DNA of 64,000 bases, taken from NCBI GenBank assembly GCA_963755715.1, contig CAVWLW010000026.1, positions 64,001 to 128,000 of the forward strand, given 5' to 3'. The notes under the pieces were generated by a model. That model searched no databases, was not told the origin of the DNA, and was given only the letters and a program-made list of their open reading frames with translations. Positions 1-64,000 of this stretch are shown here, piece after piece. Every line of letters starts with the position of its first letter. Position 1 is the first letter of the stretch. Origin of the DNA: an uncultured delta proteobacterium. GTDB taxonomy: Bacteria; Desulfobacterota; Binatia; UBA9968. Position numbers and translations under genes: made by a program.

Positions 1-601
1 CGAGCAGATGCGCATCAGCGTCAAGCTTTTACAAAAACGACTCAACATCGCGATGCTGTTCGTCACCCACGATCAAATCGAGGCGCTGAGTTTATCGAAT
101 CGCATCGCGTTGATGAATTTCGGCGTGGTGCAGCAGCAAGGCGATCCGCGCTTGCTTTACGAAGAACCGGTCAACGAATTCGTGCGCGACTTCGTCGGCA
201 GAACCCTGCTCTTCAAAGGCAAAGTGCAAACGAGCAACCCGTCCGGCCAGATGGCGATCGCGCTGGCCGGCGCGCGCGACTGCATCGTCTTTGGACGCTG
301 CTACAATCCCGGCGGCATGAAGACAGGTGAATCGGTTTATATCGGGGTCAGGCCCGAAGACGTGGAGATCCATCCGGCGCACGGCGCCGAGGCTCCATCG
401 GGCATGATCGGCGGCAAGGTCGAGGCTACGTTGTTCGTCGGCGAGCGCATTGAGTATCAAGTCGAAGTCGACGGCCAGGGAGTCATCATGATTTATGGCG
501 AACGCCACAAGCCGGTCGACGAGGGCAGCAAAGTTTGGTTAAAGTTGCGACCCGAAGGCCATACCGCGTGGGCATCGGATTGGTCGCACAAGGAAGAATA
601 A
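1..601 (+). CDS. ABC transporter ATP-binding subunit (PotA/FbpC-like), C-terminal part with TOBE-like domain; truncated by window start
   Basis: H-loop 'FVTHDQIEALSLSNRIALM' and 'LYEEPVNEFVRDFVG', 'IGVRPEDV'; Walker A lies upstream of the window; first gene of an ATPase-SBP-permease set. Confidence 0.9.
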   Translation, partial: EQMRISVKLLQKRLNIAMLFVTHDQIEALSLSNRIALMNFGVVQQQGDPRLLYEEPVNEFVRDFVGRTLLFKGKVQTSNPSGQMAIALAGARDCIVFGRCYNPGGMKTGESVYIGVRPEDVEIHPAHGAEAPSGMIGGKVEATLFVGERIEYQVEVDGQGVIMIYGERHKPVDEGSKVWLKLRPEGHTAWASDWSHKEE

Positions 602-608
602 ATGGATC

Positions 609-740
609 GGGCGTACGCCGTACGCCCCTACGAAGATGAAATTCCCGGAGGACGAGGTCATGATTACTATTCGCGCGCGAGAAAAAATGCAGAAGCGCGA
701 TAAACGCGCATGCAGTGTAGGGGCGTATGGCCATACGCCC
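609..740. repeat. Pair of GTAG-type REP palindromes (609-631 and 717-740)
   Basis: gggcgtacgccgtacgcccctac and gtaggggcgtatggccatacgccc: hairpins with GTAG/CTAC ends. The second lies inside the SBP reading frame. Confidence 0.7.
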
Positions 741-1877
741 TTCCTGACCGTGCTATTGCTCGTCTTGCTCGGCGCGCCTGGCGCTTACGGCGCCGCAGCT
801 CCCTCCGCGAATTTCGAGCAGGAATGGTCCAAGCTCATCGCGGCGGCGAAGCAAGAAGGCACTCTTATGGTGGCTTCCGGCGGTGCGCCATCGCGCCAGT
901 ACCGACCGGTTGTCGACGCCTTCAGCAAAAAATTTGGTGTGAAGGTCGAAGTCTCTACAGGCAACGCCACCGACACAGTCAATCGGGTGCTCGCGGAGCG
1001 AAAAGCGGGAAGATACATCATGGACGTCGCATTGATCAGTAGTCGCGAGAACAACCAGAGGCTCGTGCCGTCGGAGTCGCTGGTGCCGTTCCCGCCCCTG
1101 CTCATCCATCCCGAGGTGGTGGACACTTCCAATTGGTATCTCGGTCGCCATTGGTACGCTGACAAAGCATCCGCGTACGCGTTCATCTACCACGTAACCA
1201 AAGAGGATCAGTACGAGACTTGGTATAACACCGACAAGCTCAAAGAAGCCGAGGTCGCGACAATAAAGAAACAGACCGATTTTTTCGACCCGCGCTGGAA
1301 AGGGAAGATCCTCGGCCAGGGAATGGGCGACCCATCGGGCATACGGCAGATGATCGACAGTTACTTCGAACCGGATCGAGGGCAAGAATGGATACGCACT
1401 TACCTGCTGAACGCCGGTATAACATTTTCAGATGACCGCAGGATCCTGGAGACCTGGCTCGTCGGTGGAAGATTTCCGCTGCAAGCTGTCGCCACCGGCA
1501 CCGAGGAACTCACGGGGCTGGCGAAAAAGGGGCTCCCGATCAAGCAGATCTTTCTACCCAAGCAAGTAGGCATGGTGCGGGCGGGCGGGTCCGGCTGCTG
1601 CATATCGGTATTTTCGAATGCGCCGCATCCAAGCGCAGCCAAACTCTTCGTGAACTGGTTCCTTTCGAAAGAAGGACAGACATTGACCCATACGCTAGTG
1701 CCGAACATCGACCGTTCTTCCTTGCGCAACGATATTCCCTTCGGTGAAGTAACGCCGGACCAGCGACGCAAACCGGGTGTCGAGTATGCGTTCCCCGACG
1801 CCGACCCTAAATTCGGTCCGCGCCAGGAGGAAGCGCAAAAATGGATTTATAAAATCTGGGAGTCGAAACAGAAATAA
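636..1877 (+). CDS. ABC transporter extracellular solute-binding protein (Fe3+/thiamine/AfuA-like); true start possibly 660 or 687
   Basis: Hydrophobic signal segment, 'W..LIAAAKQEG', 'APHPSAAKLFVNWFLSKEGQ' motif. Confidence 0.88.
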   Translation: MKFPEDEVMITIRAREKMQKRDKRACSVGAYGHTPFLTVLLLVLLGAPGAYGAAAPSANFEQEWSKLIAAAKQEGTLMVASGGAPSRQYRPVVDAFSKKFGVKVEVSTGNATDTVNRVLAERKAGRYIMDVALISSRENNQRLVPSESLVPFPPLLIHPEVVDTSNWYLGRHWYADKASAYAFIYHVTKEDQYETWYNTDKLKEAEVATIKKQTDFFDPRWKGKILGQGMGDPSGIRQMIDSYFEPDRGQEWIRTYLLNAGITFSDDRRILETWLVGGRFPLQAVATGTEELTGLAKKGLPIKQIFLPKQVGMVRAGGSGCCISVFSNAPHPSAAKLFVNWFLSKEGQTLTHTLVPNIDRSSLRNDIPFGEVTPDQRRKPGVEYAFPDADPKFGPRQEEAQKWIYKIWESKQK

Positions 1878-1884
1878 CTACCAA

Positions 1885-1965
1885 AGCTTCAAAACGTTCC
1901 AATAGTTCAAACCCTTCAAGCCGTTTGATCGGTCCGGATGAATTAATGATTTGAACAGCTTGAAC
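1885..1965. repeat. 9-bp-period degenerate tandem repeat forming an inverted repeat
   Basis: ttcaaaacg ttccaatag ttcaaaccc ttcaagccg ... ttgaacagc ttgaacg; related tracts near 12070-12106 and 46197-46238. Confidence 0.55.
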
Positions 1966-1978
1966 GAAAAAGTCGCCC

Positions 1979-3772
1979 GTGGACCAATCCCCCGCCATAG
2001 ATCAACTCGCCATCGCGCCGAGCTTGCCGGCACCTCGTGTGACAAAGGGCCATTTTATCATGGCGGTGGTGCTGATCGCGCTCGGCTACTTTCTGATCTG
2101 GCCGGTGCTGCTGCTTCTGATCAATAGCTTTAACGCTGCCTCGGATTGGTTCGTCGAGCCGCGCACTTGGGGAGTCAAGCACTGGGTGAATGCCTTTCAG
2201 CGGCCCGGCTTGCTCACCTCTCTCGGCAACTCTCTGCTCATCTGGTCGCTGACCGTCAGCGTCAGCTTTCCCGTGGGCGTGGCGATCGCTTGGCTGCTCG
2301 CGCGCACTAAGATTCCTTTCAGCCATACCTTGGAATTTCTCTTTTGGGTTTCTTACATGGTTCCCGCGCTGCCGACGACCATCGCTTGGATCACTTTGCT
2401 CGATCCCGATATCGGCATGATCAACGTCGCTCTGAAAAATTTATTCCATCTCGACCAGGGGCCGTTCAATATCTTCAGCGTGCCGGGAATCGTTTGGGCG
2501 AACCTGATGGGCCACGGCATCTCGATCAAAGTCATGCTGTTGACACCAGCCTTCCGCAACATGGACTCCACGCTCGAGGAGGCGGCGCGCGTCGGCGGCG
2601 CGAGCAATTTGCGAACCCTCTTCAAAGTCACCCTGCCGCTCATGATCTCGCCGATGATGATGGTTTTCGCACTCCAGCTTTTGCGCGTGTTTCAATCCTT
2701 CGAGACCGAATACCTGCTGGGCATGCCCTTTGGCTTTTTCGTCTACTCGACCAAAATTTTCACCTTGATCAGAAATCAAATTCCCAATTACGGCGAAGCC
2801 ACCGTTCTGGCAAGCCTCACCCTGCTGATGATTGCGTTGATCATCCCGCTGCAGCGCTGGATTCTCGAGCGGCGCCGCTACACCACGATCACCGGTAGCT
2901 TTCGTCCCGGCCTGATCGATCTCGGTAAATGGAATTACGTCACCTTCGGCGCCATCGCTCTGCTGCTCGCGCTGTTAACCGTCGGACCGCTCGCCATCTT
3001 GATACTCGGCAGCTTCATGCAGCGCATCGGCTATTTCGTCTTGGGTTACACGCTCGATCACTGGCGCTTTGTCTTGAGCGACCCCGTGTTCGTGAAGGCG
3101 CTGCGCACCACGCTGATACTTGCCACCACCGCGGCAATTTGCAGCCCGCTGATCTTTTCGGTCACGGCATATATTCTCGTGCGCACCCGGTTGCCGGGAC
3201 GCGGCGCGCTCGATCTGATGATTTGGACCGCCGGAGCGATCCCCGGAATTCTTGCCGGACTGGGACTCCTGTGGGTTTTTATCTTAACGCCCGGCCTGAA
3301 TTTTTTGTTCGGCACGATCTGGGCGCTACTCATTGTCGTGCTGCTCCAAGGTAAAACCACCGGCGTCAACATCATGAAAGGCGTGCTCGTGCAAGTCGGC
3401 GCGGACATGGAAGAGGCCGCGCGCGTGTCCGGTGCCGGCTGGCTCCGTACTTATTTTCTGATCTGGCTGCCGCTCTTGATGCCGACGCTGATCCTCTTGG
3501 CGGTGATGAATTTCGTCAGCGCCGCCGGCGCCACCAGCAGTATTATCTTGCTCGCATCGCGCGACACGATGACGCTGTCGCTCATGGCTTTAGAGCTCTC
3601 GTCGGTCGCAGTCAGTAATCGCGAAGCTGCAAGCATCATCAGCATCTTCATCGTTGCTTTCACGATGACCGGAGCGCTGCTTGTCAGATACTTTGGCCGC
3701 CGGTTCGGCGTGCGCCACGACATGCATGCCGCCGAAGGCGCGCCGCAAACAACCCCGCGGGTTTCCAATTAA
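1979..3772 (+). CDS. ABC transporter permease, two-domain (FbpB/ThiP-like)
   Basis: About 12 hydrophobic segments; two EAA loops ('LEEAARVGGAS', 'MEEAARVSGAG'). Confidence 0.92.
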   Translation: MDQSPAIDQLAIAPSLPAPRVTKGHFIMAVVLIALGYFLIWPVLLLLINSFNAASDWFVEPRTWGVKHWVNAFQRPGLLTSLGNSLLIWSLTVSVSFPVGVAIAWLLARTKIPFSHTLEFLFWVSYMVPALPTTIAWITLLDPDIGMINVALKNLFHLDQGPFNIFSVPGIVWANLMGHGISIKVMLLTPAFRNMDSTLEEAARVGGASNLRTLFKVTLPLMISPMMMVFALQLLRVFQSFETEYLLGMPFGFFVYSTKIFTLIRNQIPNYGEATVLASLTLLMIALIIPLQRWILERRRYTTITGSFRPGLIDLGKWNYVTFGAIALLLALLTVGPLAILILGSFMQRIGYFVLGYTLDHWRFVLSDPVFVKALRTTLILATTAAICSPLIFSVTAYILVRTRLPGRGALDLMIWTAGAIPGILAGLGLLWVFILTPGLNFLFGTIWALLIVVLLQGKTTGVNIMKGVLVQVGADMEEAARVSGAGWLRTYFLIWLPLLMPTLILLAVMNFVSAAGATSSIILLASRDTMTLSLMALELSSVAVSNREAASIISIFIVAFTMTGALLVRYFGRRFGVRHDMHAAEGAPQTTPRVSN

Positions 3773-3787
3773 TTTTGTAATGCCATT

Positions 3788-3848
3788 GTAGGGGAGGCCC
3801 CCAGTGCCTGCCCCTAATCAAGAGGCAACCACAGGGGGTTGCCCCTAC
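3788..3848. repeat. GTAG-type REP doublet (REPIN-like)
   Basis: gtaggggaggcccccagtgcctgcccct ... gaggcaaccacagggggttgcccctac in inverted arrangement. Confidence 0.7.
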
Positions 3849-3944
3849 GACGACTTCGATCGCGGTGACGTTCGACGCAACAAATCGGATTGCTTTTTCC
3901 CCGCCGCTGAAATAATCAGACCTAACAGAAACAGGAGGCGTACG

Positions 3945-5570
3945 ATGGCTGAAACCAATATCGCAGATACTTTGGTCGAATATTTAAGCTCAAGAGGCGT
4001 CGAGAATATTTTCGGCGTGCTTGCTCACACGTCTTTCGCGATCGGCGATGCGATAGCGAAACGGCCGCACATGCGCTTCGTCAATGCGCAGCACGAAGGC
4101 GGCGCGGGCAATATGGCGCTCGGTTACGCGCGTGCGACGAAGAAGCCCGCAGTTTGCTTGGTCTCTGCCGGCGGCGGCGCGACCAATATTGTGACCGCCG
4201 TCGCCCAAGCTCACAAAGAATCCGTGCCGCTGTTCGTCATCTCATCGGATATCGACACGGCCGCTTCGGCGAAAAGCCCTTATTCATCGTTCCACGGCAT
4301 GGAGCATGTCCGGCTATTTCAGCCGATCACCAAGCAGAGCGCAAAGCTTGAACGCATTGAAGAACTCGGCTCGTTGCTCGACTCGCTGTTTCGCCAGACC
4401 ACGCGCGGACGCCAAGGACCGGTTTTTCTCATTGTCCCCGAAGATCTGCAGCATGAAAATCTTCCAGAGCCGTTGAGCTTCGCGCCCACGGCGGAGCCCG
4501 TCGCGCCGGCGATGGATTCGGCCGCCGCCCGCGTCGCCGTGGATCTGCTGCTCCAGGCAAAGACTCCGGTGGTGCTCGCCGGCACCGGCGTGGACTGGGC
4601 GGGCGCGCGCGAAGAAGTGCGCGAGCTGGCCGAGCTGTTATCGATGCCCGTTGCGGTGAGCTACACGGCCAAAGGCGTTTTTCCCGAGAACCACCCGCTC
4701 GCGCTAGGCTGCCTCGGCTTCGGCAGCCGCCCTTACGCGCGTAAATTCTTTCAGGAGTCCGATTTGATTCTCGCCTTGGGCGCGACCTTCAGCGAAGGCA
4801 CGACGATGCGCTTCGGCCACGAGATCATTCCCGAGAAGGCCAAGATCGTGCAGATCGACACCGACCCCGATGAACTCGGCGGCAACTATCCGACCACGCT
4901 TTCGATCCAAGCCGACGCCAAGATCGCTCTGCGCGCGATCATCGATGAAGTCAAGAAACGCCAGCCGAAGCCGGCATCGAACGGCGAAAGAGCCGAAACG
5001 ATTCAGCAAGCCAAGCAAGCCTGGAAAAATGAGGTCGAGCGGAAACCGGCCAATAATGGTTTGACTTACGAGTCCGTGATGCGAGAACTCAACGAGCAGC
5101 TCACGGGCAACGAAATCCTGACGACGTCAGGCATGACCGGCGACACGCTGCGCGGCATCGACGCCGTGAATCCGATCATCCACGCCGGCGAGTTCCGCGC
5201 CATCGGCACCGCCCTCGCGACGGCGATGGGCGTAAAGCTCGGCCGGCCTGACGCCAGAGTGATCTGCGTCACTGGCGACGGCTCGTTCATGATGGAGCAA
5301 CAAGAACTTGCCACCGCGACCTATCACAAGATCCCAATCTTCGTCCTCATCCTGCGCAACAACGCCTACGGCGGCATGAAACGCGACCAGATGAAAACCT
5401 ACGGCGGCCGCGTCATCGGCACCGAGCTCTTCATCCCGGATCTTCCCAAACTCGCCGAGCTCTACGGCGCCAAAGGCTTCGCCGTCACGCGCAAAGAAGA
5501 ACTCAAACCGGTTTTTCAGCAGGCGCTGGCGTCGGATGAGTTCGTCGTCGTGGATGTGAAGTTGGATTAG
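3945..5570 (+). CDS. Thiamine-diphosphate-dependent enzyme (acetolactate synthase large-subunit superfamily)
   Basis: 'QHEGGAGNMALGYAR' catalytic Glu, 'GDGSFMM...NN' ThDP motif; RBS AGGAGG before ATG 3945. Confidence 0.9.
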   Translation: MAETNIADTLVEYLSSRGVENIFGVLAHTSFAIGDAIAKRPHMRFVNAQHEGGAGNMALGYARATKKPAVCLVSAGGGATNIVTAVAQAHKESVPLFVISSDIDTAASAKSPYSSFHGMEHVRLFQPITKQSAKLERIEELGSLLDSLFRQTTRGRQGPVFLIVPEDLQHENLPEPLSFAPTAEPVAPAMDSAAARVAVDLLLQAKTPVVLAGTGVDWAGAREEVRELAELLSMPVAVSYTAKGVFPENHPLALGCLGFGSRPYARKFFQESDLILALGATFSEGTTMRFGHEIIPEKAKIVQIDTDPDELGGNYPTTLSIQADAKIALRAIIDEVKKRQPKPASNGERAETIQQAKQAWKNEVERKPANNGLTYESVMRELNEQLTGNEILTTSGMTGDTLRGIDAVNPIIHAGEFRAIGTALATAMGVKLGRPDARVICVTGDGSFMMEQQELATATYHKIPIFVLILRNNAYGGMKRDQMKTYGGRVIGTELFIPDLPKLAELYGAKGFAVTRKEELKPVFQQALASDEFVVVDVKLD

Positions 5571-5651
5571 CAACAGTGTTGCACCGGGCAAATTAACGAT
5601 GAGCGATGGAATAGTGACTAGCGACCGATTGTTTTCTTTTGGTATTTTAAT

Positions 5652-5857
5652 GTGAAGGTACGGGATGCGATTCGTATGCTCGAAGCGGACGGATGGCGAC
5701 TCGTAGTAACGGAGTAACGGAGGGCAGTCACCGGCAGTTCAAGCACAATACAAAGCCGGGTCGCGTAACCGTTAGTGGTCATGCCGGTGACGACATGCCA
5801 AAGGGAACACTGGCTTCTGTACTGCGGCAAGCCGGCCTCAAAGGAGTGAGGCGATGA
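5652..5857 (+). pseudogene. hicA: HicA mRNA-interferase toxin, frameshifted by an 8-bp tandem duplication
   Basis: GTG-KVRDAIRMLEADGWRLVVTE|GSHRQFKHNTKPGRVTVSGHAGDDMPKGTLASVLRQAGL. gtaacgga is repeated at 5706-5713 and 5714-5721. The restored stop overlaps the hicB start (ATGA). Confidence 0.85.
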
Positions 5858-6117
5858 AAAAGCTACAGTATTTGGTTCGTATCAATAAAGATCCCGATAG
5901 CGATTGGGGCGCCTCGGTGCCCGATCTCCCCGGCTGCGTTGCAACTGGAAAGACAATCGACTCTGCTCTTCGACGCATTCAAAGTGCCATAGCGCTCCAC
6001 ATCCGTGGCTTACGCGAGGACGGCATCAAACCACCACTTCCCCGCCAGCGTTCAATTGCTCCGAAACGCTCCCCACGACTGGTGGATTTTTACGCAACCG
6101 TCGAGGTTGCGGCTTAG
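5854..6117 (+). CDS. hicB: HicB family antitoxin
   Basis: 'WGASVPDLPGCVATGKTIDSALRRIQSAIALHI..LREDG..PP' HicB signature; directly downstream of hicA. Confidence 0.9.
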   Translation: MKKLQYLVRINKDPDSDWGASVPDLPGCVATGKTIDSALRRIQSAIALHIRGLREDGIKPPLPRQRSIAPKRSPRLVDFYATVEVAA

Positions 6118-6199
6118 CCTGTGCAACCTAGGTCACGCAAACTCCCCAATTTTCGGTTCCTTTAATAGGTTTATCGATTTTCTTAGAGGATAAAATACG

Positions 6200-6676
6200 A
6201 TGCCACTTCAACTTCGACGAATAGTCACCGGCCATGACGCCAACGGACACGCGGTCGTCAAGATCGACGAAATTTCCAAAAATCTCACTTCGGCGCGGCC
6301 AGGATCGACGTCTTGCGTGGTGTGGACTTCGGAATCTTTTCCGGTCGACAACACAGGCGATGCCGACGAGGGGCTGCGTAAGGTCGGCACGACGTTAAAG
6401 AACGGCACGGTCTTTCGCGTCGTCGAGTTTGCGCCCGGGGTCGCGCCGCGTGTTCATCGGACGGATTCCATCGATTATGCCGTCGTCATGTCGGGCGAGA
6501 TCGATATGGAGCTCGACGACTCTGTCATCCACCTGAAGGCCGGCGACGTGCTCGTGCAGCGCGGCACGATCCACAATTGGGTCAATCGCGGTAGCGAAGC
6601 TTGCGTGATCGCTTTCATCCTTATCGACGCCAAGCCGGTCGAGGTCGGCGGAAAGGTTCTGCATGCCGAAGGGTAA
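6200..6676 (+). CDS. Cupin domain protein
   Basis: 'RRIVTGHD', 'HRTDSIDYAVVMSGEI', 'GDVLVQRGTIHNW' cupin motifs. Confidence 0.88.
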   Translation: MPLQLRRIVTGHDANGHAVVKIDEISKNLTSARPGSTSCVVWTSESFPVDNTGDADEGLRKVGTTLKNGTVFRVVEFAPGVAPRVHRTDSIDYAVVMSGEIDMELDDSVIHLKAGDVLVQRGTIHNWVNRGSEACVIAFILIDAKPVEVGGKVLHAEG

Positions 6677-6680
6677 TTCG

Positions 6681-7076
6681 CTAAGCCGGCGGTTTCCCTG
6701 ACCCGATGCGCTTGGCGACTTGCGCGTGGGCAAGCACCACACGGGGATCTCTTTGCAGAGCGGCAAGATAACGCTCAGCAAATTCTTCGCCTCCTTTTGC
6801 CGGGACCAGCAGAAAAACCGAATGGGTCATCAAAGCATCGAGACTCGCGTTCGTTAACGGCTCTTTGTCATCGAGAGTTTCATCGATCGCCACGATCAGT
6901 TGCGAGATCGGCCGTAGCCAAGCGAACCAGGGCTCGCTGGTTAGTAGCTGGAAAAAGTGATTCGGGGATTTTATCGGGCCGACTTCCTTCTCATACACCA
7001 CACGCTCGGAGTCGATCAGCGCTTTGTGCAGCTTGAGTAGTGCGCTATGAAGTTCGAGCAGGGATTGCCGGATCAC
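6681..7076 (-). CDS. Hypothetical helical protein
   Basis: 131-aa ORF with RBS-like GGAG; natural composition ('LHKALIDSER..YE', 'FAWLRPISQLIVAIDE'). Confidence 0.7.
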   Translation of the reverse strand: MIRQSLLELHSALLKLHKALIDSERVVYEKEVGPIKSPNHFFQLLTSEPWFAWLRPISQLIVAIDETLDDKEPLTNASLDALMTHSVFLLVPAKGGEEFAERYLAALQRDPRVVLAHAQVAKRIGSGKPPA

Positions 7077-7241
7077 TTCCTGCTCCGCATTTGGTGTTTC
7101 GATTGTTTCTTTTCCATTGGCTCTCCACGCAATAAATTTGCCGATAACCTAGACGTTGATGCACGCTTGCAGCGATTTCGATCGCTCGCACGCAACACGA
7201 CCATCGAGTTTTATGGTAAAGATTGTAGCCGCCAAAAACTA

Positions 7242-7270
7242 GTAGGGGCGGGTTTACAACCCGCCCCTAC
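7242..7270. repeat. Perfect GTAG-type REP palindrome
   Basis: gtaggggcgggtt-tac-aacccgcccctac. Confidence 0.75.
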
Positions 7271-7322
7271 CTACCGATGCCCACTTTCGCAATTAGCGTT
7301 AATGGATTTCGAAGCACTCAAA

Positions 7323-8170
7323 CTATTGCGCAAACGTCCCAGCCTGAAGCTCGCGCAGCGTCTGCTCGATCTCCGCTTTGGTATTCATCACGAACGGTCC
7401 ATAGCGCGCGATCGGCTCGTTCAGCGGTTTGCCGGACACTAAAAGGAAGCGCACTGCGCTCTCCTCCGTTCGTACTTCGACGCTATCCCCGTCGTCCCAA
7501 ACCACGAGTCGCGGCGTCGTGACGCTGCGTTTTTCGGGGCCGAACCTTCCCTCGCCCTCGAAGACATACGCGAACGCCGAATGGCCGCGTGGGATCGGCA
7601 GGCTGAAAGAACCGTGCGGCGCGATCGCCACGTCCAGGTACGTCGGCTCGGCGGCGATGCCGCTGATGGGACCGACAACTCCGTCAACCTGACCAGCAAT
7701 CACGCGAATTTTCGCGCCGCCCTCGCGCTTAATTTCGGCGATCTCGTTGGCGTTAACGTTCTGATAACGCGGCGCGATCATCTTCTGCTTCGCCGGCAAA
7801 TTGACCCAGAGCTGAAATCCTGCCACACCTTCCGGCCGCACCTGCGGCATCTCTTCGTGCATGATGCCGCGCCCGGCGGTCATCCACTGCAGATCGCCCG
7901 GCCCGATTTCGCCGGCATTTCCCACCGAATCTCTGTGGCGCACAGCGCCCGCAAGCAAATAGGTCACCGTTTCGATGCCGCGATGCGGATGCAACGGAAA
8001 ACCCGCTTGGTAATCGGCGGGATTTTTCGACTGGAAATGATCCAGCAGCAAAAACGGATCGAGGTAATCCAGCGTATGCGTGCCGATGCTGCGTTTGAGC
8101 CGAACGCCGGCGCCTTCGACGACCGCCTGCGGCTCGATAATTTTGCGAATTTTTCTCGATTGTCTTCCAT
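7323..8170 (-). CDS. Pirin family protein (1-bp frameshift near 8152, likely sequencing error)
   Basis: 'EGAGVRLKRSIG', 'DPFLLLDHF', 'HPHRGIETVTY', 'QWMTAGRGIMHEE', 'GPFVMNT'; RBS GGAGG before ATG 8170; extra A in an A-run. Confidence 0.9.
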
Positions 8171-8190
8171 AGTCCTACCTCCTGATTCTG

Positions 8191-8793
8191 TCACCATGCC
8201 TCGTTAGCATTACGAACTGCGGCCTTGGCGCTTTTTTCCTGCTCAAGACCGCGCGTCCGAGTCACCAAGTTGGTCAATAACTGGCGGATCAAATTTTTGG
8301 TTGACTCATTGGTCAGGTTTCCCTCCGCGTCGAAATTTTGCGCGGCGTTGGCGATCATCACCTCCGGCTGATTGATCGCGTGAACGTTCAAAAACACGAA
8401 GACCTGGCGCAGATGATATTGCGCCCGCGCCGTGCCGAGCGTTCCCACGGACGCGCCCATGATCGCCGCCGGCTTGTCCGTCCACGCGCTGTCGCCGTAG
8501 GGCCGCGACGCCCAGTCGATCGCGTTCTTAAGCCCGCCGGGAATGGAATAATTGTATTCCGGCGTGACGAACAAAATCGCGTCGGCTTCGCGAATGCGCT
8601 TTTTCAACTCAACAATCTTTACCGGCGGCTGGCGTTCATCATCCTCGCTGAAAACCGGAATACCATCGAGCTCGAAGATGTCGATGACGGCATCTTCGGG
8701 AGCCAGTTGCTGCGCCGCCCTCAGCGCCGCCCGGTTATAGGACTTTCGCCGCAGGCTGCCGGCGATACCGAGTATGCGGATGGGTTGGTTCAT
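8191..8793 (-). CDS. NADPH-dependent FMN/quinone reductase (ChrR/YieF-like flavodoxin fold)
   Basis: 'GSLRRKSYN', 'TPEYNYSIPGGLKNAIDWASRP', 'GTARAQYHLRQ'. Confidence 0.92.
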   Translation of the reverse strand: MNQPIRILGIAGSLRRKSYNRAALRAAQQLAPEDAVIDIFELDGIPVFSEDDERQPPVKIVELKKRIREADAILFVTPEYNYSIPGGLKNAIDWASRPYGDSAWTDKPAAIMGASVGTLGTARAQYHLRQVFVFLNVHAINQPEVMIANAAQNFDAEGNLTNESTKNLIRQLLTNLVTRTRGLEQEKSAKAAVRNANEAW

Positions 8794-8920
8794 CTTTCCA
8801 GTCTCCTTTTCATCGACGATTTGAAATCGCTCACCTGTCAGTCAGGTTATACATTCAAAGGTGCTTCGACTAGACGGCAAATCTTGGAAACATTGTTCCG
8901 TCTAATGTAGAATCGCCGGC

Positions 8921-9810
8921 ATGGATCTCGACGGCATCGAGGTTTTCGTCAAAGTCGTTGAAGCCGGCAGCTTCAGCCAAGCGGCGAAGCTTCTCGGCAT
9001 GCCCAATTCAACGGTAAGCGCCAAACTTTCGGCGTTGGAGAAGCGGCTCGGTGTTACCCTGCTGCAGCGCGTCGACGCGCAAGTTGCGCGCAACGCCGGC
9101 GGGAGAGACTTACTTTCAGCAATGCGTTCAGGCTCTGGAACAATTGCAAGCGGCGGAAAGTGAATTGACCAAGCGCGCAACGCGAACCGCAGGGACTTCT
9201 CAGAGTCACGGCTCCCGCGGACATCGGCCACACTCTTCTCGCTACGCTGGTGCGCAGTTTTTTACAGCAGTACCCGAAAACCGAAGTCGAGCTCGTGGTC
9301 ACCAACCGCGTGCTCGACCTCATCGCCGAAGGTGTCGATCTGGCGATCAGAGCCGGCGAGCTCGCCGACTCGAGGCTCATCGCCAAGCGATTCTCCGTCG
9401 GCAACATCGGACTGTGGGCGAGTCCTGCTTATCTGAAGAAGCGCGGCATGCCTTCGCATCCGCGAGATCTGGCGCCACAGGAGTGCCTGCAATTCTCGCT
9501 ATTCAAAAACAACCGATTGGAACTGACCAATGGTAAGGACAGCGTCCGATTGGTTCCCGCGGGGCGGTTGCGCGCCGATGATTTCGAAGCGCTCAAAGCG
9601 TTCGCGCTTCTCGGCGAAGGCATTGTCTATCTGCCGAGTTTTATGTGCGCCGAGGAAGTGAAGCAGAGTCGACTCCAACGAGTGTTACCCGATTGGCATG
9701 GCACAGCGACAACCTTCTCGCTCGTCTACCCCGCGCAACGATTCGTCTCGCCCAAGGTGCGCGCCTTCATCACCGTCGCCGAAGATCTCTGGCGGCGGCA
9801 AAAGTTCTAA
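8921..9810 (+). CDS. LysR family transcriptional regulator (split by frameshifts near 9070 and 9170-9185)
   Basis: HTH 'FVKVVEAGSFSQAAKLLGMPNSTVS...LEKRLGVTLL'; substrate domain 'DLIAEGVDLAIR'; divergent from reductase-pirin genes. Confidence 0.88.
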
Positions 9811-9841
9811 AGCCAAGTCGCTGCGGGCTTTTTTCCGGAGC

Positions 9842-10882
9842 TTATTTATAGAGGCTGTCGATGAACCCGCTTTTGTCGAGCTTCTGGATGATTGAAGGGT
9901 CCGCTACGTCTTCGAATTTCAGGCTCGCCGCCTTGGGAATCTCCTTCCCTACTTCGGCAATGATGGTTTGCAAGCCATCGCGAAACGGATGCGGCTTTTT
10001 GAGAACATAGAAGCGGGTAAGATCTTCATAAGCTCCTTCGGCCTCCTGAGTTGTCTTCAAGCCCAGTTGTGTCTTCAGAAGCTCCGTGACGGCGACGCGG
10101 TTAGCGGGGTTCAGAACATAAGCATTCGCTTGGAGCAGCGCCTTCATGACTCGCTCGACCGTGTCCTGCTTGGTTTCGAGGTATTTTTTTGAGGTCACCA
10201 GATCGTCTTGTTCCCAGGGGATCTTCAGAGTTCGCAGGTCAGCAAGAATATTGAGATTCAACTGCTCAATTCTACCGCGAAACTCCGGGCCGACGACCGT
10301 GCCAGCAAGCGCTCCCGCGGCCAACCCGGCGATTCGCTCCGGCTCTGCTCCCGCAGCCACAAGCGTGATTTGATCTCGCTTTAAGTCCAAACCCATCTTA
10401 CTCAAGGCCACCATGAGTGCGAGGCGAGAAGCAGACAGGCCCAGACCGGAGGATCCCACTCGCTTCCCTTTCAAATCGGCGACGGACTTCACCTCGCGAG
10501 ACCCCACTAAGTAATAGGGCATGATCGTCGTGATCGCCATAATTTCGACGAGTGGAGCGCCGGCCGCAATCGCGGAGACGGTTGAGGTTGGGTCTGTATA
10601 GCCGATGTCTACACCGCCACTGAGCATCGCCTGAGTCCCTTGAGTCCCGCCGGCGAGTTTAAGAACCTTGATATCTATCCCGTTCTTTTTAAAAAAGCCT
10701 TCTTTTTCGGCGACCCACAGCGACGCCACACGCGCATTAACGAACCCAACTCCCATGCTCACCTCAGTCATCTGAGCCGCGGCTTCCGTCTGAAGAAAAT
10801 TTAGAGTGAGCACGATGGCTAGCGCACATGTTGGTTTTATTTGCCGATACTTGTTCCAGCGCATGGCGTTATTCACCTTCAA
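9842..10882 (-). CDS. ABC transporter SBP, NitT/TauT (SsuA/THI5-like) family
   Basis: Signal peptide; 'WVAEKEGFFKKNGID', 'DLKGKRVG', C-terminal 'LDKSGFIDSLYK'. Confidence 0.88.
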   Translation of the reverse strand: MKVNNAMRWNKYRQIKPTCALAIVLTLNFLQTEAAAQMTEVSMGVGFVNARVASLWVAEKEGFFKKNGIDIKVLKLAGGTQGTQAMLSGGVDIGYTDPTSTVSAIAAGAPLVEIMAITTIMPYYLVGSREVKSVADLKGKRVGSSGLGLSASRLALMVALSKMGLDLKRDQITLVAAGAEPERIAGLAAGALAGTVVGPEFRGRIEQLNLNILADLRTLKIPWEQDDLVTSKKYLETKQDTVERVMKALLQANAYVLNPANRVAVTELLKTQLGLKTTQEAEGAYEDLTRFYVLKKPHPFRDGLQTIIAEVGKEIPKAASLKFEDVADPSIIQKLDKSGFIDSLYK

Positions 10883-11011
10883 TTAGCCTCCCTGTGGTAA
10901 TTGCGAAGCATTCTCCCGTCGCTTTGAACACGAACCGTATACTACGCTAACGGTTGCTTAACACAACGAGACTTCTTCCAGTTAAGCGTGGAGGCGCCAA
11001 TTTCACGCAGG

Positions 11012-11977
11012 TTAATTTTTTCTTCGCCCCAACGCTTTTTCGACGAAGCTGAAATCGAACACCTGGCTCGGCGGCACTTCTTTCGTCACTGCCAAACTTT
11101 TCTTGGTGAAATCGATCGCGCCGCGCATCCAGGCGTCATCCAAGTAACTAAGCCCGCCGAGGCGGCTTAGATGAAGATCGTAGACTTCTCCGGCCAAGGT
11201 GAGATCTTTGACGCCCAGATATTTTGAGATGATGTCGATGGACTCGGGGCGATGCTGCGAATAGTATTGCAGCCCTTTCAGACTGGCTTTGACGAAGGCG
11301 AGGACTTCGGCCGGATTGTTTTTGATCTTTTCTTCCGTCGCGCCGACGCCGCCCGACGGATAACTGGCGAGATAATCTCCCGAGTACGCGAGCCGGCTGA
11401 AACCTTCACGGTAAAGAATCACCTGGCGCGGCGGGCTGAGCAGACAGGCGGCGATGAGTCCGGTTCTGAGCGCCGTCGCCAATTCCTCGGGCGTGCCGAT
11501 CACGATCGAAGTCACGTCTTTATTCGGCGTTAGCCCGTGCTTGGTGAGAATCAATTGTGTCAACAGATCGACCGCGCCGCCGCGCGAAGAGATGCCGACA
11601 ACTTTGCCCTTGAGCTGCGCGACCGATTTGAGATCCGGCTGGCCGACAAGATCGAACTGCGGCTTCGCGTTGACGATCAAAACGAGCCGCACCGGCGCGC
11701 CACGCACGCCGGCGGCGATAATCGATCCGGCGGCAGAAGCGTAATCGACCGAGCCGCCGATCAACGCCTGCATGCCAACTGAGCCGCGTATGAGAACCGT
11801 TTCAAGGTCGAGCCCTTCCTCGCGATAAAAACCTTTCATCTGCGCGATGCGGAATTGCATCTCGGTCACGGCGATGGAGCTCGTCGAAAAGCGAATCTTC
11901 TTGAGCTGCGCCGAAACAGGACCGGAGGTAACAATAGAAATAATCAGCGTAGCGATTGCAGCAGCAGTTCGTTTCAT
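11012..11977 (-). CDS. ABC transporter SBP, NitT/TauT family
   Basis: Signal peptide; 'KGFYREEGLDLE', 'LKGKVVGIS', 'QVFDFSFVEKA'. Confidence 0.88.
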   Translation of the reverse strand: MKRTAAAIATLIISIVTSGPVSAQLKKIRFSTSSIAVTEMQFRIAQMKGFYREEGLDLETVLIRGSVGMQALIGGSVDYASAAGSIIAAGVRGAPVRLVLIVNAKPQFDLVGQPDLKSVAQLKGKVVGISSRGGAVDLLTQLILTKHGLTPNKDVTSIVIGTPEELATALRTGLIAACLLSPPRQVILYREGFSRLAYSGDYLASYPSGGVGATEEKIKNNPAEVLAFVKASLKGLQYYSQHRPESIDIISKYLGVKDLTLAGEVYDLHLSRLGGLSYLDDAWMRGAIDFTKKSLAVTKEVPPSQVFDFSFVEKALGRRKN

Positions 11978-12191
11978 GTTCGGACTGTCTCCGTCGAATG
12001 GTTTCGAGGCGTTGCACTTCTTCGCACAAGCGCGGAGCCTAGCAAGCCGCTCCCCTTCCGGTCAATCCTCTTAAACGTCTGGAATCGACTGGAACGTTTG
12101 GAACACGTTTCCTTGGTTCTTTATGACTTGACAACGCCGATGCGCCTAACTTAGAAGGTAGGTAAATCACAGATCGCAAAGGAGCGCCGCC

Positions 12192-13004
12192 ATGATCGCC
12201 AAAATCCGCCACGTCGCCACCCATACCGAGCACTACGATAAAGAGTGCAAATTCTATCAAACGATTTTCGGCATGAAGCAGATCACCACCGGGTTGGTGG
12301 ACGAGAACGGCAAGTCTAACCCGGACCGCGGCCACATTAGTGACGGCGTCATCGGCATGGCACTTCTGGCAAAGCGGGCCGGAAGTCAGGCGGGCATCGA
12401 CCACTTCGGCTTCGAAGTCGACGATGTCGGCGAAGCAGTCAACCGTCTGAACCGATTATATCCTGACTTTCTGCACACAAGAGCCTTGACTTACGTCCCG
12501 TTCGCCGGCACTCGCGCGCAAGATCCGACGGGAACGCAATTCGATTTATCGCAAAAGGGCCAGGAGAACGTCCGCGAAGGTTATCTCGCGGACGGCTGGG
12601 AGCAGCCGCGCTGGCTCAATCACATCGCTCTGCGCGCGCGCAAGCCGGAGGAAGTCGCCGAATTCTATACCAAAGTCTTGGAGCTGAAAGGCGTCGAGGA
12701 AGCCGGCGAGGAAGGCTCGATCACCCTCACCGACGGAAAAGTCCGTCTCATTATTCGTCGATGTCACAACGGCTATTATCGCAGCTTGAGGCAGGGCTTC
12801 GACCACATCGGTTTCAACGTGGAGAGCGTCGAAAAGACCAAGAAAGACTTAGATGAGATCGCCGCCAAACATCCCGAGTGTGCGCCGAAAAAAATCGGCG
12901 GCGGACCGCAGAGCGGCGGGCTGGTGAAAGACATGGACGCTTGTCCCATCGGTCAACACGCTTTCGCCGATCCCGACGGCATACTGCTGGATATCTCAGA
13001 GTAA
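12192..13004 (+). CDS. Two-domain VOC (glyoxalase/extradiol dioxygenase-like) protein
   Basis: Two repeats of 'RHVA/NHIA...FY...DHFGF/DHIGF...DP.G..(F/L)D(L/I)S'; RBS AAGGAG. Confidence 0.85.
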   Translation: MIAKIRHVATHTEHYDKECKFYQTIFGMKQITTGLVDENGKSNPDRGHISDGVIGMALLAKRAGSQAGIDHFGFEVDDVGEAVNRLNRLYPDFLHTRALTYVPFAGTRAQDPTGTQFDLSQKGQENVREGYLADGWEQPRWLNHIALRARKPEEVAEFYTKVLELKGVEEAGEEGSITLTDGKVRLIIRRCHNGYYRSLRQGFDHIGFNVESVEKTKKDLDEIAAKHPECAPKKIGGGPQSGGLVKDMDACPIGQHAFADPDGILLDISE

Positions 13005-13043
13005 CCAGACGACGAGGGTAGCGCCCTAATTCACAAGTTCGTG

Positions 13044-13257
13044 GGAAAAATCTCCCCTTTCCCCTCTTTTTAAAGAGGGGTTATTCTCTCGGCAAAGACC
13101 CTGCCCGGGAGATTTGAGTTCAACTTCATCTGCGGCCATGGTTTGGGGGTTAGCTTCTGAACCGTCACATTGGATGGTCAGCGGTTCCCGGACGATTTCG
13201 TACCGTGCCGGCCTGGCATTCCTCCCTTTGGCAAAGGGAGGTTAGGAGGGATTTTTT
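13044..13257. repeat. REPIN/MITE-like element with CCC(C/T)CTTT-AAAG(A/G)GG hairpin ends
   Basis: aaaaatctcccctttcccctctttttaaagaggg ... cctccctttggcaaagggaggttaggagggattttt in inverted orientation; another copy at about 55098-55135. Confidence 0.6.
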
Positions 13258-13266
13258 TAGACCCCG

Positions 13267-14392
13267 CTAGCGTTCGGTAGAACCACGAAACGCCGGCATA
13301 ACCTCATCGGCGAACAAGCGCAGGGAATTCATCGCCTGCTCCGTAGTCAGATTACCAAAGCAAAAAGACCCGACGAAGTAATTGCTGCCGGTGATCTCTA
13401 GATGCTTTTTCTACTTCTTCGCGCACCGTATCCGGAGCGCCGGCGATATAGAGTCCTTCGGCGCGACGCGCCTCGAAGTCGTCCAGATATTCTTTTCTCC
13501 GGTTATCGCCAACTTTTGATTGCAAGTAGCCGGTACGCTCGTTGAACTGTGCGAGCGCAGCCTTGGCTTCCTCCCAGGCTTGCGCATCTGTCTTACCAAC
13601 ATAGACATGCCGCGAAATGCCGTAAAGCGGCTCGGTCACATGCGCATTGAGGCGATTATGATCGTCCGCATGCTCTTTCCAAACGCGCCGATAGAGTTCG
13701 AACAGCTCGCGGATCGCCGGCATGGACTGGTAGTGTACCACCGTGTTGAATCCTTCTTGCGCCAACCATTGCATCGATTCGTTACTATTGGTCGGATACC
13801 AAAGCGGCGGATACGGGCGCTGGTAGGGCTCGATCTGCAGTTCCACGTTCTTGAAAGAAAAGTAACGGCCCTGGAACGCCAGCTTGCCACTGGCGAGAGC
13901 CGAAGTCATCGCGTCCAGCGCCTCGCGGAACATATCGCGCGACTGCTGCACGTCGATGTTGAAGAAGGACATCTCGATGGGCGAGATGCCCCGTCCCACA
14001 CCCACGTCGAGCCTGCCCCGGCTTAGGTTGTCGAGCATGCAGATCTCCTCGATCAGGCGCAGCGGATTATAGGCGGGCAGAACGTAAACCAAGGTGCCGA
14101 GACGGATGCGCGTGGTGCGCTGAGCGGCAGCCGCCAGAAAAATACTCGGCGACGGCGTCGTGTTCAGCGGCGAGCCATGATGTTCGGCGATGTGGTAGCA
14201 ATAAAAGCCCTTCTCTTCGGCGCATTCGATCAGCTTCAGGCGCTGCTCGTAAAGCTCGGGCAACGTTAACTGATTGCGATCGATCCAATCGAAGATACCG
14301 AACTTGATCGACGTTTTAAGTGGCGAGTCCGTAGTCTTATCCTTCGACTCGGTGATATTTCGCTCAATCCGTTTCGTGTCTTCAGATATCAC
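13267..14392 (-). CDS. LLM-class flavin-dependent oxidoreductase (luciferase-like monooxygenase); frameshift near 13405
   Basis: 'HIAEHH', 'AAQRTTRIRLGT', 'LDNLSRGRLDVGVGRG'; correcting the A-run gives 'SLRLFADEVMPAF' and a stop at 13267. Confidence 0.88.
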
Positions 14393-14516
14393 CGCTCTAA
14401 TTTACTCGGAATTCATAGCACATTCCGCACTCGCTCCGCGAGTAAGCCGGAAAAAGGTCGCGAACATTCTTTCTCGGTTAGCTGTTCTTCATCTCTCTAC
14501 ATTGAGGTCAGTGATC

Positions 14517-14636
14517 CTACCGGAATTCGCTAACAGCTTTTCGCGCAAAGATGAAGTCGGCGACTTCGAAGAATGAGACTCCGCGCGATCTCCTCAGCGC
14601 TTTTTTCGAGCTGGCGATGAGCTCTCCCATCGCGGC
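14517..14636 (-). pseudogene. 3' remnant of an SBP gene paralogous to 17546-18526
   Basis: Translates AAMGELIASSKKALRRSRGVSFFEVADFIFARKAVSEFR* versus DAMQEFIANAKEALKTSRDVSFAEVADFSFARRAVSELR*. Confidence 0.8.
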
Positions 14637-14763
14637 GCAGCGCTCAAGCGACCGCTTGGTAATTCATTGGGGTCACCTTGAAGAATGAGAACAGAGAAGT
14701 CGGCTCAAGTTGACATAAGCGCCCGCTATCGGATAGGGACAGAAACGTTCAAGCCGGCCAATC

Positions 14764-15534
14764 ATGGAAGTCATCGCCGTCAAGGAACTCTCGAAGCGCT
14801 ATTCTAGCCGTGATGGCAGCGTGCACGCGCTGCAGGAGATCAATTTCAAAGTGAACGAGGGTGAGTTTATCGCAGTCGTCGGACCGTCCGGCTGCGGAAA
14901 GTCCACGCTCCTCAAGATCCTGGCCGGCATCCTGCCTCCGTCGAACGGCGAGGTGCGCCTTCGCGGCACTCCCATCACGGGACCGCGCCGTGACATCGGC
15001 ATGGTCTTCCAGTCGCCCGTCTTGTTCCCCTGGCGGAGCGTGCTGGACAACGTGCTGCTGCCGGTCGATGTGCAGCGCCTCGGCCGCGACGGACATCTGA
15101 AGGTCGCGATGGACCTATTGAGCCTCGTCGGACTTGACGGGTTCGAGCGTCGCTACCCTTGGGAGCTTTCCGGCGGAATGCAGCAGAGGGTCGCCATCAC
15201 GCGCGCGCTCATCCACGATCCCGCGATGCTCTTGATGGACGAGCCGTTCGGCGCCCTCGACGCGATGACGCGCGAGCAGATGAATCTGGAGCTTCAGCGC
15301 ATCTGGCTTGAGCGCAAAAAGACCGTGATCTTCATCACCCATTCGATCCCTGAGGCGGTGTTCCTCGCCGACAGAGTTCTCGTTATGACGCCGCGTCCCG
15401 GCTGTATCATGGATGATGTGCAGGTAAAGATTCCACGTCCGCGCGCGTTGGAGGCCATGAACTTTCCCGAGTTCGCCCCCTACGTCCACTCCATCCGCGG
15501 ACGGTTCAACGCGAAGGGGATGATCGACGCATGA
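14764..15534 (+). CDS. ABC transporter ATP-binding protein (TauB/SsuB-like)
   Basis: Walker A GPSGCGKS, signature LSGGMQQR, Walker B LLMDEPFGALD. Confidence 0.95.
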   Translation: MEVIAVKELSKRYSSRDGSVHALQEINFKVNEGEFIAVVGPSGCGKSTLLKILAGILPPSNGEVRLRGTPITGPRRDIGMVFQSPVLFPWRSVLDNVLLPVDVQRLGRDGHLKVAMDLLSLVGLDGFERRYPWELSGGMQQRVAITRALIHDPAMLLMDEPFGALDAMTREQMNLELQRIWLERKKTVIFITHSIPEAVFLADRVLVMTPRPGCIMDDVQVKIPRPRALEAMNFPEFAPYVHSIRGRFNAKGMIDA

Positions 15535-16322
15535 AACGGTTTTGGAACGTCGCGCTCACGATACTCCTCTTTTGCTCTTCGATCCTCGCGTGGGAGCTGA
15601 TCGTTCGCGCTTTCGAGATACCGACGTTTATCTTCCCGGCTCCTTCGAAAGTAGCTATGGCGCTCTGGCGCGGCTTCGCCAGCGGGCTCTATCAGAAACA
15701 CCTCTATTACACGCTGCTCGAGACGGTGCTCGGCTTCCTGTTGGGCTCGGCGCTCGGGTTTTTCCTCGGCACCGCCGTGGCGCTCAATCGTTACGTCGAG
15801 TATTTCTTTTACCCGTACATCGTGATGTTCCAGTCGCTCCCCAAGGTGGCGCTTGCGCCTTTGATCGTGGTCTGGTTTGGACTTGGGCTAAAGTCCCAGG
15901 TGATCAATACCGCTCTCGTGGCTTTTTTTCCGCTGCTCGTCAACACGATGGTCGGGCTCAAGTCGGCCGACGAGGACCGGATGAACCTCATGCGCTCGCT
16001 CGCGGCCAGCGAGAACCAGATCTTCTGGATGCTCAGGCTGCCGAACGCTTTGCCGTTCGTCATGGCCGGGCTCGATGTTGCCATGATCTTCGCGCTAATC
16101 GGCGCGATCGTCGCCGAGTTCGTGGGAGCGCGGGCTGGGCTCGGGATGCTGATCCAAAGCATGAACTTTAACATGGATGTCTCTGGACAGTTTTCCGTGC
16201 TCCTAATACTCTCGATCGTGGGACTATTGCTCAACCGATGCATTCTTCTGATCCGCCGGCGAGTCCTCTTCTGGGACCCCTCGGAAAAGGAACGACTGGA
16301 ACGAGAAAGGATAGCCCTATGA
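15531..16322 (+). CDS. ABC transporter permease (TauC/SsuC-like)
   Basis: 'QSLPKVALAPLIVVWFGLG', 'GAIVAEFVGARAGLG'; ATGA overlaps with neighbours. Confidence 0.93.
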   Translation: MKRFWNVALTILLFCSSILAWELIVRAFEIPTFIFPAPSKVAMALWRGFASGLYQKHLYYTLLETVLGFLLGSALGFFLGTAVALNRYVEYFFYPYIVMFQSLPKVALAPLIVVWFGLGLKSQVINTALVAFFPLLVNTMVGLKSADEDRMNLMRSLAASENQIFWMLRLPNALPFVMAGLDVAMIFALIGAIVAEFVGARAGLGMLIQSMNFNMDVSGQFSVLLILSIVGLLLNRCILLIRRRVLFWDPSEKERLERERIAL

Positions 16323-17389
16323 AGCGAACCATCGTCGCACTCGTTACGTCCTTGCTGGTCGCGGCCTCGGGCGCGACCGTGCTGGCTCAAATGTCAAAGC
16401 TAAGGGTCGGCTTCTGTTCCCGGGTGATCTCCTCGGCCGCCGCGCCGTTTGCCGTCGCCACCAAGATGGGCTGGTACAAGGAAGACGACGTCGAGGTTGA
16501 GCTGGTGGCGTTGGCTGGCTCGGCAGACTGCGTCAAGACGGTCAGCACCAAGGAGATCCCGTTTGCACTTCCGAGCGTGGAGCCGCTCGCGGCCGCTCGC
16601 GCCCAGGGAATCAAAGCGAAAATCTTTTACACCGCTTACCAGGGAAACATCTACGGCATCGCGGTGCCGGCTGACAGTCTCATTCAGAAGATCACCGACC
16701 TCAAAGGAAAGAGTATCGGCGTCACCAACATGGGCACAGGCGGCGTGCCGGTCGCGAAGGCTCTGATCGCGACAGCCGGGATGAACCCGGATAAGGACGT
16801 CGCCATCGTGGTGGCGGGTGAGGGCGCGCAGACCGCCGCGATGCTCAGGAGCAAACAGGTGGACGCGCTTAGCCAGTTCGACACGCAGTACGCGATGGTC
16901 GAGAACGCCGGCGTCAAGCTGCGCCTTCTCGACACGAAAGAGATCGACCGGTATCCGTCTAACGGCTTTCTCGCGCTCGATGAGACGCTGGGCGCGCGTA
17001 AGAAGGATGCGGTCGGACTCGCGCGCGGCTATGCCAAAGGGACCATCTTCACCATCAACAATCCTGAGGCTGCGGTGCGCATCCTCTACGAGATTTTTCC
17101 AGAGCTAAAACCGACCGGCAAAGATGAGGCGACGGCGGTCAGGGACGACACCAAAGTATTGCAGGCGCGCATCACAAACTGGATGCTTGAAAAGGCCGGA
17201 GTGAAGCGCTGGGGGGAGAACTCCGAGGCCAACTACGCCGCGTATGCCGTCTTTCTACTCAAGTGGGGCGTGATTAAAGAGAAGGTCGACGCCAAGGATC
17301 TGATCACTAATGAGTTGATCGACGAGATCAACAAGTTTGACGCCGGCAAGATCATTTCCGAGGCCAAGGCCTACAAGCCCGTCAAATGA
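16319..17389 (+). CDS. ABC transporter SBP, NitT/TauT family
   Basis: Signal peptide from ATG 16319 (overlaps permease stop); 'DLKGKSIGV'. Confidence 0.9.
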   Translation: MKRTIVALVTSLLVAASGATVLAQMSKLRVGFCSRVISSAAAPFAVATKMGWYKEDDVEVELVALAGSADCVKTVSTKEIPFALPSVEPLAAARAQGIKAKIFYTAYQGNIYGIAVPADSLIQKITDLKGKSIGVTNMGTGGVPVAKALIATAGMNPDKDVAIVVAGEGAQTAAMLRSKQVDALSQFDTQYAMVENAGVKLRLLDTKEIDRYPSNGFLALDETLGARKKDAVGLARGYAKGTIFTINNPEAAVRILYEIFPELKPTGKDEATAVRDDTKVLQARITNWMLEKAGVKRWGENSEANYAAYAVFLLKWGVIKEKVDAKDLITNELIDEINKFDAGKIISEAKAYKPVK

Positions 17390-17545
17390 GCGGAAAAAAC
17401 TCTTCCAACTGACCTGACGTTCCGCCTCGAAAAGTTTTCGCGGCGTTGCGCAAATTTTTGACTGGCGCGGACCCTTGTGATTGAGTTTCATTTTCTTCTG
17501 CCCGTCTGGTATGTCACCTTTTCTCTACGGCGCGGATCACTGATC

Positions 17546-18526
17546 TTATCTCAATTCACTCACCGCTCGACGCGCAAAGCTGAAGTCGGCGACTTCCGCG
17601 AATGAAACGTCCCTCGATGTTTTGAGCGCCTCTTTGGCATTGGCGATGAACTCTTGCATCGCGTCGTCCGACACGATGCCCGTATCCGAGTAAAGCTTGA
17701 CGATTTCCTCATGGATCAACCCTGCCACTACGGGATCATGCACGCCCGATTCCTTGGCCAATAGTCTTGCGAATTCGATTCTTATTTTCCTTCAAAAACC
17801 GATTACCCAGGAGCGTCGCTTTGACCGTGCGCAGAATCATCTCCGGCTCGCCGCGGATTTTTTGCAAGGTCGTCACGAGGCCGCCCTGTGGCGTTTTGAT
17901 GAAATCGCGCAGCTGCACCAGTTCACGAAACCCCATCTTGACCGCCATCTTGTTGAAAGGCATCGACATGACGGTGCCATCGATTTGTCCCGCCTGCAGC
18001 GCGCTCAAGCGCAACGGATGATTGCCGTACAAGGCGCGCAGCTTGACGTCGGTCTCCGGCGTTAAGCCATATTTTCTCAAGCACGATTCGCGTGCCCACG
18101 TCGGTGAATTCGCCGATGCCGGAGACCGCTAGAGTTTTGCCCTTGAGATCCTCGACTCGGCGAATCTCCGGCCGCACCACGAGCGAAAAGTCCTGGCCGA
18201 CGGTCAAGGCCATCATCATTCGCAGCGGCAGGCCGCTCACGCTGGCGCGGGCACCGGACGCGAGCGCCGTGGAAAAATCCAGATCTCCGCTCATTAGCGC
18301 TTGCAGCGAGCTCGCTCGGACGCATGACGATCAACTCCGCATAAAGCCCTTGAGTCCGAAAAAATCCGTACGTTTGCGCCGCCGATAATCCCAAAGTGGT
18401 CGCGCCTCGGTTGGGCATGCCGATGCGGATTCTTTTCAGTCCGCCGCTTTCCTGGCTCCAGGCCGGCGGTGAAATAAGAATCAAAAGAATTACAAGAGCA
18501 CAGGCTCCGCAACTTTTCACGGTCAT
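17546..18526 (-). CDS. ABC transporter SBP, NitT/TauT family (about three frameshifts)
   Basis: Consecutive frames give signal peptide, 'GFFRTQGLYAE', 'EDLKGKTLAVS', 'ALQAGQIDG', 'EVADFSFARRA'. Confidence 0.8.
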
Positions 18527-18624
18527 GCTCCCGCCTCTTAACCCAAACGGCGGATTTTTCCAACACGTTGACGGCAGCGGCGGCGCGGTGCTAACGTCCT
18601 ACGCAGCAAGACAGAGTCACGAAT

Positions 18625-18706
18625 GTCATCCTGAGGTGAAACCGAAGGATCCCGTCTTTTGAATTAGGGCTTCGGTCGAGATTCTTCACCCGCGGCTCAG
18701 AATGAC
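18625..18706. repeat. GTCAT(C/T)CTGAG-type REP doublet
   Basis: gtcatcctgaggtgaaaccgaaggatcc ... agattcttcacccgcggctcagaatgac; related half-sites at 35486-35511 and about 37508-37533. Confidence 0.65.
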
Positions 18707-18757
18707 GTACTCGGTAACTTCGAGATCGGAACATCGCCTGAAAAGGAGGTAGCGAAC

Positions 18758-19546
18758 ATGAACTCACAGATTCGTTATCTCGGCGATCGTCAGCGAGCAA
18801 CCCGAAACCCTGGCAAACTTTTACTCCACCTATTTTAAGATGCGCGAGCTTGGCCGTTCCGACGACGGAGATGTCGCGGTCACCGATGGCTTTTACAATA
18901 TCTCGATCCTCAAGCAGCGCAGCGACGTCAGAAGAGACCGGCATCAGCCACTTCGGCATCACCATCGACGACATCGGTGCAGTCGAAGCGCGCATCAAAG
19001 AATTCGCGTCCGAACACGGACATTCGCAAAGAAGCAGGCGGACTTTTCCATGGAGACTATCGCGTCACCGATCCGAGCGGCCAATCGGTCACTCTCTCTA
19101 CCCATCAGTTCCACACACCCATCGTCGAACGCACATTCCCGTGCATCCGCCATCTCGCCGTGTGTGTGGCGAACAACGACGACGTGCTGGATTTTTATGT
19201 CAACGTCTTCGGCTTTCGCGAGTCGACGACCAGCAGACGGATTCGATCGGAAAACCGAGTTGTGCGCTGGGCCGCCGACGGTGCAACGGCGATGGCCATC
19301 CTGCCGGACCGAACCCGCCGCGACATGAACGAGAGAGAAAGCCCGCGCGATGGTCTAAATCACTTCGGCTGGCTGGTAAACAACATCGAGCCGTTTCTGA
19401 ATTCACTTCCCGAAGGCTGCGTCAGTCAGCGCCCCAGCAGCCGTCCCATGGCCGAGTACCGCGGCTTCGACCCCGATCACAACCCGTTCGACATCTCGCA
19501 AGACAAAGGTTACGAGATCGACGTCGACCGGTGGGTGCACGGATAA
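18758..19546 (+). CDS. Two-domain VOC family protein (frameshifted), paralog of 12192-13004
   Basis: RBS AAGGAGGT; 'QIRYL..', 'GISHFGITIDD', 'IRHLAV', 'GLNHFGW', 'DPDHNPFDIS'. Confidence 0.8.
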
Positions 19547-19671
19547 TTTTCCCATCGCCAGCGTAGTCACCGCCATTCCTTCAATCCGCGATGCAAGGCC
19601 TGGATTGCAACTTGTCGCGCCGGCGCTTCTTGCCGGGCGCGCGATCAGCGTACTCTTCTCAGCATTTTCGA

Positions 19672-21028
19672 ATGCTGAAACTGAAATCCATCTCTTTCTT
19701 AGCGCCGTTCTTCGCGATCGGGTTCGTGGCCGTTTACCTGCTGCATCCGAATTACGGCTCATCGGTCGTTGCGTCGCTCTGCGCCTTCAGCGCCGGCGTA
19801 CATTGCGCGCGGCAACGAAGCAGAGGAAAGTTTTCAAGCCTACCGCAAATCTCTCGCTGGCTATTACAAATCTCTCGCCAGCGCTTTGAACGCCCACGCT
19901 CCAGACCTGGTGGAAGCTTCTATCAGCACCGGGTCCGGTAAAAACCGGCTGTGAAAATTTACCCGCTGGTCTCAGACAGCGCGCAGGAAGCACAGCGAGC
20001 GCATCGATCCATCGGCTATAGCTGGCATGGACGGAGCGGCTGATTGCTATGGAACGGCGCGAGCTCGCCCGTTGCAAAAAACGAGCTGCATGTACAGCGA
20101 CCGCTGCTGAATGAAACCCAACGAAGGAGCTCGAAAGACTCGTGCTCGATTACCGCCGATTGTGCGAGAAACTAAGAAACATCGACGCGCACATCCAATA
20201 TAACCGCTTCTGGCAAGCCGTATTGCCGCCGATAGCGCCGGTTACGACCGCGAGACGGAACTGCACGACGAAGTGCTCGAACGCCGAGAAGTTCGCGACG
20301 AATTGCGCAATCTGAACGACCCCTGGTCTATGGTTTCGCTACAAGCCGATCCGTGCGCTGGCTGGCCTGAACGGGGTTCACTAGTAATTTGAAAAGACGC
20401 GAAGCGCTTCTTACTCAACGCATCGATAGCGCGATCGGGCGGGTTAAAACGCCCTTGTTCGTCGCCATGGAACATCGTCCGCAGGAATGGATTCGCGTTT
20501 CGGTTTACACGGACATCGCCAATCGAGACTTTGTCGCGGTTGCGAAACGCAATATCGAAGCGATCTGGAAATTGCGCGACGGCACTCGGGAGTCTCGCGT
20601 CGAGCTGGATATTACTTACATTCCCAGCGAAAGTTTATATGCCGGCGGAGAAGTGCCGGCTGTCGGTGCGCCGATCGATCTCCCGCGTCACTTGCAAAGA
20701 TTTCCCCGGGACGGTGCGATCTTCACGACCGGCGCATTGACCACGCATGTTCAGAGTTATGCGATCGTGTTGGGGCCGCACGCAATCACGCCACGAATAT
20801 TGCGCCCATGAATTTGGTCACCTCTTGGGCTTTCGAGACGCCTATGTGCGCGGGTATGAGGATCTGGGCAAAGACGGCTTTCAAGTCTTAGAAGTGGGCA
20901 CCGACTCCGCCGATATCATGGCCGATCCGGTCGCGGGATCGGTGCCGATCAAATATTTTGAGATGTTGTTAAACAACCGCTGCGTAAAGACGCCGCGAGT
21001 TCCTGCCGACACCGCGCGCCTGATGTGA
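19672..21028 (+). CDS. Putative exported zincin-type metalloprotease, heavily frameshifted
   Basis: N-terminal hydrophobic helix; C-terminal 'HEFGHLLGFRD' (HExxHxxGxxD) followed by a Met-turn-like 'DIM'. Confidence 0.55.
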
Positions 21029-21051
21029 AATTATTTTAGGCGAGTAGACGA

Positions 21052-21131
21052 GCTTTGGCGGACCCAGACGGACGGCAAGTTGTCTTTCGCAACAACTGTG
21101 GGGGGCGCGCCCGTCGAGGTCCGCCGAAGCT
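21052..21131. repeat. Long inverted repeat (REP-like, possible bidirectional terminator)
   Basis: agctttggcggacc ... ggtccgccgaagct between convergent genes. Confidence 0.6.
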
Positions 21132-21158
21132 GATTAAACCTTCGCTGGCCGCTGTTGG

Positions 21159-21551
21159 TTAATGATCATGACCGCGTGATGCCGCGACGATCCCTATGAT
21201 CACGACCGCAAGCACACCCAGCCCGATCAATAATACTGTCGGATCGACGCCCAATGGGGTTCCACCGGTCGGACCGGATGGTCCAGCTGGACCGGGGACT
21301 CCTGGCGCTCCGGCGGGTCCTTGAGGTCCGGGAACACCTCGCTCACCTTCCGGTCCCTTGCGTTCTACTCGCGGACAGTTTTGCTGAGATTCCCGGCCCT
21401 GTACTTGAATGTCGAAGTTGGTATCGCCTGCTTTTCCTTCTATCCGCGCTCCTTCATTCTTTCTTGGAGAATCTTGGGCCACCACGGAACCGGCGAATCC
21501 GAGCGCGAAAAATAGCAGCAAAAGGCTTAATAAATATTTGTGCTGTTTCAT
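21159..21551 (-). CDS. Small exported collagen-like protein with C-terminal membrane anchor
   Basis: Signal peptide; 11 consecutive Gly-X-Y triplets (GPE GER GVP GPQ GPA GAP GVP GPA GPS GPT GGT); C-terminal TM helix; RBS AAGGAGGTGA. Confidence 0.85.
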   Translation of the reverse strand: MKQHKYLLSLLLLFFALGFAGSVVAQDSPRKNEGARIEGKAGDTNFDIQVQGRESQQNCPRVERKGPEGERGVPGPQGPAGAPGVPGPAGPSGPTGGTPLGVDPTVLLIGLGVLAVVIIGIVAASRGHDH

Positions 21552-21580
21552 GATTCACCTCCTTCTTCTCAAGAGAGTCG

Positions 21581-21628
21581 AGCAAAATATATGCCCCATT
21601 CGGCCTTTGAAATAATATCAAAGACTTA
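21581..21628 (-). promoter_or_regulatory. Putative sigma54 (-24/-12) promoter with adjacent IHF site
   Basis: Minus strand GG-CATATATTTT-GCT (GG-N10-GC) at 21581-21595; TATCAA-AGAC-TTA at 21616-21628 matches IHF consensus WATCAANNNNTTR. Confidence 0.6.
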
Positions 21629-21809
21629 CACGCGCCGAAAAACTCTTCCGCTAAAAGCCATAAAAAATAGCGCCCGGTTACGATGATTTTCTCTTTCAAT
21701 TGCAAGTGGAAATCATACGTCGATTTTCAGGCAGAAAATTTCCGCTAGAGATCCGGGCGTGACCACGGTTGGCAAAACGAGTTGAGCTGATTAAAAAATT
21801 CTTCTGGTT

Positions 21810-22853
21810 TCATCTTGCCGGCAGGGGATCGGCGCCGGCGAGTTTGGTGAAAAGCTCGACCACGCTAGGGTCGCGCGGCAACTCACGAATGACTTTTTCC
21901 AGCGCTTCGGGCCCCAGCGGTGACGCGGTGTCGCCGGCGAGCTTTTCGAATTCCTTGTAAAATTCCGGATCGCTCAAAGTCTTGCGCATCGCATCCTGAA
22001 GAATCTGCGCGCGATCTTTAGGCGTGCCGGGCGGCAGGAAAAAATTCTGCCCTGCCAGTCTGAAGGCGCGGAACATTTCCAGCAATTTTTTCTCCCGCTC
22101 GGTCTTGGCAAAACTTTCCAGTTCCGGTAGTTGAGCGAAGCGTTGATTCTTTTTCCCCTTGGGAATCTCGATGCCCGCGTGGACGTCCACGAGTCCTTTG
22201 TCGAGCCACTCGCGCGACCGCACCAGCATGGTTTCTCCGGTCGTCACCCTGCCGTCCACTTCGCGCCGCGTGATTGCGAGATCGAGCTCGGGGCCGGTGT
22301 ACCCGGTGACAAACTTGGAGTTCGTCACGCCCATGAAATAGGCGAAGGTTCGTCCCGTAATGTAAACCGGATGGCCGACAGACTGGCTGCCGATGCGCAC
22401 GCTTGGCGCGGCGCGCAGTTTTTCTAAATTACCGAAACCCGAGTCGCGGTGCGTGATGAAGAGATAGTGCTGCGCGCTGTCGGGCGTGCCGAGATAGATA
22501 AATTTATCGATGTCGTACTGCACGCCGGGCTCGCCCAGCACCGCGTTGGCGACGAGGGCGGCGCCCATGCTGCCAATGGTAAGACCGTCGGGCTTGGCGA
22601 CTTTGTACACATGATTGGCGGCTTGCCTGCCGCCGCCGGCGGCCATGTGCTGCACAACGATCGTCGGATTGCCGGGCACATGTTTGCGCAGGATGTTGAC
22701 GACCGCGCGCGTGCGCATATCCGCCGAGCCGGCGGGCGGCCCGCCGAGAACGACGTTGACCGTTTTGTCGGCGAAAAACGGCGTCTGCGCTAAAATCGGC
22801 CTGGCACCAAATCCGAAGATAAAGAGAATCACAGCGGTCAAAATACTTTTCAT
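21810..22853 (-). CDS. Bug/TctC-like tripartite tricarboxylate transporter SBP
   Basis: 'KHVPGNPTIVVQHMAAGGG', 'KPDGLTIG', 'LPPGTPKDR..IL'; signal peptide. Confidence 0.85.
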   Translation of the reverse strand: MKSILTAVILFIFGFGARPILAQTPFFADKTVNVVLGGPPAGSADMRTRAVVNILRKHVPGNPTIVVQHMAAGGGRQAANHVYKVAKPDGLTIGSMGAALVANAVLGEPGVQYDIDKFIYLGTPDSAQHYLFITHRDSGFGNLEKLRAAPSVRIGSQSVGHPVYITGRTFAYFMGVTNSKFVTGYTGPELDLAITRREVDGRVTTGETMLVRSREWLDKGLVDVHAGIEIPKGKKNQRFAQLPELESFAKTEREKKLLEMFRAFRLAGQNFFLPPGTPKDRAQILQDAMRKTLSDPEFYKEFEKLAGDTASPLGPEALEKVIRELPRDPSVVELFTKLAGADPLPAR

Positions 22854-22911
22854 GACGTTCTCCTGGCGAAGATGCATTGGCGACAAGACAATCCCGTTAG
22901 CCGCGCCGGAC

Positions 22912-23883
22912 TTACGGTTTGGTCACGCCGAGCTCGCGCCGCGCCCTTTCGAGGAAGCTGTAATCGACGACCTGCGCGACGTTGAACGGCTGCGCCACTT
23001 TCGAATCTTCGCGCACCAGGTCGATCATGAGCTGCATGCCCTCCGGTTTCACCGACATGTCGCGGATAATGCCGCGGCCGAATTGCTTGAGCATCTCGCC
23101 GGCGAGCCGCCGGTCGGTGAGCCGCCACTGCTTCATGATGATACCGATCACTTCGTCGCGATTGCGCGGCTCTAGGCTGAAAATAAATCCGCGCAGCGTC
23201 GCCCGCACCATGCCGTAGACTTCCTCTGGATTGTCCTGAATCTTTTTGACCGAAGCGCCGAATCCGTTCTGCGGAAAACTGAGAATATCGCCGACGAAGA
23301 GAAGTTCGTTATAGCCCTTCTCCACCGCGATAATATTTTCCGGCACGCCGAGGAGCGCGGCGTCAACCGTGCCGGCCTCCATCGCCGTCAGCCGATTGTC
23401 CCTGAGCGTCACCACCGTCACGTCGCGGCCGGGTTCGAGTCCGAAGTGCTTGAGTGCGGCGTCGGCCATCAAGGTCGCGGTGCCGCCGGTGGTGCTACCC
23501 GCGACTTTTTTACCCTTGAGATCGCGCGGCGCGCGAATGTCTTTTCTGGCGATGAAGGATTGCAAAGGCCGGTCGACGGCGCACGCCAGGATCTTCGCCG
23601 GCGCCCCGCGCACGATGCCCTGGATGATGCCGTTGACCGCGGCGCTGTAGTCGAGATCGCCGCGCACGAAGGCCGCGTTTACGGCTTGCGTCGACATGAA
23701 AATCGTCTCCAGATCAATTCCCTGCTCGCGGTAAAAGCCCTTGTGATAAGCGAGATGAAAAGGCAAAAAGCCGATGTTGGTGGACTGAATCCCCATCCTG
23801 ACTTTTTTGAGACCTTGCGCGCGCAAATCCCCATTGGATATCGCGATCAAGAAAATGAGCAGCGCGAGCGTGTGCGACCGCAT
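22912..23883 (-). CDS. ABC transporter SBP, NitT/TauT family
   Basis: 'KGFYREQGIDLE', 'DLKGKKVAG', 'VVDYSFLERA'. Confidence 0.88.
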   Translation of the reverse strand: MRSHTLALLIFLIAISNGDLRAQGLKKVRMGIQSTNIGFLPFHLAYHKGFYREQGIDLETIFMSTQAVNAAFVRGDLDYSAAVNGIIQGIVRGAPAKILACAVDRPLQSFIARKDIRAPRDLKGKKVAGSTTGGTATLMADAALKHFGLEPGRDVTVVTLRDNRLTAMEAGTVDAALLGVPENIIAVEKGYNELLFVGDILSFPQNGFGASVKKIQDNPEEVYGMVRATLRGFIFSLEPRNRDEVIGIIMKQWRLTDRRLAGEMLKQFGRGIIRDMSVKPEGMQLMIDLVREDSKVAQPFNVAQVVDYSFLERARRELGVTKP

Positions 23884-23887
23884 CGTT

Positions 23888-24838
23888 TTACGATCCGAGT
23901 GTTTCTGGAGCGAAGAGGTCATCGATATTCGGTTTGCGATCGAGGATACCTTGCTGCACTTGGTATTCCATCAAAGTTTCCAGCGACCGGCGCGCGCAGC
24001 CGGTTTTCAAGCTGTATTGGAAATCTTCTCCCATCACTTCTTTTTCCCAGGCCGCTTCGCGCCGCTGTTTGTCGTCGCGATAACGGTCGGTCAAAGCGTT
24101 GGCTTCTTTAAAAGCGGTGAAAAGGTTCTCAACGACCTCCGGTTTGCCTTTGACGATCTCTTCGCGGACAGCGAAAAGATGATTGGTCGTATAGGCGCCG
24201 GTGCGCTTGAAGAATTCTTGCTCCGCGCTCCGATAGTCGGCCATCAAGTAGCGCATATTCGGGCTGGCGTAGGGCTCGAGCGCGGCATCGATCTCGCCCT
24301 TTTCAAGCAACTCGATCGCGTGCTCGCGAGTGCGCGGCGGTGCAACGAAACTCACGCGCACATCGGCGGGCGGCGGCCGCTGGCTTTCTTCGGCGATGTC
24401 CGGCTCGGCGACGTACCAGTCGATCTCTTTGGGCGGCACGCCAAACTGATTTTGCAAAATGCCCTTGAGCCACACTGGCGTCGTGGCGTTGTAGCGATGC
24501 ACGGTCACTTTCTTACCGGCCAATTCAGACGGATGGCGCAACGGCGAGGCGGTGCGGCAGTACATGCAGCGCAGCCGGAAACGGCGCGACAGAAAAACCG
24601 GCAAAGCGATCAGCGGCACGCCGCGCAATCGCGCCAAGATGTACGACGAGATCGACACCTCGCCGCCGTCGATCTCGCCGGCGATAATCGCCCGGTGGCG
24701 CGCACCCACATTGTCTAAGCCGTCGCCGAAGCGCGTCTGAATTTTAAGCTCAATTCCTTCGGGGCGCACCGAGCCATCGAACAGCGCCTCCGTATAAGGG
24801 GATCGGGTCAAACCAACAGTCAAATGAATATCACTCAT
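23888..24838 (-). CDS. 4,5-dihydroxyphthalate decarboxylase-like protein (PBP2 fold, no signal peptide)
   Basis: 'ALFDGSVRPEGIEL', 'EVSISSY', 'ALPVFLSRRFR', 'WLKGILQ', 'YQVQQGI'. Confidence 0.78.
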   Translation of the reverse strand: MSDIHLTVGLTRSPYTEALFDGSVRPEGIELKIQTRFGDGLDNVGARHRAIIAGEIDGGEVSISSYILARLRGVPLIALPVFLSRRFRLRCMYCRTASPLRHPSELAGKKVTVHRYNATTPVWLKGILQNQFGVPPKEIDWYVAEPDIAEESQRPPPADVRVSFVAPPRTREHAIELLEKGEIDAALEPYASPNMRYLMADYRSAEQEFFKRTGAYTTNHLFAVREEIVKGKPEVVENLFTAFKEANALTDRYRDDKQRREAAWEKEVMGEDFQYSLKTGCARRSLETLMEYQVQQGILDRKPNIDDLFAPETLGS

Positions 24839-25080
24839 TGCTTTTCTTTCTGTGATCGCCGCGAGAAATTTCCGCGCCGATCGACACGCCCCTCGTACCA
24901 TAATCCGCGCGGCCGGAACAACTGCGCCGGAGCGCCGAACGATCGACTTGCGGCAAGCCTCAGGACCTTCTAAGAGAATTCGTCGCTGCAAGCTTCGCTG
25001 CCAACCTTTCCGCTTCGCCTATTGCAAACAGTGCAGCCGGTAAGATAAGAGGAAACGCGATCATCCGGCCCGCCGGCTGG

Positions 25081-26109
25081 ATGCGAAATTCATCGTTACA
25101 TGCGCGCCCTCCCATGAAGTCTCTTCGCGTTTCGCTGGCTTGCTGCCTCTTTGCCGCCGTTTTCGCCGCGCCGCTCGCGGCACAAGACAAGAAACTGACC
25201 CCAGTTTACCTCGGCTACTCGGCGATCAGCGGCAGCTTCGCGCCGCTCTGGGTTGGCTTCGATCAAGGCTTATTCGCGAAACACGGGCTTGATCTTAAGA
25301 TGGCCTACATCCAAGGCAACCGGGTGATGATGTCGGCGTTGACGGCCGGTGAGATTCACATTTATCAAGGCGGCGCCGAAGGTTTGATCCGGCTCGTATC
25401 GGGCGGCGGCGACGGTATTTTCATCGCTACTCAGTACAACGTCGTCGGCCACTACGTGCTGATGACCGATCCGAGCATCACCCGGCTCGAGGACCTGCGC
25501 GGCAAGAGGATCGCTCTCGATCCCACCAGCCCCACTTACGGCTACATGCTCAAAGTGTTGGAGCAGGTTGGTTTGAAAAAAGAAGATGTAAGCTTCGTGC
25601 AATTCGGCACCGTCGGCCAACCGGAGCGCGCCATGGCGGTCATGCGCAAGCAAGCCGCCGCGACGATTCTCACCGCGCCGAATACTTACGCCGCCGAGAA
25701 GCAAGGCTTAAGAAAATTTTCGATCATCCGCGAGCTCGGCATCCGTCAATTGATCACGGTCAGCGCGACGACGAAAAGATTTCTCCGGGAAAAACGCGAA
25801 GCCGCGGACGGGTATCTACGTGCCTACGTCGAAGCTCTCGCTTATGTAAAAGCCAATCGCGACGTCACAATGAAAGTGATCGCCAAATACACGCGCCAGC
25901 GCGAGCCGGACGTGCTCGCTAAATTCTACGATGAGATGGTGCCAGACCTGCCACGTATCCCCTACATCGACGAAGTCTCGGCGCGCGCCACCATTGACGC
26001 CATGCAGGCGCAGGGCCCGCCGCTGCCGAAAGTCGATGTGAAAGCGCTATACGACAATAGTCTGTTGAAGACGATCGAAGCGGATCTGGATCGGGATAAA
26101 CGGCGGTAG
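25081..26109 (+). CDS. ABC transporter SBP, NitT/TauT family (start possibly 25114)
   Basis: Signal peptide; 'APLWVGFDQGLFAKHGLD', 'EDLRGKRIA'. Confidence 0.88.
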   Translation: MRNSSLHARPPMKSLRVSLACCLFAAVFAAPLAAQDKKLTPVYLGYSAISGSFAPLWVGFDQGLFAKHGLDLKMAYIQGNRVMMSALTAGEIHIYQGGAEGLIRLVSGGGDGIFIATQYNVVGHYVLMTDPSITRLEDLRGKRIALDPTSPTYGYMLKVLEQVGLKKEDVSFVQFGTVGQPERAMAVMRKQAAATILTAPNTYAAEKQGLRKFSIIRELGIRQLITVSATTKRFLREKREAADGYLRAYVEALAYVKANRDVTMKVIAKYTRQREPDVLAKFYDEMVPDLPRIPYIDEVSARATIDAMQAQGPPLPKVDVKALYDNSLLKTIEADLDRDKRR

Positions 26110-26153
26110 TGACCGAGGGCGAAAACGGGGGGACGAACCTTTGTTTCTTTTCT

Positions 26154-26218
26154 GCTTAACGCGTTCGCATTGACCGGCGAGCCGCTTGCGGCGAGTCCGG
26201 TCGAATGCGTGGTTCGGC
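26154..26218 (-). mobile_element. Integron attC site
   Basis: Minus strand GCCGAAC-CACGC-ATTCGACCGG...CCGGTCAAT-GCGAACGC-GTTAAGC: R'' and R' boxes, paired L boxes with one extra C, central hairpin; the L'-R' spacer is slightly long. Confidence 0.75.
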
Positions 26219-26288
26219 CTCATGTGCTCACTTACGTCGATCGCGGCAAAGCGCGTGTTCATTAGGTCGCATGGAGGATGAGCTTCGT

Positions 26289-27100
26289 TTAGCCCGGTTC
26301 CATTCCCTGCGATTTGATGACCGGGATGGCAGTTGGACCGGTGAGGAATTTGATCAGATCTCGCGCCGCACCCGGCGCTTTCGAGTCTGCGCTAACTCCA
26401 GCGAGTAAACACGGTGTAGAACTGAATCTCGGGGGGAGCGGCCCGACCAGTTCGACGCCGGGTGTCGTCAAGATCTGCGTGATAACCACCACCCCGAGCT
26501 CGATTTCGCCCTTGGCGACAAGTTCGGAAACGATATCGGAAGTCCGGTATCGTCACTTTCGACTTGATCGCATCCGCAATTCCAAGCCGATCGACCAGCT
26601 GCGGCACTCCGCCGCTCGGGAGGTAGCCGATCGATTTGGCATTGAGCAGCGCACGCTTGAATGCCTCGACCGAGCTGATGTCAGGTTTGGGCGCGCCCGC
26701 GCGCACCCCCACGCCAATTCCCGAGCGCACGAGATTGGTGCGCGTGTCGGCAATGACCTTGCCGTCTTTGATCAAGCCCGTCGATAGTAGGCGGCGGACT
26801 GACGAAAACGTCAAACGGCTCGCCGGCATTAATTTGCTTTACGAAGTTGGGGCTGAAGCCGGAGATCACGTTGAGCTTGTGCCCGGTTGTGCGCTCGAAT
26901 TCAGGCCCGATCTTGTCCAACACGGTCGCGATCGCTCTAGAGGTAAAGACCTTGAGTTCAGCGGCGTTGGCAGCACTGCGGTGAGTCGAAATGGTCACAA
27001 GGAAGAAAATCGTCGACACTCTCACAACCGAAACAGCCTTTGTGAACAGCCGCTCGGGCGTCGTCGAAATACCGATCCCTGCGCAAGAATTACTCAACAT
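26289..27100 (-). CDS. ModA-like (molybdate SBP-family) protein carried as an integron-type gene cassette; frameshifted
   Basis: 'AELKVFTSRAI', 'VRSGIGVGVRAGAPKPDISSVEAFKRALLNAKSIGY', 'GVELVGPLP', 'IKSQGMEP'. Confidence 0.8.
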
Positions 27101-27119
27101 GACTTCCTCGTAAGGCCCA

Positions 27120-27242
27120 GCCTAACTATTAAGTGAGCCGCCGTAGGCAGCGACAATTACTGGTCGGCTTATCCCGGCGACGCCTAGGACAATAAAGGAT
27201 CAAATCGTATGCAATATCCATCAGCTAACAGAGCGTTGTCAA
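27120..27242 (-). promoter_or_regulatory. attI-like core site (GTTAGGC) and candidate Pc promoter
   Basis: Minus strand ...cacttaataGTTAGGC (27126-27120) about 20 bp before the cassette ATG; TTGACA (27242-27237)-18 bp-GATATT (27218-27213) points at the cassette. Confidence 0.55.
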
Positions 27243-27437
27243 CATTAGTATTCCGCCAAAAGCCGACCGGCACGGCGGCTTATCTCCCTAACAACTCGCA
27301 GTCTATCTCCGCGGCTTGCTTGGCTGACGCCATCCCGTCACAAACGATACCTCTGCCTCCTCGGTTTAAATATTGTGGTGCTGTCTGCGATGCCGAACGG
27401 TGAGAGAGATTCGTCCTGAACCGAACACCGCGCGACT

Positions 27438-28550
27438 TTACGAAGAATGTGCCTCAGCCCTGCGCTGCTCGATCGAATAGCGTACCAAGGCGGCGTAGCG
27501 GTAAACGACGTGGGCGAACTTTCCATAGGGCAGCGTAATGAATAGTCCCGCGACGATACCTAAGTGAATGACCAAAAGCGTTCCCATCGCCGCGGTTTCG
27601 CGGAACACGAGCAGCACAAGACCGGTGAAGCTGGTGAGAAACAGCAGCACGAGAAATGCTACGTCCATGTTCAACATGCTTGCATCCGCCGGTGCGCGAT
27701 CGCTTTTCCACTTTAAGTAAAGCAGGCCCACGGTGCCGATCAGTAAACCGACGCCGCCGACGGTGCCGAGAACGACCGGCGCGCTAAAATACGGATACGG
27801 CGCCTGCCAATCAAGAAAGTGATCGTAAAACGCCGCGATGCTGGTAGCGGCGAAGTCGAGCAGAAAGCCGTAGAAGACCAGATGGTGGTACCACATTCGC
27901 GCGCGTGAAAAATTTTCCGCGGGGTAATTGCAGCCGGCGCCGCCGCCTTTCATATAGGCGAGGCCGAAAGCGTCTTTGGTCGCGCGCCACAGAGCGGCGG
28001 GATCGATTAGCGCAGAAATTGGTCCCTGAGTTTCGCGCCAAAAGCGGACCGCGCCGATGATGAAAACCGTCAAACCATAGAGCGCGATCAGCGACGGTGG
28101 CACGGTCATGGCGACAAACGGCACGACGCGGTAAAACGTCCCTTCTCCGAGATGGGTAGCGAATAGAACATTAGGGCCTTGGAACAAAAGTACGAGCGCG
28201 AGAATAATGATTATCGACGCGACGGTAATCGCACTCACCGCCAACACGTTGCGTTTGAACAGAACCGAAAGAAGCGCCGGCCAGGTGAACTCCCGATAAG
28301 TATCGGCGCGCAGCTCGGACATGAGTTTCGGAATATTGACGCCGAACTCATGCGGCGGCGCGTACTGGCAGGCGTAATAACAGTCGCGGCAGTCGAAACA
28401 GAGATTCGCTAGATAGGTCAGATCGGCTTTGGTAAAAACGCGGCGCTGTTCCATCGCCGGAAAAACCGCGCAGTATCCTTCGCAGTAACGGCAAGCATTG
28501 CAGATCGTCATCTGCCGCGCGCCGTCCTTTACCAGATCAAAATCCGGCAC
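27438..28550 (-). CDS. tcuB: Tricarballylate utilization 4Fe-4S membrane protein TcuB
   Basis: 'CNACRYCEGYCAVFPAM', 'CFDCRDCYYACQYAPPHEF', 'LPYGKFAH'; overlaps tcuA. Confidence 0.95.
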   Translation of the reverse strand: MPDFDLVKDGARQMTICNACRYCEGYCAVFPAMEQRRVFTKADLTYLANLCFDCRDCYYACQYAPPHEFGVNIPKLMSELRADTYREFTWPALLSVLFKRNVLAVSAITVASIIIILALVLLFQGPNVLFATHLGEGTFYRVVPFVAMTVPPSLIALYGLTVFIIGAVRFWRETQGPISALIDPAALWRATKDAFGLAYMKGGGAGCNYPAENFSRARMWYHHLVFYGFLLDFAATSIAAFYDHFLDWQAPYPYFSAPVVLGTVGGVGLLIGTVGLLYLKWKSDRAPADASMLNMDVAFLVLLFLTSFTGLVLLVFRETAAMGTLLVIHLGIVAGLFITLPYGKFAHVVYRYAALVRYSIEQRRAEAHSS

Positions 28551-29934
28551 GGCGCGCCGCCTCCCGCCCGGCGATTCTTCCGAATACGGAACCGATGGTT
28601 AAACCAAACCCTGCGAGATAACCTTGCCCGAGAATATTTCCAGCCATCACTTCACCCGCTGCGAAAACATTTTTTGCCGGCCGATCGTCTTGCATGATCA
28701 CTTGCGCCTGCTCGTTCACGGTAACTCCTAGATAAGTAAACGTGATCCCCGGCCGCAGCGGATAGCCGTAGTACGGCGGCGTATCGATCGGCCGGGCCCA
28801 ATGGCTTTTCGGTAGATCAAGGTCTTCCGTGTGGCACTCGTCTAGACTACCCGGATCGAATTTACCGCCACGCACCGAGCGATTGAATTTTTCGACGACG
28901 CCTGAAAGCGCATTCGGATCGATTTCAAACGCTTTGGCAAGCTCTGCAATCGAGCCGGCTTCGACCGGCGGAAATACCGACGGCATGAAGTGCGGCAATC
29001 CTTTGGAGTCGATGATCGAGTAAGCGATCTGCTCCGGTTGTTCGGCGATGAGTCTTCCCCAAATCGCATAGCGCTTGGGCCAAAAATCCTCGCCCTCGTC
29101 GTAGAACCGCTTCACATGTTTGTTGACGACAATTCCGAACGGCACGCTGTCCAGCCGGGTCACGATGCCGCCGTCGAATTTCGGCGCGCGCGCGTCCAGC
29201 GCGACGGCGTGACAGCCGCGCGGGTCGCCCTCCGGCTTGGCGCCGTGCCTGAGCAACTCCTTCAGCATGCCGCCCTGATTGTGCGGCGTGCCGCGGATGA
29301 TGAAATTGTCCGCGGCGTCGCCCCAGTATTCTTTCAGCCAGGGAATGTTCGCTTCGAAGCCGCCGCTGGCGACGACGAGAGCCTTCGCCGCGTACTCATT
29401 TGACCCGCCATTCCGACTCGCCACGGCAGAGGCAAACTGGCCGTCGGTCATTTTCAATTCACGCACCTCGGTTTCGTAGGCGATCTCCACGCCGAGCTTC
29501 GTTGCCGTAGCATAGTACGCATTCATCATCGCCTTGCCGCCGCCGAGCATGAAGAGATTGCTGCGCGTGAGATGCAGCGTGCCGCGCAGCGGCTTCTGCC
29601 AGCGCACGCCGTTGGCCGGCATCCAATCGCCCAGCGTTTCAGATTCGCGAATGGTCAAACGGGCCAAACGCTCGTTGGTCGCGCCGCCGGTGACACCGAG
29701 AAGATCCCGCCAAAACTCTTCTTCGCCGTAAGCGCCGGTGACGAACCCCGTCGCCGCCTTGTGCATGTAGCGAATGTCCCGTGTGTGGCGGCTATTGCCG
29801 CCGCGAAAGTCTTTCGTCGCGCATTCGAGCACGAGCACGGTCGCGCCGGCGCGCCGCGCCGTGATCGCCGCGCACAGCGCCGCATTGCCGCCGCCGGCGA
29901 TGAGAACATCGTATTGGGATGTTTGTGCTATCAT
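28537..29934 (-). CDS. tcuA: FAD-dependent tricarballylate dehydrogenase TcuA
   Basis: 'GGGNAALCAA', 'RGGNSRHTR', 'APKFDGGIVTRLD', 'DEGEDFWPKRYAIWG', 'GYLAGFGLTIG'. Confidence 0.95.
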   Translation of the reverse strand: MIAQTSQYDVLIAGGGNAALCAAITARRAGATVLVLECATKDFRGGNSRHTRDIRYMHKAATGFVTGAYGEEEFWRDLLGVTGGATNERLARLTIRESETLGDWMPANGVRWQKPLRGTLHLTRSNLFMLGGGKAMMNAYYATATKLGVEIAYETEVRELKMTDGQFASAVASRNGGSNEYAAKALVVASGGFEANIPWLKEYWGDAADNFIIRGTPHNQGGMLKELLRHGAKPEGDPRGCHAVALDARAPKFDGGIVTRLDSVPFGIVVNKHVKRFYDEGEDFWPKRYAIWGRLIAEQPEQIAYSIIDSKGLPHFMPSVFPPVEAGSIAELAKAFEIDPNALSGVVEKFNRSVRGGKFDPGSLDECHTEDLDLPKSHWARPIDTPPYYGYPLRPGITFTYLGVTVNEQAQVIMQDDRPAKNVFAAGEVMAGNILGQGYLAGFGLTIGSVFGRIAGREAARRAGF

Positions 29935-29948
29935 TAAGAAAACATTTT

Positions 29949-30027
29949 CACCACGAAGGTCACGAAGAGCACGAAGTTAAAGCAATAATCGCTCGGATCC
30001 TTCGTGACCTTCGTGTTCTTCGTGATG
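29949..30027. repeat. 9-bp-period (CACGAAGnn) inverted repeat
   Basis: caccacgaaggtcacgaagagcacgaag ... cttcgtgaccttcgtgttcttcgtgatg. Confidence 0.7.
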
Positions 30028-30171
30028 AGATCATATAACGCACTCAACGGCGAATTCACAATTGGAATCGATTCGCGTTGATCAAGCCCGCGACTCCGCG
30101 CGCAACCTTTGACTTCACGCCGCGATTCAAGCTATGCAGCTTCCGTGGTTCGAAACGAAGGAGAGCTCAAG

Positions 30172-31287
30172 ATGACGCCAATGTCATGTCTCAATGTGAT
30201 TTATTCGTTCCTCATCGCAACCGTGGTTCTCGTCAACGGGATTCACGCAGCCGATGCGCCGGATGAATGGAAAAAGGTCATCGAAGCGGCCAAGAAGGAA
30301 GGCAAGATCGTCGCCGGCGGGCCGCCCACTGCGGTGTTGCGCAAGCAGTTCAAAGAAACCTTCGAGAATCGCTTCGGCATCGAGCTGGAACTGCTGTCCG
30401 CGCAGGGAGCGCAGAACGCCCAAAGAGCGATGTCCGAATTCAAAGCCGGTGTGAAATACTTCGACGTGCTGCACGGCGGCTCGGGTACGATCGAACCACT
30501 CAAGTACGAGAACATGCTCGCGCCGTTCATGGATTTCGTCATTCTTCCCGAGGTCAAAGATCCCAAGCAATGGTGGGGCGGTCACATGTGGGAAGACAAT
30601 GTGAAAACCAACCGCTTCATTTATTCTTTCTCGGCGGATTTCTCGGTGCCGCCCTTTTACAACACGACTTTAATCAAGCCCGACGAGATTACTTCCTTCG
30701 ACGATTTTTTGCAGCCGAAATGGAAAGGCAAGATCGGCATGTTCGAGCCGCGCATTCCGAGCGCCGGTCAAGGGCTCTGGGGCTACTTGATGCGCGCCAA
30801 AGGAAAAGAGTTCTTGCAAAGGCTCGCCGAGCAAAATCTTTTTATCCATCGTGACGGCCAGCAAATCGCCGTCGGCTTGGCGAAGGGTAATCTTGCCGTC
30901 GCGCTCGGGCTGGCGCAGCGCTTCGTCGACCCGTACATCAAAGGCGGCTTGCCGATCAAGACGCTGACTTCGATCAAGGAACGTATGGGCGGCAGCAACG
31001 GCTTTGGCGCCGTCGCGATCATGGCGAACGCGCCGCATCCCAACGCGACCAAAGTCTACATCAACTGGCTCCTCGGCAAGGAAGGCCAAGAGCTCTATGG
31101 CCGCGCTTTGACCCAAGGCAGCCGCCGGCTGGACGTCGACACCAAATGGCTGGCGCGCTTCAATACGCCGGCGGCGAAGGACATGACCACGCCGGAAGAG
31201 TTCGAAAAAATTCGCTTCTACGGCGAGGACGTAATCATTAACTGGCGCGAACCCGCCGGCGAGTTTGCCAGGAAGATTCTCAAATAA
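30172..31287 (+). CDS. ABC transporter solute-binding protein (Fe3+/AfuA-like)
   Basis: 'W.KVIEAAKKEG', 'PKWKGKI', 'APHPNATKVYINWLLGKEGQ'; RBS AAGGAG. Confidence 0.88.
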   Translation: MTPMSCLNVIYSFLIATVVLVNGIHAADAPDEWKKVIEAAKKEGKIVAGGPPTAVLRKQFKETFENRFGIELELLSAQGAQNAQRAMSEFKAGVKYFDVLHGGSGTIEPLKYENMLAPFMDFVILPEVKDPKQWWGGHMWEDNVKTNRFIYSFSADFSVPPFYNTTLIKPDEITSFDDFLQPKWKGKIGMFEPRIPSAGQGLWGYLMRAKGKEFLQRLAEQNLFIHRDGQQIAVGLAKGNLAVALGLAQRFVDPYIKGGLPIKTLTSIKERMGGSNGFGAVAIMANAPHPNATKVYINWLLGKEGQELYGRALTQGSRRLDVDTKWLARFNTPAAKDMTTPEEFEKIRFYGEDVIINWREPAGEFARKILK

Positions 31288-31346
31288 CGGAACGGCGCAT
31301 ACGGCGCACCACACGACACACCGACAACTTTGCCAAAAAGTCCAAC

Positions 31347-31474
31347 GCAGGCTGCTCAAAAAGATCCAGAGGCGAGACGCGCGATGAATCGACGAGCGAA
31401 GACGTACATCGGCAGTACGTTGACGCGAGGCGATTGAGCGCAACGAAGCATATGGGTCTTTTTCAGCAGCCTGC
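31347..31474. mobile_element. 128-bp MITE-like element
   Basis: Terminal inverted repeats gcaggctgctcaaaaaga / tctttttcagcagcctgc (17 of 18 match); palindromic interior; no ORF; no clear target-site duplication. Confidence 0.65.
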
Positions 31475-31525
31475 CAGTATTGCCTCTCGTCTGCTGCTTG
31501 TTATCCTCTTCGAAGGAGCACACTG

Positions 31526-32242
31526 ATGCGCTACGAACTTTATTACTGGCCATCGATCCAAGGTCGCGGCGAATTTGTTCGGCTCGCGCTCGAAGACGCG
31601 GGCGCGGACTATGTCGACGTGGCACGCCGTTCGAAAGGAATGGCCGCGATGATGCGCTTCATGGAAAGCAGCGCCATCGAACGCCCGCCCTTCGCGCCGC
31701 CTTTCCTCAAAGCCGGCAAGCTCGTGATCGCGCAGACGGCAAATATTTTATTTTATCTCGGCCCACGCCTCGATCTCGCGCCGAAAAGTGAACCTAGCCG
31801 CCTCTGGGCGCATCAATTGCAGCTCACGATCGCCGATTGGGTCGCCGAAGCGCACGACACGCATCATCCGATCTCAGGGGGCCTTTATTATGAAGATCAA
31901 AAGGCCGAAGCCAAGCGCCGCGCCGCCGATTTCACCGCGGAGCGCATGCCTAAGTTTTTCGACTATTTCGAGCGAATACTGAAGCGCCATCGGAAAGGAA
32001 GCGAATACATTCTGGGCAAGCAGATTTCCTACGTCGATCTCTCGCTTTTTCAAATGATCGAAGGGCTGCGCTATGCTTTCCCGCGCACAATGAAGAACCT
32101 TGAACCGAAATATCCGCGATCGGTCGCGCTACACGATCGCGTTTCCGTGCGTCCGCGAATCGCGGCTTATCTGGCATCGCCACGCCGCATCCCCTTCAAC
32201 CAAGAAGGCATCTTTAGACACTATCCCGAACTGGATGGTTAG
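31526..32242 (+). CDS. Glutathione S-transferase family protein
   Basis: 'YELYYWPSIQGRGEFVRLALE', 'FAPPFL', 'QTANILFYL', 'SYVDL'. Confidence 0.9.
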   Translation: MRYELYYWPSIQGRGEFVRLALEDAGADYVDVARRSKGMAAMMRFMESSAIERPPFAPPFLKAGKLVIAQTANILFYLGPRLDLAPKSEPSRLWAHQLQLTIADWVAEAHDTHHPISGGLYYEDQKAEAKRRAADFTAERMPKFFDYFERILKRHRKGSEYILGKQISYVDLSLFQMIEGLRYAFPRTMKNLEPKYPRSVALHDRVSVRPRIAAYLASPRRIPFNQEGIFRHYPELDG

Positions 32243-32276
32243 ATATTCACACTCTATTCCTTAAGGAGGTCCAATC

Positions 32277-32937
32277 ATGGCAATCGAACTTTACTGGGGC
32301 AGCGGCAGCCCCTTCGCGTGGCGCGTAATGTTGACTCTCGAAGTGAAGGGACTGAAGTATGAGTCGAAGCTTTTAGAATTTTCCAAGGGCGAGCACAAAA
32401 CGCCGGCCTATCTTCGGCTCAATCCCCGTGGCAAAGTGCCGACGCTCAAGGATGGCGAATTTGTCGTCTACGAATCCATCGCAATCATGGCCTATCTCGA
32501 TCGCAAATATCCCGATCCGCCGCTGTTCGGCAAAACCGCTGAGGAAGCGGGCTTAATTTGGCGCGCGATCTGCGAATGTGAGTCCTATCTTGTGAGCGCC
32601 GGTGACAAAGTCGTTCGTCCGATTTTTTTCGGCAAGGGTCTCGACCAGGTCGACGAAATCCAACAGGCGGCGCGGACAGATTCGCGAAGAGTTAAAAAGC
32701 GTCGACGAGCGTCTGGTCAACTCGAACTGGTTAGTCGGCAGAGAGATTTCCGCTGCCGATATCAATCTATTTCCGTTAGTCCAACTGTTTTTGCGTGCCG
32801 CCTCCAAAGAGGCCGCGCAGCCATTTAACCTGGGGTTGATACCATTGGCGCAAACGTTTCCAAACATTGCCCGCTGGGTAAAACAGATCGAGGCGTTGCC
32901 TAATTACCAGCGCACCTACCCGCCCCATTGGCGATAA
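32277..32937 (+). CDS. Glutathione S-transferase family protein (frameshift near 32672)
   Basis: 'GSPFAWRV', 'LNPRGKVPTL', 'ESIAIMAYL'; C-terminus 'ISAADI...FPNIARW' in another frame. Confidence 0.88.
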
Positions 32938-32980
32938 ACGCAAATTCGAATTCCCCCCACACACTAAGGAGCCATCGACG

Positions 32981-33391
32981 ATGGAAAAAATGTTTGCCGG
33001 CGGATGTCTTTGCGGTGCCGTCCGCTACGAATGTTCGGCAAAGCCGATGATGACCGGCAATTGCCATTGTCGCGATTGCCAGAAGTCGAGCGGCGCACCC
33101 TTCGTGACGGCGATGGCCGTACCCGCTTCGGCGTTAAAAATCAGCGGTGACGTCAAGTATTATGAAATTAAAGCCGATAGCGGGAACGCTTTCAGCCGCG
33201 GTTTCTGCCCGGAATGCGGTGCGCGCCTGTTTGCCAAATCCAGCGGCATGCCTCGTCTCGCTCTGATCACCGCGGCAAGCCTGGACGACCCAAGCCAATT
33301 TCGACCCGCGATGGATTTTTATATTTCCAGCGCCCAGCCCTGGGATCATATGGATCCCGCGCTGCCCAAGTTTGCCAAAATGCCGACGTAG
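32981..33391 (+). CDS. GFA/CENP-V family protein
   Basis: 'GGCLCGAVRY', 'CHCRDCQK', 'FCPECG' zinc motifs. Confidence 0.92.
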   Translation: MEKMFAGGCLCGAVRYECSAKPMMTGNCHCRDCQKSSGAPFVTAMAVPASALKISGDVKYYEIKADSGNAFSRGFCPECGARLFAKSSGMPRLALITAASLDDPSQFRPAMDFYISSAQPWDHMDPALPKFAKMPT

Positions 33392-33573
33392 GCCGTGCCC
33401 TTTGCGGTTCGCGCCAGTCGAGGTCGTTGTCGTTGTGGCAGTCACCGATCCGAGCCGGCGAAAATCTGTGAAGGCGCAGCCGAGCAAGCTGCCGGTGTAA
33501 AAATGTTCCGCGGTTGACAGCAAAGAGCGCTGCATGGTTATCTGGCGCTCGCGCATCATCGCTGGAAGCTAAA

Positions 33574-34545
33574 ATGCAGCGTCAAGCGGCATTCGCCAAC
33601 CTAATCTTGCTCATTCTGAGTCTGTTTGTGGCGCGAGCCCATGCGGCCGAGCGGATCAAACTCGTTCTCGGCTATTCGACGACCGGCCCCACTGCCGTCG
33701 GCTTGTGGATGGCGAAAGACAGCGGCGCGTTCGATAAGTACGGCGTCGATCCGAGTTTCATTTTTATTTCGTCGAGCCCGGTGATGGTGCCGGCGTTGAT
33801 CGGCGGCGACGTGCAGGTGGCCATCGCCGGCGCCAATGCGGTCATCGCCGCCGTCCTCGGCGGTGCCGCGATTGTTTCGATAGCGAGTCTCGCCAATCGT
33901 CCCTATCTTCGCCTGTGGGTCCATCCCGAGATCAACCGCGTCGAAGAACTGCGCGGCAAAACTCTCGGCGTGTCGCGCTTCGGCTCGACCACGGACAATT
34001 TGACGAGAATCCTGTTGCGCCGGGTTGGCCTGGAAAACGCCGTGAACGTTCGCCAACTGGGCGGGACGCTCGAAGTCGGCCTTGCCTTTCGCCACCGCCA
34101 GATCGACGGCGCGGTGCTCGCTACTTTCCGTACCGACGCGCCGCATCGAATTCTGATCGAGCTTGCCGAATCCGGCATTCAATACTCCATGGGACAGCTT
34201 GTTGTCTCGCGCGATTTTCAACGCCGGTCGCCGGACACTTTGGAGAAGATCCTGCGTGCCTATATAGAGGGCGTCGCGGTGTTGCGCGATCCGAATCAGA
34301 GGGAGCGCGTCTTGAAGACTGTCGCGCGCTACACCCGGCTCAAAGAAACCAAGGCGATCGAAGAAATCTACAACGACGCTTTCAAATACGTCGACCGCGT
34401 TCCGCGTGTCGACGCCGACGCGGTCTCCACCACGCTGGAATTCATGGGCAAGAAAGGCCTGCCGATCGAAACCTTCGCCGACAATTCCATCATTGACCGG
34501 CTGGTCCGTGAGGGATTTATTAATCAGGTATATAAAAACCGTTGA
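33574..34545 (+). CDS. ABC transporter SBP, NitT/TauT family
   Basis: Signal peptide; 'LWMAKDSGAFDKYG', 'ELRGKTLGVSRFGS', 'LVREGFINQVY'. Confidence 0.88.
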   Translation: MQRQAAFANLILLILSLFVARAHAAERIKLVLGYSTTGPTAVGLWMAKDSGAFDKYGVDPSFIFISSSPVMVPALIGGDVQVAIAGANAVIAAVLGGAAIVSIASLANRPYLRLWVHPEINRVEELRGKTLGVSRFGSTTDNLTRILLRRVGLENAVNVRQLGGTLEVGLAFRHRQIDGAVLATFRTDAPHRILIELAESGIQYSMGQLVVSRDFQRRSPDTLEKILRAYIEGVAVLRDPNQRERVLKTVARYTRLKETKAIEEIYNDAFKYVDRVPRVDADAVSTTLEFMGKKGLPIETFADNSIIDRLVREGFINQVYKNR

Positions 34546-34568
34546 GAGTTGTGAGACGAGTTCACACG

Positions 34569-35450
34569 TCAGCAGTTACAGCGAACAGCGAATTCCTTCT
34601 CGTTATCGAGCAGCGATTCGCCCACTGCCTGGTGATCGGTAACGTGGCGTGCGACCGTGCTTAATCCATTACGATACATTTCTTTCACGGTCTCCTCCCA
34701 GTCTCGACGGCCGTCAGTGGACCACTGAAAAGGCAGCTCGACCATTCGCCAAGTTTCATCAAACCCCGGAGCCGCTGTCAGAGCCGCTCGCAAAATTTCG
34801 CGCTGGAGCTCGGGTTCGTTAGGTTTTCCTGCCGGGCAACCGAGGGGAAAGTCCAAAAACACCGTGCGCGGTGGTTTAAACGCCATGCTGACCTCCCACA
34901 GAGTGCTCATCGATAGTGTCGGCAAGCCCCGCGCTTCCAATGCTCTGGCGATCAGTCCGACGGACCGATGACAGGCAGGTCAGAACGGAAAGAGAAAAAC
35001 GAGATCGACGCCCTGGGTTTCAAATTCTTTTTTGATGGCGGGAACCGTGGTCTTGAGTAGTTCGCTGAACTTGGCGATCGATCCGACCATCGAAACCGCC
35101 CGGGGAGCGAGGCGGCCAATGACACCCTCGGTTTCCAACTCGATCAAGCGGTCACGCGGAAAGGCGACATTCAGATCTTCGAGCGCCCAGCTTCGAACCG
35201 GAGTCTGATGCGCGACCGTCAGCGCCGAGTAAGGAGTCCCGCGATCGATCAGCCGGTAGGACAGATCGTTGGTTTCCTTCAAAGGAACATCGTTGCGCAA
35301 TTGAACGCCGGCGCTGGTGAAGATGCCGATCGTCGATTGGGAAATTGGCTTTCGTAGCGGCGCGAGGCGAGGTGGCGCGAAATCGGGCTGCCGAGGATAA
35401 GGCTTGGGCGCCATCAGGTCGGTCATGAACTGCACGTAGCTAAAAGGCAA
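34569..35450 (-). CDS. PrdB/GrdB-like (glycine/betaine/sarcosine/D-proline reductase B family) selenoprotein; UGA at 34982-34980 read as Sec
   Basis: Two track ORFs are in the same frame, joined as VDLVFLFPF-U-PACHRSVGLIARALEARGLPT; 'IFTSAGV', 'DLNVAFP.DRL.EL..EG.IG', 'KPPR..FLDFPLG..AGKP'; SECIS-like hairpin follows the UGA; TTG start after GAAAGGGG. Confidence 0.88.
34951..34969 (-). promoter_or_regulatory. Bacterial SECIS-like hairpin
   Basis: mRNA UGA-CCUGCCUGUC-AUCGGUCC-GUC-GGACUGAU: 8-bp stem, apical loop starts with G 18 nt after the UGA. Confidence 0.7.
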
Positions 35451-35750
35451 AGTACACCCCTTTCCGAGGAACACAATTTAACATCAGATCCTTCACTTCG
35501 TTCGGGATGACTCCGATCAGGCCGAGGAATCTTCGTATCGTTACTTTACGCGCGCTCTGCGCCGGCGCGCAAAATGAGTCCATTACCTATCCCTCACGGC
35601 GGCGGACTTTATAATTAACTCGAACCGAAGGCGCAAGTAAATCACCTCCCCCTTGTCCTCCTTGACTCGCCATTCATGTCTGTCCTACTTTACGTTGAAC
35701 TCGCGTGACTCGATGAATCTCAGGCGCGCGCGTAAAACTAGGAGAAAAAT

Positions 35751-36890
35751 ATGACACAGACCACCCTGCTGGATGCAGACTCGCATGTCAGCGAACCATT
35801 GAACCTTTGGCAGGAGCGCTTGCCGGCAAAATACCGGGATATCGCGCCGCATATGGAGACGGAATACCAGGGACGGCCCGGCGCCTGGTGGTTTATTGAG
35901 CCCGATCGCGAACCGCACAACGTGATCTTGGGCTTCGGCGCCAACAAGTCGCTCGAAGAATTGCACGAATTATTGAAAGGCTTCTCGTACGCCGGAGCGC
36001 ACCGCGGCGGCTGGGATCCCGCGCAGCGGGTCAAAGACATGGATCAGGACGGCGTAGCGGGCGACGTGCTCTATACGACTCTGGGGTTTCGCATGTTCTG
36101 GATTAAAGAGGCCGGATTTCAGAGAGCCTGCTTCCAGGTTTACAACGATTGGCTCGCCGAGTTTTGTAGTCATTCGCCCGCGCGCCTCAAAGGCTTGGCC
36201 CTGATATCGCTCTACGACCCCAAGCAGGCTGCTGCAGATCTAGCGGACTGCGCCAAGAAAGGTTTGGCCGGGGCGATCGTGTGGGCTTCGCCGCCGGAAG
36301 ATTTGCCGTTTTACGCGGAATCTTACGATCCCTTTTGGGCCGCGGCGCAGGAACTTTCCATGCCCCTCAGCCTGCACGAGTTCGCCGGCTTTCGCTGGGT
36401 CGATTGGGACTCCAGCGCGAAAAAACGGACGATCGCGGCGGGCATCAATTCGCACGAAGTCGAAGGCACTTTTTCGACGTTGATCATGTCCGGCGTACTG
36501 GAGCGTTTCCCTGGTCTTAAAGTCGTCTCGGCGGAATTAAACTGCGGCTGGCTTCCCTATTTCCTGCGCCGCCTGGACGAACGCTTCGAGGCTCGAGGGG
36601 CGCGCGTTCATGGCAGCGCGTTTCCGACCAAGCTTACGCTCAAACCGAGCGAATATTTTCACCGCCAGCTCTACGCGACTTTTATCGATGATGCCTTCGG
36701 CGTTGCTCATCGCCACGACATCGGCGTGGAAAATCTTCTCTGGTCATCGGACTTTCCCCACAGCGCGACTTTTTGGCCCCATTCGCGCGAAAAGATCGCC
36801 AAGGATTTCCAGCTCGTCGATGACGACGACAAGCAGAAAATCCTATGCCGCAATACGGCCAAGCTGTACGGCTTTGACTTGAACGGGTGA
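35751..36890 (+). CDS. Amidohydrolase family 2 protein
   Basis: 'DADSHVSEP', 'YNDWLAEFC', 'GVLERFP.LK', 'WSSDFPH'. Confidence 0.92.
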   Translation: MTQTTLLDADSHVSEPLNLWQERLPAKYRDIAPHMETEYQGRPGAWWFIEPDREPHNVILGFGANKSLEELHELLKGFSYAGAHRGGWDPAQRVKDMDQDGVAGDVLYTTLGFRMFWIKEAGFQRACFQVYNDWLAEFCSHSPARLKGLALISLYDPKQAAADLADCAKKGLAGAIVWASPPEDLPFYAESYDPFWAAAQELSMPLSLHEFAGFRWVDWDSSAKKRTIAAGINSHEVEGTFSTLIMSGVLERFPGLKVVSAELNCGWLPYFLRRLDERFEARGARVHGSAFPTKLTLKPSEYFHRQLYATFIDDAFGVAHRHDIGVENLLWSSDFPHSATFWPHSREKIAKDFQLVDDDDKQKILCRNTAKLYGFDLNG

Positions 36891-36945
36891 GCGAGAAAAT
36901 TCTTTTGCAACGTCGCGCCGGAAAAAACCACTGCCCTTTGCCCGG

Positions 36946-37404
36946 CTACTTTTTTCCGCCGCCGGAAACCAGCCCCGGTACTTAACCAGACCGCGCAGAT
37001 ATTCGATTTGACCGGCGTGGCGCGTGTTGCAGTTGACGACACTGGCAAGCCGAATGCGCAACGTCGGCAGCGGTTGATATTGCCGTTCGTTGAGTACCCG
37101 GTCAGATCAGCGTTCGATACCGTCGCGAGATAGCTCTTGGTTTGAGCGCAGACGGCGTCGAGATAATCGAGCAAAAGCGGTTTGTCGGTAATAGTGAACG
37201 CTTCCACTTGCGCCCGCGTATGTCTGTGGCCGGAGCCGTAGTCCTTCGGGTCCGGCGGCATATTGAAGCGCGCATACCAACCGTCTGCGATCCATAATTG
37301 CGGGCGCTCCAACAAACCGGAAAAGTTGGCGTCCTGCACGCGTGACAAATGCTGAACCAGCCATGAAATGTGCGGCTTGGGCGGACCAATCCTGCTGCTT
37401 CCAT
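36946..37404 (-). CDS. DinB/DUF664-like protein, multiply frameshifted (end approximate)
   Basis: 'ISWLVQHLSRVQD', 'QLWIADGW..RF', 'GHRHT..QV', 'RL.SV....RHAGQIEYLRG'; RBS GAGGAG. Confidence 0.7.
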
Positions 37405-37654
37405 AATAGTCTCCTCGAAGTTATTTGTCGCTGATACCTTACTTATCAGATGCCTCCTCTCGCTGCCGAGATGCAAACACATGAAATGATAGATCGTCTA
37501 CTCGGCTGTCATTCCCAGCAAAAGCGGCGAATCTGATATGGCTATGTGAGCTGTGGAGATTCTAAACGAATCAATACCTCCCTTGACGCGCATCACCCAC
37601 CTGCCCTATCGTGAGCCGAAGTCGCCGGTCCCCAACCAACCTAAGGAGGCCTTT

Positions 37655-39175
37655 ATGGGATTTCTTAGCGCTGAAGAACTGAATCGGTTGTTACCCGCTG
37701 AAACTTTCGCCTACCCGTCGCCGATACCGACTCAGTCGGTATCCAGCGATGAATTCATGCCCGCGCCGCAGACCGAAAAACAGCGCGAGTTCGAGGCGCG
37801 CATCAAAGAATTCGGCGGCGAGCTGGCGCGTAGACAAGGCATGTCCCGGCGCGCTTTTTTTAAAACCGCCGCCGGCATGGCCGCCGCATTTGTCGCCATG
37901 AACGAAACCTACGGCGAGCTCTACGACGCGAGCCGCGCCGAGGCGGCGATCCCGGAGATGGCGGGCGAGCGCGCCAAGGCGCTTTCCAATCAATTCGTCA
38001 TGGACATGCACACCCATTTTCTGCGCGACGACACGCGCATCACCAACTTCGTGCGCCAGCGCGAAGCCGTCGGCAAAGCAGGCTGGAATCCGGCATTGCA
38101 AGGCAAACCGCAGACTATCGAAGATCTCAAGTTCGCCAACTATTTTAAGGAAGTGTTTCTCGACAGCGACACCAAAGTCGCCTGCATCAGCGGTTCGGCA
38201 TCGGAAGATCCGCGCGATTGGTTCCTGACGAATGAAATGAAGTTCGATGCGCGCGCCAAGGTCAACAAAGAAGCCGGCACCAAGCGCATGTTCTCCCACG
38301 CGATCATGACACCGGGCTGGCCGGGCTGGCTCGACAAGGTCGATGAGGAGATGGAGAAGCTCAAACCCGATTCGTGGAAGGGTTACACCATCGGCGACAA
38401 CACCAACAAGAATCTTTCGAAACACCCCTATCGGCTCGATAACGAGAAACTCATGTATCCGTTTTACGAGCGGTTGGTGAAATGGAGCAAGGACCATCCG
38501 GGTGTGGTCAATGTTTGTATTCATAAGGGATTGTTCCCGCCATCGGTCGAGCAGCAGTTCCCCCATCTGGTCGGCTACTGTCACGTCGGCGATGTGGGTA
38601 AGGCGGCAAAGGATTGGCCGCAGTTGAATTTCATCATCTATCATTCTGCCTACCGTTGGGCCGGCGGCGGCACCGCCGAGGAAGCTTTGGAGCAACTGAA
38701 CCGCACCGGACGCATCGAGTGGGTTAACGATCTTGCCGAAATACCAGAGCAATACGGCGTAAAAAATGTTTACGGCGACCTTGGCCAGATCTTCGCCCAG
38801 AGCACGATGGCCGATCCGCGGATCTGCGCCTTCATGATGGGCACGTTAGTCAAAGGGCTGGGCTCCGATCACGTGGTGTGGGGGTCGGACGCCGTGTGGA
38901 CCGGCTCGCCGCAGTGGCAGATCGAAGCGCTGCGCCGTTTGGAAATCCCCGAGGAGATGCAGAAAAAACATGGCTTCAAGCCGCTCGGCCCGGCGGACGG
39001 CCCGGTCAAGCGCGCGATTTTCGGCGAAAACAACGCTCGCCTGTATCATTTCAACGCGCAGCAGCGCTCGGCGCTGGATAATGATCGCTTTGCGCAGCTG
39101 AAAGAGGATTACGAGAGGAACGGCGCCGCGCGCAGCAATCTCACCTACGGCTATATTTACAAACCGAAGGTTTGA
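37655..39175 (+). CDS. Amidohydrolase family protein with internal twin-arginine-like motif
   Basis: 'MDMHTHF', 'WKGYT', 'CIHKG', 'IYHS', 'WGSDAVWTGSPQWQIEALRR'; 'SRRAFFK' about 65 aa in; RBS AAGGAGG. Confidence 0.88.
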   Translation: MGFLSAEELNRLLPAETFAYPSPIPTQSVSSDEFMPAPQTEKQREFEARIKEFGGELARRQGMSRRAFFKTAAGMAAAFVAMNETYGELYDASRAEAAIPEMAGERAKALSNQFVMDMHTHFLRDDTRITNFVRQREAVGKAGWNPALQGKPQTIEDLKFANYFKEVFLDSDTKVACISGSASEDPRDWFLTNEMKFDARAKVNKEAGTKRMFSHAIMTPGWPGWLDKVDEEMEKLKPDSWKGYTIGDNTNKNLSKHPYRLDNEKLMYPFYERLVKWSKDHPGVVNVCIHKGLFPPSVEQQFPHLVGYCHVGDVGKAAKDWPQLNFIIYHSAYRWAGGGTAEEALEQLNRTGRIEWVNDLAEIPEQYGVKNVYGDLGQIFAQSTMADPRICAFMMGTLVKGLGSDHVVWGSDAVWTGSPQWQIEALRRLEIPEEMQKKHGFKPLGPADGPVKRAIFGENNARLYHFNAQQRSALDNDRFAQLKEDYERNGAARSNLTYGYIYKPKV

Positions 39176-39237
39176 GTTTTTCCGACTTTGGCGGCACCGT
39201 CGATCGACGGTGCCGCTACTCGCGACAAAGCAATTTC

Positions 39238-39922
39238 ATGTCAAATGAGTTAAAAATTCTCAGCGCCGGGGCGGTGAAACCCGGACTGACCAAAGTCATC
39301 GATGCGTTTCAACGCGACAGCGGCAACAGAGTCCAAGTCTCTTTCGCGACGGCTCCGGCGATTCTGAAGCAAATTGGCGAGAGCGAATCAGTCGATGTCG
39401 TGATCGCGCCGCCCGGCTTGCTCGAACAGCTCGTGAAATCCGGAAAATACGCGGCGCGCAAGGCGATAACTCTTGGCCGAATTGGCGTCGGCGTTTTGGT
39501 GCGCAATGGTGAGCCATTGCCGGACATTTCCAACGTCGACGGCTTCAAGCAGTCGCTACTCGGCGCGGAGTCCGTGGTTTACAACCAAGCTTCGACCGGG
39601 ACCTATCTTGAGACGCTTTTCGAATCGCTCGGCATCGGCGCGTCGATCAGAGACAAAGCGACACGTTATCCTGATTTCGCCGCCGTCCTCGATCACGTCA
39701 GCAAGGGCAAGGGCCGTGAAATCGGTCTGGGCGCGACCACCGTCATCATCGAGAACGAGAACCGTGGAGTAAAATTCGCCGGCCCGCTGCCGGCTGAGAT
39801 TCAGAACTACACAACTTACGTCGCGGCTCTCATCGCCGACGACCGAGGTTGCACAGCAGTTCATGCGTTTCCTCGCATCCCCGACCGCAAAAGTCCTTCT
39901 TACCGCCGCCGGCATTCAGTAG
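39238..39922 (+). CDS. ModA-like SBP-fold protein with no visible signal peptide (frameshift near 39850)
   Basis: 'LKILSAGAV', 'GRIGVGVLVR', 'STGTYL', 'GPLPAEIQNYTTY'; corrected end 'FLASPTAKVLLTAAGIQ*'. Confidence 0.78.
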
Positions 39923-39950
39923 CGAAGGCACACAACATCTCGGTTGGAAT

Positions 39951-40019
39951 CACCGCGGAGGCACAGAGTTCGCAGAGATTATTTTACTCGTCCCCTCTGC
40001 GTTCTCTCGTCTCTGCGGT
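39951..40019. repeat. 9-bp-period (C(A/G)CAGAG) inverted repeat
   Basis: caccgcggaggcacagagttcgcagaga ... ctctgcgttctctcgtctctgcggt between convergent genes. Confidence 0.65.
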
Positions 40020-40085
40020 AAATCGTTGTTTTTGGGTTACGGTATCGCCGTGCAGGACACTTCACAGCGAAATCCTTAAGCGGTA

Positions 40086-40601
40086 TTATCCAGCCGTCTC
40101 GAACGACAACGTCGCATAGCGCATAAAGATGCCGCCGCGCGGCTCGGCGAGCGGGCCGTTCGCCACCAGGCAAGCGATGACATGCTTGGTTCCCGGCGCG
40201 GCCTTGTTGTCTACTTCTACGCGCTGCGATGCATTGATGCCCACGATCACCCCGGTGGCGCGGTCGATCCTGCCGTCGATCCACACCTCGCCATAGTTAT
40301 CGACGTTGGTTTCAAACCAGACGCGAAAACCGGCGACATCGACGCCGTTGACTTTTTCGGGCAGCTCGACGGTGATGCGGTACCAGGCGAAGGTGAATCC
40401 CTTCGAGATGCTCTTGCGGATGTTGGCGCAGATCTCCCAGCCGGAGTCGTCGTAATCCGGCAAACGGGCGGGCGTGTTCAGCAGCTGCGCGGTAAGTCCT
40501 TCGTTAGGCTGACCGGGCACAAGGCCATGGCCGACGCGCCATTGTCCTTTGATCTTGCGACAGTCTTCAGCATTATTGAGATCTAGAGTGATTCTCGGCA
40601 T
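40086..40601 (-). CDS. Hypothetical protein resembling a stand-alone GH2-type sugar-binding (jelly-roll) domain
   Basis: 'PDYDDSGWE', 'FAWYRITVELP', 'VDNYGEVWIDG', 'IACLVANGP'; RBS AAGGAG. Confidence 0.65.
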   Translation of the reverse strand: MPRITLDLNNAEDCRKIKGQWRVGHGLVPGQPNEGLTAQLLNTPARLPDYDDSGWEICANIRKSISKGFTFAWYRITVELPEKVNGVDVAGFRVWFETNVDNYGEVWIDGRIDRATGVIVGINASQRVEVDNKAAPGTKHVIACLVANGPLAEPRGGIFMRYATLSFETAG

Positions 40602-40758
40602 GGCATTCTCCTTCTCGCTCGATGACTCCGTCCATGCAGCACCCTATGCCCAGCCATTGTTCCGTTGCAAGGCAAAATTTCTCTCTGCAAACCCCCGCGC
40701 CTCTGCCGATTAGTCTTCCCGAGCGAGGCGCAGAGGTTTAGATTTCAAGGATGGTCGA

Positions 40759-41385
40759 TCAGATGCCGCCTTTGCCGAGAAGATTCTTTTCTTGGAGGGT
40801 TTTCATCACCGCTTCGACGTACGATTTGATCGCGGTTCGCTCATTTTCCAGCTCCGTCGTTTTGATCGTGCCGGTCCAGACGATTTCGTTCTTGCCTAAG
40901 TCCTGCAGGGTAGTTTCCGAAACATATTCGTTATAGTGGTAAACAGTCGGCGCGCCGCCCATACCAGACCAGCTGGCGCCGACGTTTGAACCAAAAATAC
41001 CGAACGAGGTATTGGGAAAATAACCCGGCCCGTACTGACTCTTCTGCTCCACCCGAATCAGCCGGGCGAAAAGCAGCGCGTCCGCGCCAGCCTTCAACGC
41101 CGCCTCTTTGAGCGCAACCTCATCGATTTTCTCGCTGTCGGGAGTGAATTGATAACTAGCCAATGCATCGATACCGGCGGGCCGGAGTTGCGCAACGAAT
41201 TCATCTTCGAAGTTGCGCCGGACGCTGGTGTCCCCACCTAAAACGCCGACCATGATCCGCTTGAAGGAACCCGAGGTGTAGGCAGGATTGCGCCATTCAC
41301 TGACAATCGGCGTAGTGGCCGAGCATGCGCCGAACACAAGCACCATGAAGAGCATTCCCAACGTATGCAACGATAAATTTCTCAT
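40759..41385 (-). CDS. Putative lipoprotein
   Basis: Lipobox 'VFGAC'; 'RRNFEDEFV', 'IVWTGT'. Confidence 0.75.
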   Translation of the reverse strand: MRNLSLHTLGMLFMVLVFGACSATTPIVSEWRNPAYTSGSFKRIMVGVLGGDTSVRRNFEDEFVAQLRPAGIDALASYQFTPDSEKIDEVALKEAALKAGADALLFARLIRVEQKSQYGPGYFPNTSFGIFGSNVGASWSGMGGAPTVYHYNEYVSETTLQDLGKNEIVWTGTIKTTELENERTAIKSYVEAVMKTLQEKNLLGKGGI

Positions 41386-41663
41386 AAGTTTTACTCCCAG
41401 AGCGCGTGAAGCGCATTTCGAACCGTGTAGCGCCAAAACATTGTACCACTCGACAAAGACATTTCGAACTACCAGTTCGGCTGATCTAGTCCCTTTTCGC
41501 CGCCGCCGGGAATGGGGTTTCATGAAGTCGCATGAAATGAGAGATTCGGATCAAAGTGAACCTGTATCAATCTGCCGCGCAGCTTGACAGAGCCATGTAG
41601 TTATTGTGAGAATCGGCTTCGTCCCAGAAAAATCTCAACTGCGCATCACACAAGGAGAACAGA

Positions 41664-42801
41664 ATGGCGAAAACCAAGATCTCAGCCGACGATCACATCG
41701 ACTTGGGATATTTACCCAGAGACTTATGGACAGCGCGCCTGCCCAAAAGCTTGCTGGAACGCGCGCCGCACGTCGAAGATCGCGGCGAGAAGGGCGAGTA
41801 CTGGGTGTGCGACGGCGAGACCTGGGCGGACTATCGCGGCGAGCGCTGGTTCGCCAGGATCCAATCGTACCCGGCTCGCTCTCGATCGGGGCGGCGTCGG
41901 TGAAGCGCACCGTCCGACGACGACGGACAAACGGATTACGGATATGGATCGCGACGGCGTCGAAGCGTCGCTTATGTTTCCGCCGATCATCGCCATGCAG
42001 GTAGGCGAGCCCGAATTGAGAAACGCTTGCGTGCAAGCTTACAACGATTGGGCGCTGGACTTCGGCAAGACCGCGCCGAAGCGCTTCTTTCCCGTCGCCA
42101 TGCTCTCCTCGGTCGATGCCGAGGCGGCGCGAGACGAAGTCGTCCGGGTGGCCAAGCTGGGCTTTCGCGAAGCGAACTTTCTCGTCAATGACGTTACACT
42201 TGAGATGAACCTAAAACCGTGGGACGTGTTTTGGGACGCGGCCGAAGAGGCTGGCATCGTCGTATCCTACCACGTCGGCGGCAGCACTCAGACGGGCACG
42301 GTCCGAGCGACGATCGACGCCGTCAAACCGGGCGAGCGCCAGGGCGTTTTCGACATGGGGCTGAGCAACGGCGCCACTTCTTTTTTCAATCCCTTCGTCA
42401 ATATGTTCAACTTCGGCACCTTGGAACGCCATCCCAAGTTGAAGTTCTGCCTTGCCGAATCCGCCATCGGCTGGATCCCGTTCGTCGTGCAGGAGATGGA
42501 TTACCGCTACAAGCGGCAATTCGAGCGGCGGAAAGCCGCCGAGATTCCCCTGAAAAATATGCCGAGCGAGATCTTCAAACGTCAAGTTTGGGCGACTTTT
42601 CAAACCGACTTGGTGGGACTGCATCTGATCCAATTTTTCGGGGAAGGCCATATCATGTGGGGCTCGGACTATCCGCATCCCGACAGCACCTGGCCGTTCT
42701 CCGAGGAAATTATCACAAAGGACTCCGGCCATCTGACGGACGAAATGAAAAACAAAGTCTACCGTGAAAACGCCGCCGCGTTATACGGACTATATAGCTA
42801 G
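41664..42801 (+). CDS. Amidohydrolase family 2 protein (frameshift near 41857)
   Basis: 'ISADDHID', 'DMDRDGV', 'AYNDW', 'WGSDYPHPDSTWP'. Confidence 0.88.
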
Positions 42802-42875
42802 TTCCAGGTTACGGGTTTCGAGTTGAACCCGACCTGAAACCCGTCACAATCACTAGCCTTCGGAAAGGGTAACCC

Positions 42876-43997
42876 GTGGCAAAAAACGGATTTAAGATCA
42901 TCGACAGCGACATGCACATCATGGAGCCGCCGGATTTGTGGGAGAAATATATCGACAAAAAATTTCGAGACCGCGCGCCGCGCGGCGTGACCAGTAAGAA
43001 CGTGCGCGACCTGCGCTTGGTCCATCCCGACGGCACCGAATGGGCGCACAAATCGACGCCGAAAAACGATACGTCCCGGGGCAAAAATTTCGAAGCGAAA
43101 CAGGATATCTTCGGCAACGATGCCGCGCGCGGCTGGACCTCCGAAGTCCAGCTCGAAGCGATGGACATCGAGGGCATCGACATCGCCGTTCTCTACCCCA
43201 CTCGGGGGTTAAGAGCGCTAGTGGACGATCGACTGGACGCCGAGTTCGCCGCTGCAATCGCGCGCGCTTACAACGATTGGATGTATGACTTCTGTCAGCA
43301 GGACCCAAAGCGCTTGATCGGCGCCGGCATGATCTCGCCCTACAGCATGGAAGACGCGGTGAGCGAAGCGCGCCGCTGCGCCGAGCAACTCGGCTTTCGC
43401 GCGATTTTTCTGCGCGCCAATCCTTTGGTCGATCACCAGTGGCAAAGCGATTATTACGACCCTTTGTGGGACGCTTTGGAAGCGCTCAATCTGTCCCTCG
43501 GCTTTCATGAATCGACCGGCACCGGTAAGAACCAGGTCGGCGAGCGCCTCGAGCCCAATTTCATGCTGCGCCGAGTCTTCGCCCAGCCGATCGAGCAAAT
43601 GCTCGCTCTGGGCTGCTTCTGCGGCGGCGGCGTGTTCGCGCGCCACCCGAAACTGCGCGTGGCATTTTTGGAAGCCAACTGCAGTTGGCTGCCCTGGCTT
43701 TTGTGGCGTCTTGACGAGGCCTGGGAATTGGACGGCGATGTCTTCGCGCCGGATCTAAAAATGAAGCCCAGTGACTACTTCAAGCGCCACTGCGTCGTCT
43801 CGATCGAGCCCGACGAAGTGATCGCCAACAACGTCATCGAGCAAGTCGGCAACGGCCATTTGGTTTTTTCTACGGACTATCCGCACGTCGATTCTCGATA
43901 TCCCGAGGCGGTCAATCATTTTCTCAAGCTGCCGCTCGCCGAGGCCGACAAACGAAAAATCCTCTGGGATAACTGCGCGGCATACTACGCGATGTAA
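42876..43997 (+). CDS. Amidohydrolase family 2 protein
   Basis: 'IIDSDMHIMEP', 'AYNDW', 'FLEANCSW', 'FSTDYPH'. Confidence 0.92.
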   Translation: MAKNGFKIIDSDMHIMEPPDLWEKYIDKKFRDRAPRGVTSKNVRDLRLVHPDGTEWAHKSTPKNDTSRGKNFEAKQDIFGNDAARGWTSEVQLEAMDIEGIDIAVLYPTRGLRALVDDRLDAEFAAAIARAYNDWMYDFCQQDPKRLIGAGMISPYSMEDAVSEARRCAEQLGFRAIFLRANPLVDHQWQSDYYDPLWDALEALNLSLGFHESTGTGKNQVGERLEPNFMLRRVFAQPIEQMLALGCFCGGGVFARHPKLRVAFLEANCSWLPWLLWRLDEAWELDGDVFAPDLKMKPSDYFKRHCVVSIEPDEVIANNVIEQVGNGHLVFSTDYPHVDSRYPEAVNHFLKLPLAEADKRKILWDNCAAYYAM

Positions 43998-44210
43998 AAT
44001 ACGCCGTCGGTTTCCAAATAATCCCTTGTGGCGTCATGCTCCGATTTAATAACGTCACGCCAACCCATCTGACGGGATTCAGCGGCGCCGGCGAACGAGT
44101 GACTTACCGAGAGTCCGTTAGAATGAGGGCGGCGGCGGCACATGAATAGTCCTACTGGGAATCGATAACCAAACACAGCCGATATTTGCCAACAATCGAG
44201 GAGAAGAGAA

Positions 44211-45014
44211 ATGGCTTTACGCATCAACGGCTCGGAATTTTATGCGATCGACTCGCATTCTCATTTAGGACGACGCAAGACTCCATTGGGACATGGCGTG
44301 GCAAGCTTTCTCGGCGACGATTTGGTGCGCAATCTTGATGAGGCGGGCTTGGACTGCGCGGTAGCATTTCCCTTGGGCGCGTCCTACACCGACTACTCCG
44401 AAGCGAACCAGATCATGGCCGAAGAAATGGCCAAGTATCCGAAACGGATCATCAGTTTTTGCCGGATCAATCCCAATTTTGGTCCGGAAGCTACGGCGAA
44501 GTCTCTCGACCATTGTCTCGGCACATTGAAACTAAAAGGCATTAAGCTTCATCCGGAAATCGAGTTCTTCGATCCCAACGAAGCCGAGTTGATGGAGCCC
44601 ATCTATGACGCGGCGCGCCGCTATCATGTGCCGATTATTTTTCACACGGGGATGTCGAGCAAAGCATCGCCCGGAGTGATCGCCGAGCTGGCCGCCCAGC
44701 ATAAGGATGTGCCCGTCATTCTCGGACACATGGGCGTGTCGGAATATGTAAAACTGGCGGTGGCCGTCGCCCGGCAGAACGAAAACATATTTTTGGAAAC
44801 GTCGGTCGTCGGTTGGATGCCGCTTCTTCTCGAAGCGTTTCGCGGCGTCGGCACCAGCAAAATTCTCTTCGGCTCCGATCACCCGTATAATCCTCTAGCC
44901 ATGGAAGTCGAGAAAATCGCCAAGCATGTAACGAAAGCCGCCAAGCTCAAAGAAGACGACTTGAAGAAAGTGTTTGCCGACAATTTTCTATCCATCTTGA
45001 AGCACGATCGTTAA
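44211..45014 (+). CDS. Amidohydrolase family protein (short type)
   Basis: 'IDSHSHLG', 'KGIKLHP', 'FHTG', 'LGHMG', 'FGSDHP'. Confidence 0.9.
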   Translation: MALRINGSEFYAIDSHSHLGRRKTPLGHGVASFLGDDLVRNLDEAGLDCAVAFPLGASYTDYSEANQIMAEEMAKYPKRIISFCRINPNFGPEATAKSLDHCLGTLKLKGIKLHPEIEFFDPNEAELMEPIYDAARRYHVPIIFHTGMSSKASPGVIAELAAQHKDVPVILGHMGVSEYVKLAVAVARQNENIFLETSVVGWMPLLLEAFRGVGTSKILFGSDHPYNPLAMEVEKIAKHVTKAAKLKEDDLKKVFADNFLSILKHDR

Positions 45015-45080
45015 ATCCGCGAGCAGACACGGCTCGCATGCCGTGCTTCCCAACGAATTTCACAACTATCTGGAGGCTGA

Positions 45081-46097
45081 ATGAGACCATCCGAGAAATC
45101 GCTTAGATTCAATTTATCGACAATCAAAACAGTTGCTTTTTTAGGTCTGTTTTTTGCGGTCGTCTTCGGCGCATTCCGAGCACATGGAGGCGATGCCCCC
45201 GCAGTGCGGGCGAACTACGCGGCCATCAGCGGCGCCTTTGCTCCGTTGTGGATCGCGGCCGATAAAAATTTATTCAGCAAATACGGCTTGAACGTCGATC
45301 TCCGCTACATCGCCCCCGCCACGGCCACTCAAGCCCTCATCGGCAAAAATCTCGACATCATCAATCCCGGCGGTGAAATCGTCGAAGCGGGATTGAACGG
45401 CGAGCCGGTCGTCTATATCGCCGGCATTATGAATCGAGCCGTGATGTCCATTTATGCGAAACCGGAAATAGCTTCGCTGGCCGATCTGAAAGGCAAGGTG
45501 TTGGCAGTGACCGTGCCGGGCGCGACTACCGACTTCGCCGCTCGGGTTCTGCTCCAGCAGGCGCACCTGACGCCGGGCAAAGACGTCAAGTTAATCTATC
45601 TGAAAGGCATGGCGGAGATCCTGGCCGGCATCAATCAGGGAAACGCGGATGCCGGCATCTTCACTTCACCGACGACTTTGAAGGCGCAACACGCCGGATT
45701 GAAGGAATTGGTCAACGTCACCGAGCAGAATATTCCGATGATTCACGCCGCCCTCGCTAGCACCAAGGAATATGTCAAGACGCGCCGCGACGACGCGCGG
45801 CGGTTTTTGCAAGCGTATCTCGAAGGCATCAAGATTTCCCGCACCGATCCCGATTACACCAAACAAATTATCGGCAAGTATACCAAGACCACCGATGTGG
45901 CCGACTTGGAAAATTCCTATCAGACGTTCTTACCGGCCTGGGAAAGATTGCCGCTAGTCCCGGCCGCGGCTGTGCAAACGATGCTCAATTTCGCGACACA
46001 TCCCACGGCGAAGACGGCGAAGCCTGAAGCGTTCATCGACAATTCCGTCCTCGCGGAGATCGGCAAGTCGGGCTTTGTCGATCGGCTTTACAAGTAG
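45081..46097 (+). CDS. ABC transporter SBP, NitT/TauT family
   Basis: 'AISGAFAPLWIA', 'ADLKGKVLAV', 'KSGFVDRLYK'. Confidence 0.88.
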   Translation: MRPSEKSLRFNLSTIKTVAFLGLFFAVVFGAFRAHGGDAPAVRANYAAISGAFAPLWIAADKNLFSKYGLNVDLRYIAPATATQALIGKNLDIINPGGEIVEAGLNGEPVVYIAGIMNRAVMSIYAKPEIASLADLKGKVLAVTVPGATTDFAARVLLQQAHLTPGKDVKLIYLKGMAEILAGINQGNADAGIFTSPTTLKAQHAGLKELVNVTEQNIPMIHAALASTKEYVKTRRDDARRFLQAYLEGIKISRTDPDYTKQIIGKYTKTTDVADLENSYQTFLPAWERLPLVPAAAVQTMLNFATHPTAKTAKPEAFIDNSVLAEIGKSGFVDRLYK

Positions 46098-46260
46098 GCG
46101 CAAAACTCGATATGAGATGCCCAAACGGCATTGGCCTTGACCCGAAATCCGCGCCGCGGGGGAGGACAGCCTGTTCTGAGCCCCGATCGAAAGAAACTGG
46201 GGACTTGAACGATTGGAACGACTGAAACGCTTGGGACGGGACGACCTTCAAGGATTAGAG

Positions 46261-46803
46261 ATGCCACGCTTACCTGAAATCGACGCAACCCAACTCTCTC
46301 CCGAACAGCACGTGATTTACGACCGGCTGATGCGCGAGCGCGGCCATATGCGCGGGCCCTTCGCCGTCTGGCTGCGTAACGCCGAGCTGTGCGAGAACAC
46401 GCTCAAGTTACAAGAAATGTTCGCTTCGCGCGTGAACCTCGAACGGCGCTTGCTCGAGTTGATGATTCTCGTCGCCGCGCGTTTCGCCACCGCGCAGTAT
46501 GCCTGGTTCATCCACGAGCCCCACGCGCTCAAGTTCGGTATCGCGCCCGAGATTGTCCAAGCCATCCGCGAGCGCCGCGTGCCGGATTTCACCCGCGACG
46601 ACGAACGGTTGGTTTACGACATCACGATGGAGCTCAACACCACCCGAACGTTGTCCGACGCAAGCTACCAACGCGGCATGGCGCTGTTCGGCGAACAAGT
46701 GATGGTCGAGCTCGTCAGCGCGATCGGCTTCTACTCCATGGTCGCCATGACGCTCAACGCCTTCGCCGTGTCCGTGCCCGGTGACAAGGAACCATTTGCT
46801 TAG
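46261..46803 (+). CDS. Carboxymuconolactone decarboxylase/AhpD-like protein
   Basis: 'RGPFAVWLR', 'ELMILVAAR....QYAW..H', 'VELVSAIGFYSMVAMTLNAF'. Confidence 0.85.
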   Translation: MPRLPEIDATQLSPEQHVIYDRLMRERGHMRGPFAVWLRNAELCENTLKLQEMFASRVNLERRLLELMILVAARFATAQYAWFIHEPHALKFGIAPEIVQAIRERRVPDFTRDDERLVYDITMELNTTRTLSDASYQRGMALFGEQVMVELVSAIGFYSMVAMTLNAFAVSVPGDKEPFA

Positions 46804-46862
46804 AAGCATCAAATGGGAGCCTCTCTCGGACAAGCAATCACCGTTACTCGCAATTTTTTAAT

Positions 46863-47913
46863 ATGAAGGCCCTCATCGCCACCCTTTTCGTCCTACCCCT
46901 CATCGTCAACGCACCCGTATGGAGCCAAGCCAATAAACCATCGTCTGCGGCCGATTTAGCCGCCTACATCGGGTCGGATCGCGAGCGCTTGCTGCTCGAT
47001 GGCGCCAAACGCGAAGCCAAAGTCGTCTGGTACACGACTCTGGCCGCTGAGCAAAACAAGCAAATCGCCGGCGCATTCGAAGCAAAATATCCCGGTGTAA
47101 AAGTCGAGACGTTTCGCACCGGATCGTCGGCGCTCGCGCAAAGACTCCTCACCGAGGCCAAAGCGAAGCGCCACATCGCTGATGCGATCGAAACGACGCT
47201 GCCGGGTTTGCTGACCTTCCGTGATAATCAGTTGCTGCTGCCTTATACTTCGCCGCACCTCGGCGGATTTCCCGACGACGCCAAGGAAAATGGGCCAAAG
47301 AATCTCGTTTACTGGACTATCGCGCGTGAATCGTACATCGGATTCGCTTATAACAAGAATTTTTTGAACGCGGCCGACGTGCCGAAAAACTTTGATGGGC
47401 TTCTCCGACCCTGGGCTGAAAGATAATATGGGATTATCCGGCGACGACACCGGCGCGCGCATCGTCGGCGCCATGGTGAAGACCAAAGGCGATGGTTTTG
47501 TTAAAAAACTAAAAGAACAAAACATCAGAATGCACATGATGGCCGGCAGCGCTCTCACTCAGCTTGTCGCCGCGGGAGAAATCTTCGCATCGCCGAGCCA
47601 GTTCTACAGCGCCACCAACGTCGCCGCCAAACGCGGCGCACCGGTGGCTTGGGTGCCGATGGATCTGGTCGTCGCCAACGCCGGCGGCGCGGCGGTATAC
47701 GTGAACGCGCCGCGGCCGCACTCTGCGCTTCTTTTTGCCGATTTTCTCTTGAGTCCCGAGGGACAAAAATTGCTCGAAGATTTGTACTTCGGCAGCGCCA
47801 AGAAAGATTATGGATTTAAGCGTTGGTATCCGGAAAAAGGCGGGACAATAGCCCAATACGAAGAAGCGTTGGAAGGCTGGCACAAACTGCTCAAGGAAGT
47901 CACTCGGAAGTGA
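46863..47913 (+). CDS. ABC transporter solute-binding protein (Fe3+-type; frameshift near 47410)
   Basis: 'RERLLLDGAKRE..VVWYT', 'AFEAKYPG', 'APRPHSALLFADFLLSPEGQ'. Confidence 0.85.
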
Positions 47914-48024
47914 CGCGACCGTTTAATAAACTTAGATCAAGGGACCGCTCAATAAGCGATGTCGTGTGTGCGGGGCGTACACCAAAGTTTGGCGAACTAA
48001 CAATTACACCGCGCATGAACGACT

Positions 48025-49008
48025 CTATCGATAAATGCTCTTGATAAAACCGCTGCTCTCGAGATCGCGCACGAAGCGGTCTTCGACCAGGGAATCGACT
48101 TTCACCGCCGCCATCTTGGGATCAGATTCGGCGAGGATTTGCATCAAACTGGTGAGCCCTTCCCGTCTGATATAAGGCACTCGCTCAAACAGGTCGGCAA
48201 AGAGCTGGTGGGTTTCTTCCAAGACTTTATCGTCTTCGACTCGAGGTATTTGCCGATCTGGCGTTTGGCGAAGAGCTTGTCGTTTTTGAAACGCCGGATG
48301 CCTTCCACGGCGCCCGCCAAAAACGGCCTGACGAGATTGCCGTTTTTCTCCAGAAAAGCCGCGCTCACCGTCACGTAAGTGTACGGATAATAAATGTCCT
48401 TCTTCGACAGATCCATCAGCTCGGCGAAGCCCAGCCTCTCCGCCTGTAAATGCGCCGGCGGCGACAGCGCGCCGACCTGGCTCGTGCCGCTCCGCAGCGA
48501 GGCGAGCACGTTGGGAATGCTGCCGACCTGAAGAATCACCGCGTCCTTTTCCGCCGCCGGCGCCCAATTTTTGAGAAACAACCGCGCCGAAAAATCCGTG
48601 GTCGTGCCGTATCGGGTAATCGCGATCCGCTTGCCGGGAATGTCCGCGGCGGCTTTTGATCTGCGGCGAAGCCATCATCTTCATGACCATGCGATTGAGA
48701 CTTCCCGCCACGCCGATGATCGTTCTTCGCTGCGCATTGGCATGGATGATCGCCGGACCGCCGCCGATGCCGAAGGCGATCTCGCCAGCGAGCATCGATT
48801 GAAACAGCTGCGCCGTGCCGCCGACGTAAACAAGATCGACTTTGAGGCCATGCTGTTCGAAATAGCCGCCCTCTTTCGCGGTCCACAGCCAAGCCATCGA
48901 CCCGCTCATCGCCGAGAAGCCGACCCGTATTCGCTGCTCTTGTGCCGACGCGGCAAGCGATGACATTGTAATCAGCATAAGCGCAACGAGTAACGCGATC
49001 TTTTTCAT
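48025..49008 (-). CDS. ABC transporter SBP, NitT/TauT family (internal frameshifts)
   Basis: Signal peptide; 'LWTAKEGGYFEQHGL', 'LESSGFIKSIYR'; central part in an alternative frame (48144-48581). Confidence 0.82.
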   Translation of the reverse strand: MKKIALLVALMLITMSSLAASAQEQRIRVGFSAMSGSMAWLWTAKEGGYFEQHGLKVDLVYVGGTAQLFQSMLAGEIAFGIGGGPAIIHANAQRRTIIGVAGSLNRMVMKMMASPQIKSRRGHSRQADRDYPIRHDHGFFGAVVSQKLGAGGGKGRGDSSGRQHSQRARLAAERHEPGRRAVAAGAFTGGEAGLRRADGSVEEGHLLSVHLRDGERGFSGEKRQSRQAVFGGRRGRHPAFQKRQALRQTPDRQIPRVEDDKVLEETHQLFADLFERVPYIRREGLTSLMQILAESDPKMAAVKVDSLVEDRFVRDLESSGFIKSIYR

Positions 49009-49148
49009 TGATGCCCCAGAGAGTTTCGCGACCTTTTGCAAATTTATTCTATGTTTTACATCTGTCAACACGGACCAAGAATTCTCGCGGAACACCCATT
49101 TTGGAGCTCGGCGCGTCAATAATCTACTATGTGCTAACGCGGTGAGAG

Positions 49149-50579
49149 CTAACTAAAAATTTCTTTCCACTTCGCCTTGATCTCGTCCCGGTAACCGGGA
49201 TCGATGGAATGAACCTTGGGAAACTTATCGCGCCAGGCAAAAGGCCGGCACGCGTCGATTATCGCCCGCGAGTTGGTGAAATCGCCGGCGCTGCGCTGTT
49301 CAGGCGTAAGCCGCGGATCGATGGGGCTGCTCCAGCAATTACTCGCGATCTCGATGCCGGTCTTTGGATCGCAGCGGGTGCACACGGCCCACATGACGTC
49401 GGCCATGTTCGCGGGATCGATATCGTCGTCCACGAGCACGACGAAACGGCCGAGATAGCCGCCCTCGCGCGCGCCGAGAGCGATGTGCGCCGCTTGCCGG
49501 GCGTGGCCGCCGTAGCGTTGTTTGAGCGAGATCACCTGAAAGAAGCGCATGCCCCATTCGGCGAGCCACACGCCTTTGATGTCGGTGATGCCGGCTTGCT
49601 CGATTTCGTTCCATAAGCCCGCCGCGCAGAAAACCAAAAACAAATAACTCGACAACGGATAACTCTTGAAATCCGGCAGCACGGTGAGAATCGGATCGTT
49701 GCGATGGTAAACCGATTTGATTCGAATCAGCGGCGACGGGCGCGTTCCCGAGGCGTAGTAGCCGGTCCACTCGCCGAATGGCCCTTCCATTTCCGATTCG
49801 ACTTCGGGTGGCGGGATTTCTCCTTCGAGCACAATGTCCGCCCCGGCGGGAATCGGCAGCCCGGTCATTTCGCCATGGATCACTTCCACCGGAGACTTTT
49901 GAATATGACCGGCGAAATCGTATTCCGACATGCCCCAGGGTAAACCGACGCCTGCCACCGCGAACAACACCGGATCGATGCCGCAGACCAAGGCCACCGG
50001 ACAGGCGCGTCCCTGCTCCCAATATTTCTGCGCGATCAAACGGGTCTGTTTTCCCGGCGACACGTAAAGAGAAACCCGCTGCTCATCGATCACCTGAACG
50101 CGGGCGGTGCCGAGATTGACCCAGCCCGCATCCGGATCCTTCGTAATCACTGCGTCGGCCGTGCCGAGATATCTGCCGCCGTCTTCGCGGTGCAGCTTGG
50201 GCGCGGGAAAGCGCAAAACGTTGGCGTCCTTGCCGGCGAAAAAATTTTCCTGGATCGGTCCGTTGTCGCGCAAGACCGGCGGCAGCGGCGCCACGGACTT
50301 CAAAATATCTTTGACTGCGCGCACTAGATCGACGCCCCTTAGAGTAGTCGGCAAGCCAAGAGCCAACGCGGTGCGCGACTGGGTTTGAAACATGTTCGTT
50401 AGAATGCGAAATCCCGGCGGATAATCCTTGATATCTTCAAAGAGCAGCGCCGGTGGATTGGGCTCCGCGCCGGAGATTTCAGTGATCGCGCCGACTTCCA
50501 GGTTCCAATCGGCGTTGCGCACGGTTTTCAACTCGCCGAGCTTTTCTGTTCCCTTCAAGAACTCTCTCAAGTCAGTCAT
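49149..50579 (-). CDS. UbiD family (prFMN-dependent) decarboxylase
   Basis: 'DLREFL', 'ALLFEDIK.Y', 'DGGRYLGT', 'EGPFGEWTGYY', 'VDDDID'. Confidence 0.93.
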   Translation of the reverse strand: MTDLREFLKGTEKLGELKTVRNADWNLEVGAITEISGAEPNPPALLFEDIKDYPPGFRILTNMFQTQSRTALALGLPTTLRGVDLVRAVKDILKSVAPLPPVLRDNGPIQENFFAGKDANVLRFPAPKLHREDGGRYLGTADAVITKDPDAGWVNLGTARVQVIDEQRVSLYVSPGKQTRLIAQKYWEQGRACPVALVCGIDPVLFAVAGVGLPWGMSEYDFAGHIQKSPVEVIHGEMTGLPIPAGADIVLEGEIPPPEVESEMEGPFGEWTGYYASGTRPSPLIRIKSVYHRNDPILTVLPDFKSYPLSSYLFLVFCAAGLWNEIEQAGITDIKGVWLAEWGMRFFQVISLKQRYGGHARQAAHIALGAREGGYLGRFVVLVDDDIDPANMADVMWAVCTRCDPKTGIEIASNCWSSPIDPRLTPEQRSAGDFTNSRAIIDACRPFAWRDKFPKVHSIDPGYRDEIKAKWKEIFS

Positions 50580-50656
50580 AGTTACTTCCCTCTAAACACG
50601 GTGAAGTTCGATTTTTTCACCGGGACATCATGAATGGGATTGAAGTCATTCGGAGT

Positions 50657-50735
50657 CCCTTCGACAGGCTCAGGACAAACGGGAAAAACTTGCAACAGCT
50701 GAGAGAAATCCGTGCATGCTGAGCTTGTCGAAGCA
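50657..50735. repeat. CCCTTCGACA.GCTCAG-type REP doublet
   Basis: cccttcgacaggctcaggacaaacgg ... ccgtgcatgctgagcttgtcgaagca. Confidence 0.7.
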
Positions 50736-50794
50736 TTCCGAGTTCTTTTGCAGCACCCTGCTGGTGAAGAATCCTCTTTTCGAGAGCCGTTGAC

Positions 50795-51760
50795 TCAGCC
50801 TTTGATGATTTCTCGCAGCAAGCGAAAGTCATACATCTTCTGCTCCGCCTGCTGGCGCGTAACATTTTGGATTTCCGTTTTCGGCAGCATCAAGCGTGAC
50901 AGCTCGAAGTCGTCGATCAGCGAGCGCTCCGACGGCACGCCGTCGTTGGTCATGATGCCGTAGTAGAAATCATAGGTTTGCTTGGCGACCTCGGGCTCCA
51001 TGGGAGTGACGCGGTTGAGCGCCGTAATACTTTCGCTCTGGTTCTTCTTGTCGAGAAAAAACCTAAGACCCTTCACCGTTCCCCTGATAAAGCGGCGCAC
51101 TAGTTCCGTTTGTTGTTGAATCAGCCTTTCGGAAGTCACCAGGCCCGACATCGGCATCTGAATCGCATCGCCGACGTAGCCCAGGCGCACCATTCCCATT
51201 TTATCCGCCATATTGGTGAACGGCGGCCGAATCAGTCCGGCCTCGACGGCGCCGCCGGCAAGCGCCGGCCAGATATCGCCGACCGATAAGATGCGCACGT
51301 CGCGATCCGCATCGAGACCGAGGCGCTCCACCACCTTGCGCGTCGCGTAATAAGTCGTCGAGCCCAAGCCGGTCACGGCGATCCGTTTGCCTTTTAAATC
51401 CGCGGCCGCGCGCACACCGAGATCCGGGCGCGCGTATAAAAAGTGATAGGGCTTGTCGCAATAAACCATGATCGCCTTGATCGTCATGCCGGAGAGCGCG
51501 GCCCGAACGCCGGTGCCGAGGGCGAGCGTGAAATGAACCGATCCCGCTTGCAGCGCCTGGGAAGCGGTCACGCCGCCGCGGATGTAGAGGTCTTTCACTT
51601 GAAAGCCTTCGTCGCGATAAAAATTTTTCTCCTTGGCGATATAGTAAGGGATGTCGCCGAAGGTCAGCGCCGGATGAGCGACGAAGATTTCCTGGGCGAA
51701 ACTATTGTCGGGTATACCGGCGAATAACACGGCAATAATGCCGACCGCTAGCAAGACCAC
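50795..51760 (-). CDS. ABC transporter SBP, NitT/TauT family
   Basis: 'YIAKEKNFYRDEG', 'DLKGKRIAVTGLGS', 'YDFRLLRE'. Confidence 0.88.
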   Translation of the reverse strand: MVLLAVGIIAVLFAGIPDNSFAQEIFVAHPALTFGDIPYYIAKEKNFYRDEGFQVKDLYIRGGVTASQALQAGSVHFTLALGTGVRAALSGMTIKAIMVYCDKPYHFLYARPDLGVRAAADLKGKRIAVTGLGSTTYYATRKVVERLGLDADRDVRILSVGDIWPALAGGAVEAGLIRPPFTNMADKMGMVRLGYVGDAIQMPMSGLVTSERLIQQQTELVRRFIRGTVKGLRFFLDKKNQSESITALNRVTPMEPEVAKQTYDFYYGIMTNDGVPSERSLIDDFELSRLMLPKTEIQNVTRQQAEQKMYDFRLLREIIKG

Positions 51761-51800
51761 GCGAAGTTCGAGAACCTCCCAGCACGATTTTCTCCGTAAA

Positions 51801-52812
51801 TTATTTAAGCTGCGCCATCAAGTCGCGCCAACGCCGGATAAAGCCGAGCTTGTCGTCGAAGTGAACGTTCAGCCAGATTTTTTTTACGCCGTAGCCCGCC
51901 ATGCGTGTCGAGCGTGGCGAGACAATCGTCGGCTGTTCCGACGATCGCATAGCGATCGGCAAGATACGATTCCAAACCGCTCTCGCGCACCAGCGCCGCG
52001 TTAGTCGTTCCTGCGCCGGGCTTTTGATGCTCTAAATAATTGTAGCCTTTGTGGATGCGCTCGAGGATATCCTTGTACTCCGGCGGCACTTGCTTGTCCT
52101 GTTCCGGGAAGCGCGCCAAATGATTTGCTTTGGCGGCGAGCAGCATGCGGATCACCGACAAGGCTTCGTCGCGACTGTTACCGATATACGCGCTCAAAGC
52201 CCACCAGACATCGAGATCATCGAGCTTTCGCCCGGTGCGCGCGGCGCCTGCGCTGATCGACGCATAGGCGTGGCGCACCACGTCGTCGCCAACCCCGGTG
52301 CCGACGATAACGCCGTCGGCGTATTCTCCGGCGAGCTCGAGAGTCTTCGGTCCGTGACCGGCGATGTAGATCGGGATATCCGCTTTGCCCCAGGTCAATT
52401 TGAGCTCATGACCCTGATAGTTTGTGCTCTCGCCGCGCAGCAGCGCCCGCAGACAGGCGGTAAACTCGCCGAGCACTGCAAGCTTCACCGGTTTTAGACC
52501 GATATTGAAAACTGCGCTGTCGCCGGTACCGAGCCCCGCAAAGACCCGCCCCGGCGCCAATTCGTTCAACGTCAAAAGCGCGCTCGCCGTCACGGTGGGA
52601 TGGCGCGTGAGCGCATTGGTCACCCGCGGCCCAAGCTGAATCGATTTCGTCGCCTGCATCCCTGCAACGCAGCTGATATAGAGCTCGCGATAGATCGCCT
52701 GCGAGTCGACCATGCCGATCCGCTCGAAACCGGCCTCTTCGGAAGCGCGACACCATTCACTGACTTCTCTGGGATGATTGGGCGCGAAGCTGATGCCAAA
52801 AGAAAGTGCCAT
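51801..52812 (-). CDS. LLM-class oxidoreductase, Mer-like (possibly F420-dependent); frameshifts near the C-terminus
   Basis: 'VDSQAIYRELY', 'GPRVTNALTRHPTVTASA', 'GLGTGDSA', 'IYIAGHGPKTLELAGEYADGV'; corrected end 'GVKKIWLN...MAQLK*'. Confidence 0.85.
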
Positions 52813-52853
52813 CGAGAGATCTCCTCAGAGTTGAGCCGATTTAAAACCTGCCG

Positions 52854-54945
52854 CTACGTTTTCGGCGCGACGTTCACCGCGCCATCATCGAACGACATTT
52901 CATAATCGCCAAAGTCGTTGACCGAGAGTTCCCACTGTGGCGGAATCACCACCGTCGTCGTCGGCTCTTCGACAATCGCCGGCCCATGCACCGTCATGGA
53001 TGGCGCCAACCCGGCGCCGTCGAATACCGGTGCTTCGATCTTCACGCCATCGAAAACAACCTGGCGCCGTTTGCTCTCGACCGATCGACTCGAATGAGTC
53101 GTGCGCTTTTCCGACGACGGCCGTTCGGTTCGGCCGACGGCGGTGAGCCGCCAATGGAGCGCTTCGGCGGGCTGATCCGGCAAATTGTAACTATAGAGCC
53201 GGCGGTGTTGGGCATCGAAGGCCTTCTTGAGCTCGGTGAAACTTTCGTCCGGCGCGGCAAACGGGATCGTCACCTCGTGGAACTGGCCAACGTACTTTAG
53301 ATCGACGCCGTAGGATAGCTCGATGTCTTCTTTGCGCACGCCTTCTTGACTCAGAGTCTCGATCGCTTCCTCCGCCATCTCTCGGTAAAGCGCGTGAATT
53401 TTTTCCGGCGAAATTTTCGTAAGCTCGCCGGACAAGGTGCGCACATAGTCGTGTTTCAAGTCCGACAAAAGCATTCCCGCCGCGCAGAAAACCGACGCGT
53501 TGCGCGGAATCAGCAAATGACGAATTCCCAACTCCGCCGCGATCGCCGCGGCGTGCACCGCGCCGGCGCCGCCGGCGACGATCAGCACGCACTGGCGCGG
53601 GTCGTGCCCGGCGCCGATCGAGACTAATCGGATGGCGTCGGCCATCGTCGTATTGACCAGCCGATGGATGCCCTCCGCTGCGTGCAGCCTGTCGATCGCC
53701 AATGGCCCGGCGATCTTGTCGGCAATACCGTTCTCAGCCGCGGCCAAATCGAGCCGAAACTTGCCGCCGAGAAAGTCATCCGCGCCCAAATAGCCCAAAA
53801 CCAGATCGGCGTCGGTCACGGTTGGCGCCGTACCGCCGCGGCCATAGCAAATGGGTCCGGGATCGGCGCCGGCGCTGGCCGGCCCGACCTGCAACACGCC
53901 GCCTTCATCGACGACGGCGATGCTGCCGCCGCCCGCGCCGACGGTGCGAATATCGAGCACGGGAAAGGCCATCGCGTGGCCGCCCACCGATCCTTCTGTC
54001 GTGAAACTAACCTGGCCGTTCTTGATGAAAGAAACGTCAAAGCTCGTGCCGCCCATGTCCATGGTGATGAGATCCTGGTGACCGGCTCGCGTGCCGCAAA
54101 AAATCCCCGCCACCGGCCCGCCCGCCGGTCCCGACAAAAGCGTGCGACAGGCAAAGCGCGCAGCCATCTCGGGCGCCATCACGCCGCCGTTGGACTGCAT
54201 AATCAGCAATCGGCCGTAAAACCCGGCGCTCTCCAGACGCGCCGTCAAGCGTTCGAGATAGCGGGTCAGAATCGGTCCGACGTAGGCGTTAAGCGCGGTT
54301 GCGCTGTGTCGCTCATAGGCGCGCAGCTGTGGCAACACCTCGGTCGACAACGAAACATAGGCGGTGGGAAAATCTTCTTTGAGAATTTCTGCGACTTCGA
54401 GCTCGTGGACCGGATTCAAGAACGAGAAGAGAAAACTCACCGCCACCGATTCGACGCCGTTGCGCGTTTAAGCGCGTCGAATGACTGCGCGCGACGCCCT
54501 GGCGGTCCAACGGGACATTCTCGCGCCCTTCGCAATCGACGCGCTCGACGACGGTATAGCTCAAAGAGCGCGGCACCAGCGGCGCGGGCGGCGCGCATTT
54601 GGAATTGAACTGATCCTCGCGCACGCCGCGGCGCATCAACAACACATCGCGAAATCCCTCGGTGGTGACAAAGCCGGTTTTGGCGCCTCGGCCGGTAAGC
54701 ACGGCGTTGGTAGTGATCGTCGTGCCGTGCACGATGCGTATCACCGCCGCGAGAAAATCATTAATTGGAAGCCCAGTTTTGCTCGCGAGCTTTTCGAGAC
54801 CGTCCAACACCCCTTTGGAAGGATCTTCCGGCGTGGTGAAAGTCTTCTCGACGACGGTGCTTCCGTCGGCCTGCACCAGAACACAGTCGGTAAAAGTCCC
54901 ACCGACGTCGATACCGATCAAAGAGCCTGTTTTAATCCGGGACAT
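52854..54945 (-). CDS. Hydantoinase A / oxoprolinase alpha subunit (frameshifts near 54460-54500)
   Basis: 'GIDVGGTFTD', 'HGTTITTNA', 'LSGPAGG', 'DMGGTSFD', 'GAGGGSIA', 'PGPICYG', 'GPAIVEEPTTT'. Confidence 0.9.
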
Positions 54946-55147
54946 TGCGCGGTGCGGGTCGAAGCAAGAATTGCGGCACCAAAAAGTCTTGGCAAGTTCC
55001 GAGCCTCGCTATTGAGGATTGATCATCATGAGACGTTCATTTCCATTGGAATCGGGATTGGTATGTGCGCCCGGGAAATCTTTTTAGTCCATTGCAGCCA
55101 CCCCTCTTTGAAAAAGAGGGGCCGGGGGAGATTTATTGCTATCGTGT

Positions 55148-56950
55148 TCACGCAGATTTTCGCTCCGCGGCCTTCCGCCGCGAGCGTTCTTGTTGGGTCG
55201 CCTGCAAATTGATCTTACGATTGCCATCCGCACCGGCAATCGCCACGCCATAGTCGGCCAGCGCCGCTCCTTCCGACACCAGCCCGTCAATGACGTCATG
55301 TAGAACTTGATCGGCGTCGCGCTCCAGTGGATCGCCGAACCCGCCACCGCCCTGAGACACGAGCTCGAAAGTATCTCCTTCATCGATCGCGTGAAAAGCA
55401 TTGACGCCTAGCTCTCGCTGCGTGCCGTCGCGCGAAATAACTTTCATCCGCGGCAACGAGCCCGGCTTAGCGCCCAGGAGACCATAGGCGCGCGTCTCTT
55501 CGAGCATGCCCGAGCCGACAGTGACGCATTGGATCTCGGACGTTTCGACGCGCCAGCGGAGCATGGCGCCGGTGCCGCCGCGCCATCGTCCGGCTCCGCC
55601 CGTGTCCGGCGCCAACTCGTATTGCAATAGTGTGTACGGGTACGCCACTTCGAAAATCTCCGGGTCGGTGGCGCGCGAGCCGCCCATGTTACTCACCGGA
55701 CCGGTGTGGTTCCAACCATCGTAGCCTTCCGTGGCGCCCGAGCCGCCTTTGCAATTGTGATGCGTGCACACGAAGGCTCGGCCGGTGCGCGGGTTGTGCC
55801 CAGCGCTCATCGGCGCGCATCTGCGGCCCCAGCCGGCTTGCGACTGGGCGGGAACCGCCTTGGCCAGCGCGATCCAGATCGCGTCGGCGATGGCTGCGCA
55901 AGTGAGCAACGTCGACGCCGTCGTCGGCGCCGGCGGACGGCAATTGACGATGGAACCTTCCGGCGCGACGATGTCGATCAAGCGCAGCGAGCCGGCGTTG
56001 ATCGCAATCGCCGAACCGATACAGGCAAACAGCGCCTGGAAGCAGACCGACGCCGTGTTCGCCAAGGGACTGTTGACGTAGCCTCGCGTCTGCTTATCTG
56101 AGCGGGAAAAATCGAAGCTTAATCTCTGGCCGTCGACTTTGAGATCGACGCGGACGTTCGCCACGCGGTCCATTTCAATGCCGTCGTTGTCGAGCCCGCG
56201 CTCGCCGGAATAGGCGCCGTCCGGGATAGCGTGAATCGCGGCGGCCATCTTTTTTTCCGTGGCGCTCAAATAGGAATCGATCGCTGCTTCTACAGTCGCG
56301 CTGCCGTAGCGATCCAGCAGCTCTATTAGCGCTTCTTCGCCCCGCGCCGTTGCGCCGATCTGACAATGCAGATCGCCTTCGACCAGATGACGGCTCTTGA
56401 CGTTTAAGAGGATCAGATCCCAGATGTCGCTTTGGTATGTGCCGCGATCGTAGAGCTTGATCGCCGGCAAACGCAGCCCCTCTTCCCAAACCGTTTTGGC
56501 CGCCGGGTTGTAACCCGCCACACCGGCGCCGCCGAGATCCGCCTGGTGCCCTTTGGTCACTGACCAGAAAGCGAGCCGTTCCTGGTAAAACACCGGGCGC
56601 GCGATGGTAACGTCGGGAAGGTGGCTGTTACCCTCGTAAGGATCATTGGCGATGATCACGTCGCCGGCATGAAGCTCCTGGTTTTGATATTTGCGACAGA
56701 TCGCCTTCATGGCGAAAGGGATCGCGCCGAGCAGCACGGGAATATAAGAAGTCTGGGCAACCAATTGCGCCTGGTCATCGAAGATCGCAGTAACAAAGTC
56801 GCGCGACTCGCTGAAGATCGGCGAGCGCGACGTGAGCAGCATGATCTGCCCCATCTCCTTGGTAATGGCGGTAAGGCGGTTGGCGATCACCGCCACCGAG
56901 ATAGGATCAACGGATGGCGCGGTCATGGATAAATTCAGTTTCGCTGCCAT
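55148..56950 (-). CDS. Hydantoinase B / oxoprolinase beta subunit
   Basis: 'SPIFSESRDF', 'NDPY...SHLPD', 'HQADLGG', 'GGAGRWRGG', 'GGGGFGDPLER'. Confidence 0.92.
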   Translation of the reverse strand: MAAKLNLSMTAPSVDPISVAVIANRLTAITKEMGQIMLLTSRSPIFSESRDFVTAIFDDQAQLVAQTSYIPVLLGAIPFAMKAICRKYQNQELHAGDVIIANDPYEGNSHLPDVTIARPVFYQERLAFWSVTKGHQADLGGAGVAGYNPAAKTVWEEGLRLPAIKLYDRGTYQSDIWDLILLNVKSRHLVEGDLHCQIGATARGEEALIELLDRYGSATVEAAIDSYLSATEKKMAAAIHAIPDGAYSGERGLDNDGIEMDRVANVRVDLKVDGQRLSFDFSRSDKQTRGYVNSPLANTASVCFQALFACIGSAIAINAGSLRLIDIVAPEGSIVNCRPPAPTTASTLLTCAAIADAIWIALAKAVPAQSQAGWGRRCAPMSAGHNPRTGRAFVCTHHNCKGGSGATEGYDGWNHTGPVSNMGGSRATDPEIFEVAYPYTLLQYELAPDTGGAGRWRGGTGAMLRWRVETSEIQCVTVGSGMLEETRAYGLLGAKPGSLPRMKVISRDGTQRELGVNAFHAIDEGDTFELVSQGGGGFGDPLERDADQVLHDVIDGLVSEGAALADYGVAIAGADGNRKINLQATQQERSRRKAAERKSA

Positions 56951-57188
56951 GATAAGCTATTTCCAACGTGGTGAAAATTTGTCGCCGATCTCAATCGTAG
57001 CAAACATGTGATTAGTAGCTGCGATCGGCTTATGGTGTCAAGCGCCGATCTACGGTTGCGCAATTCGCCGATGGTGCAAATGTTTGTCCTCTCTCCTCGT
57101 CTCCCTGTCTCCCGATCGCCACACCAGTTCTCCCATTTGCCATTCGATTTTTTCGGAGTTATACCGAAAAAAATCAAGAGATAACGTC

Positions 57189-57362
57189 ATGGGAGACTTG
57201 CCAGATATCGACGCAACTGAACTCTCTTCCGAGCAGCGCGCGATCTACGATCAGATCATTCGCGCGTCCGGTCACAGGCGCGGGACGCTCGCTTTGCGGC
57301 TGCGCAACGCCGAGCTGCTGAGCCACTCACGCGCAAAGGATCTCTATCGGCTTCCAGAGTAG
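57189..57362 (+). pseudogene. 5' remnant of a CMD/AhpD-like gene paralogous to 46261-46803
   Basis: MGDLPDIDATELSSEQRAIYDQIIRASGHRRGTLALRLRNAELL versus MPRLPEIDATQLSPEQHVIYDRLMRERGHMRGPFAVWLRNAELC; similarity then stops. Confidence 0.75.
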
Positions 57363-57388
57363 CAGATTTTTGCCCGGCTGGGTTCCCC

Positions 57389-58583
57389 ATGTCCTTCGCA
57401 CAGGAAATTGTTTGCGCGCGTTGTCAGAAAAAGTTTCGGCCTATCTGAGCTCCTCAACCTCTGCCCCTGCGGTTCGCCTCTGCTGGTTCGTTACAATCTC
57501 AAAACCGCGAAAACCTTCGACAAGTCTTCGCTCCACCATCGAATCGCTTCGCTGTGGCGCTACCGCGAGCTTTTGCCGCTGCAAGATGACGCCAATCTAG
57601 TCTCTTTGGGCGAAGGCTGGACGCCGCTTCTGCGCGCAAAGAAGCTCGGCACCGAGCTGGGTTTGCACCAACTTTGGATCAAAGACGAAGGGCAAAATCC
57701 GACCGGCTCCTTCAAGGATCGCGGCCTTGCGCTGGCGATCTCCCGCGCAAAAGAATTGGGCGTAAAAAAGGCGGCGATTCCATCGGCGGGAAACGCCGGC
57801 GGCTCTTTTGCGGCTTATGCCGCGCGTGCCGGCATCGAAGCTCACGTGTTCATGCCGCGCGATACACCGATGGCGAATCGGATTGAAGTGGAGCAGTACG
57901 GTGCCAAACTCACCTTGGTCGACGGCCTGATCCATGATTGCGGCCGCATCATCGCCGAAAAGAAATCAACCGAAGGCTGGTTCGACGTCTCTACGCTGAA
58001 AGAGCCCTATCGGCTCGAAGGCAAAAAGACCATGGGCTACGAGATTGCCGAACAACTCAATTGGCATCTGCCGGATGTGATCATCTACCCCACCGGCGGC
58101 GGCACGGGACTCATCGGCATGTGGAAAGCTTTTGCCGAGCTCGAAGAACTGGGCTGGATCGGCAGCGCGCGGCCGCGCATGGTATCGGTTCAAGCGAGCG
58201 GCTGCGCGCCGATCGTCAAAGCCTTTACCGAAAACAAATCGACCGCGGAGCTTTGGCAAAATGCTGCAACCATCGCCGCCGGTTTGCGCGTGCCGCAAGC
58301 GGTCGCGGATTTTTTAATATTACAAACGATCCGAGAGAGCCACGGTACGGCAATGAGCGTCAGCGACGACGAGATGCTGGCGGAAATTCCGCGGGTTGGA
58401 AAAGCCGAAGGCATTTTTTTCTGTCCCGAAGGCGCAGCTTGTGTGGCAGCGCTGCGCCGTCTGGTCGAAAACAGCTGGATCCACCCGAACGACGAGGTGC
58501 TTATTTTCAACACCGCAAGCGGTCTCAAATATATAGATGTCATCCACCGACCTTTCCTATCGAGTTCGCGGACGAGAAATTAG
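57389..58583 (+). CDS. thrC: Threonine synthase-like PLP enzyme (frameshift near 57430)
   Basis: N-terminal CxxC/CxC; 'SLGEGWTPL', 'NPTGSFKDRG' (PLP Lys), 'EGKKTMGYEIAEQ', 'YPTGGGTG'. Confidence 0.82.
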
Positions 58584-58778
58584 CACGGACAGCCTTTCCG
58601 AATCGCGCGAGATTGTCGTGAGCTGAATATGAAGCAGCGGCACATCATGCGGAAAATGGATTGTATCCACCGTCTCGCGCGATAACCAGAGTTTTTTGAG
58701 CGATTTCCATCTGCTACTTGAAAGTACATCGCCGGCGCGCGAATCTAATAGAGACATACAAACCATACGGGGGACAAG

Positions 58779-59045
58779 ATGGAAAATCAAAAATGTCCCG
58801 TGCTCGTCGGTAGCAAAGCATGCGGCCTCGCACTCAGCCTGGTCGCGCGCGAAATTGAAAGCGCAACCGAAGTCTATGAATGTCCGCTCGGCCATCGCAC
58901 GGAGGTCCCATTCGGCGAACTCGAGAAAAGAAAATGCTCCGTTCTAGCGAATGGCAAGGAATGTGGGCTTGCGCTCAGTGTGGTCGAGCGGGAACTCGAA
59001 ACCGGCACGGAAATTTACGAGTGCCCACTCGGCCATCGCACCTAG
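58779..59045 (+). CDS. Small protein of two tandem C-x8-C-x19-C-x3-H zinc-ribbon-like repeats
   Basis: KCPVLVGSKACGLALSLVAREIESATEVYECPLGHRT / KCSVLANGKECGLALSVVERELETGTEIYECPLGHRT; RBS-like GGGGA. Confidence 0.78.
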   Translation: MENQKCPVLVGSKACGLALSLVAREIESATEVYECPLGHRTEVPFGELEKRKCSVLANGKECGLALSVVERELETGTEIYECPLGHRT

Positions 59046-59333
59046 GTGCCGCTCGAAACGGAAGCGCCAGACAATTCGTCTTGATCCAGTCACCGACTGA
59101 CATCGTGCGCGCACGGTGGAAACAAATTTCAATAAGCAAGCCCGCAGCAAGCCGAGGGGTATCAAGTGCCGCTCACAGATTCCGCCGAGAGCACAGCCGA
59201 GAAATGGCGTCTCCGAATAATCCATCGACTGCGCCAGAGCCGGCTGTTCCTTTCGAGGTGGTCGCCGTAGATTATTGTCACCAAGGGAGCCTAGTTGTTT
59301 TCCTACATGTTTCAACAATCAAACACCACGCCT

Positions 59334-59969
59334 TCAACCGTTATTGCCCAAATCCCATCGCTCCTTTTCCAAATCGGTGCGAGTGAAGTGGACAAGGATC
59401 AACACAGTGAAATCATCATGATTGGATTTACCGATGGCTGGAGCGCTCTCGCCGACGAAATCTCCGGTTTCGGCGTCGGTCGCAAAAATTTTAATCTCTG
59501 CATGACCGCTGTGCTTCACGTCCCTAAACACTGCGATTTCGGGAAAAGCGAAACCTAAAAGCGGCACCGTGAAAGCAGGAGTACCGATAAAGGACTGTCC
59601 TTGGTCCACCGCGAGAACCGATGCAAACACTTGCAAATGCAATTGCGCTTGCGTCGGATTCGCGGCGATCCGTACCCGCTGGCTTTGTAGCCAAGCGGTG
59701 AAAAACGACCTGGCGAAATCTTTGTCGGGCGTGAGACCAGAGAATTCCACGGCAACGGTTTTCTCCTTGAACTGTTGAGTATCAATCGCAGCGACCGCCC
59801 GTTCCAAGGCGCGGACGAGCAACTGCTGCTCGATGGCGGAGCGCGGTGTGTTCGTGATTTGAGCCGATACGGCGCATCCGGCAATCAAAAAGATGCAAAG
59901 GCACCGAGACAAATTCTTAAAAATCGTGATCAAGATCGCCGTCCTCCAATCGCCATGAAGATTTTTCAA
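59334..59969 (-). CDS. Putative lipoprotein of unknown function
   Basis: Lipobox 'IAGC'; 'TNTPRSAIEQQLLVRALERAV'. Confidence 0.72.
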   Translation of the reverse strand: MKNLHGDWRTAILITIFKNLSRCLCIFLIAGCAVSAQITNTPRSAIEQQLLVRALERAVAAIDTQQFKEKTVAVEFSGLTPDKDFARSFFTAWLQSQRVRIAANPTQAQLHLQVFASVLAVDQGQSFIGTPAFTVPLLGFAFPEIAVFRDVKHSGHAEIKIFATDAETGDFVGESAPAIGKSNHDDFTVLILVHFTRTDLEKERWDLGNNG

Positions 59970-60228
59970 AGTCTAACGCGGGTGAAATCTATCTCAAGGC
60001 CCTTTTGCAATTGTCGATTGGCGCTGATCTCAGCCGCGCCCCCGCGATAACAATGCGCCCAATGTCGGATCGTAGATTGGCGCGTGATAAACACCCGCGG
60101 CAACAAAATTTGACGATAACGATTAGGGTCGATCTCTAGCGAGTTCACGCTGCCGAATCGTCTTCGATGCGAGTCGGGCCTTGAGCGATGCTGCCTAACG
60201 CGATTCAGTTGTTGAACGGCGAAGGCGC

Positions 60229-60873
60229 TCAGGATAGCGGCCGGGTACCGGCGCTTTCGTCGGCCTCCGCGGTGACTTGGTCGAGCGCAGCAGCGATTTT
60301 CGCGAGAGCCGTTTCGTCCGACATATCGTACGGCACGGCGAACGGTTCGCCGTAGGCGACCACGTTTCGGGAAAAAGGTTTTGGCACAAGGTGACGGTCC
60401 CAGGAGGCGAGAAACAACGGCCATGAGCTCGAAAAGCTAATCGGCAAAATCCATGCGTGAGTGATTCGCGCCAGCCGCACGACCCCGGCTTGCACCACTC
60501 GCGCTGGCCCGCGCGGGCCGTCTACGGTAAGAGCAACATTATGTCCCGAGCGGACATGACGCACCATACGGCGCAGCGCTTCGCTTCCACCGCGCGTCGT
60601 CGAGCCGCGCGTCACGAGGTAACCATTGCCTTCGAGCCACCGTGCAATAATATTGCCGTCTTCAGATTGGGAAGCCATGGTGACAATGCTTTCATTCCGA
60701 TGCGCGTCTATCGGAAGAAACATGCGACCATGCCACAGGGCAAAAAGAATCGGCACGCGACGGGCCTTGAGATCCGCATAGTAACGGTCGTTTAACTGCT
60801 CGACGCGCAAAGTTGCGCGCAAAAGCGCGATACCAAATCCCATTAATTGAGTGATCAGCGTCAAACGATTCAC
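60229..60873 (-). CDS. Lysophospholipid acyltransferase-like (DUF374) protein
   Basis: 'ALWHGR', 'SQSEDG', 'RGSTTRGG', 'TVDGPRGP', 'SWDR..VPKPF'. Confidence 0.85.
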   Translation of the reverse strand: MNRLTLITQLMGFGIALLRATLRVEQLNDRYYADLKARRVPILFALWHGRMFLPIDAHRNESIVTMASQSEDGNIIARWLEGNGYLVTRGSTTRGGSEALRRMVRHVRSGHNVALTVDGPRGPARVVQAGVVRLARITHAWILPISFSSSWPLFLASWDRHLVPKPFSRNVVAYGEPFAVPYDMSDETALAKIAAALDQVTAEADESAGTRPLS

Positions 60874-61028
60874 ATCAAGATCCGTAGCGACTAAGTTTCG
60901 GAACTGCTTCTGCCTTTTTTGTAGTACAACAAAACCTCACCGCACCAGCCGTTCAATGGCTCTTGAGTTTGACGTTTCAGCGCGAGAAAGGTTTCAGAGG
61001 CTTCGGATTGCATTCAAACCACTTGTCT

Positions 61029-62243
61029 TTATTCCATGCTTTGCGCCTTGCGCACGCTGGCGATAAGGGAGGTGCGAAGCAAGAACTCTTTCTGCCTGGC
61101 GGGCTCATCCGCAATGGCTCGCAATTCATCGAAACGCGCTTGGCGCGCCTTGGGATCGCGCTCTTCGAGGCGTTTTTTGTTGTTGATCGTTTGCTCTTGC
61201 ACGAACTCGATATTGAGCGTGCGGCGTCTGCGCGTGTAGCGGTCGAGCAGATCGTCGCCGGCTTGCTTGGTAATCACCTGATGCAAGCTATGGGCCAATT
61301 CTATGGCGTCATGAATGCCGCCGTTTAATCCCAAACCACCAACGGAATTATTCACGTGCGCCGAATCGCCGGCGAGAAAAACACGGCCCTTGCGAAATGT
61401 GGCGGCGACGCGCTGGTGCACGTTGTAAAGATTACGATGCACGACGTTATAGCGCCGACCCAGGGGAAATACCCGCTGCAAGCGCGAATAGGTCGATTCA
61501 TCGCCCAATGCTTCTTCGTCGCTCTCTTCCACCCGGGTCGGAAACACCGCGCGCCACCGGCCTTTGCCGTCGTCGCCCGCGACTTTGAAAAGATTGGTCC
61601 ACTCATCCGGATCGGCCAGATAATTCCGATAGCAGCAGCCGGTTAAAAGTTCTTGGAAATCATCGAGCGTGCTCAGCACGAGAAAGCGCTCCGGCCAAGT
61701 AAAGCCTTCGAATTCGATATCGAGGGCTTTGCGGATCGTGCTGCGCCCGCCGTCGGCGCCGATCACGTAATCGCCGCGAAAAGTCTCGCTGCCGTTTGGC
61801 CCTTCTGCGGTAACCGTCGCGCTATCGGCATCTTGGCTGACACCGGTGGCGCGGGTGGCGAAGCGCACATCGGCATCGGCAAAGGTTTTCAGCCGTTCTA
61901 TGCCCATACGGGCAAGCTTGTGCTGCTCCGTCTGAACGACGAATGGATAAGGCGTCTCGTCGCGCAGTACGTCGTGATCGAACTCGACGATCTTGGCGCG
62001 CGCCGGCTTGTCCCAAAACTGAAAGTAGCGCGCCACTAAGCCCTCTTGGATGAATGGCTCGATGAGACCAACTCGCGCGATCATTTCGAGCGTCGAAGGA
62101 TGAGTGGTCGCCGCACGCGGACTATCATCGATCTTGCCTTCAGCCTCGAGCAGCGTTATCGCATAACCCTGTTGCGCGCACGCCAGAGCCGCGACGACGC
62201 CGACGGGACCTCCGCCGGCGATGATGATGCGAATTTTTTTCAT
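61029..62243 (-). CDS. FAD-dependent monooxygenase (MhpA/UbiH-like)
   Basis: 'GGGPVG', 'GADGGRSTIRK', 'GRVFLAGDSAHVNNSVGGLGLNGGIHDA'. Confidence 0.92.
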   Translation of the reverse strand: MKKIRIIIAGGGPVGVVAALACAQQGYAITLLEAEGKIDDSPRAATTHPSTLEMIARVGLIEPFIQEGLVARYFQFWDKPARAKIVEFDHDVLRDETPYPFVVQTEQHKLARMGIERLKTFADADVRFATRATGVSQDADSATVTAEGPNGSETFRGDYVIGADGGRSTIRKALDIEFEGFTWPERFLVLSTLDDFQELLTGCCYRNYLADPDEWTNLFKVAGDDGKGRWRAVFPTRVEESDEEALGDESTYSRLQRVFPLGRRYNVVHRNLYNVHQRVAATFRKGRVFLAGDSAHVNNSVGGLGLNGGIHDAIELAHSLHQVITKQAGDDLLDRYTRRRRTLNIEFVQEQTINNKKRLEERDPKARQARFDELRAIADEPARQKEFLLRTSLIASVRKAQSME

Positions 62244-62261
62244 TTAAAAGCTGTCGACAAG

Positions 62262-62778
62262 CTAGCGATAGGTTGCTGCGAGCTCCTTGAAGAAGCCCGG
62301 ATTTTTCAAGCTCAGCGACGATACTCAGGTCCATGAATTCTTCCGGCTTGTGCTTCAGGACTTCGGGCCGTTGCTGCGCGACATACTCGTAAGTTGCGTC
62401 GTGTCCTTGCACGATGGGGCGAGGCAAGGAGAGAAAATCTTCTTTATAAATGTTGTACGCTTCTTCCAGCAGCTCACGATCATTCATTCTCAGATATCGG
62501 CTCAGGACCTTTAAACTGAACTCCTTGTTGGCCTTTAAAAAATAAATTGCCTCGGTATAAGGAGCGCTTGGACCCGCTCGGGAATGTTGCCCAAGGCTAA
62601 TAGGATCACGTCTTTGATCGGATCAAGTCCGTACTTCTTCAAGGTAGAACGCGTGAGAAAATCACGCCGACGAGATCGGCGATGGACATATCGTTAAAGA
62701 CAATTTAGAGTTCTTGGCATACTTGCCGTCGCCGTCAATAATGCGGCGGCTCGTTTTGTGGCTGGTTGTGTTTCCCAT
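62262..62778 (-). pseudogene. Chimeric remnant: amidohydrolase-like 5' end joined to internally deleted SBP fragments
   Basis: RBS GGAGG, MGNTTSHKTSRRIIDGDG; then 'DFLTRSTLKKYGLDPIKDV..LALGNIPERVQAL' directly abutting 'YTEAIY...SRYLRMNDRELLEEAY...AELEKSG'. Confidence 0.65.
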
Positions 62779-62921
62779 CGACCCCTATCCTCCCAACGTT
62801 TGGTGCGCATGATCGCATGAGTTTCTCGGAGTATCAACAAATTGATGTGCCGACGGCTAAGCGCCGCGAATCAGCAACACCCGCTTGAAAGATAGTACGA
62901 CCTCAGCCTATGCTCGCGGAC

Positions 62922-63935
62922 ATGGCGAGCGGAAAAACTACTTTCGGTCTCACGTTATCCAATCGAGCGCTGATTACACGCGGGACGCCGCCGAGCGAAC
63001 TCATCGACATGGCCGTCAAAGCGGAGAGCACCGGCGCAATCGACGCGATTTGGGTCGGCGACAGCATCTTGAGCAAGCCTCGGCTGGAATGCATCCCGCT
63101 GCTGGGCGCGATCGCAGCGCGCACTTCGCGAGTGAAACTCGGCGTGGCGTGTATGGCCACCATCGCGCAGCGCAACCCCGTGCTCCTCGCCTTGCAGTGG
63201 GCGAGTTTGGACGCGTTATCAAACGGTCGCACCTGGCTGGCGGCGTGCATGGGTTATCCGGCGAGCCAGCATCCGATGGCGGCTAAAGAACTTGAAGTGA
63301 TGGGCGTCGCGAGCAAGGAGCGGCCCAAAAGATTGGAAGAGATGATCGAGGCTGTGCGGCTCCTTTGGTCTGACGAACATGCGAGCTTTCACGGCAAGTA
63401 CTATTCATTCGATGACGTGAATCTCTTGCCCAAGCCCGCGCAACGGCCGTGTCCGATCTACATTGCCGGTACGCCGCGACCGGCTCAGATCGGCGAGCGC
63501 GGCGTGGAGCGCTCGCTGCGGCGCATCGCTCGCTACGCCGATGGTTGGATGAGCAATCAGATCGAGCTCGCTATGTTTAAAGATTATCAAGGTCGGCTGC
63601 GGGAAATGGTCACTGAAGAGGGTCGGGATCCAAACGCGTTTAAGACTGTCCTATACTACGGCGTTTCGGTAAACCGCGATCGAGAGCAAGCGTTTCGCGA
63701 AGCAAAGGCTTTTCTCGATGCCTATTACCAAAAAGACTTCACACGAGAAGGCGTGGAAATCTGGACCGCCTGCGGCCCCGTCGAACATTGCGTCGACTGC
63801 CTGCGTGGATTTATCGACGCCGGGGTCGACCACGTCGCTATTCGCCCGATCGGCGCCGATTTGAATCAGCAATTCGTCATTTTCTTGGAAAAACTTATTC
63901 CCGCGCTGCAGGCGGTAACCGACAAGGCCGCTTAG
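62922..63935 (+). CDS. LLM-class flavin/F420-dependent oxidoreductase
   Basis: 'IWVGDSILSKPRLE', 'AARTSRVKLG', 'WASLDALSNGR', 'RIARYADGW'. Confidence 0.9.
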   Translation: MASGKTTFGLTLSNRALITRGTPPSELIDMAVKAESTGAIDAIWVGDSILSKPRLECIPLLGAIAARTSRVKLGVACMATIAQRNPVLLALQWASLDALSNGRTWLAACMGYPASQHPMAAKELEVMGVASKERPKRLEEMIEAVRLLWSDEHASFHGKYYSFDDVNLLPKPAQRPCPIYIAGTPRPAQIGERGVERSLRRIARYADGWMSNQIELAMFKDYQGRLREMVTEEGRDPNAFKTVLYYGVSVNRDREQAFREAKAFLDAYYQKDFTREGVEIWTACGPVEHCVDCLRGFIDAGVDHVAIRPIGADLNQQFVIFLEKLIPALQAVTDKAA

Positions 63936-64000
63936 CTCCTAGAACCTCTCGGCAGGGAGACGGCATCTACAACCGATCGATGAAACCGCTTTTGTCGAGC

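Follow-up and report, generated by a model that had tools for sequence, protein, structure and literature searches.

A probable integron-type gene cassette without a local integrase in a variable interval beside tcuB

Results and Discussion

Organization of the tcuB–NMT1 Interval

We analyzed a 64,000-nt stretch of DNA from an uncultured delta proteobacterium (GCA_963755715.1, CAVWLW010000026.1:64001-128000), hereafter called the window, in which all positions are counted from the first nucleotide. On the minus strand, tcuA (29934-28537) and tcuB (28550-27438) are followed by a 337-nt spacer, a cargo gene encoding a periplasmic binding protein and an attC-like site, and the interval is closed by a convergent gene of the NMT1 family on the plus strand. 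The features discussed below are as follows.

28537-29934, minus strand: tcuA, part of the conserved left neighbor
27438-28550, minus strand: tcuB, which together with tcuA forms the conserved left neighbor
27118-27292, minus strand: block X, a conserved intergenic segment downstream of tcuB, defined by homology to two related loci (L039 and L012)
27213-27242, minus strand: sigma-70-like promoter sequence TTGACA-N18-GATATT directed towards the cassette, 10 of 12 matches, putative function
27120-27126, minus strand: core GTTAGGC, which fits GTTRRRY, with the proposed left crossover point G|TT, placed by homology breakpoints
26289-27100, minus strand: cargo gene of the SBP_bac_11 ("ModA-like") type with a ribosome-binding site (RBS), frame-broken, assigned by PF13531 and tblastn
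26154-26218, minus strand: attC-like site of 65 nt, assigned by covariance models, a grammar scan and its bulge layout
26110-26153, minus strand: right flank, from the attC-like site to the stop of the convergent NMT1 gene, described by the position of a CAGA motif and by overlap with a hairpin
25081-26109, plus strand: NMT1-family solute-binding-protein (SBP) gene, convergent, the conserved right neighbor

The original prediction, which was made from the sequence alone, had placed promoter hexamers, a core site, an RBS and attC motifs in this minus-strand order, and all of them were located as described: TTGACA at 27242-27237 and GATATT at 27218-27213, separated by N18; the sequence ttaataGTTAGGC, with its core at 27126-27120; and the RBS and ATG of the cargo gene at 27109-27098, with the ATG at 27100 and 19 nt between core and ATG. 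The cargo stop codon occupies 26291-26289 and the attC-like site begins 71 nt beyond it. The array ends after this site, again as predicted, and a further 44 nt separate the site from the stop of the convergent NMT1-family SBP gene at 26109. The cargo gene and the attC-like site are co-oriented, and together they would make up a putative cassette unit of roughly 966 bp, from ~27125 to ~26160, as compact as a cassette would be. Both junctions read G|TT (left G|TTAGGC, right G|TTAAGCAGA), and the motif CAGA is found at +6 to +9 after the G|TT of the right junction (26154-26151). The right flank overlaps a terminator-like hairpin of the NMT1 gene (26123-26146, plus strand). No tRNA or tmRNA gene that could serve as an integration target is present between 25000 and 28000. 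A search of the region against Rfam gave no family match at E ≤ 10, a result that is neutral with respect to attC; one unrelated match of 16 bits lies at 25035-25094.

An attC-like Site Follows the Cargo Gene

Read on the minus strand, the site consists of R'' GCCGAAC (26218-26212), a 5-nt spacer, L'' ATT[C]GACCGG (26206-26197), L' CCGGTCAAT (26177-26169), an 8-nt spacer and R' GTTAAGC (26160-26154). R' conforms to GTTRRRY. R'' fits RYYYAAC except at position 4, where it has a G (6 of 7 matches), and a one-base deviation in this box is also found in 5 of 15 real sites (GGCTAAC, GCATAAC twice, GTACAAC and CGCTAAC). ATT[C]GACCGG[A] pairs with the L' sequence to give an imperfect L''/L' palindrome with the extrahelical bases on the R''/L'' arm, and the predicted fold runs through 3 bp, a bulged C, 6 bp and a bulged A into the distal stem. 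The attC sites of aadA1, aadA2 and VIM-2 share this bulge layout, as does that of aacA4 with a 2-nt second bulge. The extrahelical bases of attC, G and T on the bottom strand, set the choice of strand.

The outer part of the site is less regular. R'' and R' are complementary at 5 of 7 positions and are unpaired in the minimum-energy fold, as are the R boxes, on the top strand, in 3 of 9 real attC sites that we folded. In the same fold, pairing of three spacer bases reduces the unpaired spacers to 2 and 5 nt, extends the L stem and makes the unpaired center asymmetric. At 8 nt the 3' spacer is longer than the 5-6 nt that we counted by eye in real sites, in an assembly that is indel-prone. The hairpin has an energy of -17.1 kcal/mol (z -1.9), and 9 of 200 shuffled sequences fold as well. 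As a repeated element of the REP or MITE type it has no further copy in the window or in 77 related loci (see below). As the original prediction had pointed out, six of the seven bases of R'' are complementary to the upstream GTTAGGC, though this makes a weak case taken alone, about 5 of 7 being expected by chance for boxes that conform to the consensus.

We extracted 15 distinct attC sites from class 1 integrons on public plasmids (L079-L090) and built two covariance models, R1 from 14 real attC sites with the canonical structure and R2 from 18 matches realigned to R1, the candidate being left out. In the window, searched with filters off, both models gave 26218..26154(-) as the top match, end to end, with 21.5 bits (E 0.0042) for R1 and 22.6 bits (E 0.0013) for R2; these E-values are rough, since we built both models ourselves, solely from mobile class 1 cassettes, and gave them a shortened calibration. 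The runners-up, at 13.6 (R1) and 14.8 bits (R2), lie inside a pirin gene. Real class 1 attC sites scored 37.5-82.4 bits (26 matches), well above the candidate in every case, and in 184 kb of plasmid DNA nothing besides real attC sites exceeded 13.6 bits. The covariance-model check named in the original prediction has therefore come out in favor of the site.

A second scan used an explicit grammar (R'' with at most one mismatch, 4-6 nt, 3 bp, a bulge, 6 bp mirrored on the other arm, 4-8 nt, an exact R'). With no stem mismatches allowed, it returned a single match in 1,099,769 bases on both strands, namely the site in the window, and in a control of 234,122 bases of integron plasmids all 18 matches were true attC sites. 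An initial motif-plus-hairpin scan is descriptive only, because its thresholds came from the candidate itself, and some selection is built into all of these results because the site was first chosen by eye on the same features. Covariance models, grammar scan and bulge layout together support the 65-bp attC of the original prediction, and the resemblance to attC is more than chance.

These observations bear directly on an alternative: the cargo could be an ordinary accessory gene, and the stem-loop at its 3' end an mRNA stabilizer or weak terminator, in a recombination-prone intergenic interval. The attC resemblance and the GTT words at the edges would then be coincidence, and differences in cargo would arise by generic deletion or by illegitimate or homologous recombination between strains. 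We regard this explanation as unlikely. It would fit the unremarkable energy of the hairpin, the R boxes left unpaired in the minimum-energy fold, the model score far under those of real attC sites and the low information content of RYYYAAC and GTTRRRY, which form 452 pairs in 1.1 Mb. It does not account for a site that both models rank first over its full length, 8 bits over background, that is the sole perfect match to a grammar with a clean positive control, and that carries its double bulge at the canonical spacing.

The Cargo Gene Is Frame-Broken

The cargo had been described as one "ModA-like" ORF. This part of the original prediction did not hold, as the gene is split into three ORFs (26681-27100, 26392-26829 and 26289-26492) and lines up with intact relatives of 270 aa only after four 1-base changes of frame, near 26782-26770, 26547-26535, 26438-26425 and 26409-26396. 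Judged by eye, three of these indels look like an extra base and one like the loss of a base from six consecutive C. As to family, the N-terminal piece matches PF13531 (E 4e-11), its first 108 residues used as a query gave 311 proteins at E ≤ 0.001 out of 515 candidates, and the best relatives are intact proteins of 269-270 aa that share 86% identity and carry PF13531. When an intact relative was compared with the region by tblastn, pieces in three frames were recovered at 86-87% identity, the out-of-frame stretch excluded, and no nonsense codons were seen apart from the four frame changes. The GC content of the cargo (57.8% versus 56.9% for the window) is close to that of the host and so fits an exchange among close relatives.

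Split genes also occur elsewhere in the window: hyuA, an NMT1 gene (17.7-18.3 kb), an SBP_bac_8 gene (46.8-47.9 kb) and a LysR gene whose HTH domain is read in a different frame from its substrate domain. Frame breaks occur even in tcuA and tcuB of related metagenome-assembled genomes (MAGs), which indicates that this kind of assembly is indel-prone. The density in the cargo, four indels in ~0.8 kb, is nevertheless far above that of the remainder of the window, and four 1-base indels imply a gene that was either recently inactivated or locally mis-called. Taken further, the split genes, the broken relatives and the local indel density could be read as signs that the whole arrangement is an assembly artefact, arising from mixed strains through a wrong join or poor polishing of the consensus, which would explain both the four indels and the odd junctions. 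We consider this very improbable: indels cannot create an attC architecture or a full-length SBP gene with 86-87% identity to its relatives, both junctions run cleanly into conserved flanks, and similar units are present in independent assemblies.

Related Genomes Have Different Cargo, or None, in This Interval

A tcuB-based scan yielded 77 loci, mostly from Candidatus Binatia MAGs, the best being 88-89% identical, with no self match. Both tcuB and the convergent NMT1 gene are kept in six of them, and no relative of the cargo SBP was detected at E ≤ 1e-5 in any of these six syntenic loci or of all 77. The intervals of the six loci are listed here with their approximate lengths.

L016, ~183 bp: near-empty, without block X
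L041, ~249 bp: near-empty, without block X
L010, ~690 bp: GFA-family gene
L001, ~1.6 kb: IS200-like Y1 transposase with a DnaA-type HTH, tandem decamers and a second tcuB 3' end
L012, ~2.5 kb: ABC_sub_bind-type SBP and methyltransferase
L039, ~2.7 kb: short ORFs, acyl-CoA-dehydrogenase-like gene and second block X copy

The original prediction had named invariance among relatives as evidence against itself. The locus is variable, with two near-empty alleles, four with other cargo, and breakpoints at the core or up to 2 nt past it. Because related Binatia carry other cargo or none at this position, the interval behaves as a cassette hot spot. A weak match to the cargo SBP (28%) occurs elsewhere in L012.

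We then have to ask whether the other cargo is accompanied by attC-like sites. With filters off, model searches of 343,071 bases gave four matches of at least 15 bits: the site in the window, two in L044 (24.8 and 16.4 bits) and one in L012 (15.0 bits). Each of the four is intergenic, next to tcuB, and closely follows an ORF of the same orientation, and the best remaining matches reach 14.8 and 14.1 bits. Model searches of 1.04 Mb of the relatives' DNA with default filters missed both L044 sites and are therefore an incomplete null.

L044 is a short Binatia contig to which the grammar scan had pointed. Its two matches (E ~5e-4 for the stronger and ~0.1 for the weaker) are full length and on one strand, and they flank a co-oriented 248-aa ORF beside tcuB that has no Pfam match. 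R'' of the second site (ATCTAAC) and R' of the first (GTTAGAT) are exactly complementary, as is required of a cassette that can circularize. The L012 interval contains two of the three best R2 matches obtained in the 1.04 Mb with default filters. The 15.0-bit site follows the methyltransferase gene and is co-oriented with it, the 12.8-bit match is the end of block X, and the site after the SBP gene scores 9.0 bits; the SBP unit lies between GTTAGGC, after which it begins, and the exact complement of that core, GCCTAAC. Complementarity between the 5' core and R'' is 7 of 7 in the first L012 unit and in the L044 unit, and 5 of 7 in the second L012 unit. Cassette-like units adjoin tcuB in three MAGs (that of the window, L012 and L044), in two orientations.

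For the accessory-gene explanation, independent attC matches in tcuB-adjacent variable DNA of two other MAGs, one of them with an exact R''/R' complement, are difficult to accommodate. Some other alleles are more congenial to it, as the models detect no attC with the GFA-gene cargo of L010 or the cargo of L039, L001 carries an IS200-like element next to a duplicated tcuB 3' end, and block X is duplicated in L039. The doubling in L039 and the insertion in L001 also tell us that other processes remodel the interval. Comparisons of the right flank were less informative: a 9-mer shared with the flank after the second block X of L039 is unconvincing (88 of 2000 shuffles), and the flank after the second attC-like site of L012 shows modest similarity (17 of 2000 shuffles, with six targets tried).

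Block X, a Promoter-like Segment That Ends at the Core

Block X contains a short hairpin with a T-run (27281-27258), the promoter-like hexamers, a leader hairpin, TTAATA and GTTAGGC. It is 76-85% identical in the two copies of L039 and in L012, and no other copy was found in the window or the 77 loci. Both promoter hexamers are kept in L012 and in the first copy of L039. A promoter scan of the 1.7-kb region found this one site, with 10 of 12 matches, versus a mean of 0.6 in shuffles, so the match is not significant alone. The leader that follows the promoter is ~85 nt long and includes an imperfect hairpin (~27184-27133), in which only one of 18 predicted pairs shows a compensatory change among the four close sequences; a structured leader RNA is accordingly a tentative reading of block X. 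The upstream region of L010 aligns poorly with block X and would at most be a candidate homologue.

The blastn homology to L039 copy 1, L039 copy 2 and L012 ends at window positions 27124, 27122 and 27118, respectively, and resumes at the end of the NMT1 gene. All three breakpoints fall within the 7-nt core or 2 nt beyond it, a coincidence of three independent events that argues further against an ordinary accessory gene. At the aligned junctions the block X sequences read GTTAGGC, GTTAGGC, GTTGGAC and GTTAGAG. Although R2 assigns 12.8 bits to the block X end of L012, the corresponding end in the window falls below the E ≤ 10 list of that model and is not attC-like by the models. We also considered whether the attC-like site is a diverged copy of block X and rejected this idea, as the best local alignment scores 15, a value matched by 466 of 1000 shuffles.

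Block X could equally be attI-like, a promoter-proximal genomic site of the attG type, or a decayed attC. It resembles a platform of attI and Pc in that a promoter reads into a GTTRRRY core and the cargo behind it differs between genomes; unlike such a platform, it has no adjacent intI, is doubled in L039 and is absent from the near-empty alleles. It is tempting to speculate that block X is a landing site specialized for cassettes, equivalent in function to Pc plus attI, that is physically unlinked from any integrase and is repeatedly loaded and unloaded in trans in Binatia, and we put this forward tentatively, as a rather doubtful extension of the data. If true, it would represent a "split" integron platform and a natural example of promoter-proximal genomic hotspots, which have so far been demonstrated only in laboratory E. 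coli.

No Integrase Is Encoded Nearby

None of the 63 ORFs of at least 120 aa in the window matches Phage_integrase, and tblastn with IntI1 gave no match at E ≤ 10 in the 64 kb, in agreement with the predicted lack of a local intI. In the 77 loci the same search gave nothing convincing (best E 0.03), and no integron integrase was found within ±10 kb in the relatives. The absence of an integrase nearby would also suit the accessory-gene explanation.

It raises a further alternative, the "remnant" of the original prediction in its literal sense, in which the locus is a decayed chromosomal integron, with block X as the old Pc-attI from which intI was deleted and the SBP cassette as the last of a larger array. 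The conserved promoter and GTTRRRY core of block X, common to genomes with different cargo, would be expected from such a history, and the cassette-like units that lie by tcuB in three MAGs and two orientations would fit an old array that has been broken up. We judge it distinctly unlikely, however, since tcuB sits where a divergent intI would be, tblastn at E ≤ 10 detects no IntI-like remnant in the window, and the near-empty alleles L016 and L041 are without block X. Moreover, most CALINs are described as lying away from intI pseudogenes, and small ones may arise by insertion (bioRxiv 10.1101/2022.09.11.507474; PMC9024848).

The Locus as a Probable Integron-type Cassette

The locus combines a rare attC-like architecture with variable cargo and with homology that breaks off at the core, and no integrase lies nearby. 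We therefore favor the reading that the element is an integron-type gene cassette without a local integrase, likely a SALIN or else the last unit of a very short CALIN. Published work reports that integrases insert cassettes at genomic 5'-GWT-3' sites and that inserted cassettes are expressed if they are near a resident promoter (bioRxiv 10.1101/2022.09.11.507474; PMC9024848); the first of these sources describes CRGM at +6 to +9 of attG hotspots (bioRxiv 10.1101/2022.09.11.507474). With G|TT at both junctions, the published SALIN and attG framework leads us to read the locus as a SALIN-type cassette at a promoter-proximal hot spot. As in attG-type sites, GTT is present at the crossovers and CAGA fits CRGM, a degenerate 4-nt motif that is expected once every 64 positions. 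CRGM was defined for IntI1 in E. coli, so that its relevance to a Binatia integrase is tentative.

SALIN fits better than CALIN because the window has a single clear attC. There is one attC-like site with one CDS, downstream of a resident promoter-like site, and neither an integrase nor a clear att site nearby. The locus departs from other SALINs in that its attC was called with home-made models and not with IntegronFinder, in its Binatia-like host, in the frame-shifted cargo and in the presence of other cassette-like units in the same interval of relatives. IntegronFinder 2 by default asks for at least two attC sites. The units share the lack of an integrase with CALINs, which have at least two attC sites, and L044, with two matches, and L012, with one moderate and two weak matches, would fit that class, unlike the window, where one site stands above noise. 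A complete integron is not present, as there is no adjacent intI.

In comparison with class 1 attC sites such as those of aadA1, aadA2, aadB, VIM-2 and aacA4, the site in the window has the same layout of R'', 5 nt and a double-bulged L'', followed by L', a spacer and R', as well as a co-oriented upstream ORF, and its 65 nt are within their range of 57-133 nt. It differs from them in its score (21.5-22.6 versus 37.5-82.4 bits), its 8-nt 3' spacer and its R'' GCCGAAC.

The locus is thus probably a SALIN-type cassette that lacks an integrase and occupies a cassette hot spot. The integron integrase would be supplied in trans, now or formerly, from another place in this genome or from an earlier donor or host, and would recombine the attC bottom strand, once folded, with double-stranded DNA at the GTT that ends block X. 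The cassette may have arrived by such an insertion or may be the residue of a longer array. The sigma-70-like promoter of block X, ~95 nt upstream, would then transcribe the inserted cargo.

The kind of element is already known, SALINs and CALINs being counted in thousands in RefSeq genomes, with 3400 of the former versus 2961 of the latter (bioRxiv 10.1101/2022.09.11.507474; PMC9024848). What is possibly new is that one conserved promoter-bearing site is re-used by different cargo with no linked integrase. A full-text literature search yielded no publication in which Binatia or Binatota are mentioned together with integrons. If real, the locus would reveal cassette traffic of the integron type in Binatia, an uncultured phylum of soil and sediment, and would provide a natural promoter-proximal chromosomal site with lineage-specific cassettes, as is predicted by the attG and SALIN work in E. 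coli. The window contains a great many orphan solute-binding-protein genes, and the locus would also provide one concrete way in which such genes are turned over.

attC-Model Hits at Other Loci

Searching the tcuB-bearing loci of relatives with the attC covariance models revealed an arrangement in which an open reading frame is flanked by attC-like sites. At locus L044 (2772-3727, minus strand), two matches of 24.8 and 16.4 bits enclose a 248-aa ORF, which begins with a signal-peptide-like stretch and has no match in Pfam. The array is oriented toward tcuB, with 69 nt of contig left beyond the first attC site. This arrangement is a CALIN-type unit in a further Binatia MAG.

L044 is also one of six short-read Binatia contigs (with L002, L004, L024, L027 and L035) that end 0.2-1.2 kb past tcuB. 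Such ends would be expected if assembly broke where the sequence varies between strains or contains repeats, although they may have arisen by chance.

Two weaker matches were found:

window 7682-7758 (plus strand), runner-up in the window, 13.6 and 14.8 bits with the two models
L031 7214-7298 (minus strand), 14.1 bits, between a GST gene and tcuA

The window match lies within a pirin gene encoded on the opposite strand, its L stem contains five or six non-standard pairs, and it was taken as a false positive. At L031, another relative's locus, the GST-tcuA interval is devoid of an SBP_bac_8 gene present there in both the window and other relatives, and may represent another variable spot.

Insertions and Duplications near tcuB in Relatives

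Two relatives carry repeated sequence at this locus, as follows:

L001 11260-12620, stretch holding an IS200-like Y1 transposase gene with a DnaA-type HTH
L039 11274-11424 and 13592-13707, two copies of the conserved block found upstream of the proposed cassette in the window

Tandem decamers bracket the L001 transposase gene, those on one side being AGAGTTTAGG-like and those on the other GACCCCGACCCT-like. After this unit, the final 71 codons of tcuB occur a second time, together with ~60 nt of the flank downstream of tcuB. The L039 block copies are ~80% alike and enclose ~2.2 kb of cargo. Within L039, a 63-aa ORF (12153-12344) gave no match in Pfam; by eye, we take it to resemble a GFA-family C-terminus.

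Gene Content and Broken Genes of the Window

Several genes of the window besides the cassette cargo are split or have out-of-frame ends, which points either to an indel-prone assembly or to a pseudogene-rich genome:

8906-9810, LysR gene, HTH and substrate domains read in different frames
17739-18330, NMT1 gene, broken into two pieces
39172-40119, second SBP_bac_11 gene, C-terminus nonsense-looking
46785-47910, SBP_bac_8 gene, broken into two pieces
52854-55008, hyuA, N-domain and catalytic domain in different frames

Pfam matches are almost absent from a 4.4-kb stretch (17390-21809), where we found nothing beyond fragments of broken NMT1 genes, one glyoxalase-like frame and a weak match to collagen repeats. 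Across the window, orphan binding-protein genes are unusually dense, with at least 10 of the NMT1 family and several of the SBP_bac_8, SBP_bac_11 and SBP_bac_1 types, interspersed with amidohydrolase, luciferase-like monooxygenase and hydantoinase genes. Two further features were recorded:

5791-6114, HicB-like ORF
32882-33388, GFA gene, of the same family as the cargo in the tcuB-to-NMT1 interval of relative L010

Follow-up and report, generated by a model that had tools for sequence, protein, structure and literature searches.

The question raised by this locus is whether two minus-strand open reading frames (ORFs) that share a frame, at 34980-35474 and 34569-34940, encode two small proteins or a single protein with an internal selenocysteine (Sec), and what such a protein would do. 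Both lie in the window, the whole 64-kb stretch of DNA (64,000 nucleotides) that was analysed. If the TGA at 34980-34982 is read as Sec, a single open frame results, ending at the TGA at 34569-34571. The initial annotation had proposed just this: that an in-frame UGA hides a real selenoprotein gene, that the two ORFs make up one PrdB-like protein of ~293 aa with a U-x-x-C-H-R-S motif and a C-terminal extension ending in C-N-C, and that an 8-bp hairpin with a G-first loop sits 18 nt after the UGA. All of these elements are borne out by the data described below.

35448..35450, within 34569..35450, minus strand: TTG start of the PrdB-like selenoprotein gene (293 aa, complete, internal Sec codon, stop TGA at 34569-34571)
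35457..35465, minus strand: purine-rich GGAAAGGGG, 6 nt upstream of the TTG start, from its letters the likely ribosome-binding site of the 293-aa gene

The protein length is set at 293 aa because the TTG at 35448-35450 aligns with the start (M-P-Y/F-S-F/Y) of the database homologs. Full-length homologs with Cys are single proteins of 292-294 aa and not consistently two separate ones. The match to the PrdB model TIGR04483 runs across the UGA, from model position 17 to 235 of 238. A sigma-70 promoter scan of 34300-35800 found none, and the two terminator-like sites both lie inside the selenoprotein gene, their number not exceeding that in shuffled sequences.

Decoding of the UGA Codon

34980..34982, minus strand: UGA read as Sec, residue U157 (codon 157)

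The read-through translation contains the motif F-U-P-A-C-H-R-S-V. The search for homologs with either Cys or UGA at this position, called for at the outset, returned 80 related loci, in which the position is a Cys codon (TGY) in 63, TGA in 15, frameshifted in one and partial in one; these 15 UGA against 63 Cys are a biased proportion, since a Cys codon was a requirement of one of the two search patterns. Each of the 16 aligned database homologs has Cys opposite the UGA. With the window gene, the 15 related loci make up the 16 UGA-bearing genes referred to below. An ortholog is present in 9 of the 41 genomes searched (G000 and 40 relatives), and TGA is found in all nine, G000 included; one of the nine, G022, is unpublished. 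Soil-metagenome contigs from two other studies span 34980-34982 and keep TGA rather than TGC, TGT or TGG, with no other letter listed. Contigs from RNA libraries span only 34922-35131 and 35199-35500, which is no full transcript, and may reflect DNA carry-over.

The genome also encodes the machinery for Sec insertion, comprising tRNA-Sec (76.7 bits, cut-off 47), selA (617 bits), selB (416 bits) and selD, all above their cut-offs, the selD gene itself carrying one TGA. Outside the window's clade, selA is present in five of five hosts of Sec forms; Cys forms also occur in genomes with selA (7 of 12 above cut-off). Downstream of the UGA, comparison with six relatives gives 35-63 synonymous and 12-29 non-synonymous codon changes, and the upstream portion is much alike; by these counts purifying selection acts on both halves of the gene, the part beyond the UGA included.

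34949..34970, minus strand: SECIS-type hairpin of 9 pairs with one bulge

The core of this hairpin (34951-34969) has the sequence AUCGGUCC-GUC-GGACUGAU and forms 8 pairs, including one G.U, around an apical GUC loop at 34959-34961, with a weaker lower stem reaching to about 34941-34977. The hairpin starts 11 nt after the UGA and its loop, G first, lies 18 nt after it; the UGA-to-loop distance accepted in the description of bSECISearch is about 16-37 nt. A stem-loop soon after the UGA with a G (GU) in the apical loop, the bacterial SECIS criterion, is thus what is seen here. When 68 nt are folded alone, z is -0.66 and 45 of 200 shuffles are equally good; for the 42 nt from the UGA, z is -2.05 and 5 of 200 shuffles are as good. 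Fold z values are -2.05, -2.21 and -3.09 in three UGA genes and +0.12 and +0.98 in two Cys genes, but energy alone fails to separate the two groups because GC-rich actinobacterial genes fold too. Conservation is more telling. The same hairpin occurs in 16/16 UGA genes, and the peptide that it encodes, H[RQ]SVGLI, is found in all 16 of them and in 0/63 Cys genes. Synonymous sites are frozen at codons +4 to +10, bar the third loop base, while flanking invariant codons vary freely: third-codon positions of the stem are identical in 16, 16, 15, 16, 16 and 15 of the 16 genes, and the loop codon splits 11/2/3. Within the family 99.3% of 144 cells are paired and seven of nine pairs never vary, and because the hairpin is so nearly invariant there is no within-family covariation, that is, no change on both sides of a pair. 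Once a paralogous family is added, double-sided changes appear at three of nine pairs, with pairing kept in 96.6% of 297 cells; of those three, two represent one inherited difference between the family and its paralogs. Rfam (E <= 10, 34500-35500) returned no matching family, only a chance lncRNA hit.

Most probably, then, SelB directs selenocysteine to the UGA of codon 157 by way of the downstream hairpin. That this UGA is a true stop, leaving two separate small proteins or a pseudogene, is almost certainly wrong: gene callers do give two ORFs, and many N- and C-terminal fragments of this CxC-tailed family populate the protein database, but the second ORF could start no earlier than 34940, 13 codons past the UGA and within conserved sequence, and the hairpin, the Cys/UGA alignment, purifying selection on both halves, the Sec machinery and the single-protein Cys homologs all oppose such a reading.

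Relationship to PrdB and GrdB

The selenocysteine-containing protein belongs to the superfamily of PrdB and GrdB. On TIGR04483 it scores 144 bits (E 4.7e-42), which does not reach the cut-off of 300; the Cys homolog P0003 scores 137.9 bits and the PrdB representative P0172 453 bits. Identity to P0172, a bona fide PrdB, is 34% over 206 aa, and F-U-P-A-C-H-R-S aligns with its G-C-G-T-C-H-R-S, which puts the U/C-x-x-C-H-R-S motif at a homologous position. On Pfam GRDB (PF07355, cut-off 22) the read-through protein scores 21.4 bits and the N-terminal ORF alone 23.7 bits, covering only positions 217-344 of 347; TIGR01918 gives 38 bits against 65.45, and on the GrdB models the family scores 36-46 bits against cut-offs of 602-800. 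The GRDB and TIGR01918 scores indicate membership of the superfamily rather than identity as a GrdB. In the Protein atlas clusters for P0003, the only label is an automatic one, "glycine reductase family protein".

Within the superfamily, a stand-alone branch is defined at the sequence level by U/C-P-A-C-H-R, an extra cysteine (C205) and a C-terminal extension of ~50 residues ending in C-x-C. The main reading of the locus, with a rough probability of 0.6, is that the gene encodes a cytoplasmic selenoenzyme of 293 residues in the GrdB/PrdB superfamily that belongs to this branch, is Sec-decoded and is redox-active.

Cysteines, Structural Model and Proposed Redox Chemistry

34971..34973, minus strand: codon of C160, second residue of the pair in the U-P-A-C motif, presumed resolving cysteine
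34836..34838, minus strand: codon of C205, in the invariant block F-L-D-F-P-x-G-C-P-x-G
34572..34580, minus strand: C291-N292-C293, the terminal CxC, last three residues

In an alignment of 54 sequences U157 and C205 are invariant, C291 and C293 are present in 54 of 54 rows, and C160, which aligns with the second Cys of PrdB C-G-T-C-H-R-S, is nearly invariant, being Tyr in one relative (L037). Position 205 is Ser in P0172, and C205 is missing from some remoter CxC-tailed representatives (P0125). All 74 full-length related loci end in C-x-C followed by the stop, where x is N, Q, A or D, and this ending is absent from PrdB. The extension also contains conserved histidines, H273 (53/54 rows) and H269 (44/54).

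A structural model (mean pLDDT 93.2, pTM 0.93) has a Rossmann-like alpha/beta fold in which U157 lies after strand 150-154 and just before helix 158-173; residues 291-293 have a pLDDT under 50. Sequence searches of the PDB with the single protein and with the 54-row profile gave nothing meaningful, and Foldseek found no PDB match at E <= 0.001. The best Z of a wide VIA-align search, 7.4, was set aside as a generic Rossmann-like, periplasmic-binding or LacI-type arrangement that points to no specific relative. A homodimer is predicted for the Cys homolog of L038, 61% identical (score 0.76; best of three controls 0.42); among proteins of solved structure, 20 of 30 that are pairs and 1 of 23 that are single chains attain this mark. 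Contacts are 100% the same between runs and the partner pLDDT is 92, values that express model confidence and no measurement. The named interface comprises residues 48-68, 110-114 and 131-144 (L038 numbering), unnamed residues being merely uncertain, and because it excludes the active-site motif, C202 and the CxC tail, it lends no support to a tail that works across subunits.

The window protein is most likely a selenol/thiol reductase. U157, placed where a helix begins, as is the attacking residue of other UxxC/CxxC redox sites, would be the nucleophile and would form a selenenyl-sulfide with C160, and it is reasonably probable that the two do constitute a redox pair. The flexible C291-x-C293 dithiol, perhaps with C205, could then return reducing equivalents from the cellular thiol system to U157-C160. 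Such recycling by a C-terminal CxC shuttle, proposed by analogy with the CXC shuttle disulfide of Erv2, is more tentative and on balance doubtful. If it were true, an internal electron relay would explain how a PrdB-type site turns over without PrdA, PrdC and GrdA, and would make the chemistry of a structurally unsolved superfamily accessible in a tractable single protein.

The same five residues, U157, C160, C205, C291 and C293, could instead bind a metal or metalloid, whether Zn, Fe-S or a soft metal delivered by the tail as in MerA, and the protein would then be a metal-dependent enzyme or a metal or metalloid handler. Their near-complete invariance, the conserved histidines of the extension and the position of the terminal CxC on a flexible end are all compatible with metal binding. 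The loss of C205 from some CxC-tailed representatives is less so, and no metal-handling genes recur near the family's loci. Moreover, U/C-x-x-C-H-R-S aligns with PrdB, whose Sec-Cys pair was reportedly found to be redox-active by Kabisch in 1999. Sec at the first position only is also the usual UxxC pattern of redox selenoproteins in the tables of two marine surveys (PMC1088965; PMC2398784). A metal site is considered improbable, and a redox function for U157 and C160 is retained.

Genomic Neighbourhood and Possible Substrates

35751..36890, plus strand: divergently transcribed neighbour, an Amidohydro_2 (PF04909) enzyme by Pfam, noted here as genomic context

The oxygenase-type neighbours noticed initially are present, in the form of three luciferase-like monooxygenases, an FAD aromatic hydroxylase and a glyoxalase/dioxygenase-family gene. 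Of 81 loci, 29 have an Amidohydro_2 gene no more than 8 kb away, and in 19 the distance is at most 400 bp. Between the three clades, the Amidohydro_2 neighbours share just 24-30% identity, NCBIfam gave them no specific names, and the window alone has five such genes in 10 kb. As the neighbours are not orthologous and the genomes are rich in Amidohydro_2, this context signal is weak; a conserved two-gene module was rejected as orthologous on the basis of the low identity, while recurrence at the level of the family stands.

Two glutathione S-transferase (GST) genes are found 2-3 kb from the selenoprotein gene in the window. They would suit a general protective oxidoreductase that handles thiol-disulfides or peroxides, is recharged by thioredoxin or glutathione and performs no carbon-heteroatom cleavage, and such proteins typically combine UxxC at a helix start with a second dithiol. 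Across the 81 loci, however, no peroxiredoxin, thioredoxin or thioredoxin reductase recurs beside the family, the recurring neighbours being catabolic enzymes and solute-binding proteins, and it is the whole PrdB core that is conserved, not the motif alone. A protective role of this kind is improbable, and a PrdB-like reductase is preferred. For the latter, a reductive step on a catabolic intermediate, and not on D-proline or glycine, is guessed because neighbourhoods across five clades are rich in genes for aromatic and organic-acid catabolism; the assignment of any specific substrate class from such context is unlikely to be correct.

Search for Stickland Partners

The initial annotation held that PrdA, GrdE and GrdA partners are absent from the window, and tblastn of the 64 kb with the genome's own GrdE-like, GrdA and GrdB proteins indeed gave no match. 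No GrdE/PrdA (PF09338) or GrdA gene lies within 8 kb in the 80 related loci. PF09338 genes are likewise absent from ten of ten other host genomes (5 Cys-form, 5 Sec-form), some of these being incomplete MAGs; 14 control genomes also gave no positive, and the sole positive control was the source genome. Judged by gene content, the CxC-tailed family needs no pyruvoyl subunit (PrdA/GrdE), because none is encoded near any locus or anywhere in the ten other host genomes.

The anticipated absence of prdA and grdE from the genome itself did not hold. Elsewhere the source genome encodes five full-length GrdE/PrdA-family genes and one fragmented, as well as a GrdA gene with a UGA. Five of these six GrdE-like (PF09338) loci adjoin a true GrdB gene of their own; the C63 locus is without a GRDB match beside it. 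"No partners" is thus true of the family and not of the source genome, and the notion of a self-contained enzyme stands locally (80 loci, the window and 10/10 other genomes) but fails as a description of the source genome. From that genome alone, a link to its GrdA and GrdE-like proteins is possible. The window protein might accordingly be a substrate-specific "protein B" component that feeds Grd machinery encoded elsewhere, much as multiple protein B complexes are described as feeding one reductase system in Synergistota (PMC10838667). This is very improbable, given that all but the C63 locus own an adjacent GrdB, that scores on the GrdB models fall so far short, that Sec and Cys forms alike reside in ten other genomes without a PF09338 gene and that no Grd-system gene occurs in the window.

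Returning to a stand-alone reductase, a bolder version would make the CxC-tailed branch a single-polypeptide, self-contained counterpart of the Stickland reductases, with Sec/Cys attack, no pyruvoyl subunit and its own CxC arm. The Sec or Cys would attack the carbon beside a carboxyl or carbonyl of an intermediate of aromatic or organic-acid breakdown with loss of a leaving group; C160 would then resolve the adduct, and the CxC arm would carry electrons from thioredoxin or glutathione back to the site. Cleavage of the C-F bond in fluoroacetate has been put forward for a GrdB-like protein, so non-amine leaving groups are already under consideration in the superfamily (PMC10838667). The proposal is speculative and probably not correct as it stands; if true, it would bring partner-free glycine/proline-reductase chemistry to aerobic soil.

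Distribution and Annotation of the Family

Hosts of the CxC-tailed branch are soil Desulfobacterota/Binatia-like bacteria, Acidobacteriota, Vulcanimicrobiota and Actinomycetota, the last including the culturable Catenulispora and Amycolatopsis. In the tree, the non-actinobacterial clade has the Sec forms at its base, and no fewer than three switches between Sec and Cys are needed, which makes the family a clean natural experiment on Sec versus Cys. Gene callers break the window gene into two "hypothetical" halves, as they do its relatives, and database fragments either stop at profile positions 152-153, immediately ahead of the Sec, or start right behind it. The family's Cys members are labelled "D-proline reductase (dithiol) PrdB" by JGI, the family as a whole goes under the wrong name of D-proline reductase PrdB, and because of this mislabelling metabolic reconstructions of soil bacteria may wrongly infer Stickland-type proline reduction.

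Comparison with Known Systems

The locus had been put forward as an undescribed kind of system, a claim that does not survive: beyond the JGI label, counts of PrdB-type UxxC selenoproteins that have Cys homologs were published for aerobic ocean metagenomes in 2005 and 2008. A survey of the Sargasso Sea listed 42 Sec-containing "proline reductase PrdB" UxxC sequences (Zhang, Fomenko and Gladyshev, 2005; PMC1088965), and a survey of the GOS data listed 235 Sec and 110 Cys sequences of PrdB, assigned to pfam07355 (Zhang and Gladyshev, 2008; PMC2398784). Like the window gene, these are related to PrdB/pfam07355, have UxxC and Sec/Cys pairs and occur outside Stickland fermenters, and the window gene falls under these already catalogued stand-alone PrdB-like selenoproteins. 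In their accounts of PrdB the two surveys group the marine proteins with PrdB and describe neither a CxC tail nor independence from partners; compared by the survey descriptions only, the window branch and the marine sequences may or may not be the same subfamily. In the literature on PrdB-like and GrdB-like homologs, no description of the CxC-tailed branch was found.

The closest characterized relative is PrdB, a selenoprotein subunit of ~26 kDa in the clostridial D-proline reductase, the enzyme that converts D-proline to 5-aminovalerate. The core is homologous with that of PrdB, the U/C-x-x-C-H-R-S motif is aligned and the existence of both Sec and Cys forms is shared. The window protein differs in having ~25 extra N-terminal residues and ~50 extra C-terminal residues ending in CxC, and Cys205 where PrdB has Ser; PrdA is encoded neither nearby nor in the ten other host genomes, and the gene lies among oxygenase, amidohydrolase and transporter genes and not in a prd operon. 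GrdB, GrdF and GrdH, the selenoprotein B of glycine, sarcosine and betaine reductases (PF07355, TIGR01917/01918), belong to the same superfamily and have Sec in UxxC. Compared with GrdB, the window protein is without the ~200-residue N-terminal part and without an adjacent GrdE, and it scores far below the cut-offs.

For the tail, likeness is confined to the manner of working. Mammalian thioredoxin reductase has a GCUG tail of the shuttle dithiol type and MerA has a C-terminal Cys pair; a mobile C-terminal Cys pair is what both would have in common with the window protein, and their folds are unrelated to it. In Erv2 the C-terminal CXC is a shuttle disulfide (PMC4019985), and here too a mobile C-terminal Cys pair is combined with a CxxC-type site, although the folds are unrelated and the window protein has no flavin domain. 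The CXC of Erv2 is described as passing electrons to a flavin-linked active-site disulfide, the direction of an oxidase (PMC4019985), whereas the tail of the window protein is proposed to work in the opposite direction.

Reading Frame and Decoding of the UGA Codon

The gene runs from 35450 to 34569 on the minus strand of the window, where a TGA at 34980-34982 parts two open reading frames that share a frame (34980..35474 and 34569..34940). Read as selenocysteine (Sec), this codon leaves the frame open until the stop at 34569-34571. Homologs begin with M-P-Y/F-S-F/Y, and alignment places the counterpart of this start at TTG 35448-35450, 6 bases downstream of GGAAAGGGG. The PrdB-like selenoprotein therefore comprises 293 residues, with U157, C160, C205 and a terminal C291-N-C293 as its key residues. 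Re-reading of the frame from the sequence confirmed the gene coordinates, motif, hairpin geometry and tail of the initial annotation. A contig from run X2 omits 196 bases between the selenoprotein and Amidohydro_2 genes (window 35459-35656), with only 30 letters on its shorter side, which makes the evidence weak; this gap may be a strain variant.

The genome holding the window, G000 (7.4 Mb, 76 contigs, completeness 93.6%), contains a complete set of Sec machinery, including tRNA-Sec (76.7 bits against a cut-off of 47), selA (617 bits), selB (416 bits) and selD, with the protein-coding genes found side by side:

G000:C3:71086-75411, selA + selB + selD cluster

The selD gene has one in-frame TGA of its own, and SelD is therefore probably itself a selenoprotein.

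A protein database search with a threshold of E <= 0.001 returned 324 homologs; the top 120 are mostly 292-294 aa long with 56-64% identity, and Cys stands opposite the UGA position in 16/16 homologs aligned. A check for homologs with Cys or UGA at this position had been proposed initially, and a scan covering a single genome per species yielded 80 related loci in which the aligned codon is TGT/TGC in 63, TGA in 15, frameshifted in one (L106) and partial in one (L107), the UGA forms being under-counted in this ratio because one of the two search patterns required a Cys codon. Among G000 and 40 relatives, nine of the 41 genomes (G000 counted) have a full-length ortholog with 62-100% identity, and TGA is kept in all nine, one of which (G022) is unpublished. 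Compared with six relatives, codon differences downstream of the UGA comprise 35-63 synonymous and 12-29 non-synonymous changes; those upstream are also mostly synonymous (21-64 and 14-34, respectively). The stretch is found in 14 soil-metagenome DNA runs (share >= 0.78) from eight studies. Contigs of two other soil studies cover 34980-34982 and list no alternative letter there. RNA-library contigs, which are not proof of transcription, span 34922-35131, including the UGA and hairpin, and 35199-35500. The gene very probably encodes a translated selenoprotein, with a probability of roughly 95%.

Three irregular loci were also encountered. A close relative in the L037:8481 region has U-P-A-Y-H-R, with Tyr for the presumed resolving Cys; this reflects a sequencing error or else a natural variant lacking C160. 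L036 has an additional in-frame stop and L106 a frameshift right after the Cys codon; both are possible pseudogenes or assembly errors.

The SECIS-Type Hairpin

The clearest signal for Sec decoding is the freezing of third positions in codons +4 to +10 after the UGA. All 16 UGA genes, the window's included, encode H-[RQ]-S-V-G-L-I after U-x-x-C, a sequence found in 0/63 Cys genes, and the hairpin AUC[G/A]GUCC-GUN-GGACUGAU is the RNA that encodes this peptide. Third positions across these codons are identical in 16/16, 16/16, 15/16, 16/16, 16/16 and 15/16 UGA genes; the codon whose third base falls in the hairpin loop differs among genes (C in 11, T in 2, G in 3). The flanking invariant residues Pro+1, Ala+2, Arg+12, Leu+14, Arg+17, Gly+18, Pro+20 and Thr+21 use 2-6 codons. 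Since stem third positions are frozen and the flanking codons free, selection acts on the RNA and not on the protein. Fold z values for the 42 nt from the UGA are -2.05 (window), -2.21 (L073) and -3.09 (L062), compared with +0.12 and +0.98 for two Cys genes.

Within the CxC-tailed family, homologs sharing the U/C-P-A-C-H-R motif and a C-terminal extension ending in C-x-C, seven of nine helix pairs never vary and pairing holds in 99.3% of 144 cells; covariation is absent because the helix hardly changes. The hairpin of a paralogous PrdB-like family lies at an equal distance from the UGA with a different stem, AUGAGACC-GUC-GGUCUCAU. Joint alignment of both families (35 sequences) reveals both-sided changes at 3/9 pairs, two of which are single inherited inter-family differences, so that events are few. 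Pairing reaches 96.6% of 297 cells compared with 84.6 +/- 1.5% in shuffles (0/500 reach the observed value), and falls to 18-39% on sliding the partner.

Another stand-alone PrdB-like selenoprotein, with 33% identity, is encoded by G000 itself at C76:107147-107932 (L024:1258-2331, minus strand). Its motif is U-P-F-C-H-E-T-V-G-L-I, it has neither C205 nor a CxC tail, and its hairpin lies at the equal distance with a distinct, compensating stem. Most relatives searched carry copies, all with TGA.

Family Assignment and the CxC Tail

Among family models, NCBIfam TIGR04483 matches best (PrdB; E 4.7e-42, model positions 17-235 of 238), with a score of 144 bits, below its cut-off of 300. Scores on GrdB-type models are 33-46 bits, their cut-offs being 65-800, and Pfam GRDB gives a threshold-level match restricted to the model's C-terminal third. 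Identity to P0172, a bona fide PrdB by TIGR04483 (453 bits), is 34% over 206 residues. The PrdB-like active site proposed initially is borne out by this alignment, with F-U-P-A-C-H-R-S opposite G-C-G-T-C-H-R-S. P0172 differs in having Ser at the site of the family's invariant C205, and in ending ~50 residues before the CxC-tailed protein. C-x-C followed by an immediate stop is found in 74/74 loci with a near-full match, and C291 and C293 are present in 54/54 aligned rows; H273, E284 and F287 of the extension are also conserved in this alignment.

Searching 1.84 billion representatives with a profile gave 2161 relatives at E <= 0.001, including 77 at E <= 1e-30. A CxC ending occurs in 12 of the best 150 of these, so that the CxC-tailed branch makes up a minor portion of a large superfamily of stand-alone PrdB-like proteins, which includes fusions to AMP-binding enzymes and an HTH domain. 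In P0266, P0263, P0167 and P0183 the PrdB-like domain is C-terminal to AMP-binding (acyl-activating) enzymes or an HTH domain. One relative weakly matches PF24696, the 'UGSC family' (E 9e-4), a hint of possible remote kinship with the abundant UGSC selenoproteins of the sea.

Evolution of Sec and Cys Forms

In a quick maximum-likelihood tree, built on 54 rows after removal of the Sec codon and the columns encoded by the hairpin, the window and eight Sec forms of 'delta proteobacterium', Syntrophobacteraceae and Binatia MAGs form one group (support 99). The remaining six Sec forms are basal to the Vulcanimicrobiota and Acidobacteriota Cys clades; all Actinomycetota members are Cys forms. At least three Sec/Cys switches are needed. 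Because the hairpin is identical across Sec forms, the economical reading of this midpoint-rooted tree would be one Sec origin followed by several Sec-to-Cys replacements. Cys forms persist in selA-bearing genomes (selA over cut-off in 7/12). At window codon 47 (~35310-35312), the Cys that is nearly invariant in F-x-S-C-G gives way to Ala in 8/8 Sec forms aligned from the window's clade (L029-L037); the six remaining Sec forms retain it.

Partner Proteins

Five full-length GrdE-like proteins of G000, its GrdA and one GrdB served as tblastn queries. As originally noted, no GrdE/PrdA or GrdA homolog is found in the 64 kb window, nor in the 80 loci (up to 8 kb on each side). The proposed genome-wide absence of prdA/grdE does not hold, as G000 has five full-length and one fragmented PF09338 (GrdE/PrdA-family) genes plus a UGA-containing GrdA gene:

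GrdE/PrdA-family and GrdA loci of G000
C57:47178-49583
C56:1523-3936
C64:97590-100093
C25:20346-22691
C14:73560-76062
C63:75206-76396
C69:65256-65690

A GRDB gene adjoins 5/6 of the PF09338 loci, with an in-frame TGA seen in three of these GrdB genes. The glycine-reductase-type repertoire is large in this soil genome with an oxygenase-rich window.

Neither the five Cys-form hosts searched (the complete chromosome of a Lustribacter, the complete genomes of two Amycolatopsis, Kutzneria sp. 744 and one MAG from Terriglobia) nor five Sec-form hosts outside the window's clade yielded PF09338; because some of these hosts are MAGs, the gene may have been missed in individual cases. selA is present in all five Sec-form hosts. 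The CxC-tailed family as a whole, in searched hosts that include MAGs, is independent of PF09338 genes, and the gene product is a PrdB-like protein of this PrdA-independent family, very probably Sec-decoded.

Genomic Neighborhood

The selenoprotein gene is flanked by:

35751-36890, Amidohydro_2 gene, divergent from the selenoprotein gene with 300 bp between
33514-34545, NMT1/SsuA-like binding protein, convergent with the selenoprotein gene

In 29/81 loci an Amidohydro_2 gene is found no more than 8 kb away, and in 19 the distance is at most 400 bp. It takes three arrangements relative to the PrdB-like gene: it diverges in the window's clade, follows on the same strand in Acidobacteriota and precedes on the same strand in Gaiellales-type Actinomycetota. 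An orthologous association was rejected, given just 24-30% identity between clades and five such genes in the window (at 35751, 37553, 41584, 42876 and 44211); the association is thematic. Further recurring neighbors include FAD aromatic-ring hydroxylases, FAA-family hydrolases, LigXa-like Rieske oxygenases, molybdenum hydroxylase subunits, SDRs and solute-binding proteins. By gene content, the theme is aerobic catabolism of aromatic or organic acids.

The window is unusually dense in paralogs, with at least 10 NMT1/SsuA-like solute-binding protein genes. It also holds a tricarballylate-utilization pair, TcuB (4Fe-4S, 418 bits) and TcuA (FAD, 682 bits), at 27441-29934 (minus strand), three luciferase-like monooxygenases (13355, 51808 and 62910), a UbiD decarboxylase (49152) and hydantoinase A/B (52857-56950).

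Predicted Structure and Comparison with Known Systems

An AlphaFold2 model from the 54-row alignment (mean pLDDT 93.2, pTM 0.93) places U157 after strand 150-154, immediately ahead of helix 158-173; pLDDT falls below 50 only at residues 291-293. No solved-structure relative was found by sequence search, and none clear by fold search. The Cys homolog from L038 is predicted to form a homodimer, scoring 0.76 compared with 0.42 for the best of three controls, with 100% contact agreement across runs and a partner pLDDT of 92; the mark applied was reached by 20/30 proteins solved as pairs and 1/23 solved as single chains.

In marine surveys, UxxC selenoproteins named 'Proline reductase PrdB', with Cys homologs, rank among the most abundant, with 42 Sargasso Sea sequences (Zhang, Fomenko & Gladyshev, 2005; PMC1088965) and 235 Sec plus 110 Cys sequences in GOS (Zhang & Gladyshev, 2008; PMC2398784). 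These surveys, and reviews of 2022 and 2026, file marine UxxC proteins with PrdB. The gene studied is a solid, real selenoprotein of this catalogued but uncharacterized kind. Its conserved CxC-tailed architecture is a variant without a description found in the literature passages searched, and the same is true of a partner-free PrdB-like branch. The aligned motif and the position at the helix start suggest that U157 would act as nucleophile and that C160 would resolve it into a selenenyl-sulfide. More speculatively, the mobile terminal CxC might re-reduce the U157-C160 pair, by analogy with Erv2, in which a C-terminal CXC acts as a shuttle disulfide (PMC4019985).
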